From Clostridia bacterium (lineage in GTDB: Bacteria > Bacillota > Clostridia > Oscillospirales > CAG-272): a DNA stretch of 42,545 nucleotides. Both the position numbers and the translations under genes were made by a program. The notes beneath the pieces were generated by a model, which was not told where the DNA came from, made no database searches, and worked only from the letters and a program-made list of their open reading frames with translations. Location of the stretch: positions 1 to 42,545 of the forward strand of contig JAFVTO010000195.1 of NCBI GenBank assembly GCA_017503165.1, read 5' to 3'. This document shows positions 1 to 42,545 of the stretch, in pieces; position 1 is the stretch's first letter, and each line of letters begins with the position of its first letter.

Positions 1-396
1 ACCGAAAAAGCCCTCCGAGGACATTTCAGCCACGGAGCCTACTAAAAATCCCCAAAAGTATTTTATTACCCAACCGACTATAACGGAATAGTAAGGCAGA
101 ATAACTACCGGCACCAGAGCCGCCATCCATCCCACGAATGAAAAACGCTTATCCAGTGCTTTAAATGCTCCGATAGCGCTGAGCTTGCTCTTTCTTCCAA
201 TGGCAATTTCAGCAACCATAAGCGAAAAGCCGAAGGTAACAGCAAGCAGGAGATAAACTAAAAGGAAGATTCCTCCTCCGTATTTGGCTGCAAGATATGG
301 GAAACGCCAAATATTCCCCAATCCTACCGCAGAACCCGCCGCAGCAAGAACAAATCCTATCTTGCCGGTAAACGAGCTTCTCTTGGTTTCCGTCAT
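1..396 (-). CDS. Sodium-dependent transporter, NSS/SNF family (5' part only, runs off window edge)
   Basis: Not in the ORF track. Hand translation from ATG at 396 gives MTETKRSSFTGKIGFVLAAAGSAVGLGNIWRFPY..., the NSS family N-terminal signature; AAGGA RBS upstream. Confidence 0.9.
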   Translation of the reverse strand, partial: MTETKRSSFTGKIGFVLAAAGSAVGLGNIWRFPYLAAKYGGGIFLLVYLLLAVTFGFSLMVAEIAIGRKSKLSAIGAFKALDKRFSFVGWMAALVPVVILPYYSVIVGWVIKYFWGFLVGSVAEMSSEGFFG

Positions 397-535
397 ATTG
401 TATTATCCATTCCTTTCTTTTGCACTGCATATAGGGTGATGAATACCCACGTGGACAAGTTCTTGTCCGAAATACAGGCAATGGCGCACAGCCTGACTTG
501 TACCCAAAAACAAGAACGCTCCAACTATCCTTTTT

Positions 536-564
536 AGTTTACCACATTTTTCGCAAAAAGTCAA
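536..564 (-). promoter_or_regulatory. Sigma-A-type promoter for the NSS transporter
   Basis: TTGACT-17 bp-TAAACT with extended TG on the minus strand. Confidence 0.55.
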
Positions 565-646
565 TAATTATTTCCGACAAGTTTTTAAAGAGGCTTTGAA
601 ATTTCGATTTATAGCAAATTCATGAGAAAGAAAAACTCTAAACGTA

Positions 647-675
647 TTGACAAGAAATGAATATCGTGCTAAGAT
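647..675 (+). promoter_or_regulatory. Sigma-A-type promoter for the oxidoreductase
   Basis: TTGACA-17 bp-TAAGAT with extended TG. Confidence 0.6.
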
Positions 676-716
676 ATGCATGAACAGAAATCGTACAGAA
701 AGGAATCATCAGTGCA

Positions 717-1763
717 ATGAAAAAGAAAGTAACTGTAATAGGATACGGCGGACAGGGAGGATGGCACGCAGACCATGCTTTAAAAAGCGATGTGGTGTCT
801 CTTCTGGGAATATATGATATAGCGCAAAAGCGCGTAGAGCTGGCAAAATCCAAGGGTATAAATACATACGCAACCTTGGAGGAGGCACTTAATGACGAAA
901 GATGCGACATAGTTGTTATCGCAACGCCGAACGACGTGCATAAGGAGCTGGTTAAAAAGGCTCTCGCCGCGGGAAAGAACGTTATCTGCGAAAAGCCTGT
1001 GGAGATGACCGTTGCGGCATTCGACGAGATGGCTGAGGCGGCGAAGGCATCGGGCAAGCTGTTCACAGTACACCAGAACAGACGCTGGGACGTAGACTTT
1101 CTCGCCATGAAGCAGATCATCGAGGAGGGTGACATAGGAGAGCCAATACGCATAGAGTCACGCATACACGGCTCCCGCGGTATTCCCTCCGACTGGAGAT
1201 GCCATAAGCCCTATGGCGGCGGCATGATCCTTGACTGGGGAGTTCACCTTATAGACCAGATGCTTCAGCTGATTCCTGAAAAGATAGTAAAGGTAGCTTG
1301 CGACGTCACCAACATCACAACCGACGAGGTTGACGACGGTTTCCGTCTCAACATATATTTCGAGAGCGGAAAGACCGGATACGTAGAGGTCGGAACCTAT
1401 AACTTTATTCCCATGCCCCGATTCTATATGCAGTGTAAAAATGGCTCTGCCAAGATCGAGGACTGGAGACAGAAGGCTCAGGTCGCCAAGTGTCTGGCGT
1501 GGCACGAGAGCGACGTAGTGCCGGTTCAGACGGCTGCGGGAATCACCAAGACAATGGCGCCCAGAGACGAGATCACACTGAAGACATATGAGATCGAGCG
1601 ACCGGTTTCCGACGTTCACGATTTCTACCGCAACGTAGTCAAAGCAGTAGACGGTATCGAGCCTCAGCTCATAAAGCTCTGCCAGGTCCGCCGTGTAATG
1701 CAGGTAATGGAAACGGCTTTCGCCTCAGCCGAAAAGGGCGCGCCCATTGTTGTTGACATCTGA
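717..1763 (+). CDS. Gfo/Idh/MocA family NAD(P)-dependent oxidoreductase
   Basis: VIGYGGQG Rossmann motif, ATPN..H, CEKP, HQNRR, GGGMILDWGVHLID; AAGGA RBS. Confidence 0.92.
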   Translation: MKKKVTVIGYGGQGGWHADHALKSDVVSLLGIYDIAQKRVELAKSKGINTYATLEEALNDERCDIVVIATPNDVHKELVKKALAAGKNVICEKPVEMTVAAFDEMAEAAKASGKLFTVHQNRRWDVDFLAMKQIIEEGDIGEPIRIESRIHGSRGIPSDWRCHKPYGGGMILDWGVHLIDQMLQLIPEKIVKVACDVTNITTDEVDDGFRLNIYFESGKTGYVEVGTYNFIPMPRFYMQCKNGSAKIEDWRQKAQVAKCLAWHESDVVPVQTAAGITKTMAPRDEITLKTYEIERPVSDVHDFYRNVVKAVDGIEPQLIKLCQVRRVMQVMETAFASAEKGAPIVVDI

Positions 1764-1816
1764 TAAGACCGCTTATAATACAAGAATAAAACAAAGCAAC
1801 GAAATAATAAAATCAA

Positions 1817-1860
1817 CCCCCGGCTATCCAGTGACCGCTAAGGTCCCGATTAGCCGGGGG
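1817..1860. terminator. Stem-loop between convergent genes, probable bidirectional terminator
   Basis: CCCCCGGCTA/TAGCCGGGGG 10-bp inverted repeat with an inner GACC/GGTC stem. Confidence 0.6.
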
Positions 1861-1898
1861 CTTACTTATTCATTTATCCACTTTTACTTATCCAAGCC

Positions 1899-2966
1899 TC
1901 AGACCTCTGTTCTCCAGCCGAAGGGATCCTCGCGCTTGCCCCACTGAATACCGGTGATCTCGTCGTAGAGACGCTGAGTGAGCTCACCGATCTCTCCGCC
2001 ACCGATAGTCATGACGTCATCCTTATAGCGAAGCTTACCGACAGGAGAAACAACGGCAGCGGTGCCGGTACCGAACACCTCTTCAAGAGAACCGTCCTTG
2101 GCGGCAGCGATCAGCTCATCCACGGAAATCCTGCGCTCTTCTACCTCATAGCCCCAGTGCTTGCAAACGTTAATAACGGAATTACGGGTAATGCCGGGAA
2201 GAATACTTCCGTTTATCATGGGAGTAACTATCTTTCCGTTTATCTTGAAGAAGATGTTCATTGCTCCCACCTCTTCGATGTATTTTCTCTCAACGCCGTC
2301 CAGCCAGAGAACCTGGGAATATCCGCCGTCGTGAGCCTTTACCTGAGCGATAAGGCTGGCGGCGTAGTTTCCTCCGGTCTTTGCGAAGCCCATACCGCCC
2401 TTGACTGCTCTGACGTACTCATCCTCTATCCAGATCCCCACGGGAGCAAGACCGCTGGGATAGTAGGCTCCGCTGGGAGAAAGGATGACCATAAAGAGAT
2501 ACGTCTTAGAGGGCGCAACGCCGAGAAACTCGTCGGTTGCGATAACGAAGGGACGGATATAAAGCGAGGTTCCGGGATCGGTGGGAACCCAATCGCGGTC
2601 AACATCCACAACAGCCTTGATAGCCTGAACGAAATCCTCCTCGGGAATATGAGGAATGCAGAGACGGTCGTTGGAATCGTTGGCTCTTTTTGCATTCATT
2701 TCCGGACGGAACAGATACACCCTTCCGTCATCCCCCTTGTATGCCTTAAGTCCCTCAAACATTTCCTGACCGTAATGGTAGACCATTGCGGCGGGGGAGA
2801 GGGAAATATTCTGAAAGGGAACGATTCTGGCATCGTGCCAGCCCTTTCCCTCAGTATAGTTCATAATGAACATGTGGTCGGTAAAAATATGTCCGAAGCT
2901 CAGCTTCTCACCTTTAGCAGGCTTCTCCTTCGGATTATTTGTAAGTTCAATGCGGATATCAAGCAT
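1899..2966 (-). CDS. ilvE: Branched-chain amino acid aminotransferase
   Basis: HYGQEMFEGLKAY, LYIRPF, AKTGGNYAAS (PLP lysine), EEVGAMNIFF, ILPGITR, GTGTAA. Confidence 0.96.
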   Translation of the reverse strand: MLDIRIELTNNPKEKPAKGEKLSFGHIFTDHMFIMNYTEGKGWHDARIVPFQNISLSPAAMVYHYGQEMFEGLKAYKGDDGRVYLFRPEMNAKRANDSNDRLCIPHIPEEDFVQAIKAVVDVDRDWVPTDPGTSLYIRPFVIATDEFLGVAPSKTYLFMVILSPSGAYYPSGLAPVGIWIEDEYVRAVKGGMGFAKTGGNYAASLIAQVKAHDGGYSQVLWLDGVERKYIEEVGAMNIFFKINGKIVTPMINGSILPGITRNSVINVCKHWGYEVEERRISVDELIAAAKDGSLEEVFGTGTAAVVSPVGKLRYKDDVMTIGGGEIGELTQRLYDEITGIQWGKREDPFGWRTEV

Positions 2967-3062
2967 TTTCGTTCATTCCTTTCTCTTTGCGACAGCATAC
3001 GCAAAAACCGTTTATTTAAAATAACAGGATGTTTATTAAAGTATAAAGACTCTATAACTAAA

Positions 3063-3091
3063 AGTATAACACAAGATCTGACGGATGTCAA
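3063..3091 (-). promoter_or_regulatory. Sigma-A-type promoter for ilvE
   Basis: TTGACA-17 bp-TATACT on the minus strand. Confidence 0.65.
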
Positions 3092-3210
3092 TATTTCAAT
3101 AGGATATAACTTTGTGATTTTTCTTTTAACAGCCTGTCCACCTGTACGCGCCCAAGCGCCGGACAGTGCTGAGCCGGTAATAATATAACTCTGCTCTGCT
3201 CTGCTCTATC

Positions 3211-4611
3211 CTACTCTTCCTTGCTCTCCGGCTTCGGGGCGAACATATCCTTTATCCTTATAGCCGAAAACAGGTTTTTTACGGGGTGAAGCTCTATATC
3301 CTTAAAAGCACTCAGGTGGCGGTCAGCAAGCTTCTTGGAGTTATGCTCCGGGAGCACCAATCTTCCAAAGCCGAGCCGAGCTACCTCGTTCACTCGCTGC
3401 TCAACCGCCGAAACAGAACGGCATTCCCCGGAAAGACCGATCTCTCCTATAGCTATAAGATTATCCGGCAACGCCCGGTCCAGAATTCCCGAAACCAGCG
3501 CAAGCGCCACGGCAAGATCTGCGGCAGGCTCGTCAAGCTGCAATCCCCCGGTAACGTTAATGTAAATATCGTTTTGTGAAAAATGCAAGCCGAGCCTCTT
3601 TTCAAGAACGGCAAGCAGCATACACAGACGGTTGTAATCGAAGCCGTTTGCGGAGCGCTTAGGAGAGGGGAAAACGGTAGGGCTGACCAATGCCTGTATC
3701 TCGGTAATCAACGGACGCGAGCCCTCCATAACACATACGGCGCAGCTTCCGGAAACGTTCTTGGGACGTTCGCGCAAAAGCGCCTCAGATGGGTTTGGGA
3801 CCTGGCAAAGACCGGCCTCGGTCATTTCAAAAACACCGATCTCATTAGTCGAGCCGTATCTGTTTTTCACCGCTCTGATTATTCTGTAGGCATGCTGACG
3901 CTCACCCTCGAAATACAGCACCGCATCCACCATGTGCTCAAGCACCTTAGGGCCTGCAATACCGCCCTCCTTATTGACGTGTCCCACAAGTATTACGGAA
4001 AAGCCCTCGCTTTTCGCCTTGTTGATAAACCGCATAGAGCATTCACGCACCTGCGTCACACTTCCCGTGGCGCTCTGTACGTCAGCGGAATACACCGTCT
4101 GTATCGAGTCAACTATAACAATGCTCGGCGTCACCTCATCTATTTCGGCAAGGATATTCTCGATCTGCGTTTCGTTGAGAACGTAGAGCTTTTCGGCGCG
4201 CACTCCAAGACGTTTGGCGCGAAGCTTGAGCTGCCCCCCGGACTCTTCACCGGAAACGTAAAGCACGGTTTCGTCGTTCCCCACCGCTCCGCAAAGCTGC
4301 ATAAGCAGAGTAGACTTGCCGATACCCGGCTCGCCCGAGATCAGAACCGCCGAGCCGCTGACCAATCCCCCGCCGAGAACGCGGTCAAACTCGCTCATTC
4401 CGCTTCCGATACGCAGATAATCAGGTATCTCCAGCTCATCAAGCGCCGCGCTTCTGTTTTCTCTTTTCAAGGTAGCGGCGGTAAACGTGGAGTCGCTTTT
4501 CTTCGCCACACATTCCTCCAGTGTATTGTAGCTTCCGCAACTTGGGCACCTGCCGTACCACTTAGAGCTTCTGTATCCGCATTCGTTACATTCAAAATAG
4601 GTTTTTCCCAT
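3211..4611 (-). CDS. radA: DNA repair protein RadA/Sms
   Basis: N-terminal C4 zinc finger (CNECG...CPSCG), GEPGIGKST Walker A, KNRYG motif, Lon-like C-terminal domain. Confidence 0.97.
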   Translation of the reverse strand: MGKTYFECNECGYRSSKWYGRCPSCGSYNTLEECVAKKSDSTFTAATLKRENRSAALDELEIPDYLRIGSGMSEFDRVLGGGLVSGSAVLISGEPGIGKSTLLMQLCGAVGNDETVLYVSGEESGGQLKLRAKRLGVRAEKLYVLNETQIENILAEIDEVTPSIVIVDSIQTVYSADVQSATGSVTQVRECSMRFINKAKSEGFSVILVGHVNKEGGIAGPKVLEHMVDAVLYFEGERQHAYRIIRAVKNRYGSTNEIGVFEMTEAGLCQVPNPSEALLRERPKNVSGSCAVCVMEGSRPLITEIQALVSPTVFPSPKRSANGFDYNRLCMLLAVLEKRLGLHFSQNDIYINVTGGLQLDEPAADLAVALALVSGILDRALPDNLIAIGEIGLSGECRSVSAVEQRVNEVARLGFGRLVLPEHNSKKLADRHLSAFKDIELHPVKNLFSAIRIKDMFAPKPESKEE

Positions 4612-4667
4612 ATCAAAACAATCCTTTTATGACTTTTCCAAGCCGGATATCTGTCAGTATACCTCTT

Positions 4668-5135
4668 TTACAGTATAAGCTCCATTCCGACCTTCTGAGG
4701 AACCAGCCCCATTCTTTTATAAAATTCCATTGCGGAGGGATTGCAGCTCCAGACGTTAAGGGTAAGATTATAGCAACCCATATCTCTTGCCAGCCTCAAG
4801 GCTGCGCCGTAGAGCTCGCTGCCGACATGCTTTCCGCGCAGCTTCTCGTCAACGCAAAGGTCATCTATATACAGTGTCTTTATATCGGTCAGAAGCTGAC
4901 TTCCTATATGCTGCTGAAGTATGCAGAAACAGTACCCCTGCACCGTGTCGCTTTCATCCACAGCCACCAAGATCGGCTTGCTGCCATCCTTGATTATCTC
5001 ACAAAGCTCACCGTCACTGTATTTCCGTCCCTTTTTGAAAAGATCCGGCCTTCCAAGGTGATGCACCAAATTGACCTGGGAGAGCAGCTCCCCTATCCGA
5101 GGTATGTCCTTTTCCAATGCACATCTTACTTGCAC
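4668..5135 (-). CDS. GNAT family N-acetyltransferase
   Basis: LYIDDLCVDEKLRGKHVG acetyl-CoA motif and NPSAMEFYKRMG; the GTG at 5135 follows an AAGGAAG RBS (ORF track starts at 5165). Confidence 0.9.
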   Translation of the reverse strand: MQVRCALEKDIPRIGELLSQVNLVHHLGRPDLFKKGRKYSDGELCEIIKDGSKPILVAVDESDTVQGYCFCILQQHIGSQLLTDIKTLYIDDLCVDEKLRGKHVGSELYGAALRLARDMGCYNLTLNVWSCNPSAMEFYKRMGLVPQKVGMELIL

Positions 5136-5188
5136 TCTGAATACTTCCTTTCCGGCTGAAAACACTTTTTATGTTACAGACTAACCGT

Positions 5189-5217
5189 ATTATACTCCCG
5201 CCAAAAGACTTTGTCAA
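5189..5217 (-). promoter_or_regulatory. Consensus sigma-A promoter for GNAT-radA
   Basis: Perfect TTGACA-17 bp-TATAAT on the minus strand. Confidence 0.8.
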
Positions 5218-5258
5218 TATAAAAAGTGAATATCACAGGCAATTTCCCCTATATGATA

Positions 5259-5287
5259 TTGACAAGTCGCCTTTCCAGGGGTATAAT
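5259..5287 (+). promoter_or_regulatory. Consensus sigma-A promoter for the kinase-HD / RNA ligase unit
   Basis: Perfect TTGACA-17 bp-TATAAT. Confidence 0.8.
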
Positions 5288-5414
5288 TTTATCAAAGATG
5301 ATTTCGCATAAAATTTTCCGTGATTATCAAAAGGAATTAAGGTATAATAGCATTGCAAGCCGGGGCGAACGTGCCACCCGTGAGCTATAACCATAACTGA
5401 AAGGAACCGGAAAA

Positions 5415-6356
5415 ATGACCTCCATGCTACCTGAGCTGATAATGCTCGTAGGCATTCCCGCCTGCGGCAAAAGCACACTTGCAGCTCAATATGAAAAAAA
5501 CGGCTATACAGTGCTCTCATCCGATAAAATAAGAAACGAACTGGCGCAGGGTGAGGATTACGGAAAAATGACCTCCAAGGAATACCGCGAGCTGAATGTC
5601 CGTGTATTCGAAGCGATCAAGAAAAAAGCAAGCACACTGATCAAACAAAAAAGGAGTGTGGTAGTGGACTCCACGGCAATAAGCAGAAAAAAGAGGATCG
5701 GCTTTCTCAGATATATCGGAAACGCGTCATATCAAAAGACCTGCGTTCTTGTAATAACCCCCGTAGAGGTATGTATGGAGCGGAACTCCAAGAGGCAGGG
5801 AAACGCAAGAGTTCCCCATGAGGCAATCGACAAAATGCTGCGCTCCTTTGAATGCCCCGCGTATGTCGAGGGGTGGGATAAAATAGAAACGGTGGCGTAT
5901 AACGGCGCATACAGCTTCCCATTTAATGAGGCGGCAGATTTTCCGCAGGACAATCCGTACCATACTCTCACGTTAGGCGGGCACATGGACGCGGCAGTGG
6001 AATACTGCATTCAGCAAAATTATCCGGAGATTATCCGACACGTTGCCGCGTACCACGACGTAGGAAAGCTGTATACCAAGCAATTCCGCAACTATAAGGG
6101 GGAGCCGACCGAGAGCGCCCATTTCTACGGACACGAAAGCTACAGCGCATATCTTTACCTGACGGAAATGCTGTGCGGCAAAACAGTAAGCGACCGGGAA
6201 AGGGAGCAAATACTGTATTGCGCTCTGCTGATAAACTGCCATATGCGTCCGATGTTCCGTCGCGAGGGCTCTTATGAGGAGGATGTCGCTTTATTCGGCG
6301 AAAGGTTCATGGATGATCTGATGATGCTACACTCGGCGGACAGGGCAGCGCACTGA
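5415..6356 (+). CDS. P-loop polynucleotide kinase (AAA_33-like) fused to a C-terminal HD phosphohydrolase domain
   Basis: LVGIPACGKST P-loop, SSD.IR, VVVDST, ERNSKR lid; then QDNPYH...H, AAYHDVGK (HD), HFYGHE, INCHM, HSAD. Confidence 0.85.
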   Translation: MTSMLPELIMLVGIPACGKSTLAAQYEKNGYTVLSSDKIRNELAQGEDYGKMTSKEYRELNVRVFEAIKKKASTLIKQKRSVVVDSTAISRKKRIGFLRYIGNASYQKTCVLVITPVEVCMERNSKRQGNARVPHEAIDKMLRSFECPAYVEGWDKIETVAYNGAYSFPFNEAADFPQDNPYHTLTLGGHMDAAVEYCIQQNYPEIIRHVAAYHDVGKLYTKQFRNYKGEPTESAHFYGHESYSAYLYLTEMLCGKTVSDREREQILYCALLINCHMRPMFRREGSYEEDVALFGERFMDDLMMLHSADRAAH

Positions 6357-6447
6357 AAAGGAAGATTTCCGACACAAACAAAAAAAACGGTTAAATATCA
6401 AACTCGCGGCAAAAAACCGAGAATAAAAATAGAAAGGCATACTTACC

Positions 6448-7632
6448 ATGAATACCAATTCTATACTTTGTAAGTTTATATCCGATCACCCCAACGACTG
6501 GGAAGAGATATTGGAAAATGAATACGATCTGAGAATAAAGAAGGATGGAAACTACGCCATCTTCAATTATTCCATATTGGGCAACTTCTATGATCCGATA
6601 GTCCAGGAGGCTCGCGGCATAATCCTTGATTACGTGAATTTAGAGGTAGTCTGCTGGCCGTTCAGGAAATTCGGAAACCATACCGAGGGATATGTGGATA
6701 CTATAGATTGGAAGAGCGCGCGCGTGCTTGAAAAGGTAGACGGCTCAATAGTGAAGCTGTGGTATGACCGGGCAGCCCGGAAGTGGCAGTTCTCCACAAA
6801 CGGAATGATACGCGCCGAGGAAGCCCGGGCAGATGAGATATCTTCTCAGTCGTATATGGACGTAATAAGAAGCGCGGACAACTTCTGTAATATCCCCTTC
6901 GAGGAGCTGGATAAGGACACCACCTATATCTTTGAATTGGTAAGCCCACAGACAAGAGTAGTCATAAAATACGATACCGCCAGCCTGTACCATCTGGGAA
7001 CAAGAAATAATATAACCGGAATGGAAAGCGAAACCGACATAGGAATAAAAAAGCCCAAGTCTTACTCACTGGGCTCGATCGACGACTGTATAAATGCATC
7101 CGCCGAGCTGAACCGTAACGAAAGCGGAATGCAGGCGGAGGAGATAACCGCGGAGGGATTTGTGGTGGTGGATAAGGACTGGCACCGCATCAAGATAAAA
7201 TCCCCGGACTATATAATAAACCACCATTTGTCCAGCGTAAAATCCATTTCAAAATTCGATTGCGTACATCTTCTCATAAATGCTTCAAGCGACATAAACA
7301 CTATGTGCGACAGGTGCGAGGAGCTTATTCCCATATTCAAATACTATGACTTCAAGCTTTCAGAGCTGTATGTGCTTGCGGACAAAATGGCAATAATAGC
7401 AAGACAGTTTTATGAGGAATACAGCCATGAGCGGAAGGCAGTAGCGAATATAATAGTCAAGCACCGCCTGTCGGGAATAGGCTTCAAGGCGTTGGATACA
7501 GAGCTTAAAGGACGGGAGATACTCCTCGGTTTGCCTACCGAAAAGATATGTAAGCTCATCCCCGATTACCAACCGGAGGACCTCAGCGACCTTATCAAAT
7601 CCCATAATACCGCCAAGGAAAAGAAGAATTAA
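6448..7632 (+). CDS. T4 Rnl1/RnlA-like ATP-dependent RNA ligase
   Basis: EARG, PFRKFGN, motif I EKVDGS (adenylylated Lys), YIFELVSP (III), EGFVV (IV), RIKIKS..Y (V), plus a C-terminal extension. Confidence 0.87.
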   Translation: MNTNSILCKFISDHPNDWEEILENEYDLRIKKDGNYAIFNYSILGNFYDPIVQEARGIILDYVNLEVVCWPFRKFGNHTEGYVDTIDWKSARVLEKVDGSIVKLWYDRAARKWQFSTNGMIRAEEARADEISSQSYMDVIRSADNFCNIPFEELDKDTTYIFELVSPQTRVVIKYDTASLYHLGTRNNITGMESETDIGIKKPKSYSLGSIDDCINASAELNRNESGMQAEEITAEGFVVVDKDWHRIKIKSPDYIINHHLSSVKSISKFDCVHLLINASSDINTMCDRCEELIPIFKYYDFKLSELYVLADKMAIIARQFYEEYSHERKAVANIIVKHRLSGIGFKALDTELKGREILLGLPTEKICKLIPDYQPEDLSDLIKSHNTAKEKKN

Positions 7633-7669
7633 CAAAAAACTATCGAAAAGGGATAGATAAATGTAATAT

Positions 7670-7732
7670 ACACCCCCTTAAAGCAGACGCTTGAAAAAAG
7701 CAAAAGTTTTCAAGACGGCTTTAAGGGGGTGT
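7670..7732. terminator. Long stem-loop after the RNA ligase
   Basis: ACACCCCCTTAAAGC/GCTTTAAGGGGGTGT 15-bp stem with inner CTTGAAAA/TTTTCAAG, followed by a T run. Confidence 0.7.
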
Positions 7733-8003
7733 TTTTATAACCCAATTTACACTTGGATAGGTGAGATTTTGAACAGACCAAAGGAATACATACATAACTT
7801 TCGTCACAGTCACGCGACGAAAAATCTCCCCCTGCTATGCATAGGGGGAGAAAGAGGAAGCTTGTTAAATCAGCAAAAGCTTTTCTTATGCTGTCTACCT
7901 GACATCGGGCACATTATTCGCTTATATGCCAACACGGTACCTTCTTGTTCTTAAAGTTAAGTTTAAGACATAAACATATATAATCCTAAACCCAATCACG
8001 GTT

Positions 8004-9413
8004 TCACTTCTTCAATTTCTTCATAATATTTTCCATCAGCAGGTTGCTTATCTGCTTCAATTCTTTGAAAAGCAGGATAAAAATAATTAAGCAACATAGC
8101 CCGGAATACAAAAACTCTCTGGTATACGAGTTGGTGGCTACATAAATCTGGATTCCAAGCGTAAAATAACAAAAGATATAAAGCTTCCAGTTAATTGAAA
8201 GCGACATAATCTTTCTACTATGGAGTATTCTGCTTAAACAAATCGACGTTTGTGCGCATACTACAGATATGCCTGCTCCAATAATTCCTAAACGGGGAAT
8301 CAGCAAACAATTTAGTGTAATGTTTATCACAGCACCTATTCCCGTAGACACAACCAAAAACTTAGTATTATATGATGCGGTATAAATAGACCCAAAAAAC
8401 TCCGAATATGCGTGCATAGCTGTAGAGAACAATAGTAACGGAACAAATTGCCATGCTTGGAAAAAGTCTTTTGAAAACATAATATAAGCTATTGGTTTAT
8501 TAAAAACAAGCATACATGACAGAATCAAAATAATGATAGTTGACAGCTTTGCAAAAGCATCCGAAAAAAAGCCCTTTGAATCATCCGACCCAAAATCATC
8601 AACGCAATTTACTTTCCAGGCTCCTCCAAAAATGCCGGTCATTGTGGTCATTATATGTGGGATCTTATTCGCTACCGAGAACAACCCCGTAGCTGATGTA
8701 CCGATAAATGCGGTCAAGAAAAATTTACTCGCGGCATCAGCAAGCCACCAGCTTGCACTATTGGGGATCATAGGTAACGAATACGCCAACATCTTTTTTT
8801 GTAATTCCTTATTAGTTGCCCGGAATATAAGCCCATATCTATAAATTTTTGCCGCCAAAAACATATAGAGCACTGAAACTGCAGAGCCTATGATATGAGA
8901 AATCAAGTAACCCTGAATTCCCATCTTCATCGGAATCAGAAAAAGAATCGCAGATATAACGGAAATAAATGTCTGTACAATACCTCCTACAGCAAATACC
9001 TTCGTTTTATCAATTCCTCTTACAAAGTAAGAAATCGCATGCTGAATGCTATACGTTACAAAATACAGAACTACAAACCAATAGTAATCCTTTAAAGGCG
9101 TAAAGAAAATAATGGGGGATAAGCAAAAGAAAAGCAACAATCCCGCGAAAGTTATTCTGACACCTATCGTATATACTTCCCTGGGATCGTTTCCCTTTTC
9201 CAATGCAAAGCGCATCATAGCTTCGCAAATAATAAACGAGAAAAAAGGAAACAACAGCGTTGTTGTTGTTGATATCAGATCAGCTATACCGTACTGGTCT
9301 GTTGTAAGAATTGCTGTATAAAAAGGAACAAAGATAAATGTCAATAGCTTGCTGCCGAAGCTTCCTATAGTCATCAACAAAGCATCTTTGCCAAATTTCT
9401 TATAGCCTGCCAT
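8004..9413 (-). CDS. wzx: Polysaccharide flippase (Wzx/PST family)
   Basis: Multi-TM protein with GSKLLTFIFVPFYTAILTTDQYG and YSLPMIPN..SWW; last gene of a glycosyltransferase cluster. Confidence 0.9.
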   Translation of the reverse strand: MAGYKKFGKDALLMTIGSFGSKLLTFIFVPFYTAILTTDQYGIADLISTTTTLLFPFFSFIICEAMMRFALEKGNDPREVYTIGVRITFAGLLLFFCLSPIIFFTPLKDYYWFVVLYFVTYSIQHAISYFVRGIDKTKVFAVGGIVQTFISVISAILFLIPMKMGIQGYLISHIIGSAVSVLYMFLAAKIYRYGLIFRATNKELQKKMLAYSLPMIPNSASWWLADAASKFFLTAFIGTSATGLFSVANKIPHIMTTMTGIFGGAWKVNCVDDFGSDDSKGFFSDAFAKLSTIIILILSCMLVFNKPIAYIMFSKDFFQAWQFVPLLLFSTAMHAYSEFFGSIYTASYNTKFLVVSTGIGAVINITLNCLLIPRLGIIGAGISVVCAQTSICLSRILHSRKIMSLSINWKLYIFCYFTLGIQIYVATNSYTREFLYSGLCCLIIFILLFKELKQISNLLMENIMKKLKK

Positions 9414-9442
9414 TCATTTCCTCACCAATCCTTCTATATCCC

Positions 9443-9878
9443 TTATAGTCTAAACACTCTCTTGATCATGTTCTTCCATGCCGCTTTTCTATATGCCTTA
9501 TATCCCGAACTGTGGAGGCATGCATAATGAAGTCCGTGTTCCTTAAAATCCGCGCCGAAACTATCATGAGAAAGTGTTTTCGCGCGACTGATCTCAAACA
9601 TTCTATTGTGCCTTAAAGCTACATCAATCTCAGCATCACCAATAACAAAATTTGACGTATCAATTTTCCTTAACAGCTCTTGGCCTTTATTGGTTTTTTC
9701 GAAAATAAGTGAGACGCCATTTTTGTTATATGGCTGCGTTCCCGGCTTTGCCCCCTGCATTTTCGTCATTATCAACAAGTATTGCTTCCGCAAGAACCGA
9801 GGCCGCCCCACCCGAAGCCGATTTCTTTAATATCTGATCATCTTTATAATAGCCATATTTAACCTGTACATTTTCAAA
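9443..9878 (-). pseudogene. Remnant of an FrhB/FdhB-like (F420 hydrogenase beta subunit-like) polysaccharide-cluster gene
   Basis: N-terminal-type motif KKSASGGAASVLAEAIL in one frame and C-terminal-type motif GVSLIFEKTNKGQELL in another, within about 430 bp. Confidence 0.6.
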
Positions 9879-11090
9879 TTATCCATTCAAGCTTATGTCT
9901 ATATAACCGCCAGCTTCTTCAATTGAGTGAGGAATATCTTCCCCTCGACAGCCTGATAGTGCCTTTTCCAAGTAATCAGCAGAAGCTCTGCGCAATTCCG
10001 ATAATTTGCCATACACAGACTTATAGTCAATTTCATTTTCGATCGAAAACTCAGGAGCTCCCCACAATGCACTGTTTAACCCAAGCTTGTACAGCAGTTC
10101 AATCATACGCCTTCCGCGAGTGGTGTGTGGAACAGTAATAAACTTTTTCTTGTACAGGATAGAAAAAACAGTTCCGTGAAAAGAGTTTGTAACCACAAAT
10201 TCTGCATTCTTAATATATGACAGAAAACGGTCCGGGGCGTAATCTGAAGCGTTTATTATATTCATGCCGTTAAGCTTAACCGTCTCTGGAGTGCCGTTAA
10301 TAACACGGTATCCACACATATTTCCAACTTGTTGAACAGCCAACCGGATATCCTCAGAGGTTTCAAGTCCGTACACAAATACATACGGCTCTTTCTCCGA
10401 AACATCGCTTTCAATATTCAAGTAGTCGTCAGCATCCAAAAGAAGCGTTGGATCAACGCAGATATGAACATCCCGATCAATAGTTTCAAGTAGCTCCGGC
10501 GTACTTTCACGCAAGGAGACAGCATCTAAGTGCTCACATAATATGTTGATCTTCCTGCATTCATCTTCGGACAGCTTTTTCCCTATACTTACTGCATATG
10601 CAATTTTTCTGATTTCATTTGACCCAAAATTCAAAAAATAAGCTTCGTCAAAATCATGATCCAATAAATCCGGATTCCATAATTGATCGCTTCCCGTAAT
10701 ATAGGCATCCATTTTGGGTGGATGCTTTTGCAGTGCCTTTATCGACTCATATTTAGTTGTAAGATTCAGATAATTTGAAGTAAACCTGTTAAACAATCGG
10801 GAATTAGTGCGATGTGTACCCAGAAGATTCCAATACATACAACGAACAAAACTCTTAGCAAACACCAAGCTCTTTCGGCGTATAGAAGCCCGTTTATGCA
10901 TATTATAATACCACAACGAATACCTGATGGGGTTTTTCCACGGACTATAACGCACTGTATGGTATTTGGGACGGTAATCAATGATCTGAACATCGTGTCC
11001 TTGATTACTCAAATATTTTTGTAACGCATAGCTTTGGAGAACAGCCCCTTGATTATTTACAAAATGAAACGTAATTATTCCAATCTTCAT
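9879..11090 (-). CDS. Polysaccharide pyruvyl transferase family protein
   Basis: MKIGIITFH..N.GAVLQSYAL, ITGSDQLWN, SLRE, VDPTLLL, VVTNSFHGTVFSI. Confidence 0.92.
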   Translation of the reverse strand: MKIGIITFHFVNNQGAVLQSYALQKYLSNQGHDVQIIDYRPKYHTVRYSPWKNPIRYSLWYYNMHKRASIRRKSLVFAKSFVRCMYWNLLGTHRTNSRLFNRFTSNYLNLTTKYESIKALQKHPPKMDAYITGSDQLWNPDLLDHDFDEAYFLNFGSNEIRKIAYAVSIGKKLSEDECRKINILCEHLDAVSLRESTPELLETIDRDVHICVDPTLLLDADDYLNIESDVSEKEPYVFVYGLETSEDIRLAVQQVGNMCGYRVINGTPETVKLNGMNIINASDYAPDRFLSYIKNAEFVVTNSFHGTVFSILYKKKFITVPHTTRGRRMIELLYKLGLNSALWGAPEFSIENEIDYKSVYGKLSELRRASADYLEKALSGCRGEDIPHSIEEAGGYIDISLNG

Positions 11091-11113
11091 CCACTAAAAC
11101 CCCTTCTTAGTTT

Positions 11114-12382
11114 TTATTGAAAATCACCGTTCCTCTTCACAGCCGGAACTGCTGTTATGAACGCAACACAAACAAAATAGAAAATGTAATATGATGCATC
11201 ATACAACGGGTTGCCTGTCACCCCATATAAGAGGAAGAAAATTTGGTAAAACAACGCAAACAAAGCAATTTTCTTTTTATACGTGTCAGTTGTTTTCTTT
11301 TTCAGATAAGACAGTGTTTTTGCAAAAACAATTGCAAATAAGATGAAGAAAACAATTGCACCCACTAATCCGGTTTCACACAATAACTGCAAATAAATAT
11401 TGTGAACATCATAATTCTTTCCATAGAATTTCAATTTGTAAAATTGCTTCCAACCAATCCCCAAAACCGGTTCATCCCGGAATTTTTGTAAAGCAATTCT
11501 CCAAAACTCAACTCTACCGGTAGTCACGTCAACATCTGAATCTCCCAATGAACTCAACGTATCAAACAGTTGATTAATTAACGTTCCTTCAACAAAAAAC
11601 GAAATAATCCAAAGGCACAGAAATATGCTGCATCCTAAGAGCGACATTCCCAGAAAACGTTTCAGCCTTGAAGCCTTCCCCTGGCTTAAATATACAGAAA
11701 AGTAATAGGCTATCAGCAATGCTATCAGGCAGAAGCCAAAGTGAGCACGCTTCCCTGAAAGATACAGCCCGATAATAGACAAAAACAGGAAAATGAATGT
11801 TCTCTGCTTCAAATACGGCTTGTTATCTCTGTATAATATGAATCGGTTAGCCATACCCAAAACCATAAACCCTGCAAAATGTGCATTCTGGCATGTAAAA
11901 CCTATGTTGGATGCACCGCTGATTACAGAATCGTAAAGTCTTGAATAATAATCAATTCCGCTAAATACAGGAAGGAAAATATTTACATATATCCCCGGCA
12001 ACATCCAGCATATAAGCATGCCAATTATTTGAATACATGAAAAAAAATTGATAAGACACGATAGCGTTACAATAAAATCCTCTTTAACTCCGATAGACAC
12101 GATAACAAACAATGCGCTATAGAAAAGCAAATAAGTAATCGATGCACGCGAAGCAATCATTACGAACAAAATCAAAAGCATGATAACCGATAATGAATTT
12201 ATCCGAATTTTATTCTTTAGCAATGCCAACAGCATTAAACCCGCGATCAAGACTCCGTATGCTCTTTCAGTAAGGGTATTTTCAAACATCCAATACCCCC
12301 ACACAGAACAATAAGAAAATGCAAAAAAAAGACACAGTAACACCAGACATTTCAAGCTATCAAACTTTACTATTTTTCTCAT
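11114..12382 (-). CDS. wzy: O-antigen polymerase/ligase family membrane protein (Wzy_C)
   Basis: About 10-12 hydrophobic segments, LSGKR, TGRVEFW, P.LGIG, VHNIYLQLLCETGLVG. Confidence 0.8.
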   Translation of the reverse strand: MRKIVKFDSLKCLVLLCLFFAFSYCSVWGYWMFENTLTERAYGVLIAGLMLLALLKNKIRINSLSVIMLLILFVMIASRASITYLLFYSALFVIVSIGVKEDFIVTLSCLINFFSCIQIIGMLICWMLPGIYVNIFLPVFSGIDYYSRLYDSVISGASNIGFTCQNAHFAGFMVLGMANRFILYRDNKPYLKQRTFIFLFLSIIGLYLSGKRAHFGFCLIALLIAYYFSVYLSQGKASRLKRFLGMSLLGCSIFLCLWIISFFVEGTLINQLFDTLSSLGDSDVDVTTGRVEFWRIALQKFRDEPVLGIGWKQFYKLKFYGKNYDVHNIYLQLLCETGLVGAIVFFILFAIVFAKTLSYLKKKTTDTYKKKIALFALFYQIFFLLYGVTGNPLYDASYYIFYFVCVAFITAVPAVKRNGDFQ

Positions 12383-13350
12383 CTTGGGCTCATCCCTATC
12401 CTCTTACGCAACATCGTTGTACATGTAGGCGATATTTTAAACAATAACCACTTTAATTTTTGCTTAGTAGACAATGACTTATGCAAACCTTTACTCAAAC
12501 ATAAACGCAACCAGCTACGGTAATTTTCTTTGATTTTCTTTTTATATTCCCGCTTATCTTCGCCATGATATGTTAATTCCAACTTGTTATAAGCCAGAAT
12601 AGCAGAATTAACACCCATAATAGACTGAACAGCGGCAAATTCGACTTGCCTCTTTAACATAAAATCATAGATATAATCGTTGGCTTTTAATATATCCATG
12701 GTTCAGTGTGTAAATGGAGAATTACACAGACTTGTTGGATTGGTAAAATAATTATAATACGCATTTCCCACCGTACATGTTCTTTGGGCATTATAATATA
12801 ACTGTGTCAAAATGCATTGATCTTCACTGAGATACATCATGGGAAACTCAACACCGTCAAAAAGAGCTTTCTTAAAAACCTTATTACACAAATAGTTTGT
12901 AACATTTTTTTGGTAAATGTAATGCTTCAAGCAATTAATCCCCTCTTGCCGGTCACATTGTAATTTATGAATTACTTTGTTATTATCCCATACGGTGTAA
13001 TAACCGTATTCGATTATGTCTATTTCCTGTTCGCACAAGGGAACAATCTCTTCAAACAGACCTTCTTCCAATGAATCGTCCGCATCTACAAAAGAAATAT
13101 AGTCTCCCGTAGCGAGAGCTAAACCCGCTTGACGGGCAATTGACGGGCCTTGATTCTCCTGCAACTTATAAATAATCCTTTGATCCTCTTCAGCCAATTT
13201 TGTACACATAGTACCGGAATTATCCTTCGATCCGTCGTTAATCAGAACTATTTCCAAATCCCGGTAATTCTGATTGATAATCGAACGAACACAACGCTCA
13301 ATATACATTTCTGCATTGTACACAGGAATAATTATACTGAACTTTATCAT
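12379..13350 (-). pseudogene. GT2 glycosyltransferase interrupted by an in-frame TGA (12703-12705)
   Basis: SIIIPVYN, INDGSKD and FVDADD motifs; ORFs 12703..13350 and 12379..12699 are in the same frame, joined as CAC TGA ACC ATG. Confidence 0.75.
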
Positions 13351-13351
13351 T

Positions 13352-14149
13352 CTACCTTCCTCGATTCTTGCGAATTATTTTCTTAGCTGTCGCTACTATT
13401 GCTTTCATTGTGCCATGGTATGCTTTTTTAGCTTTATAGTATGAAATTACAGAAGCAATTTTGTATGGGTATTTTTTTACATACTTCATCCGCAATTGAA
13501 AGTAGTATTTCTGTTCCTCTGTGCACCAAGATGCACCGTAATGATGTATTGAAACAGTATTTTCCGTTAACTGCATCTCAAATGTGATTGGATCCTTAGG
13601 ACAAAAATATTCTGTAGGATATATCATGAATCCATCTATCTCTTGCGCAATATTTCGATTAATAAACCCGTGCTCTTTGAAGTATTTTGTGGTTCGCTCA
13701 CATACAGTATACACATTAAGCTCCCCATTCACTAAAATGAAACAATCATTCTCATATGAATTCAGCATCCACTTACAGTATTCATTACCGCTCTCGCACC
13801 CCATTATCAAACCGGTGTTAATACTATTAGCATTTTCCAATGCGAGGAAAGGATGCTCAAGTAATCCTTCTAACGGTTTTATGATTTCAACATCTGTGTC
13901 CAAATAAATTCCACCGAACTTATCTAATATTGCATGACGCACATAATCGGAGACAAACGCCCACTTTTTCGCATCATATGCTTCTCGCACATACTGACAC
14001 GAGTTACCTATATCAAAATTGTCCTCATTCCACTCTATTATCTCAAAATCAGGGCAATATTTCCTCCAGCTCTCAATACAATCAAGGATTAATTTACTTT
14101 TTTCCCCTTTTCCAAACCAACAGTAGTGAATTGTTCTCGGAATCATCAC
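13352..14149 (-). CDS. GT32 / Gly_transf_sug glycosyltransferase
   Basis: IPRTIHYCWFG, WAFVSDYVR, GGIYLDTDVE (DxD), IHHYGASW. Confidence 0.92.
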   Translation of the reverse strand: MMIPRTIHYCWFGKGEKSKLILDCIESWRKYCPDFEIIEWNEDNFDIGNSCQYVREAYDAKKWAFVSDYVRHAILDKFGGIYLDTDVEIIKPLEGLLEHPFLALENANSINTGLIMGCESGNEYCKWMLNSYENDCFILVNGELNVYTVCERTTKYFKEHGFINRNIAQEIDGFMIYPTEYFCPKDPITFEMQLTENTVSIHHYGASWCTEEQKYYFQLRMKYVKKYPYKIASVISYYKAKKAYHGTMKAIVATAKKIIRKNRGR

Positions 14150-15012
14150 TTTAAATCTCCTGTATTCTCAAATGCTTTTGGGAATTTCATCTGCTCATAG
14201 ATTTTTGCGTCAACCAACAACCTGTAATAAAGGTGGTATAGAAAAGAGTATATGAACCCCTCTTTCCCATTCAGACAATTACCTTTCAGAAAATACGCAT
14301 AACAGAAATACGCCCAGCATCGCCAAAACATGGGAGCCTTATAATACTTAGTCTTTTTACTTCTCTTCTTGCTTATCTTAGAATTTGAAGCATTGAATTC
14401 TGTATCCGGAAATCTATCTTCCATATAATCCTGCATTTCACGGGTAGCATACCAGTTCAATTTCTTCACATAGGTATTCAAATCTTTGAAATCGTAATGC
14501 AGAAATTTTTCTTCAATAGAGATAGATTCTCCACAGGATAACACAGTATGTTCATCCATCTTTCGATCTTCGATGCGACCGATTCCGGTCTTAAACACCA
14601 TCAATTTTCTTTTTCTTCCACCGCCATGAGTAAGTTTTCTTCCCATGAAAAAGAGCCATGCTTCTAACGTAAATCCGTTGACATCGTCATTTTCGTGTTC
14701 TGAACATTCTTTTTCCAATCTGCTGCAAAGCTCAGGTGTAAACCTCTCGTCAGCATCCAAACGAAGTGTCCACTTGGTTGATATACCCGTATTATCTATA
14801 GCCCAGTTAAACTGACGGGCATAGTTTTCAAAAGGATGTGAATATACGTCGACAAAATCCAACGACGATGCGATTTCGACTGTTTTATCGTCACTACCAC
14901 TGTCAACTACCACTGCCCTCTTCGCAAAACCTTCTATTGATTTCAAACATTCTTCAATATTCTGTTCTTCATTTTTAGTCAGAATAATTGCTGTCAAATC
15001 AGTCATTTTCAC
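14146..15012 (-). CDS. GT2 family glycosyltransferase
   Basis: IILTKNEE, VDSGSDDKT, LRLDADE, MDEH; true start may be the ATG at 15006. Confidence 0.9.
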   Translation of the reverse strand: MKMTDLTAIILTKNEEQNIEECLKSIEGFAKRAVVVDSGSDDKTVEIASSLDFVDVYSHPFENYARQFNWAIDNTGISTKWTLRLDADERFTPELCSRLEKECSEHENDDVNGFTLEAWLFFMGRKLTHGGGRKRKLMVFKTGIGRIEDRKMDEHTVLSCGESISIEEKFLHYDFKDLNTYVKKLNWYATREMQDYMEDRFPDTEFNASNSKISKKRSKKTKYYKAPMFWRCWAYFCYAYFLKGNCLNGKEGFIYSFLYHLYYRLLVDAKIYEQMKFPKAFENTGDLK

Positions 15013-15154
15013 AACCCCTTATATTACGTTTCCTTTTCCCCATTTCCCTTTTATAATTCATTGCGAGATGCACTACTAAAGAAATGAGATCAGCTAACAA
15101 AAGAGTAATCCCTACTTTGCCTAAAAAGAAGGCGTGAGACATTCTTCTATACGA

Positions 15155-15448
15155 TTACTTTTTATCATCGGTAGAAACATTCTTAACAGAAAGTCCTTCC
15201 AGCTTTCCGACATACATCGCAATCCAACCAATAAGAATTGCCAACGAACCGATGACGATCACCACAGGATAATACCGTTTATACAAGAAAACAGATATCG
15301 TTTCTCCAAGTGTGCCACCGATAATTATTGCAAAGATAAACGGAATAATCGGAAGAAATCCTGCAAAAAAAGAGATCGACATCATTATTCCATAGATTTT
15401 ATTGAGTACATTAAATATCTTCTGACGCATTTTCGTTACCTTTCTCAT
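15155..15448 (-). CDS. Small hydrophobic membrane protein (possible partner of the TRAP-like permease)
   Basis: 97 aa, 2-3 hydrophobic segments, start overlaps the upstream stop. Confidence 0.65.
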   Translation of the reverse strand: MRKVTKMRQKIFNVLNKIYGIMMSISFFAGFLPIIPFIFAIIIGGTLGETISVFLYKRYYPVVIVIGSLAILIGWIAMYVGKLEGLSVKNVSTDDKK

Positions 15449-16806
15449 CTAATCAGTCCCCATATGGGAAGCAGTTCAAGCAAAATAACTACTGACAATA
15501 AATAGTGTAGCAAAACCCATATCATACAGTTCATAAGCGTCGGTTTCAATTTCGACTGCGCAATGCCCATACCGGTGTATACACAGGCACAGTAAGGGGG
15601 GGTTACCCCATGCATAGCTCCACAGATACACGGAAGCATCGCGGCAACAAGCATCGGATTGCTTCCCGCCGCTGCCATAATGGAAATTATGATTCCACCA
15701 AATATCTTAACCTGTGTAGAACCGGGCAAAAGCATACCAAGAATCGCCATAAAAAGCGGAATCAGGAAACTCAGTGTCACATGGCTCATGTTAAATGAAC
15801 TTATAAATTCACCGATCGCAACTTCCACGTTGAGGTCCTCAAAAACGTTACTTACAAAATAAGCAAACAACACCAGCACCGAGGTAGGAACAACCTTGAG
15901 CATTCCGTCCCGAATATATCCGTACATAGCGAAAGGAGTCATCTTATGCGCTGTTTCTTTTCCGGACAATACAATACCAAATATCACTATCAAAGATGGT
16001 ATAAACAAAAGAATACTGTTATTGAATGCACTTGCTCCGGCTCCAAGACGCGAAACAAAAAATGCTTCAAATTTACTTGTCAAAAAGAACGGAAGGAATA
16101 CAATAATTGGGAGAAAAATCGCTTTCCAACCCTTCTTGAGAGAATCTTTGAAACCAGGAATGTCCTCTTTTTTCATAGGCTCAACTTTGTAGTAACAACA
16201 CATGAAATACAAAGTTATTATACGCTGAAGAATAAACCAAAGCGCAACTCCCCAAAGCAGCATCCAATACTGTGACATCGTGTAGGTATGTGGATAAAGT
16301 GCGTCCAATGCTGCAAATGCAATACCGATCATACCCGCAGGAGGAATCATATTTCCCATTGTACTGGAATGCGCCTCGACATTTGCAGCCAAATGCGGCG
16401 GGAAACCGGAACGTATCATAGCAGGTATGGTGAAAACACCGGTTGTTGCTACATTGCCGGGACCGGAGCCGGAAAGAGAACCCATATAAGAGCTTCCGAT
16501 AATAGAAACAAAACCTGCCCCACCGCGCAATCTGCCGAAAATCGAAAGAATAATCGCAATACAATCGTCAATAACACTTGTTTTTGACAAGAGGTGCGCT
16601 GATATTACGAATACAAATATCACGTACAGGGAAGTCTGTTTTAAGGCATCCCAAATGTATGTGCCGATATTTGCCCATGTACCGCTTACAAGAACCAGTA
16701 CTACAAAAGCAACAAGCATACATTCATACAAGGGACGTTTCAATATGGTAAAACCGATGATGGCTACCACGAAAACAACCGCTAGGTAGATAATTTCAAT
16801 TGGCAT
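15445..16806 (-). CDS. TRAP transporter large permease (DctM-like)
   Basis: About 12 TM segments; GRLRGG, GSLSGSGPGN, IPAMIRSGFP, MGNMIPP, VTPP motifs. Confidence 0.8.
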   Translation of the reverse strand: MPIEIIYLAVVFVVAIIGFTILKRPLYECMLVAFVVLVLVSGTWANIGTYIWDALKQTSLYVIFVFVISAHLLSKTSVIDDCIAIILSIFGRLRGGAGFVSIIGSSYMGSLSGSGPGNVATTGVFTIPAMIRSGFPPHLAANVEAHSSTMGNMIPPAGMIGIAFAALDALYPHTYTMSQYWMLLWGVALWFILQRIITLYFMCCYYKVEPMKKEDIPGFKDSLKKGWKAIFLPIIVFLPFFLTSKFEAFFVSRLGAGASAFNNSILLFIPSLIVIFGIVLSGKETAHKMTPFAMYGYIRDGMLKVVPTSVLVLFAYFVSNVFEDLNVEVAIGEFISSFNMSHVTLSFLIPLFMAILGMLLPGSTQVKIFGGIIISIMAAAGSNPMLVAAMLPCICGAMHGVTPPYCACVYTGMGIAQSKLKPTLMNCMIWVLLHYLLSVVILLELLPIWGLIR

Positions 16807-16856
16807 ATAGTTTTCCTTTCAAAAATCGTAAATTTCTAAGCAATCATAGAAACATA

Positions 16857-18023
16857 TTAATGCTTTCGCTTCTCCATATCCTTTTTGTAGGTCATTACAT
16901 GTTCAATTGCATAACTAAAGAATGGGATGGGATCCGCCCACGAAAAGATATAATCCTTCTGTTTGAAACAGTAAAACCAATTTGGCTTTGCCTTCCATCT
17001 CTCGGGATTTTTAATAAACCACATTATGTCAGTGTGGAAATAGCGAAGAGCCAGGTTCTTGGGAATCGGTTTAGTCATAGGCTTCAGTTCGACGCCGTAT
17101 GCCAAATCAAGCATATTCTTCACAGGCTCCGTTCCCGCCCATTCGCAAATCTTTATACTTGCCGGAATTCGTCCATTGATTTCCATGACCTTCGGGGTAT
17201 TGTCGCGCGGATCCATGATAAAGCCGATATGTCCGAAGCTTCTCCATTCCAGAGCTTGCAACAGTCTGTTCGAGCTATCAATCATCACCGGGTGATCAAT
17301 GGTTCGAATATAGCAGCCTGGACCGCCATCAATCGGAAACCATCTGCGGGATTCCACAACTAAAGTTGCTTGGGGTTTATGGTTTTCGTCCATCATAACA
17401 TATCCGCCGTATTGATACCCCCCCTTAGGGATCAATTCTTGAATAACGTATTCTTCGGGAATGATAGTACCGTCAATCAAGTATTTATCAAGCTCTTCGC
17501 GGTTCATGATCCGCTTAAATCCTGCTCCGCCACTTCCCTTACGCGGTTTAGCACAAATCGGAAAATCTACCTTTTCAAGGAACTCATCCATTGTTTCATC
17601 ATCCATTTTGGTGATAGGACAAGGAATGTTGTTTTCCATACAAACCTTCATCGTTTGCTGCTTGTCATAAGCCTTCATAAACGAATCTCGTGAAGAAGCA
17701 ATGATTTTCAGATCAGGATATCGATCTTGAATAATGCCATCAATACAAATATCTGTTGCACGCTCGAGAATAGGGAAAAGAATATCATACCCGTTTTCCA
17801 ATTCTTTCTCAATTGCCTGTCTATAGATTGTATTGTTTTCTCTGATTCCGGGTACAACAACTCGTTTGGACGGATATCTCGATGTATAGCCAACATCAAG
17901 TTTCGACTCGCATATAGTAGTGATCTTACAGCCCAGTTTTTTCAACTGATGAAGCAAACTGGGAACTTGACGCCCATACCCATCCAATAAGAGAACTTTC
18001 TTTCCAGTATAATTCATAATCAC
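16857..18023 (-). CDS. ATP-grasp carboxylate-amine ligase family protein
   Basis: DKQQT, FPICAKPRKGSGGAG, VIQELIP, VMEINGR. Confidence 0.85.
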   Translation of the reverse strand: MIMNYTGKKVLLLDGYGRQVPSLLHQLKKLGCKITTICESKLDVGYTSRYPSKRVVVPGIRENNTIYRQAIEKELENGYDILFPILERATDICIDGIIQDRYPDLKIIASSRDSFMKAYDKQQTMKVCMENNIPCPITKMDDETMDEFLEKVDFPICAKPRKGSGGAGFKRIMNREELDKYLIDGTIIPEEYVIQELIPKGGYQYGGYVMMDENHKPQATLVVESRRWFPIDGGPGCYIRTIDHPVMIDSSNRLLQALEWRSFGHIGFIMDPRDNTPKVMEINGRIPASIKICEWAGTEPVKNMLDLAYGVELKPMTKPIPKNLALRYFHTDIMWFIKNPERWKAKPNWFYCFKQKDYIFSWADPIPFFSYAIEHVMTYKKDMEKRKH

Positions 18024-18880
18024 TCGCTCCTAAGCGGATGAACCGCTTTACTCAATAAATATGTCTTTTCATTCTTACCAAGGATTCCCTTGATAGCCGC
18101 ATAACCACAGTTGACCAACCACCGCGGTAGCCTGATCACGATCCGCGCCCGGCCTTCTGCTTTTTCAGCCTTTATATAATCAGGCGTAAACATTCTATCG
18201 GTATCTTTGATAATCCGAATATCATTCTTGGGTTCAGTCTTACACCAATCAACCATAGCGGCAACAGCATTCCGGATGCTCAGAATCTCATACTCTGTGC
18301 CTTTACCTATCTGATATGCGATATTCGGATACTTCAGATAGTAACGCTTCTGAATATCGCGTTTGATCTCCTCCGTGTAAACAGGACTAAAACGGAAGAT
18401 GCCGTAATGCTTGAGTTTCTTGCACTCTTCCTCTGCCATAGCCTTACTCTTAGCATACAAGCTCACAGGGTGAACCTCAGTATCGCCATTGACCGTATTC
18501 TTCCCATCATAAAACCCAAACACATCAACTGTACTGATTTGCAGAACAGGGCGATCCCCGGCGGTCTCAAATACGTTCCTGGCGCATTCAACATTAAGAT
18601 GGTAATAATCATCCCAAGAATACTTTTTCCCATTAACAGTATGAGCTAAAGCTGCCAAATGTATTATACGGTCAATTCTGTTATTTTCAATAATATCAAG
18701 AAGAGCTTTTCTGTCCGAAAGATCTACCTTATAATGGCTGTATCCATCCGACACCACTGTACCATCTCTGAAATCTACACCGTATACGGTAAAACCGGCA
18801 TTTAACAATCCATTTACGGTTTCTGAACCGATCATACCGGATGCGCCTGTTATCAAAACTGTTATTTTTCCGTCATTCAT
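18020..18880 (-). CDS. NAD-dependent epimerase/dehydratase family protein
   Basis: LITGASGMIG, IIHLAALAH, YAKSK (YxxxK). Confidence 0.85.
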   Translation of the reverse strand: MNDGKITVLITGASGMIGSETVNGLLNAGFTVYGVDFRDGTVVSDGYSHYKVDLSDRKALLDIIENNRIDRIIHLAALAHTVNGKKYSWDDYYHLNVECARNVFETAGDRPVLQISTVDVFGFYDGKNTVNGDTEVHPVSLYAKSKAMAEEECKKLKHYGIFRFSPVYTEEIKRDIQKRYYLKYPNIAYQIGKGTEYEILSIRNAVAAMVDWCKTEPKNDIRIIKDTDRMFTPDYIKAEKAEGRARIVIRLPRWLVNCGYAAIKGILGKNEKTYLLSKAVHPLRSE

Positions 18881-19578
18881 ACAGGAACCTCTTGGAATTC
18901 ATGGTTTTCCTCAACACTAACACATCCAACTAATTCGTTGAAGATTTTTTTCGGTTCTTTTTTTACAACAGAATACAAAATACAAACCAGCGTGTACCAG
19001 ATCATCTTAATATCATATCCGGTACTCATATGCAATGGATAGTAAGCCTCAAGCTCAAGTCTTGTCGGCAAAACGAGTTTTGTATACTCATCCGGATCCT
19101 CCACTGTATCACCGTATATGTAATCATAAAGAGCTGCCGGTCCGGTCAACCCGGGTTTTACAGTAGATGCAACGTTGTATTTGCCTGCACGCATGATTTC
19201 TACTTGATCTTTTGCCGCTGGACGTGGACCCACAATTGACATAGAACCGAAAAGGATGTTAATAAGCTGAGGCAGTTCGTCTATTTTCAGTCTTCTGATA
19301 ATCTCGCCAAACGGGAAGATCCTATTTACGTCCGCCTTAAAACTAACCTCGCTCTTTTCACTTTCCTTCTTGGGAACTCTCATGCTACGAAATTTCCACA
19401 TATAAAATTCCCTGTTATCCTTACCTATACGCGTCGCCTTATAAAAAATTGGTCCTGGATCGGATATCAAAATCCCGATGATTGTAATGAGCCAGATCGG
19501 AAAAGTTACAATAAGACCAAAAAAAGAGGCGAGTATATCAAATAAGCGTTTGATAAAGAAATATACTTTTCTTTTCAT
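18877..19578 (-). CDS. Priming sugar (phosphoglycosyl) transferase, Bac_transf family
   Basis: IKRLFDI, KFRSM, KIDELPQL.NIL.G.MSIVGPRP, KPGLTG; ATG at 19578 preferred over 19602. Confidence 0.93.
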   Translation of the reverse strand: MKRKVYFFIKRLFDILASFFGLIVTFPIWLITIIGILISDPGPIFYKATRIGKDNREFYMWKFRSMRVPKKESEKSEVSFKADVNRIFPFGEIIRRLKIDELPQLINILFGSMSIVGPRPAAKDQVEIMRAGKYNVASTVKPGLTGPAALYDYIYGDTVEDPDEYTKLVLPTRLELEAYYPLHMSTGYDIKMIWYTLVCILYSVVKKEPKKIFNELVGCVSVEENHEFQEVPV

Positions 19579-19580
19579 TG

Positions 19581-20252
19581 TTACACTCTCCCAAACACAC
19601 ATTCAAATGCTTCTGCATAATTACATCCTGCCTGACAACCTCTGTAAGTAGCAAGAGCGCTAATTGCGTCCTTTGAGCGAGGATGAGGATAATCACGCAT
19701 CACACCTTTGTATGAAGCCAACGCTTCAAGTTTCACAGCCAGTCCTTCAGTTCCAATTTCAATAAAGTAATTTGGGGTAAAACGGTTTGCGGAGGAATCC
19801 AAAGACCATTCCGTCGAAGAGAGGACCTCCATATAGAGAAGCAGTTTCAAAGCCGGGATTCCCTCTTTACGCTGAAAGAGTCTTGAAGCTGCCTGCGCTG
19901 CGTAACTGGTCATAACATGGTCATTATTAGTGTCAGAAGGATGGTGTGTTATAATAGCTTCCGCACTGAAATCTTCGATGCATTTTTCTATAAATTGAAC
20001 AAGCTCCAGGTGCGGCACGGTATTCATACGTATGTTCGGAAAATCCGCCGCATAACACTCACAAACGCCCAGCTTCCCCATAGCACGGTTTTGATCATCC
20101 GACAATGTTGCAGAAATATTGGCACGTGCTGCAGCATGGTTTGCCATTGTACAAACGGCAACAGAGTGCCCTTCCTTGATTAACCGGTGTATCGTCGCTC
20201 CGGCACCCAATACCTCGTCATCCGGATGTGCGACCACTACTAAATAATTCAT
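19581..20252 (-). CDS. PIG-L family deacetylase
   Basis: VAHPDDEVLGAG, THHPSD.N.DH, YAEAF; GAGGTG RBS. Confidence 0.92.
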   Translation of the reverse strand: MNYLVVVAHPDDEVLGAGATIHRLIKEGHSVAVCTMANHAAARANISATLSDDQNRAMGKLGVCECYAADFPNIRMNTVPHLELVQFIEKCIEDFSAEAIITHHPSDTNNDHVMTSYAAQAASRLFQRKEGIPALKLLLYMEVLSSTEWSLDSSANRFTPNYFIEIGTEGLAVKLEALASYKGVMRDYPHPRSKDAISALATYRGCQAGCNYAEAFECVFGRV

Positions 20253-20404
20253 AATCTATCCACCTCAAGATTGTATTTTTGGTATTCGTGACTTTTCCGT
20301 GCCTTACCGCAAGCATATCATCCCTCTTTCACATATTCCACTCGCATTACCCATAAAAATATACAACACCTCGGGAAAAGCACTGTCAACACAACAAACT
20401 GCCT

Positions 20405-20494
20405 TCAAACATTCTTCGGAGAATTCTTTGTAAACATTTCATTCTCTCGCATTGTCGGCGTGGCAAGCCAGATCTTTTTTTCAAACCTTTTCAT
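20405..20494 (-). pseudogene. N-terminal stub of a DegT/DnrJ/EryC1/StrS (PglE/EpsN-like) sugar aminotransferase
   Basis: AAAGG-preceded ATG giving MKRFEKKIWLATPTMRENEM..., stop after 29 codons; resembles the IWL(S/A)xPxM N-terminus of this family. Confidence 0.5.
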
Positions 20495-20617
20495 AATTAC
20501 ATCACGCCTTTCCGGATAATACATCCCAATCCGCCGCTTCCTTTTCACAGCCCGGGCAGGGCAACAAAGCAGACCGTATATCACGGAGCTCCGTTTGTTT
20601 TTTCACTTCAATTTAGT

Positions 20618-20646
20618 ATTATATCATACTTTTATATTTAAGTCAA
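20618..20646 (-). promoter_or_regulatory. Sigma-A promoter of the polysaccharide cluster
   Basis: TTGACT-17 bp-TATAAT with extended TG. Confidence 0.7.
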
Positions 20647-20746
20647 TACTTTTAACGAAATTACCGCCGTCTGACGCGCTGTAAATTGCATCCAACCTCG
20701 CCTGAAAAACCAAAAAGATGCAAAAACACAAAAACTCCCCCGCTTA

Positions 20747-20775
20747 TTGACATTTTTGCTGACATCTGTTAAAAT
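20747..20775 (+). promoter_or_regulatory. Sigma-A promoter for the TraX-family gene
   Basis: TTGACA-17 bp-TAAAAT. Confidence 0.65.
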
Positions 20776-20813
20776 ATGTGCAGAGAAAATTTCAAAAGCG
20801 GGGGTATTGCTTC

Positions 20814-21533
20814 ATGTCGGGGAATCTACTGAAAATTTTGGCGTGTATAACCATGCTCACGGACCACGTCGGTTACCTGCTGTTTCCGGATATAGCGATA
20901 TTGCGTTACATAGGGCGGATCTCAATGCCGCTGTTCGCCTTCTGTATCGGAGAAGGCTGCCGTCACACCCGCTCAATATCAAAGTATTTCATCAAGGTGC
21001 TTGCGCTGGCAACATTATGTCAGGCGGTATTTCTTACAGAAAGCCTCATAAGCGGCGGTATTCACCGTTTGGACTTCAATATTCTTTTTACCTTCTCGTT
21101 CTCCATTCTGATATGCGGATCATACAAAAAGCTGAGCTCCCTCGGTAAAGAAGCTACCCGATCCGAGGTCATCTCATACAACGCCCTTTTTATCGGAGCT
21201 ATCCTATCCGCGCTATTTTGCACTACCTTCCTCGATATGCTCGTCCCGATAAAAATCCACTTCGAATACAGCTTTGCAGGCGCGGTTTTGCCGCTATTTG
21301 CCACGTTTTTCGAGGATAAGAGGCGACAACTCCCGGCATTCACCCTGGGACTACTGCTTTTCAATCTGCTTTTATGCACCGCTACCCCATACATCTGGTT
21401 CTCACTGGTAGCGCTTCCGATCATATACGCATATAACGGTTCACGCGGCAAATACTCGCTAAAAGCCTTTTTCTACCTTTTCTATCCTCTTCATTTTGCT
21501 CTCTTGTATCTGATCCAAATGATTGCATTCTGA
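20814..21533 (+). CDS. TraX family membrane protein (putative acyltransferase)
   Basis: LKILACITMLTDHVG, IGRISMPLFAF..EG..HTRS, YNGSRG, FFYLFYPLH; ATG at 20814 preferred over 20778. Confidence 0.85.
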   Translation: MSGNLLKILACITMLTDHVGYLLFPDIAILRYIGRISMPLFAFCIGEGCRHTRSISKYFIKVLALATLCQAVFLTESLISGGIHRLDFNILFTFSFSILICGSYKKLSSLGKEATRSEVISYNALFIGAILSALFCTTFLDMLVPIKIHFEYSFAGAVLPLFATFFEDKRRQLPAFTLGLLLFNLLLCTATPYIWFSLVALPIIYAYNGSRGKYSLKAFFYLFYPLHFALLYLIQMIAF

Positions 21534-21576
21534 ATGGTGGCGCATGGGCGTTTGCGCCTCGGAGATCAGCCCCCTG

Positions 21577-22572
21577 TCAGAGCTGCATTGCCGTGTCGAT
21601 CAAAGCGCAGAGGTTTTCAAATGGAACGTCGTCCTGAATCTCCTGAGCGGGAGCGATGATATACCCGCCATTCCTTGACAGCGCCTTTGTCACCGCTCTG
21701 GTTTCCTCTGCAACCTCCTGAGGAGTGCCGTACGGAAGAGTCCTCTGAGTGCTGATACCGCCCCAAAAGGTTATCTTATCGCCGTACTTTTCCTTCAATT
21801 CATAAATATCCATACATTCCGGCTGAATTGGGTTAAGGGCATCAACGCCCATACCAACTATATCGGGAAAGATCTTGCGGATATCTCCGCAGGAATGGAC
21901 CCAAACATCAAGTCCTGCCTCGTGTATCAGATCATATTCCTTCTTTTCACCTGGCGCTATCATTTTACGCCAGCATTCCGGCGACATGAGGAGATCATGC
22001 TGAGAACCCCAGTCACTTCCCAGCAATATCCCGTCAATTCCCGGGGTATTTACGATATTTTCAAGCATCACTATATTTTTTCTGATAATAAAATCCAGCA
22101 TTCTCTGCGCATACTCCGGATCTCCCGCCATATCCGCAAGAAAGTTCTCTATTCCCCTGGCAAAATTCGCCTTTTCAAAATGACTTCCCCAGATCGTGAC
22201 CAGCACATAGGCATCGGTATACTCCTTTAAGTTGCTGACGGTCTCGGCAAAGCTCTCGTAGCTACCGTATCCCTTGGTCTTTGGAATATAATCGGGAGCC
22301 TCCTCGGAGGTAGTGTACTCTGCAGGACAATCAAACCAACTCCACCATGGGCAGTTCACCGCAAGAACGTGGTTTCCCATTCCGTAGTATATAGCATGGT
22401 TACGCGATATTTTCCCCTCGTCGCAAAGCTTTCTCAGCCTTTCGTCCGTGTATCTTTCATAAAGCTTATCAAAATATGCCTTTCCTCCCAGATAGGTCAA
22501 ATGGATACAGCTTGGTGTCTTATCAGTCTCTCTGTGGGCAATAGCCGCCTTTACTCTCTCGCAACGTGTCAT
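21577..22572 (-). CDS. Uroporphyrinogen decarboxylase (URO-D/CIMS-like) family protein
   Basis: RGIENFLADM, SDWGSQ..LLMSP, HSCG, LNPIQP, FWGGISTQ.TLPYGTP, GGYIIAP. Confidence 0.85.
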   Translation of the reverse strand: MTRCERVKAAIAHRETDKTPSCIHLTYLGGKAYFDKLYERYTDERLRKLCDEGKISRNHAIYYGMGNHVLAVNCPWWSWFDCPAEYTTSEEAPDYIPKTKGYGSYESFAETVSNLKEYTDAYVLVTIWGSHFEKANFARGIENFLADMAGDPEYAQRMLDFIIRKNIVMLENIVNTPGIDGILLGSDWGSQHDLLMSPECWRKMIAPGEKKEYDLIHEAGLDVWVHSCGDIRKIFPDIVGMGVDALNPIQPECMDIYELKEKYGDKITFWGGISTQRTLPYGTPQEVAEETRAVTKALSRNGGYIIAPAQEIQDDVPFENLCALIDTAMQL

Positions 22573-22707
22573 GCTAACATTCCTTTCTTAGGTTGAATAA
22601 TTTTGTTTTATAGCCGTTCACGGTGTGCGTCCTACCGATGCACACCCTCCTTATTTCAATTTTACTGTGCTTAAACACATTGTTTTCCGGGGATTTACCG
22701 CGTATGT

Positions 22708-23952
22708 TCAAGCATTTTTTGCCTCAGCACGTTTGCGTGCTTCCTCTCTGAACTCACTGGGAGTTTTCCCGGTCTCTTTCTTGAAAAGCTTTGAAAAGTA
22801 TTGCAGATCAACTATCCCGCAATGAAGCGCCACTGTCTGGACCTGCAATCCGGTAGACTCAAGAAGGTGCATGGCGTGCTTGACTCGCTTTACCCTGATA
22901 TACTCGGAAACCGTTTTGCCGGTCTCCTTTTTAAAAATGCCGGAAAGATACCCCGCGCTGATATTCAGACGGTCAGCCAGTATTTTAAGCGACAACGGCA
23001 GCGATAGGTCTGAGTCTATCATGAGAATGCTTTTCTGAACGATGCTGGAATAGCTGTTGAGCGAGTGCTTTCTGACAAGTCTGCAATATGATCGGAACAT
23101 TTCGCACATCAGCTTGGTATTTTCCGAAAGAGACGGAAGCTGCTCTATTCTTAACGCAAAGTCGGTGGACATCTTATCAAGATATACGGGATGGACACCG
23201 CCCGCTTCTGCCGCCTTGCGCAAAAGAGTATTCATGATAACTCCGTAATTTTTCGCGTTTCTCAGCGGATCTGCCGTCCTTTTTTCAAAAAAATCAGCGG
23301 AAAAGAATTCCACCAGCTGCTCCTCCTTATGAAGCTGTCCGGTCGCCACAGCCGAAATGATCTCATTCTCCCAGGCATAACGGTTCTCCGTCGCCTTCAT
23401 GCTTACGGTAATATCGTTGATACCGTCATCCTCACGTATTTCTGTTATCGGGGACGCCGGCGCACCCTTGTCCGCATCAACGTCGACTATAGCAAACGAG
23501 GAGGTACCCCAGACACGTTCAAGAAAGGTAGCGAGCATCACAAACGAGTGACAGTCTCTGCTGAGAACAGGAACGCTTCTGTAGTATTCACTCAAAAATT
23601 TCTGATTAGCGGGTGAAAAACCGTTTTTCTCCCCTATCTCAAGGATCATACCGTTATCCGGAGCCCGGTAGAGATACGGTCCAATACACATTACGGAGGT
23701 AGGCTCTACGTCGGGTAACAGGAAATAAGAGTATGAAAACCCGAAGCCGTCCGTCGACCGATACACCGCCGTATGCTCAAGCCGATCAATATATCCCGGT
23801 GAAAAAAATTCTCGCGGAAGACATTTATGTAAGCTGTATACCGGATCGACACCGATCTGCTCAGCGGTCAAGGTAGCGAACCGCACGTGGATCTTTCGGA
23901 AAAAATCACACAAAAGCTCAAGCTCTCTTTTATAAAGCATACGTATACCCAC
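22708..23952 (-). CDS. AraC family transcriptional regulator
   Basis: C-terminal double HTH (YLSGIFKKETG ... YFSKLFKKETGKTPSEFR); divergent from the sugar operon. Confidence 0.92.
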   Translation of the reverse strand: MGIRMLYKRELELLCDFFRKIHVRFATLTAEQIGVDPVYSLHKCLPREFFSPGYIDRLEHTAVYRSTDGFGFSYSYFLLPDVEPTSVMCIGPYLYRAPDNGMILEIGEKNGFSPANQKFLSEYYRSVPVLSRDCHSFVMLATFLERVWGTSSFAIVDVDADKGAPASPITEIREDDGINDITVSMKATENRYAWENEIISAVATGQLHKEEQLVEFFSADFFEKRTADPLRNAKNYGVIMNTLLRKAAEAGGVHPVYLDKMSTDFALRIEQLPSLSENTKLMCEMFRSYCRLVRKHSLNSYSSIVQKSILMIDSDLSLPLSLKILADRLNISAGYLSGIFKKETGKTVSEYIRVKRVKHAMHLLESTGLQVQTVALHCGIVDLQYFSKLFKKETGKTPSEFREEARKRAEAKNA

Positions 23953-24184
23953 CTCGGCATTACCGTCGTAACGGAATCATTTCACACTGTACATCTATTA
24001 TATGGTGAGATGTGTGAAATTTTCTCTGTTTTTTCTTTAATCGAATTTAAATATTACAAGTTTTCATTAAAAAAATACTAACAAAAAGCGGAAAAATTCT
24101 ATATACTTTAATCGTAGATTGGAGTGATCAAACCTTCCAAACCAAGGATAAAACAAAATCAAAAAAGAAAAGAGGAACAAACTC

Positions 24185-25669
24185 ATGGAAAAACAACCAT
24201 TGCTTGATGCCAACGGAAAACGCAAATTCGGCATGACCGACAAGCTCGCCTATGCTGCCGGTGACTTCGGCTGCAATATGAGCTTCGCACTCAAGGGCAC
24301 GGTTCAGACATTCTGGCTCGTTTACATGATGCTGGAAACAGGACTGCTTTCAGCGCTTCTTCTCGTCGTTCAGATCTGGGATGCAGTTAATGACCCGCTT
24401 ATCGGCTCATTGATAGATGCCGACCACAGAAGCTACAAGCTCGGCAAATACAGGACCTACATACTTATCGGCGCGTGCGGACTTCTTGTTGCAGGCTCGA
24501 TGGTATTCCTGCCATTCCCGAAAGCAGACACGGTAATCAAGGCAATTCTGTTCATTGTCGGATATGTGATATGGGATGCCTGCTATACCATTGCAAACGT
24601 ACCTTACGGCTCCATGCTCTCTCTTATCACCGAGGATGTCGGAGAAAGAGCTCAGCTTTCCACCTGGCGCTCAGTCGGCTCGATGGTCGGAAACATTCTT
24701 CCCAACATCATTCTCCCCATGCTTATCTGGAAAAAGGTATATGACGAAAACGGAAAGCCGGTTATAAACAAGCTCACCGGCAAGCAGGTAGAAGATCTGC
24801 TTGGAGAAAGAGTATTCTGGGTTGCTCTTATCATGGGTGTTCTTGGATTTATCGCCTTTATGTTCATGATCAAAAAGATCACTATTCGGGTTGACGAAAA
24901 CAGTGTCAAGACAACCGAGATCAAGAAATTCAATGTTTTGGAAGCCTTTGCGAACTTCATGAAGAACCGTCCTGCGCTGGGCGCGACAGTGGCAGCCATG
25001 GGTATGTTCCTCGGTATGCAGTCCGCCACCACCGCGAATACCATCATGTTTGCTACCCACTTCGGCATGGCATCACTTTCCGGAATAGTGCAGATGGTCG
25101 GCTTCCTGCCAATGTTCTTCTTCATGCCCTTCGTCAAGAAGATAGTTGAAAAATACGGTAAGAAGGAAGCCTCTGTGCTCGGCACGATCGTGTCCCTCGT
25201 CGGAGCGGGGATCATGCTTATCTTCCCCACCATCAGCAATATCAACCTTTCGCTTGCAGTATACATGATCGGTCTGATACTGTTCGGAATCGGAATGGGT
25301 GTATACACCTGCGTATCCTGGGCGCTCATGGGTGATGCCATCGACTACAACGACTGGAAGACCGGTAAGAGAGAGGAAGGTACCGTTTATTCGCTTCACT
25401 CCTTCTTCAGAAAGCTGGCGCAGGGTATCGGCCCCTCCATCGTCCTTCTTATAATGGGGGTTCTGGGATATAACTCTGACCTCGGCACGGTAGGACAGAG
25501 CGCAGAGACGGCAAAGAATATGTGCTGGCTGGTTGCAGTTCTCTATCTTGTAAGCGCGGTCCTTCAGTTCGTCGGAATAGCGTTCATCTACAATATCGAT
25601 AAAAAGACACTGGAAAAAATGAATACCGAGCTTGCAGCACGCAAGGCTGCAGAGGAATCTGCCGAATAA
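24185..25669 (+). CDS. GPH (glycoside-pentoside-hexuronide) MFS symporter
   Basis: YAAGDFGCN, WDAVNDPLIG, NVPYGSM, ERAQLSTWR, DAIDY....GKREEG; GAGGA RBS. Confidence 0.93.
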   Translation: MEKQPLLDANGKRKFGMTDKLAYAAGDFGCNMSFALKGTVQTFWLVYMMLETGLLSALLLVVQIWDAVNDPLIGSLIDADHRSYKLGKYRTYILIGACGLLVAGSMVFLPFPKADTVIKAILFIVGYVIWDACYTIANVPYGSMLSLITEDVGERAQLSTWRSVGSMVGNILPNIILPMLIWKKVYDENGKPVINKLTGKQVEDLLGERVFWVALIMGVLGFIAFMFMIKKITIRVDENSVKTTEIKKFNVLEAFANFMKNRPALGATVAAMGMFLGMQSATTANTIMFATHFGMASLSGIVQMVGFLPMFFFMPFVKKIVEKYGKKEASVLGTIVSLVGAGIMLIFPTISNINLSLAVYMIGLILFGIGMGVYTCVSWALMGDAIDYNDWKTGKREEGTVYSLHSFFRKLAQGIGPSIVLLIMGVLGYNSDLGTVGQSAETAKNMCWLVAVLYLVSAVLQFVGIAFIYNIDKKTLEKMNTELAARKAAEESAE

Positions 25670-25703
25670 TCGAACACTTATTCTGTGCATAATAAAAACA
25701 CAA

Positions 25704-25877
25704 GGCTCTGTCACCGAGGATGAATGATCAAGCTTTGGATAATTTGGCGAGGAAAATTTTAGGAATGACAAGTGTTTTGCGAAGGCACAAACTATTTGCG
25801 TGTCTGTAACTAAGCAAAGCTCGTAGGATTTCGCAGTATCTTTCCGCCAAAAATCATTCAGTTGAGGTGACAGATCC
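25704..25877. mobile_element. 174-bp MITE-like element with imperfect terminal inverted repeats
   Basis: Left end GGCTCTGTCACC..TGAATGAT, right end ATCATTCA..GGTGACAGATCC; no transposase. Confidence 0.5.
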
Positions 25878-25924
25878 AAACATAAAACCGCAGTGCATTA
25901 GTTGCTACTCAAGGAGAAAAACAT

Positions 25925-28183
25925 ATGAGAAATACCGTATCACTAAACTCCGCATGGGAGTTCTACAAGAATACCGCCGATGTAACCGCGCTTTCCGGAG
26001 GAGAAACTGTAAACCTCCCCCATTCCTGGAACGCCACCGACGGTCAGGATGGCGGAAACGACTATTTCCGCGGCACCTGCATCTATACGAAAAAGCTGAT
26101 AAAGAGCGAGCTCCCCTCGGCGGAGCGCTACTATCTTGAGATCCGCGGAGCAAACTCCTCCGCAGACGTTTATGTAAACGGAGAAAAGCTGGCTCATCAC
26201 GACGGCGGTTACTCCACTTGGCGAGTTGACATCACCGATAAGCTTGGCGAAACAGCAGAGCTGGCGATCGCAGTGGATAACGCGCCCAACGACAGAGTCT
26301 ACCCTCAGATGGCAGACTTCACCTTTTACGGCGGCCTGTACCGCGACGTAAATCTTATCTGCGTACCTGCCACCCACTTTGAGCTTGATTATTTCGGAAC
26401 CCCCGGAATTAAAGTAACCCCCACCGTAAAGGACAACGGCGCAAGTGTTGAGGTAGAGGTATATACAACAGAGCTCGGCGCGGACGACGAGATAGTATAC
26501 ACCGTCTGTCAGGCAGACGGTGCCGTAGTCGGAGAGTTCTCCGCAAAGGACAAGGTACACACCTTTGATATCAGCGACGTACATCTCTGGAACGGTCGCA
26601 AGGATCCCTATCTTTACACTGCAAGCGCAAAAATAGTAAGAAACGGCGAGGAGATGGACAGAGTTTCCGCTCGCTTTGGCTGCCGTACCTTTAAGATCGA
26701 CCCCGAAAGAGGCTTCATACTTAACGGTGAGGAGTATCCCCTGCGCGGAGTTTCCCGTCATCAGGACAGACTGGGCATCGGTAACGCCCTTCTTCCCGAG
26801 CATCACGCGGAGGACATTGAGCTTATAATGGAGGTTGGGGCTACCACGATCCGCCTTGCTCACTATCAGCACGATCAATATTTTTACGATCTTTGCGATG
26901 AAAAAGGACTTGTTATCTGGGCAGAGATCCCCTATATCTCCAAGCATCTTCCAAACGGTCGTGAGAACACCGTTTCCCAAATGAAGGAGCTTATAGTACA
27001 GAACTACAACCACGCATCCATATTCGTTTGGGGACTTTCCAACGAGATCACCATGAGCTCTGAAAACGATCCCAACCTTCTGGATAATCACCGCGTTCTC
27101 AATGACCTGGTGCACAAAATGGACAAGACAAGACTTACCACAATGGCATGCGTATCCATGTGCTCCAGTGATGCGGAATACGTCCGGATCCCCGACGTAG
27201 TATCCTACAACCACTATTTCGGCTGGTACGGTGGCGACACCAGTATGAACGGCCCCTGGTTTGACAATTTCCACGCAAAATTCCCAAGCAAGCCTATAGG
27301 TATCAGTGAGTACGGTTGCGAGGCGCTGAACTGGCACACCTCCAATCCGACTCAGGGCGACTACACCGAGGAGTACCAGGCGTACTATCACGAGGAGCTT
27401 ATAAAGCAGCTCTTTTCCAGAAAATACATCTGGGCAACCCACGTATGGAACATGTTCGACTTCGGCGCGGATGCCCGTTCAGAGGGTGGCGAAAACGGTC
27501 AGAACCACAAGGGACTGGTCACTATGGACAGAAAGTATAAAAAAGATGCCTTCTACGCATACAAGGCGTGGCTCTCAGATGATCCCTTCGTTCACCTTTG
27601 CGGAAAGAGGTACGTGGACAGAGTCGAGGAAATTACAAAGGTGACCGTTTACTCCAACCTCCCCGAGGTCGAGCTTTTCGCAAACGGAGAAAGCCTTGGC
27701 AAGAAGACCTCCGCAGACCACTTCTTCTACTTTGAAGTTCCGAATTCGGGAGAGACAACACTCACCGCTGTTGCGGGAGAATTTAAGGATGAGGGTGTCA
27801 TCCGCAAGGTCAGCGAAATGAACCAGGATTATATCCTGAAGGAAAAGGGCGCGGTGCTCAACTGGTTTGACGTTGAAGCTCCCGAGGGAAGATATTCTCT
27901 CAATGACAAGATCAGCGACATAATGGAGAGCTTCTTCGGCAAGCTTTGGTTTATCAGAACCATGCTCAGCATCAAAAAGCGCATGGATTCCGGCAAGAAC
28001 GGAGAGGAAAAGGTAGCCGGATTTGAGATGAGCGAGGGCATTATGAAGATGATGGGTGGATTCACTGTGCTCCGCCTTACCGGCATGATGAGCATGATGA
28101 ATCTGAATTTCACCAAGGAAGAGCTGCTTGCGATGAACAAAAAGCTCAACCGAATCAGAAAGCCCAAGCGCCTGAGAAAATAA
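25925..28183 (+). CDS. Glycoside hydrolase family 2 (beta-galactosidase/glucuronidase-like)
   Basis: HDGGYS, YGGLYRDV, LRGVSRHQD, IRLAHY, WGLSNE (acid/base), ISEYG (nucleophile), WNMFDF, NHKGL. Confidence 0.95.
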   Translation: MRNTVSLNSAWEFYKNTADVTALSGGETVNLPHSWNATDGQDGGNDYFRGTCIYTKKLIKSELPSAERYYLEIRGANSSADVYVNGEKLAHHDGGYSTWRVDITDKLGETAELAIAVDNAPNDRVYPQMADFTFYGGLYRDVNLICVPATHFELDYFGTPGIKVTPTVKDNGASVEVEVYTTELGADDEIVYTVCQADGAVVGEFSAKDKVHTFDISDVHLWNGRKDPYLYTASAKIVRNGEEMDRVSARFGCRTFKIDPERGFILNGEEYPLRGVSRHQDRLGIGNALLPEHHAEDIELIMEVGATTIRLAHYQHDQYFYDLCDEKGLVIWAEIPYISKHLPNGRENTVSQMKELIVQNYNHASIFVWGLSNEITMSSENDPNLLDNHRVLNDLVHKMDKTRLTTMACVSMCSSDAEYVRIPDVVSYNHYFGWYGGDTSMNGPWFDNFHAKFPSKPIGISEYGCEALNWHTSNPTQGDYTEEYQAYYHEELIKQLFSRKYIWATHVWNMFDFGADARSEGGENGQNHKGLVTMDRKYKKDAFYAYKAWLSDDPFVHLCGKRYVDRVEEITKVTVYSNLPEVELFANGESLGKKTSADHFFYFEVPNSGETTLTAVAGEFKDEGVIRKVSEMNQDYILKEKGAVLNWFDVEAPEGRYSLNDKISDIMESFFGKLWFIRTMLSIKKRMDSGKNGEEKVAGFEMSEGIMKMMGGFTVLRLTGMMSMMNLNFTKEELLAMNKKLNRIRKPKRLRK

Positions 28184-28299
28184 GCTAAACCCACAGATGG
28201 CCTCATAGTTCTGAACCTGAAAACTCATTTGTAAAGAAAATGCGGCGACAGTCAGAAAAAGACAGAGGATAAAAAATCAAGGTCGTCCTTTATGGGTGA

Positions 28300-28355
28300 T
28301 ACTCTGAAGAACAGAGTTTTAATTCACCAGAACACAGTACCTACCAACAGGAAAA
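28300..28355 (+). repeat. 56-bp degenerate direct repeat, copy 1
   Basis: 43/56 ungapped identity (hand count) with 42108-42163, ending in an identical ACCAACAGGAAAA. Confidence 0.6.
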
Positions 28356-28402
28356 GGGGCTGAGTCAATTGCTTTTTAACTAAGCGATGACTCAGCCCCT
28401 TT
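28353..28402. terminator. Stem-loop downstream of GH2
   Basis: AAAGGGGCTGAGTCA/TGACTCAGCCCCTTT 15-bp inverted repeat. Confidence 0.7.
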
Positions 28403-28484
28403 GATTGCGGAAGAGGGAGTTTTCATTACCCTGTTGAACAGGGAAGAATGGTAGTTGCTCTGTAGCAAGCCACTGCGTAACACC

Positions 28485-28523
28485 GATTGCCCAAAATGAC
28501 GCACCGCGTCGTTTTGGGCAATC
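28485..28523 (-). terminator. Stem-loop just after the giant gene
   Basis: GATTGCCCAAAATGACGC-acc-GCGTCGTTTTGGGCAATC near-perfect 18-bp stem. Confidence 0.65.
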
Positions 28524-28541
28524 TAATCCATGAGCTTTGGG

Positions 28542-31500
28542 TTATGAGTCTTTACTCATTTCCATCAAGCTATGAGCTACATATTCTGCGATCAATCGGT
28601 GTCCTGCAGAGTTAGGATGCAATCCATCCTCCATATAATATTCTCTTGTTTCCAGCAAGCTTGCATCCAAATCAAGATTCGAATACAAGTCAATTACGGA
28701 AACAGAATACTTTTCACACACATCCAATATGGCATTTACATATTCCTCAAGAGTATGGCCTGCACCATTAGGGATATAGTCAAATGTATGGGCTTCTCCT
28801 GTTGCAGAGTTTGTACCGAAGCCATATCTGTGAAGAGGCGTGATGAATACTAATTTGGAGTTTGGATATTTAGCCTGCAATGCGGGAATTATCACATTCA
28901 AAGCACCATAGAAGGATGTATCTGTCGTATCATCTATGGTACCGAGCGGTGTGTCATGACCGTAGTCATTTGTACCCATAAAGACAGTTATTAAGTCTGC
29001 TTCCGGGATTTCGTCATATCTGTTAATCAACGGATCATGTTCGATTCCGTAATCACTTGTAGAGCTTATACAGCTTCCGGCTATTCCCAATCCATCGGAG
29101 GAACCAAGCTCTAAGTAATCCTTTAAGAGCTCCCAATATTTTCTGTCATCACAATTCGTGCCTGCAGTTATACTGTCACCCACGAAGATAGCGGTCTTAT
29201 CTGTCCAAGGTCCTTTAACCGCTACTGCTTCGTTTGCAACAAAATACTTTGAGAACAAAACGTTGTCTGTATCACTTGTTATCATGATCATATCGCGCTT
29301 GATCTCATCAGCAGTTCTTATGTCACTGAATATGCTTGCTGAGTAAATTTCTCCCTTGAAGCTTTGAGCATTGATACGTGCGTCTGTTCCAATGTAGAAG
29401 TTACTTCCATCAAAAGGAACCTCGCAATCCAATGCTATAGTTTCATAAAGAACTCCGTCAATATACAAGCTACAGCTCAAGCCATCTATTGTAAATGTTA
29501 AATGAACAGCTTCATCAGAACGAACATCTGTATTAAACAGATATGAGTAGCTTACGTTATTAACCTTGTACCATAGACGAGGATTACCTTTAGTATAGAT
29601 TTCAAGGTTCATTCTTTCAGAAGCAGAGCCGTTGTAATTACCGAGAATTACGCCAGCTCTTTCTGTAATACCGGGGGAGAGCTTAAGCAAGATTTCAAAT
29701 GTCTTGGGATTCCTATCAAATGTACTATTGATCTTATAGTAGTCTTTTTCTGTCAATGCAGAGCCTGTGTTAAGATAATCATTCTTAATTATGCCGTTTG
29801 ACATATACGGAATATTGTAGTATCCGAGCACCCTTCCGCATTCATCGCAAACAACCTTTGCTGTTCCGTCAGTTGTAGGTGTTGTATCTGTAATAACCTC
29901 AAACTTACCCACTTTATGGAGATTTGATATATCAATATCCTTAGGATTGATATAATTAACAGATGCAAGCGCATTATCCTTATTCACAAATACCATATCC
30001 TGCTTGATTTCTTCTTCGCTTCTTGCATTATCAAAGAGATTTACAGAATAGATAGTTCCCTTGAAGTATTCTGTATTATTCTTTCTGAAGTCTCCGCCGA
30101 TATGATATCCATATGTCGATTCGGGTAAAGGAAGCGCAAGCTCCTTAACCTCCGTAAGCTTGCCGTTAATGTAGAGAGATGCAATAGTTCCATCAACACT
30201 GAGTGCTACGTGAATCGGCGTATCGGAACGAACATCTGTATCAAACTTACAGTCAACGGTTTCTGTTCCGTTTACATAATAAAGTCTGAGTTTGCCTTCC
30301 TTGAATACCTCAAAGCTTACGATAGGCTTGCTCTTGAAGTTATTGCTCAGAATAATACCGCCACGACCATTACAGTCGGGGGACAACTGAATTACAACCT
30401 CAAATGTATGAGGGGTTCCATTAAGGTTACAAATCAAGCCTCCGTAGAGCTTTTCATTGAAGCTTTGTCCCTTAAATTCGTTTTCCACACCGCTTGAGGT
30501 GTAGTAAGCAGAATACACAAGTGCTTCATCGTCCTTGCTACCGTGAATAATATCGTTTACGATTTCTTCGCTTGTTCTGATGTTGCTGAACAACTGTACG
30601 GAGTAGATAGTTCCTTTGAAATACTGTGCATTATTCTGGCGATAGTCACCGCCTATTGCAAAGCCTTCTGTTACGGAAGGTACGGGAACGGCGAGAGTGA
30701 TGCTCTCAACGAATACACCGTTTACGTAAAGTGAAGCTACTGTACCGTCAAGAGTTACCGTTATATGAGTAGGCTCATCCGAACGGACATCGGTTGTGAA
30801 TGAGTAATCGTATTTTGTACCGTTTGCTATATAGAACAGTCTTAACTTTCCTTCCTGCAAAATTTCAAGGCTTATGGTGTCGCTATAACTTTCCGTATAG
30901 TTACTTAAAATCACACCGCCTCTTCCATCATATGCCGTAGGAAGCTGGATCAAAGCCTCTATTGTAGCAAATGCGCTGTTAAGCTTACCGATACCGTGTA
31001 CGGTGGTTGAATTGAACTTTGTACCGCTAAGAGTATTATCTGTTACGTATTCGTGTGCATTATTTGAAGTAAAGTACTTAGATATGAGAAGGTCTTCAGA
31101 ATTTCCACTAATGTATTCCTTATCAGCCTTTATCTCATCAGCACTTCTTACGTCACTGAATACAGAAACAGAGTAAATAGTACCCCTGAATTTTTGAGAA
31201 TTGCCTTCTCTGTTATCTCCGCCTATTACAAATCCATCGTGTACATCGGGTAAAGGATTATACACATCTACCGTTTCTGCAAGAACCCCGTCAACATACA
31301 AGTTAACAGTAGAGCCATCAACTGTTACAGCTATATGAACAGGAGTCTTTGAACGTATGTCGGTGTTAAAGAGAATATCTGTTCTTATACCGTTGGTAAT
31401 ATAGAACAGTCTTACCCTTCCTTCTGTAAAGATTTCAAGGTTTATAGCGTCATCATCATAATAAGAAGAATAATTTCCGAAAATAATGCCACCGCGGCCA

Positions 31501-34500
31501 TTCTTATTATACTGAACAGTTGCCTCTATAGTCACCGGTGTCTTTTGGATCGTTACAGGAATCGGAGCGTTATTTATAAAGCCTAAGCCGGTGTTGTTAT
31601 CCGGGTTCATGCCCTCGACTGTGTGCTTTGTCTCTTCGGATTCAAGGAGCTTATGACAAACAACACATTCCTTATATCTGATTCCATTTTCAATAGGTGT
31701 TGCCACCTTTTCAACAATCCAATCACTGCTGTAATGCAGTGTTGTAATGACCTTCTGTTCCTTGCAGCAGGTACATTCTCTGTAGATCATTCCGTGCTCT
31801 GTTTCCGTAGCCTCTTTACGAATCTCATCACCGTAAGTATGTGTTACAACATCGGTAGTTGTGGAATACTTACCGATGGTTGAGAATATGCTGTTTGAAG
31901 CGCAAGTAGTTTCCTTGATTACCAGTGCAAAGTTTGGTTGGAAATACATTGAGCCGCTGTGGAAGTTACAGGAGTTAAGAAGAGACACGTAATAACGCTG
32001 ACCGTTCTTAACATAAGAGAACTGAAGATCCTTATTATGAACCTCTCCAAGCTCCCACTTGTTGATCGACTTGAATCCGATGTCAACACCTACTACAAGA
32101 TCGTCAAATGTGGTAGCATCAAAGGATTCCATATTTGCATAGATCTTATTGTTGGGATTCTTGTTGTTATGGAAAGCGTCTATGATCATCTGCTCGATCT
32201 GTGTGCCAAGGGGGAATTTACCTGAGTATTCAGCCGCATTGAATGTAAATACAATGTAATCCTCGGAATCATAAAGTTCTCTCAGATATTTGCAATATGG
32301 GTTATAAGTTTCATTCCATGAAAGTATATCGCCTGCAAAAGGGGTAAAATAGAACTCGAATACGTTATCATCCTTTGTTCCAATATAAACGATCTGCTCA
32401 TCCTCGGGGATTTCATCTCCTCTGCCAGCAAGAATAAGGTCGATCTGCTTTGTGGATCTTACGTTGATGATATTCTGGAATTCAATTATATGGTCCTTTT
32501 CCTCATACAGAGGCATAAGTCTTAAATAGTTTGTAGCAACGCGATAGATCTGCTCGTGATCGGAAATAATGGTCGCTGTCTGGAGTTTCCAGTTAGCATT
32601 GTATCCAGCATCCCTTATACCGTCAAGATTGGAGCTTGATGTCCATACCGCATTTTTATGAACGTTACCGTGCATATCAAGATAATGAGAAACGGCACAA
32701 AGCTTAACATGCATCATTTCTGAGCCGCTTATATCCCAATCATACTTTGTAAACGTAAGATAATCCGCTACCAATTTATCAGTTACGTATTCAGGATCGC
32801 AGGGGTCACTCATATGCTTTGTAAAGTATGGCTCGAGTCTGTCCTTTGACGTAAGAGGATAAGCTTCTTCATGAGCCATTACGTTTACATGTATTCCCAT
32901 TTTAGCTGCACAAACAAGGAGATAAGAGATACGAACAAATCCAAATTCATCATAATCCTTGGTAAGCTGACGCATATAACCGAAGTATCTGCTGTTACGG
33001 TTGATATTTACTGCTGCATCAACGGAGAATCTGTATGACGCAATGTCAATATATACCTCTTCCTCAGGGTTAGCCTGCTTATAAAGCATAGACTGGAATA
33101 TCATAAGTCCCTGACCTACGTTCATATTACCTTCTGGTCTGTAGTTCTGATATACGTAGGTATCAACGGTTACGTCATTACCGTTAATGTTTTTAAATAT
33201 AGTCTGCTCCCTGCTCATAAAGTTGGAGGACTTATCAAGAACAGGGAATGTATCGTATTTAGAGCTAATGAATCCGTCCTGTGAGTTTTCGGCAAGATTG
33301 AAGATCTCGTCAACAGATACGGGATTTTTGTGGGTTGTGGAAACAACACTTTCAATAGTTTCCTTATAATCCGTGTAGGAAGGAGCTTTATCCTGTATCT
33401 CGACTACAGCAACGAGGTTACCTTCTATTACAGTGCTCCAGTATTCATCGGTTATTTCCTCGGTATAGTCAAGATCGGAATAGGTTGATTTATTAAAGTT
33501 AACGGTAGCGTTTTTGGTATTGATCCAAAATACTTTTCCGCCTGATTCCACAGTATTGCCGGAAACCGTAAGACCAATTACATCAACTACAGTTCCCGCT
33601 TTTGTAACGTACATAAATCCGCCGTTTACCGCAGAGTTATCAGTTCCCGTGTTATTGTAGAATTTTGCAAGAGATTCTCCGGAAACGTAAATCGCACCGC
33701 CTACATTAGCTGCTACGTTGCCATCAAAATTACAATTTTGAACCTTTACTTCCTTACCGAATGTATAGATAAAGAGTGCGCCGCCGTTATCTGTTCTTGT
33801 GGCATTGCCTTTAAAGTTAGTATTGTAAAATTCTGCTGTTGCACCTTCATAGAGATATATACCTGCACCACTTGCAGCTGAACCGGTCTTGATATCACTG
33901 TTGTATATCTTTGTATCGCCAAATTTACTGTAAATAAAGCCACCGAAGGTTGCCATATTTTTGGAAGCCGTAATATCGTTAAGAACAACACTTGCATCTG
34001 TTCCTATGTATATACCACCACCCAAATAAGTATTATTCCTTGTAAATATACCGTTGTTTATTTCAAGCGAGCTTCCTGCAACAACACCGATAGCACCACC
34101 CGAGATTTCGGATTTGAGCCTTGTTGAGTTGGAAACGAAGGTAACGTCATTCATGTCAACATGGACACCGCCCGTAAGATATACAGCGCCGCCGTGATTA
34201 TTGGAATAGTTTGCTGAGAAGTCTGTTGCTCTTACGTTAAGCACATTGGTATCGCCCTCTATTGCGCGTCTGGTAGCATAGATGGCACCACCGCTTCCCA
34301 ATGATGAATTGCCCTTGAGTACGGAATCATTTACAATAACAGTACTGTTATTACCGTACGCGCTCGAATATGCAATGTAAATAGCACCTGCGTTGGTATT
34401 GGATGCGTTATTAGAAATAGTTGTATTATCCAACTCCAGTCGTGCGCTTCTTACGGAAATAGCACCTGCATAAGATGATGCGGTATTCGAATTGATCTTT

Positions 34501-37500
34501 GAATCCTTGATCTTAACAGTTGCATTACCGATCACATACATCGCTCCGCCTTCTCCGCTTGCAGTATTTTCCTCAAAGGTACAGCCACTGAAGCTGAGGC
34601 TGGACATATTATTTGTGTAAATTGCACCGCCGTTCGACGCGGAGTTTGCTATAAACTCGGAACTGAAAACATTCGAGATAGCACCGGATGTAAGCGACTC
34701 ATCAGTGTCAGTAAACACAGTGTAAGCACCGCCGTATGTAGCATTGTTAGATATAAAGCTACAGTTTTCTATCGTAACGATGCTGTGTCCGTAATCGGAT
34801 TCAAAGGTTTTGCTTGCATAAATAGCTCCACCGTATTGTGTAGAACTGTTATTAGAGAATGTGGTATTTCTGAGAATGAGCGTACCGCCTGCATAGATAG
34901 CACCGCCGCTACCAGACACTGTGGTATTATTATCAAAACTGCAGTTACCGTAGATAACTATACTGCTTTCACCGCTTGAGCAAATAACACCACCGCTTGT
35001 TGTACCTATGTTATCGCGGAATATTATCTGTTTATCACTTTCAAAGCCTATGTTAAGGTAACATGAAACGGACGAAGGCGAGTAGTATACAGCGCCACCC
35101 GATGTAAGGGCTTGGTTAGCTACAAATTCACCGCCATAGATCTTTACAATGTCGTAGTTATATACGATACCGCCGCGAGCTGCTTCATTGTACCGGAACA
35201 AACCGTCATAAATATTAAGGTTGCTCTGGTTATAGAACAAACCGCCTATGCTGGAAAGGCGTCCTTCTTCGTCAGTTGAGGTCTGCTCTCTTACTGAGTT
35301 ATTAGTATATGTGCCGCCATGTACGTTTACAGAACCCATTACGATAATAGCGAGCGATCCGCCTATACGCTCGGGTCTTGAAAGCCTGTACTTCGCATCA
35401 AGCGTCTTTTCGTTATTGTTCTTATGACAATTCCTAACGGTAAGGTTGTTGTAAAAATGTACTCTTGCACCGTTTACAACAAAGATAATAGAGCCGTGAA
35501 CGTCAACCGTCATATTGTCTTTGTTACCGTCAATTATAAGTAAATTATCAATGCTTGAGTTGGGATTACCGAGTGTTAAGGAAGCATCGCCCTTTGCAAG
35601 CATAGAGTTTACTCCATCAGCTGTTTCACCGACTACGAAGAATTCTCCGCCGAAATCGGGGGATCTTGTAATGACATGAGGAGCTGAGCTAAAGATAGTA
35701 GCACCGTAAGTAATGTAGTATGTACGGTCGATATCGAAATCAGAAACTATCTTTATGTACTTGGTTTTAGCTGCAATAGCATTTTCAAGCTCATCTGCGC
35801 TTGAAACCTCAACAGCAGAGCTTAGATCTAACCCGCCTGCATTTTCAGTTGCGGGGCTATTCGTTAAATCGTATTTAACAGTAAGCTTGCCGTAGAATGC
35901 GGAGAAAAAGTATGCGCTGTCAAGATTGGAGGTCTGTGCATCAATCCATGTCTTTTTATTAACGTAAACTGTTGCACCGGTATCGTTACCGTAAACGATA
36001 GGACCGTTATTTGCTGTATTATTTGAAACGGATATGCCATTGATAACTACCTCTGTATTGGTATCGGTAATATGCATAAATCCGCCTCTTAATGCAGAGT
36101 TAGAGGTTGCGCTTGTGTCGCAAAGCTCAATAATACTCTTTCCGCTTACACAGATCGCACCACCGAAGCCTGTTGCACTATTTTCTTTGAACGAACAATT
36201 CTGCGTAGTGGTTTTTGCACCGTTGGTGAAAAGATAGATCGCACCGCCGTCTGTTTCTGCGCTATTCGCCTGGAATAATGTGCTTACAATTTCTGCAGTT
36301 GCGCCGTCGCCCAGGCTTATTGCGCCACCGTTTGTTTCCGCGCTATTGAAAGTGAACTTTGATTCTCTTAAGAAAAGTGATGTATCCTCAACGTATATCG
36401 CACCGCCGGAATTGTCTGCGGAGCAAGCTTCAAATTCGGAGTAATTGATCGTAATATCAGAATCAAGAGCCGACACAGCACCACCGTTAAGATCAGCATA
36501 GCAAGACTCAAACGTGGTTGCTTCTACAGTAATGTCGCTGTTATGTGCATATATAGCACCGCCGTAGGTTGCATTACTTGAAGTAAACGTATCACCCGAT
36601 GCATCAAGTGATGAATGTTCAAGATATATAGAACCGCCGTACTCAGCAGAATTTGACGTAAAAACGTTATTACTTATGCTTAAAATCGAATCGCTAACAT
36701 ATATAGCACCGCCATTTACAGCTTCATTATCTTTGAAGGACGAGCTGTCTATTGCAGTGTTGAAACAAACAGTATAAATTGCACCGCCATTTTCTGCGTT
36801 ATTGGAGATAAACGATGTATTGGATACCGTAGTATCTGAATTAACGTCTATAAAGATCGCACCGCCGTTTGTAGCAGTGTTTTCCTGATATACACCTCCA
36901 AGTATGGAATTTCCTCCTACTGTGTAAATTGCTCCGCCCACGGTTGCGCTATTGGAGGTAAAGGTTCCACCTGCTATATTAACAGTTCCGTCCGTGATAT
37001 AAATTGCACCGCCGGCTTCAGCTGTGTTGGAATCAAATACTCCACCGTTTACAAAAAGAATTGATTCGTTATATATAGCCGCACCGGTTGTTGCGGTATT
37101 GGAGCTTATTTCACCGTCTGTTACGGTAAGGGTTCCGTTATTGTAAACAAGGCTTCCCGTATTATTCGTATAGCTTCCACCGATTATTTCAACAGTTCCT
37201 AAGTTGTTTATTATCTTTTCCTGCGTTGATGAATTATCTGTAATTGTACAGTTGAGAATTAATTGCCCACTCTCTTTAACTGTAATAACACCCGCTGTGC
37301 AGTTGTTGTTTGACACCGTTGCACTCTCGTACACGGTCACAGTTGCATTTGCATTAACGGAGATTGCAGATTCAGCATTTTCTATTCCCGAGCCGTTAAT
37401 AGTAATCAGATTCTTAGTTGCGTACCCCTCATTTCCAAACTCAAGGGAAACGGGAACTTCTTCACTGCCAACAGAGAACATGATTCCAATATAATCGTCA

Positions 37501-39695
37501 GCTCTTGCGATCTGTACGGGTGTAGTAGAGAATATTAACGTATCTGCCTTAACAAACAGTGTCTTGTTAAGTGTTATGTCATTTATAAGTTTAATAAGAG
37601 GAGCACCCTCGTTAAGTGCATTTTCAAGCTCATTCTGTGACTTGACAAGCACTGCAGTCCAAAGTCCATCTACAATGTCACCGTTATAATCCGTATAGCT
37701 TGGAATTCCGCTGTTTATTTCGGTTACGGTAAGCTTATTGTAAATAGCCCCAGACCAGTACGTACCGTCATACTCTTCCTCAATGTCAAGATCAATGTAA
37801 TTTGCTTTATTGATTGAAAGCTTAGCGCCTGCGGAGTTACCCCAGATGATAGGTCCGCCAACGGATGCCGTATTGCCGGAAACAGTCATACCGCTTATAG
37901 TAATAAGAGTACCGGTGGTAGTTGCATACAAGAAACCTCCCTTTGAAGCACTGTTATTAATAGCGGTTATGTTATAGAGCTTCAGATCACTCTTGTTGGA
38001 GACAAATATTCCTCCGCCCAAACCGTATGATAAGTTGTCAACAAAGGTACAGGAATGAATAATAGTTTCTACTGCGCCCGTATATATAAAGAGAGCGCCC
38101 GCGTTGGTTGTATTGGATTCTAAGCAAGCGTTGCCGGAAAAATATGTGCCGTAAACGCCTGTTACAGCAGACGTATACAAATACATGGCACTACCTGCGG
38201 TTGCCGTATTATTTTCTATGTTACTGTTGTATACTGAAAGTGTTGATGCCGTAGAATAAACAACACCGCCCTTACCGGATGCTGCGTTTTGTTGAGCATC
38301 AATTTTATTCATAACAACGTCTGCCGCGCCATTCATATAGATACCTGCGCCATTCGTAGCCTCATTGGATATAAACTTAACTTTGTCAAGCCTGGCTACA
38401 ACATAACCGGTTGTCTCGGAGCCTTCTGTGTAAACAGCACCGCCGTTTAGTGCAGAGTTTCCGGAAAATACGGTATTTGCAAGCATTATATCTGTAGTAA
38501 TGTTCAAGGTGTTATGTCCTGACGAAGCAATAGCACCGCCGTTTGATGTTGCAGTGTTATTATCAAACATACAATCCTGAGCACTTAAAGGTCCGTACTT
38601 ACCGCCGACATAAATTGCACCGCCTGTTTCTGCGGAGTTTCCACTGAACGTAGTATCCTGTGCAGTTACTCTGCCGGTTGAGTATATAGCACCGCCGTAT
38701 GTAGCTGCTGTGTTACCTGAAAAAACAACTCTACTCTCACAGTATTCGCTTACACCGCCAAGATATGTCTTTGCGCCAGAGCTTGTGGGAGCGTAGATAG
38801 CGCCACCTGCAGTTGAAGCTGTGTTATCCTTAATCGTAGCGTTATAAATGAATAGGGTACGGTAGTTATAGAAAACTCCTGCTCTTACAGCTGAGTTTCC
38901 TTCAAAAACACCGCCGTAAATATTCATAACCGCGTAGTTATAGAAGGCACCACCGTATGCGGATGTAGTAATTGAGCTATCAGTTGTACCTGAATTGTGT
39001 GAATATGTACCGCCGTAAATATTCATACAGCCATCTTTGGCTATTATGCCGACCGGACCGCCTATGGTAGAAACATTATTTGTGGGAAAACCGTGAATTG
39101 TGTCAAGAGTTCTCTCGTTGCCTGACTTATAGCAGTTAGTAGCCACAAAATCATTATAAAGGTCAGCCTGTGCGCCGGCACATACGAAAATAACTGAGCC
39201 TGTAACATCTACAGTCATATTTTCCTTATTGCCGTCTATAGTCAGCATGCTTGAGCCGTCGTCATCGTATCCGCCCAAGGAGAAGATTACTCCTGCTTCG
39301 CACAAGGTGTTGTCTACTTTCTGTCCAACTACAAACATATCACCTGCGAAATTTGCATTACGCGTCAACTTAACCTTCTCTTTACTGTAAACGATAGTAT
39401 TTTCGGTTATATAAAAAGTACGGTCAATTTCAAAATCCGCGGTGATGCAAATAGCATCAATACCGTCGCTCAAAGCAGCTTCCAGTTCCGCAGAGGTTGA
39501 AACATCCATGAATGTTGACGGGAACAAAAGCTCTCCGTCGTCATCATAAATTTCAGGACTTGCCTGTGTGAAAGGGACCTCATCCGATAATACGGAATCG
39601 CTCTCTTGCGCATATACAGACATTGGTAATACAGAAACGATCATTAGCAATGCCAATATTAATGCAAGGATTCGGTTTTTACGATTGATTTTCAT
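28542..39695 (-). CDS. Giant (3717 aa) secreted multidomain protein: Pmp-like beta-helix repeats, PLD-like region, 4 LamG-like domains, C-terminal SGNH/GDSL hydrolase
   Basis: Signal peptide (MKINRKNRILALILALLMIVSVLPMSVYA); dozens of FxxNxA..GGAIY repeats; HVK...WTSSSN and HNK...NSCN; four (R)GG(I/V)I..N/LEI...G..RL repeats; FVGDS, GTND, DGLHP; AAGGGAG RBS. Confidence 0.9.
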   Translation of the reverse strand: MKINRKNRILALILALLMIVSVLPMSVYAQESDSVLSDEVPFTQASPEIYDDDGELLFPSTFMDVSTSAELEAALSDGIDAICITADFEIDRTFYITENTIVYSKEKVKLTRNANFAGDMFVVGQKVDNTLCEAGVIFSLGGYDDDGSSMLTIDGNKENMTVDVTGSVIFVCAGAQADLYNDFVATNCYKSGNERTLDTIHGFPTNNVSTIGGPVGIIAKDGCMNIYGGTYSHNSGTTDSSITTSAYGGAFYNYAVMNIYGGVFEGNSAVRAGVFYNYRTLFIYNATIKDNTASTAGGAIYAPTSSGAKTYLGGVSEYCESRVVFSGNTAATYGGAIYSTGRVTAQDTTFSGNSAETGGAIYVGGKYGPLSAQDCMFDNNTATSNGGAIASSGHNTLNITTDIMLANTVFSGNSALNGGAVYTEGSETTGYVVARLDKVKFISNEATNGAGIYMNGAADVVMNKIDAQQNAASGKGGVVYSTASTLSVYNSNIENNTATAGSAMYLYTSAVTGVYGTYFSGNACLESNTTNAGALFIYTGAVETIIHSCTFVDNLSYGLGGGIFVSNKSDLKLYNITAINNSASKGGFLYATTTGTLITISGMTVSGNTASVGGPIIWGNSAGAKLSINKANYIDLDIEEEYDGTYWSGAIYNKLTVTEINSGIPSYTDYNGDIVDGLWTAVLVKSQNELENALNEGAPLIKLINDITLNKTLFVKADTLIFSTTPVQIARADDYIGIMFSVGSEEVPVSLEFGNEGYATKNLITINGSGIENAESAISVNANATVTVYESATVSNNNCTAGVITVKESGQLILNCTITDNSSTQEKIINNLGTVEIIGGSYTNNTGSLVYNNGTLTVTDGEISSNTATTGAAIYNESILFVNGGVFDSNTAEAGGAIYITDGTVNIAGGTFTSNSATVGGAIYTVGGNSILGGVYQENTATNGGAIFIDVNSDTTVSNTSFISNNAENGGAIYTVCFNTAIDSSSFKDNEAVNGGAIYVSDSILSISNNVFTSNSAEYGGSIYLEHSSLDASGDTFTSSNATYGGAIYAHNSDITVEATTFESCYADLNGGAVSALDSDITINYSEFEACSADNSGGAIYVEDTSLFLRESKFTFNSAETNGGAISLGDGATAEIVSTLFQANSAETDGGAIYLFTNGAKTTTQNCSFKENSATGFGGAICVSGKSIIELCDTSATSNSALRGGFMHITDTNTEVVINGISVSNNTANNGPIVYGNDTGATVYVNKKTWIDAQTSNLDSAYFFSAFYGKLTVKYDLTNSPATENAGGLDLSSAVEVSSADELENAIAAKTKYIKIVSDFDIDRTYYITYGATIFSSAPHVITRSPDFGGEFFVVGETADGVNSMLAKGDASLTLGNPNSSIDNLLIIDGNKDNMTVDVHGSIIFVVNGARVHFYNNLTVRNCHKNNNEKTLDAKYRLSRPERIGGSLAIIVMGSVNVHGGTYTNNSVREQTSTDEEGRLSSIGGLFYNQSNLNIYDGLFRYNEAARGGIVYNYDIVKIYGGEFVANQALTSGGAVYYSPSSVSCYLNIGFESDKQIIFRDNIGTTSGGVICSSGESSIVIYGNCSFDNNTTVSGSGGAIYAGGTLILRNTTFSNNSSTQYGGAIYASKTFESDYGHSIVTIENCSFISNNATYGGAYTVFTDTDESLTSGAISNVFSSEFIANSASNGGAIYTNNMSSLSFSGCTFEENTASGEGGAMYVIGNATVKIKDSKINSNTASSYAGAISVRSARLELDNTTISNNASNTNAGAIYIAYSSAYGNNSTVIVNDSVLKGNSSLGSGGAIYATRRAIEGDTNVLNVRATDFSANYSNNHGGAVYLTGGVHVDMNDVTFVSNSTRLKSEISGGAIGVVAGSSLEINNGIFTRNNTYLGGGIYIGTDASVVLNDITASKNMATFGGFIYSKFGDTKIYNSDIKTGSAASGAGIYLYEGATAEFYNTNFKGNATRTDNGGALFIYTFGKEVKVQNCNFDGNVAANVGGAIYVSGESLAKFYNNTGTDNSAVNGGFMYVTKAGTVVDVIGLTVSGNTVESGGKVFWINTKNATVNFNKSTYSDLDYTEEITDEYWSTVIEGNLVAVVEIQDKAPSYTDYKETIESVVSTTHKNPVSVDEIFNLAENSQDGFISSKYDTFPVLDKSSNFMSREQTIFKNINGNDVTVDTYVYQNYRPEGNMNVGQGLMIFQSMLYKQANPEEEVYIDIASYRFSVDAAVNINRNSRYFGYMRQLTKDYDEFGFVRISYLLVCAAKMGIHVNVMAHEEAYPLTSKDRLEPYFTKHMSDPCDPEYVTDKLVADYLTFTKYDWDISGSEMMHVKLCAVSHYLDMHGNVHKNAVWTSSSNLDGIRDAGYNANWKLQTATIISDHEQIYRVATNYLRLMPLYEEKDHIIEFQNIINVRSTKQIDLILAGRGDEIPEDEQIVYIGTKDDNVFEFYFTPFAGDILSWNETYNPYCKYLRELYDSEDYIVFTFNAAEYSGKFPLGTQIEQMIIDAFHNNKNPNNKIYANMESFDATTFDDLVVGVDIGFKSINKWELGEVHNKDLQFSYVKNGQRYYVSLLNSCNFHSGSMYFQPNFALVIKETTCASNSIFSTIGKYSTTTDVVTHTYGDEIRKEATETEHGMIYRECTCCKEQKVITTLHYSSDWIVEKVATPIENGIRYKECVVCHKLLESEETKHTVEGMNPDNNTGLGFINNAPIPVTIQKTPVTIEATVQYNKNGRGGIIFGNYSSYYDDDAINLEIFTEGRVRLFYITNGIRTDILFNTDIRSKTPVHIAVTVDGSTVNLYVDGVLAETVDVYNPLPDVHDGFVIGGDNREGNSQKFRGTIYSVSVFSDVRSADEIKADKEYISGNSEDLLISKYFTSNNAHEYVTDNTLSGTKFNSTTVHGIGKLNSAFATIEALIQLPTAYDGRGGVILSNYTESYSDTISLEILQEGKLRLFYIANGTKYDYSFTTDVRSDEPTHITVTLDGTVASLYVNGVFVESITLAVPVPSVTEGFAIGGDYRQNNAQYFKGTIYSVQLFSNIRTSEEIVNDIIHGSKDDEALVYSAYYTSSGVENEFKGQSFNEKLYGGLICNLNGTPHTFEVVIQLSPDCNGRGGIILSNNFKSKPIVSFEVFKEGKLRLYYVNGTETVDCKFDTDVRSDTPIHVALSVDGTIASLYINGKLTEVKELALPLPESTYGYHIGGDFRKNNTEYFKGTIYSVNLFDNARSEEEIKQDMVFVNKDNALASVNYINPKDIDISNLHKVGKFEVITDTTPTTDGTAKVVCDECGRVLGYYNIPYMSNGIIKNDYLNTGSALTEKDYYKINSTFDRNPKTFEILLKLSPGITERAGVILGNYNGSASERMNLEIYTKGNPRLWYKVNNVSYSYLFNTDVRSDEAVHLTFTIDGLSCSLYIDGVLYETIALDCEVPFDGSNFYIGTDARINAQSFKGEIYSASIFSDIRTADEIKRDMIMITSDTDNVLFSKYFVANEAVAVKGPWTDKTAIFVGDSITAGTNCDDRKYWELLKDYLELGSSDGLGIAGSCISSTSDYGIEHDPLINRYDEIPEADLITVFMGTNDYGHDTPLGTIDDTTDTSFYGALNVIIPALQAKYPNSKLVFITPLHRYGFGTNSATGEAHTFDYIPNGAGHTLEEYVNAILDVCEKYSVSVIDLYSNLDLDASLLETREYYMEDGLHPNSAGHRLIAEYVAHSLMEMSKDS

Positions 39696-40054
39696 AAATA
39701 TCTCCCTTCTTGAAATACCTAATCGTTATTTACAGTATAACACAGTATACCATGAAATACAATATAAAGTGGGATTTTTTTGCAGATAGTGACATACTTG
39801 CCAGAATGTAACTACCCATTTTCGCTTTTATGTCGACAACTGCAGTGCCTGTAAGGAAAAAAGACAAGGCTCTGTTGAAAATAAAAAGAATCGCCCCTTG
39901 TATAAAGGTAACAAAGCGACTGAGGGATTGTTTGATGTAGTTTTAATCTTTGGATCTGTCACCGAGTATGCCTGACCAATCCTTTATAATCCCTCTTTAA
40001 CGGCAATTCGTCATAAATTGAAGCCTTAGGGCTTCATGATTTGAACGCACCGGG

Positions 40055-40609
40055 TCACGGATGGGCTTCCTTAAAGAGACGATTGTTCTCAACCAGCTCA
40101 TCGAAGGTCACCGGCTTCATTCCGTTTATATCCACCCCCGCGTTGAGCACGCGTTCACGGGCTCTGATAAGGGGCCAGAAATCATCCGATGTGTCATCGT
40201 GAAGATGTCCGTGTATCATGTAGCTTTTTTTTGCCCGCTTCCATGTGAGCAGAGGATAATGACACAGGGTCATTCCCCGCTGACCGTCGGATATTTCAAG
40301 CATATTGCTCACGCTTTGAAAATACTGTGAAAGATCCACCTTATTTATCCATGATCCGTCATGATTACCGAGGATAAGGTGCTTTTTGCCCTTAAGACGG
40401 GAGAGAACTCCCTCCACATCCGCGGCGCGAAAGAACATATCCCCCAGAATATAAACCGTATCGTTTCCGCTTACGCGCTCATTCCAATTTCTGATAAGAG
40501 TCTCGTTCATTTCCTCAATGGACGAAAACTGCCTTCCGAATTTCAAAACGTTTTCGTGCCCAAAATGAGTGTCCGAAATAAAAAAAATCTTCTTTTGTTC
40601 TCTTGCCAT
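40055..40609 (-). CDS. Calcineurin-like metallophosphoesterase
   Basis: SDTHFGH, LGD, GNHD, HYP, HGHLH. Confidence 0.9.
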   Translation of the reverse strand: MAREQKKIFFISDTHFGHENVLKFGRQFSSIEEMNETLIRNWNERVSGNDTVYILGDMFFRAADVEGVLSRLKGKKHLILGNHDGSWINKVDLSQYFQSVSNMLEISDGQRGMTLCHYPLLTWKRAKKSYMIHGHLHDDTSDDFWPLIRARERVLNAGVDINGMKPVTFDELVENNRLFKEAHP

Positions 40610-40685
40610 TTAATATACTCCACTATAAAAATTCCAACGCAAAATGTAAAAAATCTAAGTAAATCAAGCAATTTTTTTCTAAGAT

Positions 40686-41969
40686 CTACCGCGTTCTTGA
40701 AGTTTTGCCTCTTCTGGATTCCGCCAGCTTCATCTTGTAAAGCTCTTCTGTGGCAAGCCTTGTCTTTGTTACCACGCCCTCCTGTGTCGGAAAGCAGTAA
40801 AACAGTCGGTCACGGTTTCCGATGCTTATCATATCCCCGATCTCATACCAGAAATAATCGGAATTAAGACTGTGTGAGGAAAGAGGCTTTTGCTCATAGT
40901 GCAACTCTCCATCGCAACCGTCAAGAACAAATCCCTCCGCTCCGTGAGTCAGTCTGCCCTCTCCGACCATATACAAAGCCTTATGGTCCACCAGCATACC
41001 TATCTTGACCGGTGTATCCAGGGAATATTCTCCGGAAAGAAGCTGCTCTCTTACACATTCCCGCTCCCAGGCATACCAATCAGGAATATGCTCAAATACC
41101 GTATCTCCATCGTCAGCCTTAAGCCTTCCCAGGGTATCCATACGGTGACGCTTGCCGCAAGCGTTACACACAAGCTCAACACCCTCGCCGCGCATCTGTC
41201 CCTCGGTGTGACAGCTACAGCATTTATACAGTATGCGCTCAAGTCCCGTAGCGCGAAATGGCTCGGTTATCTCTATTTTGTTTTCGTATTGCCATGCAAA
41301 ATTATCAAATGTAAACGCCCTTTTGATTCCCTCATTCAGCGACTCCGCTGACAGCGACTCTATTTGCTCGGCATTAAACAGACATTTAACATCTGCGCTC
41401 ACCTTCACCTTTCGCAGTCTCAGCCCGTTATACAGAGGATCTCGGGCAAATGCGCCGTGAGTGGTTACCATCAGAACCGGAACCTTCAGCATTTTCAGTA
41501 GGGAGCCGAGATTATCCGGAATGGTCGTAGCGCAGCCGTCAAAGCTGTATCCTGCTTCCGGATACATAAGAACACTGGTCTTTTTTGTTTGAAGGGCGTA
41601 TTTCATATCCCGTATCAGCGTCAGATCCATAACATATTTCTGAGTAGGGATGCAACCGATGCGTCGCATAAGCCACGCTTTACCCACCAGCCCATCAGTG
41701 GTACAAACGATATTATACGGCATCGGGAAAAATATCCTGGATACTATTTTCAGATCTATAAAGCTGGAGTGATTCATCAGAATAAGAAACGGTCCCTTCA
41801 GTTTCTTCTCCGTGAAGGTATAGGTAAATCTTGTTTTCAGCATATCCACTATAGCCAGAATACGCACAAGGGCAGTAAGCAAAATCCAGGGACGCCTCGG
41901 CTTCACGTGCTTTGGTCTGGGGAGCGCCATTACCTGGGAATATGTTTTATTCACGGTTTTTATCTTCAT
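40686..41969 (-). CDS. Lysophospholipid (1-acyl-sn-glycerol-3-phosphate) acyltransferase family protein with C-terminal extension
   Basis: NHSSFID (HxxxxD) and YPEAG; CxxC pairs in the C-terminal half; ATG at 41969 follows GAGGAG. Confidence 0.85.
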   Translation of the reverse strand: MKIKTVNKTYSQVMALPRPKHVKPRRPWILLTALVRILAIVDMLKTRFTYTFTEKKLKGPFLILMNHSSFIDLKIVSRIFFPMPYNIVCTTDGLVGKAWLMRRIGCIPTQKYVMDLTLIRDMKYALQTKKTSVLMYPEAGYSFDGCATTIPDNLGSLLKMLKVPVLMVTTHGAFARDPLYNGLRLRKVKVSADVKCLFNAEQIESLSAESLNEGIKRAFTFDNFAWQYENKIEITEPFRATGLERILYKCCSCHTEGQMRGEGVELVCNACGKRHRMDTLGRLKADDGDTVFEHIPDWYAWERECVREQLLSGEYSLDTPVKIGMLVDHKALYMVGEGRLTHGAEGFVLDGCDGELHYEQKPLSSHSLNSDYFWYEIGDMISIGNRDRLFYCFPTQEGVVTKTRLATEELYKMKLAESRRGKTSRTR

Positions 41970-42003
41970 ATCATCAGACTCCTCATTTGCGTTGAGTAAG
42001 TTT

Positions 42004-42032
42004 AGAATACCACATTTCCACGGTTTTGTCAA
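42004..42032 (-). promoter_or_regulatory. Sigma-A promoter for the acyltransferase
   Basis: TTGACA-17 bp-TATTCT with extended TG. Confidence 0.6.
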
Positions 42033-42107
42033 GACTTCGTGCTATCTGATAGTAAAAACTGTGGCAAAAGCCCACAACTTGCAAAAAAGGACGGAGAGTA
42101 CGGACTG

Positions 42108-42163
42108 TACTCTAAAGGACAGTTTTTAAATCCAACAGGAATTAGCACCCACCAACAGGAAAA
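42108..42163 (+). repeat. 56-bp degenerate direct repeat, copy 2
   Basis: Matches 28300-28355. Confidence 0.6.
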
Positions 42164-42235
42164 AGACAGAGAATGTTTTCTTGACAACTACTGAGTTAAT
42201 TAAAGACATATTCTCTTGTAAAGCATAATTCCGCC

Positions 42236-42398
42236 CGTGTCATCCTGAGCGGAGCGTAAGCGAAGTCGAGCTGCGAAGCAGTGTGAGGTGTAAGCCGAGC
42301 AGGATCTCGGGCGAGAACAGCTTTCTTTCCATCGTAGATATCCCCTACGGGTTCGACTGCGGGCGGCGCATGCGCCTTCCTCCGCTCAGGATGACACG
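42236..42398. repeat. REP/MITE-like palindromic element
   Basis: Perfect 19-bp terminal inverted repeat CGTGTCATCCTGAGCGGAG/CTCCGCTCAGGATGACACG enclosing small hairpins. Confidence 0.75.
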
Positions 42399-42471
42399 AG
42401 GGGGGATACGCTACCTCCCGTGAGGCAGAAAAAGCCTCCCATAGTGGCACCTGCCGTAGAGCAGGTGCCAC

Positions 42472-42545
42472 AGTTATATTCGCCTGCAGCGAGTTATATT
42501 GCTTCGCAGTGATATTCGTCTTGCGACGAGTGATATTCGCTTCGC
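42472..42545. repeat. Tandem AGT(T/G)ATATT + mini-hairpin array (truncated by window end)
   Basis: Four 9-bp units at 42472, 42492, 42508 and 42529, each followed by a short palindrome. Confidence 0.7.

Follow-up and report, generated by a model that had tools for sequence, protein, structure and literature searches.

RNA repair by healing and sealing is familiar chiefly as a means by which phages counter anticodon nucleases. A two-gene locus in a clostridial genome, for which the first-pass annotation had proposed a Pnk-HD fusion and an Rnl1-type ligase, raises the question of whether the same chemistry can form a self-contained unit on a bacterial chromosome. We analysed this locus within a window of 42,545 nucleotides (the whole stretch of DNA studied, contig JAFVTO010000195.1 of a Clostridia bacterium), and found it likely to be a self-contained, ATP-dependent RNA heal-and-seal operon, with activities, substrate and trigger that we infer. 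Both open reading frames lay exactly where they had first been drawn, and the locus was laid out as follows:

5217-5189, reverse strand: second perfect promoter match (consensus match), facing the GNAT gene
5259..5287, forward strand: candidate sigma-70-type promoter, TTGACA-17 nt-TATAAT, from a 12/12 consensus match only
5415..6356, forward strand: kinase-HD (Pnk-HD) end-healing gene, 313 aa
6357..6447, forward strand: A-rich spacer of 91 nt between the two genes, with an RBS-like AGAAAGG before the ligase start codon
6448..7632, forward strand: Rnl1-family ATP-dependent RNA ligase gene, 394 aa
7670..7739, forward strand: predicted intrinsic terminator, a perfect 15-bp stem with an inner hairpin and then UUUUUAUA (U run), from folding energy and the inverted repeat

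The kinase-HD and ligase genes appear to be transcribed together, from one strong predicted promoter to one predicted terminator. The candidate promoter lies 128 nt upstream of the kinase-HD start codon, and since promoter-like sites were no commoner than in shuffled sequences (5 observed, 6.1 expected), only a perfect 12/12 match carries weight. The terminator hairpin, with stem arms at 7670-7684 and 7718-7732, has a folding energy of -35.7 kcal/mol (z -7.18), and 0 of 200 shuffles were equally stable; a simple terminator scan missed it because of its long loop. Promoter and terminator enclose these two genes and no others, in agreement with the transcription signals that the module had been credited with. 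No terminator-like site was found on the forward strand of the spacer, which at 91 nt compares with a gap of <30 nt in most related loci. Logan contigs from 3 runs in 3 studies (spanning 4401-6725, 4866-6785 and 4866-6781) cross the GNAT/kinase and kinase/ligase junctions with 0 differences, although one of the runs may be that from which the window itself came; no RNA run was listed among those containing the stretch. A Pfam scan of the 28 other open reading frames of the window detected no phage-type gene, so that the statement that no phage genes lie nearby still holds. An Rfam scan of 5100-8100 (E <= 1) gave two chance-level matches far under gathering scores and identified no leader RNA. 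We found no tRNA genes in the window, saw no methyltransferase next to the module, and found no flanking repeats around it that would mark an insertion. A radA gene lies 800 nt from the module, on the opposite strand.

The first protein had been described as a fusion of a P-loop kinase with a C-terminal HD domain, and we delimited the two parts as follows:

5415..5909, forward strand: kinase domain, residues 1-165, from Pfam AAA_33, conserved columns and structure matches
5910..6353, forward strand: predicted HD phosphoesterase domain of the CCA-adding-enzyme (HDIG-like) type, residues 166-313, from conservation, hhalign and structure

Sequence comparisons and the AF2 model (pLDDT 94.7) place the kinase in the polynucleotide-kinase branch. 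Residues 8-148 matched Pfam AAA_33 (3.9e-27) and the protein matched PHROG 505 'polynucleotide kinase' (1.4e-20); NCBIfam bacter_Pnkp (TIGR04075) matched the kinase part only (residues 8-140, 2.3e-12, 45.9 bits against a cut-off of 750). The P-loop (G13-x4-G18-K19-S20), S35-S36-D37, R40, D85, T87, R94 and R127 were invariant among 35 homologues, and the P-loop, the aspartate of SSD37 and R40/R127 aligned with the Clostridium thermocellum Pnkp kinase. The best structural matches were 4gp6, the structure of that kinase (Z 17.2, rmsd 3.5, 156 aligned), and T4 Pnk (1ltq; Z 15.9, rmsd 2.2, 139 aligned), and the top Foldseek match of the kinase-HD protein was the mammalian PNKP kinase.

The C-terminal HD domain is, as judged from sequence and model comparisons, real despite a sub-threshold Pfam score (E 0.025, 15.3 bits against a cut-off of 22). 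Its motifs are H183/H190, H214-D215-x-G-K218, H236-x3-H240, H276 and D309, and H190, H214-D215, K218, H236, H240, H276 and D309 were invariant or nearly so across the 35 homologues. The closest profile match was the HD domain of a CCA-adding enzyme, taken from a same-genus genome, with which all HD motifs aligned (hhalign 96.3%, E 1.8e-9, 127 columns, 30% identity). The domain also matched PhnZ (4n71; Z 12.8) and residues 252-422 of 3wfo, a 'tRNA processing enzyme' that we take to be a CCA- or A-adding enzyme (Z 12.3, rmsd 2.2, 124 aligned), as well as the N-terminal part of phrog_6931 (7.3e-6). A search of PDB sequences with the HD domain alone gave 0 matches at E <= 10, indicating that the relationship is visible only by profile and by fold. 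PolyA_pol (the Pol-beta head), which is present in the CCA enzymes of relatives, had no match in the kinase-HD protein, and there was no HAD family among the latter's Pfam, NCBIfam or PHROG matches. The Escherichia coli CCA enzyme has an HD domain that removes 2',3'-cyclic phosphate from tRNA ends (excerpt of PMC6961547, citing Yakunin 2004). Since HD falls below the Pfam threshold, proteins of this type are annotated merely as 'ATP-binding protein' or 'AAA family ATPase'; matches to the HD domain at E <= 1e-10 were obtained for at least 492 clusters (50% identity), and hundreds of kinase-HD enzymes are probably under-annotated.

The ligase could likewise be divided into two domains:

6448..7203, forward strand: nucleotidyltransferase domain, residues 1-252, from alignment to T4 Rnl1 and conservation
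7204..7629, forward strand: all-helical C-terminal domain, residues 253-394, corresponding to the T4 Rnl1 C-terminal domain, from the AF2 model, profiles and Foldseek

By its sequence, the second gene product belongs to the Rnl1 family of ligases and retains all of the nucleotidyltransferase motifs in intact form, as had been suggested for it. PHROG 562 (T4 RnlA) matched at 3.7e-42, with the profile covered to position 352/377, and phmmer aligned the protein to T4 Rnl1 (2c5u) at 1.7e-8, with EKVDGS facing the TKEDGS of T4. Motif I (E95-K96-V-D98-G99-S100), motif III (F162-E163), motif IV (E236-G237), motif V (K249-x-K251) and also R56, K74 and F75 were all invariant among 23 ligases and aligned with T4 Rnl1, in which the counterparts of the motif III, IV and V residues, R56 and K74-F75 are presumably essential. 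In the AF2 model, the helices of the C-terminal domain span residues 253-393. Foldseek aligned the ligase with T4 Rnl1 (2c5u) over its full length (398 columns, E 5.1e-16), with a TM-score of only 0.50-0.53; the next matches were fungal Trl1 ligase domains (6n67, E 1.8e-9), and DNA ligases came far down the list. NCBIfam TIGR02308 (RNA_lig_T4_1) matched at 6.8e-16 and 58.3 bits, under the equivalog cut-off of 242.25, with the profile covered to position 324/373, and no Pfam family matched at E <= 1, PF09511 included; the PF09511 threshold was passed by the ligases of two related loci (L039 and L044), which fall in the same alignment. As the protein lies below the curated cut-offs, we file it as a divergent Rnl1-family member and not as a T4 RnlA equivalog, and with a score so far below the equivalog cut-off and no Pfam match, substrate preference is not transferable from T4. 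Prediction of a complex between the kinase-HD protein and the ligase gave a score of 0.00, which is uninformative either way on binding.

Of 44 related genome loci, 33 have an RNA ligase gene adjoining that for the kinase-HD protein, and the two genes are thus usually linked in other genomes, as the first-pass annotation required. An Rnl1-type ligase lies directly downstream, in the order seen here, in 28 of these and directly upstream in 2, while the remaining linked loci carry a PF09414 ligase (2) or a phrog_968 ligase (1); there was no adjacent ligase in 11 of the 44. Among viral loci, an Rnl1-type ligase was present within 5 kb in 20 of 80, a lower bound because the 60 others were not scanned for other ligase families. 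Two natural single-chain fusions, continuous and with all motifs, join the same parts: Pnk-HD-Rnl1 (P0180, 694 aa) and Rnl1-Pnk-HD (P0182, 683 aa). Known companions of RNA repair also occur at some related loci, namely proteins of the TROVE or DUF2828/DUF7788 type, WYL regulators and a HAD 'Swiss army knife' (HAD_SAK_2) domain. The module has TROVE or DUF2828/DUF7788 genes as neighbours in L001, L016, L025 and L033, and such genes are also found close to lone kinase-HD genes in L019 and L036. In L005 and L015 the module adjoins an integrase or transposase. Broken copies are rare, with the ligase of L007 and the kinase-HD gene of L035 each split over two frames.

Repair by such an operon would start from RNA cut by a transesterifying ribonuclease, one end carrying a 2',3'-cyclic phosphate and the other a 5'-OH. 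The C-terminal HD domain would open the cyclic phosphate and remove the phosphomonoester to leave a 2',3'-diol, the N-terminal P-loop kinase would phosphorylate the 5'-OH with the gamma-phosphate of an NTP, and the ligase would self-adenylylate on Lys96, transfer AMP to the 5'-phosphate and join both ends. In this manner, the bacterium could recover from toxins that cut tRNA or rRNA, whether its own, a competitor's or phage-triggered. The T4-Rnl1-like C-terminal domain of the ligase, together with the CCA-type HD domain, suggests that the preferred substrate is probably tRNA cut in a loop. The genome (82% complete) also has two RtcB genes, and the module is therefore not its only possible route for sealing RNA.

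The kinase-HD family is abundant on viral contigs and common in large phages, and in our tree the window's clade forms a bacterial branch (30 rows) among mainly viral rows. This clade is found in gut and rumen Clostridia, with the pair kept together. Its members share 41-56% protein identity, and retention of the pair in 26 of the 30 at this divergence implies long purifying selection. We found the module in 0 of 40 related genomes. A copy of a bacterial clade that is absent from these genomes looks horizontally acquired, and the cassette looks to have come from a mostly phage-borne family. The earlier suggestion of a possible capture from a phage is supported by the viral family, the bacterial branch and the absence from related genomes, but the direction of transfer is not proven by a tree without an outgroup root. 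A clean insertion boundary could not be drawn from same-genus synteny: the GNAT gene was matched in 1 of 12 genomes, with no shared neighbours, and the aminotransferase was common to only G008 among 11 radA regions, and in G008 a glycosyl hydrolase occupies the radA flank on which the module would be expected.

A bolder reading would make the locus a mobile two-gene 'tRNA repair immunity' cassette taken over from phages by gut Clostridia. Its HD domain would derive from the domain with which CCA-adding enzymes clean tRNA 3' ends, in effect a 'headless' CCA enzyme with a kinase attached. Specificity for tRNA would follow from this origin together with the Rnl1-like C-terminal domain of the ligase, and the single-chain Rnl1-Pnk-HD fusions would be independently assembled prokaryotic or phage counterparts of eukaryotic Trl1. 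We regard this combination as possible, though rather doubtful. If true, it would offer protection against the tRNA-cutting toxins of competitors, or recovery after the cell's own abortive-infection nucleases.

Three other explanations were weighed against a heal-and-seal operon. The pair might carry out programmed RNA processing as a housekeeping task, in which it matures, circularises or recycles cellular RNA (a Y-RNA-like TROVE partner, or tRNA halves). The TROVE or DUF2828/DUF7788 genes at the six loci named above fit such a role, and Rnl-type ligases circularise RNAs in archaea (excerpt of PMC9014305). However, no TROVE-like gene, tRNA gene or Rfam match was found near the module in the window, and its occurrence in none of the 40 related genomes is not how a housekeeping step behaves, so we consider this role improbable. 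Repair of DNA ends, with the kinase-HD protein healing 5'-OH/3'-phosphate DNA ends and the ligase joining single-stranded or nicked DNA alongside radA, is in our judgement very improbable. The proximity of radA would fit, as would the action of characterised HD-kinase enzymes on DNA ends too: the Deinococcus PNKP (HD plus kinase), which was assayed on DNA (excerpt of PMC1997131), and the Runella HD-Pnk, called a DNA/RNA end-healing enzyme in the title of a cited paper (reference list of PMC6097658). Nevertheless, the ligase matches Rnl1 and Trl1 RNA ligases well ahead of DNA ligases, radA-type families were next to the module in 0 of 25 module loci whose flanks were scanned (at most 2 open reading frames upstream and 3 downstream per locus; 111 called, 70 scanned), the radA region is without the module in 11 same-genus genomes, and the recurrent companions elsewhere are RNA-linked (TROVE-like, HAD_SAK_2). 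Finally, that the genes are an inert phage or mobile-element remnant, kept by chance and with no host role, would suit the patchy distribution, the mostly viral family and the integrase or transposase at two loci, but is the least probable of all given two intact frames with all catalytic residues conserved, a perfect promoter match and a strong predicted terminator, long purifying selection in the bacterial clade and the rarity of broken copies.

The heal-and-seal operon thus remains our preferred interpretation, in which this chemistry is predicted to stand alone, from promoter to terminator, on a bacterial chromosome. An active operon of this kind would give the host a compact defence against toxins that cut RNA. 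Both enzymes are small and their folds are predicted with high confidence, so that they are easy targets for bench work and might serve as tools for RNA ligation.

T4 Pnkp and Rnl1 form a tRNA repair pathway that counters the PrrC anticodon nuclease. The module follows the same logic and the same order, with the kinase N-terminal and the phosphoesterase C-terminal, but the T4 phosphoesterase is a HAD (DxDxT) acylphosphatase whereas that of the window is a metal-dependent HD domain. T4 Rnl1 is the best solved relative of the ligase, C-terminal domain included, at an identity of ~18-21%; the T4 module is phage-encoded, and that of the window lies on a bacterial chromosome.

The pairing of a kinase-HD protein with an Rnl1-type ligase is already known from Tsamsa-like Bacillus phages (Joanripponvirinae), and the first-pass annotation somewhat overrated its novelty. 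These phages encode the same two full-length architectures side by side (99% coverage, ~30% identity), annotated as 'polynucleotide kinase' and 'RNA ligase' or 'tRNA ligase'. The phage ligase gene comes first and the ends of the two phage genes overlap, whereas here the kinase-HD gene precedes the ligase gene across the spacer; the phage pair sits in a replication/repair arm that has a nucleotidyltransferase and a DNA ligase close to it. It has been read as T4-like RNA repair (excerpt of PMC9703825), and we found no bench test of it in the literature searched. Nor did that search return published work on the kinase-then-HD order, or any with measured activity.

In the characterised HD-Pnk enzymes the order of domains is reversed, as had been pointed out for this locus. 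Phage RM378 encodes a polynucleotide kinase/3'-phosphatase that was reportedly described by Blondal et al. in 2005. Its single frame of 362 aa matches the window family in both parts (kinase 5.2e-17, HD 4.3e-8), with HD (98084-98530) before kinase (98618-99064), and phrog_6931 likewise has the HD-then-kinase order. An Rnl1-type ligase (E 4.5e-32 against the window ligase family) is present in RM378 too, ~7 kb from the kinase and on the other strand, whereas the window ligase adjoins the kinase-HD gene. The 3'-phosphatase activity of the RM378 enzyme is stated to reside in its HD domain, and Deinococcus PNKP has an N-terminal HD and a C-terminal kinase (both in the excerpt of PMC1997131). Runella HD-Pnk has this order too, and it shares with the window family the proximity of an ATP-dependent polynucleotide ligase, which in Runella self-adenylylates and sealed none of the 3'-OH/5'-PO4 substrates tried (excerpt of PMC6097658), so that pairing with a ligase is no guarantee of classical sealing. 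Given the reversed order, we regard the window protein as a domain-swapped relative of the HD-Pnk enzymes and not as a strict architectural member.

The class II CCA-adding enzyme shares the HD domain only, its Pol-beta nucleotidyltransferase head being replaced here by the N-terminal kinase. Fungal and plant Trl1 (ligase-kinase-cyclic phosphodiesterase) has the order of the natural fusion P0182. Trl1 uses a 2H cyclic phosphodiesterase, in contrast to the HD-type phosphoesterase of the module, and needs a 2'-phosphate that is later removed by Tpt1, a family with no match in the 82%-complete genome. Bacterial Pnkp-Hen1 combines a kinase-metallophosphoesterase-ligase polypeptide with an adjacent Hen1 methyltransferase, and only its kinase part is common with the window protein, which has no such neighbour. 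The kinase-HD layout may already be catalogued by Burroughs and Aravind (2016). If active, kinase-HD would be a fourth layout of healing enzymes beside the kinase-HAD of T4, the kinase-metallophosphoesterase of Clostridium and the HD-kinase.

Two open reading frames on the same strand make up the module, at the positions given by the first-pass annotation, and signals for its transcription lie on both sides of the pair. The features of the locus are as follows.

5189-5217, minus strand: second perfect 12-of-12 sigma-70 consensus from the promoter scan, directed toward the GNAT-radA side
5259-5287, plus strand: sigma-70 consensus (TTGACA-17 nt-TATAAT), 12-of-12 match
5415-6356, plus strand: kinase-HD gene, ORF of 313 aa
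6448-7632, plus strand: ligase gene, ORF of 394 aa
7670-7684/7718-7732, plus strand: terminator, a 15-bp perfect inverted repeat followed by a U run, 3' of the ligase stop codon
7823-7798, minus strand: terminator-like site from the scan
8004-20249, minus strand: exopolysaccharide/capsule locus, of lower G+C (0.34-0.40)
28542-39692, minus strand: 3,716-aa ORF with beta-helix and Chlamydia-PMP-type repeats, four Laminin_G_3 domains and a C-terminal GDSL lipase/acylhydrolase

The promoter scan gave no excess of promoter-like sites over shuffled sequence (5 compared to 6.1), and therefore only the 12-of-12 match carries weight. The two perfect promoters are placed back to back with 42 nt between them. 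The terminator fold has an energy of -35.7 kcal/mol (z -7.2), and none of 200 shuffles was equally stable. The perfect consensus upstream, and the strong hairpin with its U run downstream, agree with the proposal that the module has its own promoter and terminator. Two further hairpins are present in 7798-7850, between the operon terminator and the convergent flippase gene, one being the minus-strand site at 7823-7798 and the other the palindrome CTCCCCCTGC...GCATAGGGGGAG; both are probably terminators of the flippase gene.

Elsewhere the window is typical chromosomal sequence: one flank carries genes for a MocA-type oxidoreductase, a class IV aminotransferase, RadA and a GNAT acetyltransferase, and the other a long exopolysaccharide locus, sugar-use genes and the 3,716-aa ORF, which looks like a giant surface/adhesin-type protein. 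The exopolysaccharide locus contains the flippase, a pyruvyl transferase, a Wzy-type polymerase, several glycosyltransferases, an ATP-grasp protein, an epimerase, an initiating sugar transferase and a PIG-L deacetylase. No phage-type family was detected among the 28 window ORFs scanned, in keeping with the earlier remark that phage genes are absent nearby. Contigs from three runs belonging to three studies, one of the runs possibly being the source of the window, span 4401-6725, 4866-6785 and 4866-6781 with zero differences, indicating that the gene order is not an assembly chimera. An exact 17-nt direct repeat, CGGAAAAATGACCTCCA, occurs at 5408-5424 and, in frame and at a distance of 153 nt, at 5561-5577; the annotated start codon (MTS...) falls within the first copy, and the second encodes ...KMTS... 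(residues 50-53). By our own arithmetic, the chance of a 17-mer repeat in 3 kb is roughly 3 in 10,000. The true start codon of the kinase-HD gene is uncertain, since the public protein P0001 begins three residues later (MLPEL...).

Residues 8-148 of the first protein form the P-loop kinase that had been proposed for its N-terminal half (Pfam AAA_33, 3.9e-27), and its closest named relatives are polynucleotide kinases, both by profile (kinase part of bacterial Pnkp, 2.3e-12; phrog_505, 1.4e-20) and by structure. An AlphaFold model of the full protein, with 35 homologues in the alignment, had a pLDDT of 94.7 and a pTM of 0.92. The N-terminal half of this model superposed on the Clostridium thermocellum Pnkp kinase (Z 17.2, rmsd 3.5, 156 aligned residues) and on T4 Pnk (Z 15.9, rmsd 2.2, 139 aligned), and Foldseek matched it to the mammalian PNKP kinase. 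The family alignment shows no variation at P-loop residues G13, G18 and K19, in the S35-S36-D37 stretch, or at R40, D85, T87, R94 and R127, and the P-loop and SSD..R stretch align with their counterparts in C. thermocellum Pnkp. In the T4 and Clostridium polynucleotide kinases, the aspartate serves as general base and arginines bind phosphate.

The C-terminal HD domain falls below the Pfam threshold (E 0.025; 15.3 bits against 22), and public relatives are consequently named 'ATP-binding protein' or 'AAA family ATPase'. The domain is nevertheless real, on four grounds: conserved motifs, a CCA-enzyme profile match, a structure search, and a match to the HD part of the polynucleotide kinase (PNK) of phage RM378. 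The full His/Asp set, comprising H190, H214-D215, K218, H236, H240, H276 and D309, is invariant or nearly so in the 35 homologues. Our search of related genomes also met the C-terminal parts of two CCA-adding enzymes, which Pfam resolves into a PolyA_pol head and an HD domain. When the family alignment was compared by profile with one of these, the probability was 96.3% and the E 1.8e-9 over 127 columns, at 30% identity and with all HD motifs in register. A structure search with residues 166-313 retrieved PhnZ (Z 12.8) and 3wfo, a 'tRNA processing enzyme' (Z 12.3, rmsd 2.2, 23% identity, its residues 252-422); such Z values can occur commonly among helical domains, and we therefore gave the profile result more weight than the structure match. 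The HD domain of the E. coli CCA enzyme is reported to clear tRNA ends of 2',3'-cyclic phosphate (PMC6961547, with reference to Yakunin et al., 2004), and this activity is required of a healing enzyme. P0130 (402 aa), from the HD search of cluster representatives described below, is a kinase-HD protein whose HD domain contains an insert of ~60 residues that separates the first histidine motif from the HD dyad and splits the match of the family HMM into residues 1-221 and 282-402.

The order of the two domains had been noted as the reverse of that in characterized HD-Pnk enzymes, and this remark was right. The family alignment matches a single 362-aa frame of RM378, where the HD part (98084-98530) comes ahead of the kinase part (98618-99064); the RM378 enzyme is thus HD first and kinase second. 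A PNKP subfamily combining a 5'-kinase with a 3'-HD phosphohydrolase had been proposed, of which RM378 PNK was then the sole member whose 3'-phosphatase had been shown to reside in the HD domain, and the same text draws Deinococcus PNKP with an N-terminal HD (sections of PMC1997131). Runella HD-Pnk likewise carries HD at the N-terminus and has an adjoining ligase gene (as stated in part of PMC6097658). The phrog_6931 profile is also HD-then-kinase, with the HD fragment of the window protein mapping to profile positions 61-123 and its kinase to 185-337. Homologous counterparts of both domains thus occur in the window protein and in the characterized HD-kinase enzymes, but in opposite orders. 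No paper on the kinase-then-HD order was found in our literature search; Burroughs & Aravind (2016) may list the layout.

Pfam gave no match for the ligase. The protein belongs to the Rnl1 family, as had been proposed from its motifs, and is divergent within it. It matched phrog_562 (T4 RnlA) over residues 31-354 (3.7e-42), and phmmer retrieved T4 Rnl1 structures at 1.7e-8. Aligned pairs with T4 Rnl1 include EKVDGS/TKEDGS, FELVSP/FEFVAP, EGFVVV/EGYVAV and IKIKS/FKIKS, and R56, K74, F75, K96, D98, G99, S100, F162, E163, E236, G237, K249 and K251 are invariant across 23 aligned ligases drawn from the linked loci. In the model (pLDDT 87.4), the nucleotidyltransferase domain is beta-rich and the C-terminal domain after it is all-helical. 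Foldseek ranked T4 Rnl1 first (E 5.1e-16, 398 columns), followed by fungal Trl1 ligase domains and archaeal Rnl3, with Rnl2-type and DNA ligases far lower. The match to TIGR02308, the T4 RnlA family (6.8e-16), is far below the equivalog cut-off, and we therefore do not regard the protein as an equivalog of T4 RnlA.

We asked how often the two genes occur together at 44 loci with full-length relatives of the first protein, obtained from a scan of one genome per species and derived nearly all from gut/rumen Clostridia metagenome-assembled genomes. Ligases were sought by tblastn and with an HMM of the ligase alignment on all six-frame ORFs.

Ligase genes at the 44 kinase-HD loci
Rnl1-type ligase directly downstream, same strand: 28 of 44
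Rnl1-type ligase directly upstream: 2 of 44
PF09414-type RNA ligase adjacent: 2 of 44
phrog_968 RNA ligase adjacent: 1 of 44
No adjacent ligase seen: 11 of 44

An RNA ligase of one type or another thus adjoins the kinase-HD gene at 33 of the 44 loci, and the two genes are usually linked. Among the loci where no ligase was seen, the sequence of L024 stops 385 nt past the kinase-HD gene, and L030 and L034 carry a phrog_388 nucleotidyltransferase directly upstream instead. These proteins (271-273 aa; L030:4483-5301 and L034:3623-4435), whose neighbours are phage-like, may be RlaP-like RNA-end polymerases. Decayed copies were also seen, namely the ligase of L007 (7022-8000) and the kinase-HD gene of L035 (528-1560), each spread over two reading frames. 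Searching 1.84 billion cluster representatives with the HD domain gave 1,134 matches at E <= 0.001 (492 at E <= 1e-10). Among the 150 matches listed, 128 are proteins of 272-339 aa with the match in the C-terminal half, as sorted by length and match position alone; 19 are shorter and 3 longer. Two of the long proteins join all three domains in a single chain with all motifs intact, P0180 (694 aa) as kinase-HD-ligase and P0182 (683 aa) as ligase-kinase-HD. The order in P0182 is that of eukaryotic Trl1, with HD replacing the 2H phosphodiesterase of Trl1.

The neighbours of the module vary from locus to locus, and include glycosyl hydrolases, Spo0A, a penicillin-binding protein, a Mur ligase, an integrase (L005), a transposase (L015), Cas3 (L001) and TIR proteins (L013 and L017); the module thus acts like a small mobile cassette. 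Several loci add genes linked to RNA repair, encoding TROVE or DUF2828/DUF7788 proteins, a HAD 'Swiss army knife' protein and WYL/WCX regulators, the last often upstream (L019, L025, L033).

DUF2828/DUF7788 proteins by the module or kinase-HD gene: L016:8115-9782, L025:8427-9890, L033:8311-9864, L019:6009-7469, L036:1860-3353
Weak TROVE match: L001:4174-5862

These loci look like an expanded RNA-repair/RNA-quality-control cluster. Such companions are described in a survey of jumbo phages, where HD-like domains occasionally serve as the phosphatase (portions of PMC7824862).

Relatives of the first protein are also found in viruses. Matches were present in 104 records of isolated phages, 37 of them at >=80% coverage, and the HD domain alone likewise matched 37 records, all from Bacillus/Lysinibacillus phages. 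Two Tsamsa-like phages carry the pair side by side, although, unlike in the window, the ligase precedes the kinase-HD gene and their ends overlap; a DNA ligase lies near, as does a 'nucleotidyltransferase' a few genes upstream. These genes have been named and read by analogy with T4 (in a portion of PMC9703825). At least 219 IMG/VR contigs carry a relative, the best 80 at 28-39% identity. An Rnl1-type ligase was found within 5 kb on the same strand in 20 of these best 80 loci, within 400 nt in 11 (8 upstream, 3 downstream) and farther away in 9; the remaining 60 had none within 5 kb by the Rnl1-type model, the only one applied.

A FastTree phylogeny was built from 125 rows (the window, 43 genome loci, 79 IMG/VR loci and the two Tsamsa-like phages), leaving out L035 and L162, which cover <250 profile positions. 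The window lies in a 30-row clade (SH-like support 99) composed entirely of bacterial genomes, with the ligase directly downstream in 26 of the 30 rows. Most other branches are viral, and five genome loci (L030, L034, L036, L039, L040) with phage-like neighbours (ERF, RecD2, RecJ, HNH, WDGH) nest among viral rows. The suggestion of capture from a phage is thus compatible with the tree, but its direction is not given by the midpoint root. We did not find the module in related genomes, of which 12 were from the same genus, 12 others from the same family and 16 from the same order; most are >90% complete, though absence from incomplete genomes carries limited weight. The same 40 genomes gave partial matches only, of at most about 140 residues and with E >= 5.6e-9.

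Homology and conserved residues predict all three activities needed for repair. The HD domain would open and then remove a 2',3'-cyclic phosphate, the kinase would phosphorylate the 5'-OH end, and the ligase would seal the break via Lys96-AMP and an adenylylated RNA intermediate. Two features alone point to tRNA as the substrate, namely the Rnl1-like C-terminal domain of the ligase and the CCA-enzyme ancestry of the HD domain. No match to Tpt1 was found in the window's genome (82% complete), which weakly favours a T4-like 2'-OH over a Trl1-like 2'-phosphate junction. The same genome (G000) encodes two RtcB-family RNA ligases, in open frames of 491 aa and 400 aa.

RtcB-family RNA ligase 1: G000:C57:5245-6291, minus strand
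RtcB-family RNA ligase 2: G000:C186:23593-24648, plus strand

It therefore has a second, GTP-dependent sealing route for 3'-phosphate/cyclic-phosphate ends.

The module might instead repair DNA ends, given that radA is next door and that HD-kinase enzymes act on DNA too; this fits less well, because RNA repair accounts better for the family of the ligase, for the varied neighbourhoods and for the conservation. Programmed RNA processing is a poorer fit than RNA repair on the same three counts. An inert relic fits less well for these reasons also. The reading of the pair as a healing-and-sealing RNA repair system, put forward in the first-pass annotation, is essentially right.

We do not consider this a new kind of system: heal-and-seal repair, end healing by HD-type enzymes and sealing by Rnl1 are established, and Bacillus phages have the same pair in their annotation. 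What is new is a kinase-then-HD order that is without bench characterization, an HD domain of the CCA-enzyme type that escapes Pfam, and the occurrence of the pair in a bacterial clade as a tight and self-contained operon, paralleled by single-chain fusions elsewhere. Compared to T4 Pnkp, the window protein shares the order of kinase followed by phosphoesterase, with HD replacing the HAD domain of the T4 enzyme.

Follow-up and report, generated by a model that had tools for sequence, protein, structure and literature searches.

A giant secreted protein of gut Clostridia predicted to mount a divergent PLD-superfamily domain and an SGNH hydrolase on a beta-helix stalk

We describe a gene in a 42,545-nt window (the whole stretch of DNA that was analysed) from an uncultured Clostridia bacterium, whose product is predicted to be a Sec-secreted protein of ~400 kDa. 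Based on profile searches, structure prediction and comparison with homologues, the N-terminal 2,080 aa of this 3,717-aa protein are predicted to form three beta-helix modules, which would carry a C-terminal enzymatic/binding head of 1,600 aa. We consider this anatomy, along with the catalytic character of the head, to be very probable, and we propose more tentatively, at somewhat less than even confidence, that the protein functions as a stalk-mounted extracellular phosphodiesterase and O-acyl esterase acting on glycan-associated phosphodiester substrates. The features of the locus are as follows:

39702..39708, minus strand: Shine-Dalgarno sequence AAGGGAG, 7 nt 5' of the ATG, as read from the sequence
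28542..39695, minus strand: whole reading frame, 3717 aa plus stop, a single open frame
39609..39695, minus strand: Sec signal peptide, aa 1-29 (MKINRKNR, hydrophobic core, VYA/Q), with cleavage predicted after VYA
37656..39608, minus strand: beta-helix module 1, aa 30-680, Pmp-type GGAI/FxxN repeats (Chlam_PMP 59.5 bits)
35820..37655, minus strand: beta-helix module 2, aa 681-1292 (Chlam_PMP 76.1 bits, Beta_helix 40.1 bits)
33366..35819, minus strand: beta-helix module 3, aa 1293-2110 (Chlam_PMP 64.1 bits)
33219..33365, minus strand: linker and N-terminal helices preceding the PLD-like fold, aa 2111-2159
31848..33218, minus strand: divergent two-lobed PLD-superfamily domain by structure prediction, aa 2160-2616
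within it, minus strand: candidate catalytic residues H2329 (32709-32711), K2331, N2356, H2553 (32037-32039), K2555 and N2577
31611..31847, minus strand: two tandem His/Cys mini-domains, aa 2617-2695, H..T-x4-G-x5-C-x2-C..H
31056..31610, minus strand: LamG_3 domain 1, aa 2696-2880
30471..31055, minus strand: LamG_3 domain 2, aa 2881-3075
29910..30470, minus strand: LamG_3 domain 3, aa 3076-3262
29766..29909, minus strand: third His/Cys mini-domain, aa 3263-3310
29232..29765, minus strand: LamG_3 domain 4, aa 3311-3488
28545..29231, minus strand: SGNH/GDSL hydrolase, aa 3489-3717
within it, minus strand: predicted catalytic set S3508 (29172-29174), G3540, N3576, D3690 and H3693 (28617-28619)

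The reading frame is a real gene. The source metagenome-assembled genome (MAG) is fragmented (248 contigs, 82% complete), the gene is rich in repeats, and the Logan contigs matching it are at most 1.5 kb long with none spanning it in full, so that they support its presence and not its contiguity. These observations could be taken to favor an assembly chimera or a set of mis-joined repeats that does not exist as one gene; against this, the same order of domains is seen in homologues from many independent assemblies, on contigs that reach 245 kb, the internal DNA repeats of the gene are only 60-83% identical, and a comparison of read-set contigs with the region revealed neither joints nor indels relative to the gene in 4 runs. 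Furthermore, over the C-terminal 1,618 aa the nearest 14 of the 160 homologues, from independent assemblies, are collinear with it and show an identity of 54-70%, and in 2 sequencing runs of other studies all 30 bins of the region are covered at an identity of at least 99%. We accordingly assign the chimera a vanishingly small likelihood; the original prediction had itself raised it as an objection, which fails in the face of the intact frame, the strong ribosome-binding site, the collinear homologues and the divergence of the repeats. A promoter and terminator scan yielded signals no better than those of shuffled sequences.

The signal peptide is of the SPase-I type, and a crude regular expression recovers the same kind of N-terminus (MK..R-hydrophobic-LP..A.A) in 106 of 120 homologues. 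Searches with the whole protein recovered Chlam_PMP (PF02415; 78.9 bits) and Beta_helix (64.8 bits) from Pfam, as well as the POMP_repeat model TIGR01376 (159 bits over 10 stretches), and 27 GGA[IVLMF] motifs span aa 248-1999. The N-terminal ~2,080 aa resolve into three mutually homologous modules (29-34% identity, E 1e-45 to 2e-77), with an identity of 34% between modules 1 and 3 (E 8e-78), 32% between modules 1 and 2 and 29% between modules 2 and 3; module 1 gave 0 matches against PDB sequences. The chlamydial Pmps have the same repeat type, as seen in the matches to Chlam_PMP, TIGR01376 and the right-handed Beta_helix, but in the present protein there is no autotransporter barrel, the C-terminus is instead the SGNH domain, three complete modules stand in tandem with enzymes fused C-terminally to them, and the host is a monoderm member of the Clostridia. 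From the 75-81-nt repeat period we estimate that the beta-helices would build a rigid stalk of ~80 rungs and ~35-40 nm, which would keep the enzymatic/binding head at a distance from the cell. A regular expression search found no LPxTG motif in the protein, Pfam returned no SLH, dockerin or autotransporter family at E<=0.1, and there is no hydrophobic or membrane-insertion segment beyond the signal peptide, the long uncharged runs being confined to the beta-helix repeats. The protein is thus without a detected anchor and may be released from the cell.

The H..T-x4-G-x5-C-x2-C motif occurs in three copies, two at aa 2619-2695 and one at aa 3263-3310, and is found in 100 of 120 family members. 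Pfam returned only weak, sub-threshold matches of the zinc-ribbon type for these mini-domains, and we infer that they bind zinc. Two of them precede, and the third interrupts, a series of LamG modules (Laminin_G_3, 187.9 bits over 4 stretches), whose four copies share 36-49% identity; this block had 0 matches among PDB sequences. Nearly every form of the family has LamG, and in the protein considered here the modules would serve to attach the head to a surface rich in glycans.

The region between the stalk and the first His/Cys mini-domains was assigned to the PLD superfamily by structure prediction and transitive homology and not by a direct profile match. For aa 2100-2625 Pfam yielded 0 families even at E<=10, PLDc and PLDc_2 included; no NCBIfam model matched the region, and neither phmmer nor an alignment profile found anything useful among PDB sequences. 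Odorant-binding proteins, which surfaced in the PDB profile search at E 0.7-0.9, were dismissed as chance matches. The AF2 model of the region has a pLDDT of 91.2 and a pTM of 0.91, with low confidence in its first 23 residues (aa 2100-2122), and its best Foldseek match is the Serratia PLD 7e0m (probability 1.00, E 1.1e-10). In the VIA comparison the vaccinia protein F13 gave a Z of 23.1 (rmsd 3.8 Å, 304 aligned residues), the E. coli PssA 22.8, the Serratia PLD 22.6 and the mammalian PLD3/PLD4 21.4-20.8, with the Streptomyces-type secreted PLDs falling below F13, PssA and PLD3 at ~15; the lipid enzymes (F13, PssA, Serratia PLD) and the nucleases PLD3/4 are therefore tied. What the domain has in common with the two-HKD PLD superfamily (7E0M, F13, PssA, PLD3/PLD4 and the PPK1 C-domains) is a bilobed fold over ~450 aa, with Z of 23-20, rmsd of 3.3-4.4 Å over 300-336 aligned residues and one HxK...N per lobe. 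It is set apart from the known PLDs by an identity of only 7-13%, the lack of a Pfam match, a longer K-to-N spacing and its location inside a 3,717-aa secreted protein, as well as by its active-site motifs. The HKD signature reads HxK(x)4D(x)6G[ST]xN, with the Asp four residues past the Lys; in both motifs of our protein (HVKLCAVS and HNKDLQFS) this canonical Asp is missing and a Ser occupies its place.

The only two HxK motifs of the whole protein, at H2329 and H2553, both lie in this region. The H, K, N, H, K and N of the two motifs are invariant or nearly so across all 39 sequences of alignment A1, and H, K, H and K are conserved in 222 of 224 rows of relatives, with an H or K being lost in the other two. 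Among 25 stand-alone or short relatives, 7 match PLDc_2 at E<=0.1 and two (P0224 and P0240) exceed its 27-bit cut-off. Hence, as modelled, the ~455-aa domain is a divergent version of the PLD-superfamily fold with its candidate catalytic residues intact, and the PLD-like region of the original prediction holds by predicted structure and transitive homology, though not by direct profile match. We posit that it would cleave a phosphodiester by the mechanism general to the superfamily, in which a covalent phospho-histidine intermediate is formed. The domain has an acidic composition (pI 4.9; 61 D+E versus 39 K+R). Its neighbours in the ESM Atlas are again PLD-like and serve as leads.

At the C-terminus, Lipase_GDSL_2 (PF13472) matches with 74.8 bits against a cut-off of 32.9, and GDS at 3506, GTND at 3574 and DGLH at 3690 align to the same blocks of 3DC7. 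The closest solved relatives are this protein, LpSGNH1 of Lactobacillus plantarum (E 4.5e-31), and 7BXD, a GDSL-like protein of Collinsella aerofaciens (E 1.5e-28), with which it shares blocks I, II, III and V in an alignment of ~210 residues; both are stand-alone proteins of ~230 aa, whereas the present domain forms the C-terminal end of a much larger protein. SGNH domains of phage tails (PMC7048315) are also among the matches, and LpSGNH1 is reported to be an acetylesterase with activity on pNP-acetate, acetyl xylan and glucose pentaacetate (PMC10189120). The NCBIfam match to TesA/lysophospholipase L1 is weak (E 3.9e-4) and far below the cut-off. In close homologues the SGNH Asn, Asp and His are conserved in 17 of 17 rows and the Ser in 14 of 16, the nucleophile being replaced by Gly in the other two. 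This domain would strip short O-acyl esters of the acetyl type off the same substrate that the PLD-like domain attacks. The remaining anatomy in the original prediction is recovered too, namely the signal peptide, about 2000 aa of GGAI/FxxN beta-helix repeats, the His/Cys repeats, the four LamG-like domains and an SGNH hydrolase complete with its GDS, GTND and DxxH motifs, as is the stated absence of an LPxTG motif, SLH domain, dockerin or autotransporter barrel.

The protein has 160 homologues of 2,044-6,505 aa, all annotated as hypothetical and all from gut Oscillospirales MAGs, and when 1.84 billion representatives were searched exhaustively, no more than 144 clusters (at 50% identity) came up. 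Across 80 related loci, 37 encode fused giants, and the shorter forms are preceded by a stalk-homologous CDS directly upstream on the same strand in 36 of the 37 shorter-form loci that have at least 1 kb of upstream sequence. Based on these two arrangements we conclude that the beta-helix stalk and the PLD-like enzyme are functionally coupled. The split operons of Acutalibacteraceae, Oscillospiraceae and Ruminococcus MAGs (L041-L081) encode the same PLD-like clade (37-46% identity), likewise with LamG, and stalks homologous to that of the 3717-aa protein (25-33% identity, E down to 3e-93), but distribute them over two genes, some with lipoprotein signals or dockerins. In these shorter relatives the fusion partner of the PLD-like gene is often not SGNH but a GpdQ-like metallophosphodiesterase, which the 3717-aa protein itself lacks. 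The model of this metallophosphoesterase (pLDDT 83) is closest to the glycerophosphodiesterase GpdQ (Z 21.4, rmsd 2.7 Å, 228 aligned residues), with the cNMP phosphodiesterases, purple acid phosphatases and SMPDL3 tied with it within ~1-2 Z; GpdQ, Rv0805 and the purple acid phosphatases all rank well above the nucleotidases/Mre11 (Z 15-17). The mid-length form P0150 gave 0 matches against PDB sequences. Dockerins are found in the relatives P0117, L043, L047 and L075, the type I dockerin being absent from the 3717-aa protein, and an SLH domain is present in the distant relative P0215. In the loci L077 and L079 the stalk and PLD-like proteins each have a lipoprotein signal of their own, so that their co-anchoring needs no direct binding. 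Four loci have stalk and PLD-like frames that are adjacent in-frame; read-through between them was considered and rejected, as in L079 a ribosome-binding site and a new start codon come after the stop, as expected of ordinary adjacent genes. Besides the stalk gene, no family recurs in the flanking genes of more than 5 of 81 loci, and genomic context consequently gives no clue to the substrate.

Our preference for glycans over lipids as the target draws on the near-ubiquity of LamG in the family, the dockerins of relatives, the acetylesterase and phage tail kin of the SGNH domain and the alternative partner of relatives, a metallophosphoesterase closest to GpdQ. The substrate class that we envisage would be a glycan- or wall-associated phosphodiester polymer, for example a teichoic-acid-like poly(glycerol/ribitol phosphate) or a phosphoglycan, which might derive from other microbes or from digesta and be degraded for phosphate and carbon scavenging or for weakening the envelope of a competitor. 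GlpQ and PhoD of Bacillus subtilis, the latter belonging to the metallophosphoesterase superfamily, are extracellular teichoic-acid phosphodiesterases that release phosphate; they offer a functional analogy only, since their folds are unrelated to the PLD-like domain and they have neither stalk, LamG nor SGNH. Several points weigh against this preferred reading: the acidic PLD-like domain is unexpected for the binding of polyanions, teichoic acid and DNA among them; the modelled PLD fold is equally close to lipid enzymes and nucleases, and function does not follow from a common fold; GpdQ is nearly tied with other phosphoesterases in a domain that lies outside the 3717-aa protein; the HKD Asp is missing from both motifs; and no anchor that would keep the stalk on the cell was found. 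Our literature search found no PLD-superfamily enzyme acting on teichoic acids. We also put forward, as an unlikely elaboration, that the ~455-aa domain founds a PLD-superfamily clade not modelled before, which in gut Oscillospirales would be obligately paired with Pmp-type rods, fused or encoded just upstream, and would depolymerise wall glycopolymers with phosphodiester linkages from its place on the stalk; such a PLD-type "teichoicase" or phosphoglycanase would have its degradation completed by an interchangeable SGNH de-O-acylase or GpdQ-like phosphodiesterase and, if real, would give bacteria of the herbivore gut a new enzymatic means of attacking each other's envelopes or of mining phosphate.

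The main rival to our preferred reading is a membrane-attacking effector or lipid scavenger, in which the PLD-like domain would be a phospholipase D/transphosphatidylase and the SGNH domain a phospholipase A/lysophospholipase, together stripping head groups and acyl chains from plant, host or competitor membranes. Several of the top structural neighbours of the PLD-like domain (F13, PssA and 7e0m, the last being also the top Foldseek match) do act on phospholipids, and the Streptomyces-type secreted PLDs, with their much lower Z, count against it. Similarly, the GDSL/SGNH family includes lipases and lysophospholipases, and there is the weak TesA/lysophospholipase L1 match, but the closest sequence relatives of the SGNH domain are of the acetylesterase type or phage wall-associated domains rather than lipases. 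GpdQ hydrolyses deacylated phospholipids, and with the GpdQ-like partner of relatives a PLD, an acylhydrolase and a glycerophosphodiesterase would make up a complete phospholipid catabolic set; set against this are the four to six LamG modules and the dockerins, which suggest glycan surfaces, and the lack of an insertion segment. We therefore regard the membrane as a somewhat doubtful target. Of the "membranes or acylated glycans" in the original prediction the kinship to LpSGNH1 favours the latter, and its "lipid/ester-hydrolysing" overstates what the tied fold matches and an acetylesterase relative allow.

An extracellular nuclease that degrades DNA or RNA in the manner of Nuc or PLD3/4, for nucleotide and phosphate harvest or eDNA remodelling, is improbable. 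PLD3 and PLD4 are 5' exonucleases and are among the tied structural matches, and the metallophosphoesterase superfamily of the alternative partner includes nucleotidases and Mre11; yet these latter lie well below the best matches of that partner, the PLD-like domain is acidic, and it is not obvious what an SGNH esterase and LamG lectins would do with nucleic acids. It is still less probable that the protein is mainly an adhesin or structural fibre with PLD-like and SGNH domains as non-catalytic binding modules. The chlamydial Pmps are adhesins and both Pmp-type repeats and LamG are typical of such proteins, and the few losses of the SGNH Ser and of the PLD-like H/K would fit this alternative; nevertheless, the conservation of the candidate catalytic residues in nearly all relatives, and their presence in full in the 3717-aa protein, points to selection for catalysis. 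The general picture as originally drawn, in which a secreted multi-enzyme has an adhesin-like stalk and lectin-like modules, fits the evidence, the PLD-like part by structure prediction and transitive homology.

With no curated profile for the PLD-like domain, this ~11-kb gene is labelled hypothetical in every MAG. The combination had been called unrecognised, and our literature search indeed found no published description of the architecture, although it recurs in the 160 homologues. The strict genomic coupling to a stalk, the swapping of the second enzyme and the occasional dockerins make the family a tractable model for the display of enzymes far from the cell surface in uncultured gut Clostridia, and with the same features it becomes a candidate for a substrate specificity new to the PLD superfamily; if the substrate were ordinary phospholipid, the protein would be a large but conventional secreted phospholipase/esterase. 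The distribution of the gene is patchy, with an occurrence in 5 of 200 other genomes of the host's family and 0 of 2 of its genus, which indicates that it is accessory.

The giant gene lies in a 2.15-Mb metagenome-assembled genome of 248 contigs and 82% completeness (the window is its contig C204), and its ATG is preceded at 7 nt by an AAGGGAG ribosome-binding site and further upstream by a 345-nt non-coding gap. Its G+C content is 0.40-0.43, as against 0.46-0.51 in the adjoining genes. As originally predicted, the protein begins with a secretion signal: the N-terminus (MKINRKNR, a hydrophobic core, then VYA before Q) is a classical Sec signal, and by a crude regular expression the same pattern heads 106 of 120 homologues, 4 others being lipobox-like and 10 lacking a signal or truncated. 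The layout is as follows:

39695 to 28542, minus strand: giant ORF, single frame, 3717 aa
aa 30-680: beta-helix module 1, homologous to modules 2 and 3
aa 681-1292: beta-helix module 2, homologous to modules 1 and 3
aa 1293-2110: beta-helix module 3, homologous to modules 1 and 2
aa 2160-2616: PLD-like domain
aa 2617-2695: His/Cys mini-domains 1 and 2, pattern H..T-x4-G-x5-C-x2-C..H
aa 3263-3310: His/Cys mini-domain 3, between the third and fourth LamG_3

The beta-helix repeats of the original prediction were recovered by Chlam_PMP (78.9 bits) and Beta_helix (64.8 bits) in Pfam and by POMP_repeat in NCBIfam (159 bits over 10 stretches), and 27 GGA[IVLMF] motifs run from aa 248 to 1999. They form three complete modules, 29-34% identical to one another end to end (E 1e-45 to 2e-77). 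With about 25-27 residues per rung and the usual beta-helix rise of 4.8 A per rung, this suggests a stalk of about 80 rungs and about 35-40 nm. At the DNA level the repeats (period 75-81 nt) are just 60-83% identical, making their collapse during assembly unlikely. The head continues with a linker, the domain of about 455 aa, two His/Cys mini-domains, three LamG_3 domains, the third His/Cys mini-domain, the fourth LamG_3 and an SGNH domain. The four LamG modules (Laminin_G_3, 187.9 bits in total over 4 stretches) are 36-49% identical to one another, and 100 of 120 family members have the T-x4-G-x4-6-C-x2-C motif at matching places. Both of these elements stand as first described; likewise, neither Pfam nor a motif search found an LPxTG, SLH, dockerin or autotransporter domain in the giant protein.

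The region of about 455 aa drew no Pfam family at E<=10, no NCBIfam match, and only chance matches in the PDB with phmmer or a family profile. The earlier reading of it as PLD-like thus lacks a direct sequence match, but it is upheld by the predicted fold and by two conserved HxK motifs. An AlphaFold2 model from a 39-sequence alignment (pLDDT 91.2, pTM 0.91) gave 151 Foldseek matches at E<=0.001, the top ones all belonging to the PLD superfamily (7e0m, E 1.1e-10, probability 1.00). Since the top rows of the structure alignments are tied, they name the superfamily and not the substrate:

VIA-align scores of the PLD-like model
Vaccinia F13: Z 23.1, rmsd 3.8 A, 304 aligned residues
E. coli PssA: Z 22.8, rmsd 3.3 A, 320 aligned residues
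Serratia PLD: Z 22.6
PLD3/PLD4: Z 21.4-20.8
PPK1: Z about 20
Human PLD1/2 and Streptomyces PLD: Z 15-19

The giant protein has only two HxK triplets, at H2329 and H2553, both within this region, and W2320, H2329, K2331, N2356, D2358, D2443, P2452, H2553, K2555 and N2588 are invariant in the 39-sequence alignment. The H,K,H,K set is under strong conservation, being kept in 222 of the 224 rows, among all retrieved relatives, that span both motifs; the Asp of the HKD motif is absent from both motifs, with Ser in its place. The two rows with replaced HxK residues, P0189 and P0193, may represent degenerate, non-catalytic copies; these are relatives combining the PLD-like domain with LamG and, variably, Metallophos. 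Based on the model and these residues, we regard the domain as a divergent PLD-superfamily member with intact catalytic residues and without a curated model. HMMER, run exhaustively against 1.84 billion representatives, retrieved only 144 clusters, 124 of them at E<=1e-10; secreted proteins of about 500-600 aa that stand alone are among them. Among 25 Pfam-scanned cluster relatives, seven match PLDc_2 at E<=0.1, five carry LamG and Metallophos, and one carries SLH; the most distant, P0224 (40.1 bits) and P0240 (45.4 bits), pass the 27-bit PLDc_2 cut-off.

A search with aa 2100-3717 retrieved 160 homologues of 2,044-6,505 aa, of which 120 underlie the counts by architecture or name; none of the matches listed has a name other than 'hypothetical protein [Clostridia bacterium]'. 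The domain order, SGNH included, is shared by the 14 closest (54-70% identity). PF13472 occurs in 22 of the 120 (precomputed Pfam), the rest ending in 4-6 LamG domains. In a genome scan, the best 80 of 111 confirmed loci all come from uncultured gut MAGs, with the hindgut of sheep, goats and deer as a frequent source, assigned to Acutalibacteraceae, Oscillospiraceae, Ruminococcus, Faecousia and 'Clostridia/Eubacteriales bacterium'. Grouped by open-frame length, with some short frames ending at contig ends, these 80 comprise:

37 loci: fused giants, as in the window
29 loci: mid forms, with signal peptide, PLD-like, Big_2, LamG and Metallophos domains, with or without fn3 or dockerin
14 loci: short forms, about 570-620 aa

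Of the 43 mid and short loci, 37 had at least 1 kb of upstream sequence, and 36 of these encode a stalk homologue upstream on the same strand (up to at least 2,595 aa, 25-33% identical to the window's stalk, E down to 3e-93); the lone exception, L040, carries a shorter Pmp fusion of its own. On account of these loci and the 37 fused giants, the PLD-like enzyme is either fused to a beta-helix protein or encoded directly after one, an obligate genomic coupling. In four loci (L047, L061, L071 and L079) the PLD-like ORF follows the stalk stop codon in frame with no further stop; we considered read-through and rejected it in favor of tight operon spacing because L079 has a ribosome-binding site and a TTG start after that stop. 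In L077 (2552-9491) and L079 (2601-9491) both proteins start with a lipoprotein-type signal (Cys after the hydrophobic core) and an acidic or Pro-rich low-complexity linker, and the stalk N-terminus bears repeats of the His/Cys mini-domain. A dockerin lies N-terminally on the stalk in L047 and C-terminally on the enzyme protein in L043 and L075.

The same family evidence settles whether the frame is an assembly chimera, a concern raised with the original prediction: the architecture is repeated on numerous independent contigs as long as 245 kb, which excludes it. X2 and X3, two sequencing runs of studies distinct from the probable source, cover 30 of 30 bins of 28000-40300 in pieces of at most 1.5 kb with no differing letters, indels or joints; this coverage demonstrates that the sequence occurs in other samples but does not establish contiguity. 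Several contigs of X2, X3 and X5 diverge into unlike sequence at shared window positions (30572, 31884, 33154, 34058, 35776 and 37374), and the continuation is identical across these independent runs, suggesting a related gene or strain variant with segments in common, possibly through recombination between giant paralogues.

The C-terminal SGNH hydrolase was called correctly from sequence: PF13472 scores 74.8 bits against a cut-off of 32.9, and the GDS (S3508), G3540, GTND (N3576) and DGLH (D3690, H3693) blocks are all present. It aligns block for block with LpSGNH1 (3DC7, E 4.5e-31) and 7BXD (E 1.5e-28), the latter from Collinsella aerofaciens (PMC12115436), and also matches the SGNH domains that staphylococcal phages have in their tail proteins (6v8i, 8egr). 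LpSGNH1 is reported to be an acetylesterase, with activity on pNP-acetate, acetyl xylan and glucose pentaacetate (PMC10189120). These relatives suggest that the domain is a short-chain O-acyl (acetyl-type) esterase and not a lipase. All 17 aligned relatives retain Asn, Asp and His, and 14 retain Ser (two Gly, one gap). Two close homologues, P0003 and P0011, lack the GDSxTxG pattern and may have an inactive esterase. Gly replaces the nucleophile Ser (29172-29174 in the window) in 2 of 16 aligned close homologues, with Asn, Asp and His retained.

The second enzyme varies: P0147 joins the PLD-like domain directly to SGNH, and the Metallophos domain of the mid forms (predicted model, pLDDT 83.2) has GpdQ, a glycerophosphodiesterase, as its nearest structural match (Z 21.4, rmsd 2.7 A, 228 aligned residues); Lmo2642, Rv0805, purple acid phosphatases and SMPDL3 score within some 2 Z units of it. 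We propose that the stalk would act as a spacer or scaffold, the LamG modules would target a glycan-bearing surface, the PLD-like domain would cut a phosphodiester and the SGNH domain would take off short acyl esters. The recurring partners (acetylesterase-type SGNH, GpdQ-like phosphodiesterase, LamG and dockerins) are consistent with a substrate that combines phosphodiester and ester linkages in a glycan context; the best candidates are teichoic-acid-like polymers or phosphoglycans, followed by phospholipids. A glycan- or wall-associated phosphodiester polymer is our tentative choice, at somewhat below even chances. Two points count against it: the domain is acidic (pI 4.9), and a literature search found no PLD-family teichoicase. 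Membrane phospholipid is a somewhat less likely substrate and nucleic acid an improbable one, the remaining probability falling to a non-catalytic or other role.

All the domain types in the giant protein are known ones. The PLD-like clade (144 clusters only, with no Pfam or NCBIfam profile match for the giant protein), its strict pairing with Pmp-type stalks and the modular swap of the second enzyme are new or undescribed. The combination was originally noted as unrecognised; the literature searches indeed found no published description of clade or architecture, but with its 160 homologues and 14 close relatives of the same order the protein is not isolated.

The PLD-like domain was found in 5 of 200 other genomes of the window's taxonomic family (5 of 97 genera) and in neither of two same-genus genomes (95-96% complete); the giant gene is an accessory gene. 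Besides the stalk gene, every neighbor family is limited to at most 5 of 81 loci, and no window neighbor is kept beside homologues in them. Upstream lie a small cytoplasmic-looking metallophosphoesterase, probably unrelated to the secreted Metallophos domains of mid forms, and an acyltransferase; downstream genes likely form a sugar-utilization unit, and a polysaccharide-synthesis cluster of low G+C lies 8 kb away:

40055-40609, minus strand: 184-aa metallophosphoesterase without signal peptide, directly upstream across the 345-nt gap
22708-28183: AraC-family regulator (minus), GPH/MFS_2 glycoside transporter (plus), GH2 glycosidase with DUF4982 (plus)
8004-20252, minus strand: polysaccharide-biosynthesis cluster, G+C markedly low (0.35-0.42)

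The cluster encodes a Wzx-type flippase, a Wzy-like polymerase, a pyruvyl transferase, three GT2-type and one DXD glycosyltransferase, an ATP-grasp protein, an epimerase, an initiating sugar transferase and a PIG-L deacetylase; a DctM-like transporter gene also lies inside it.
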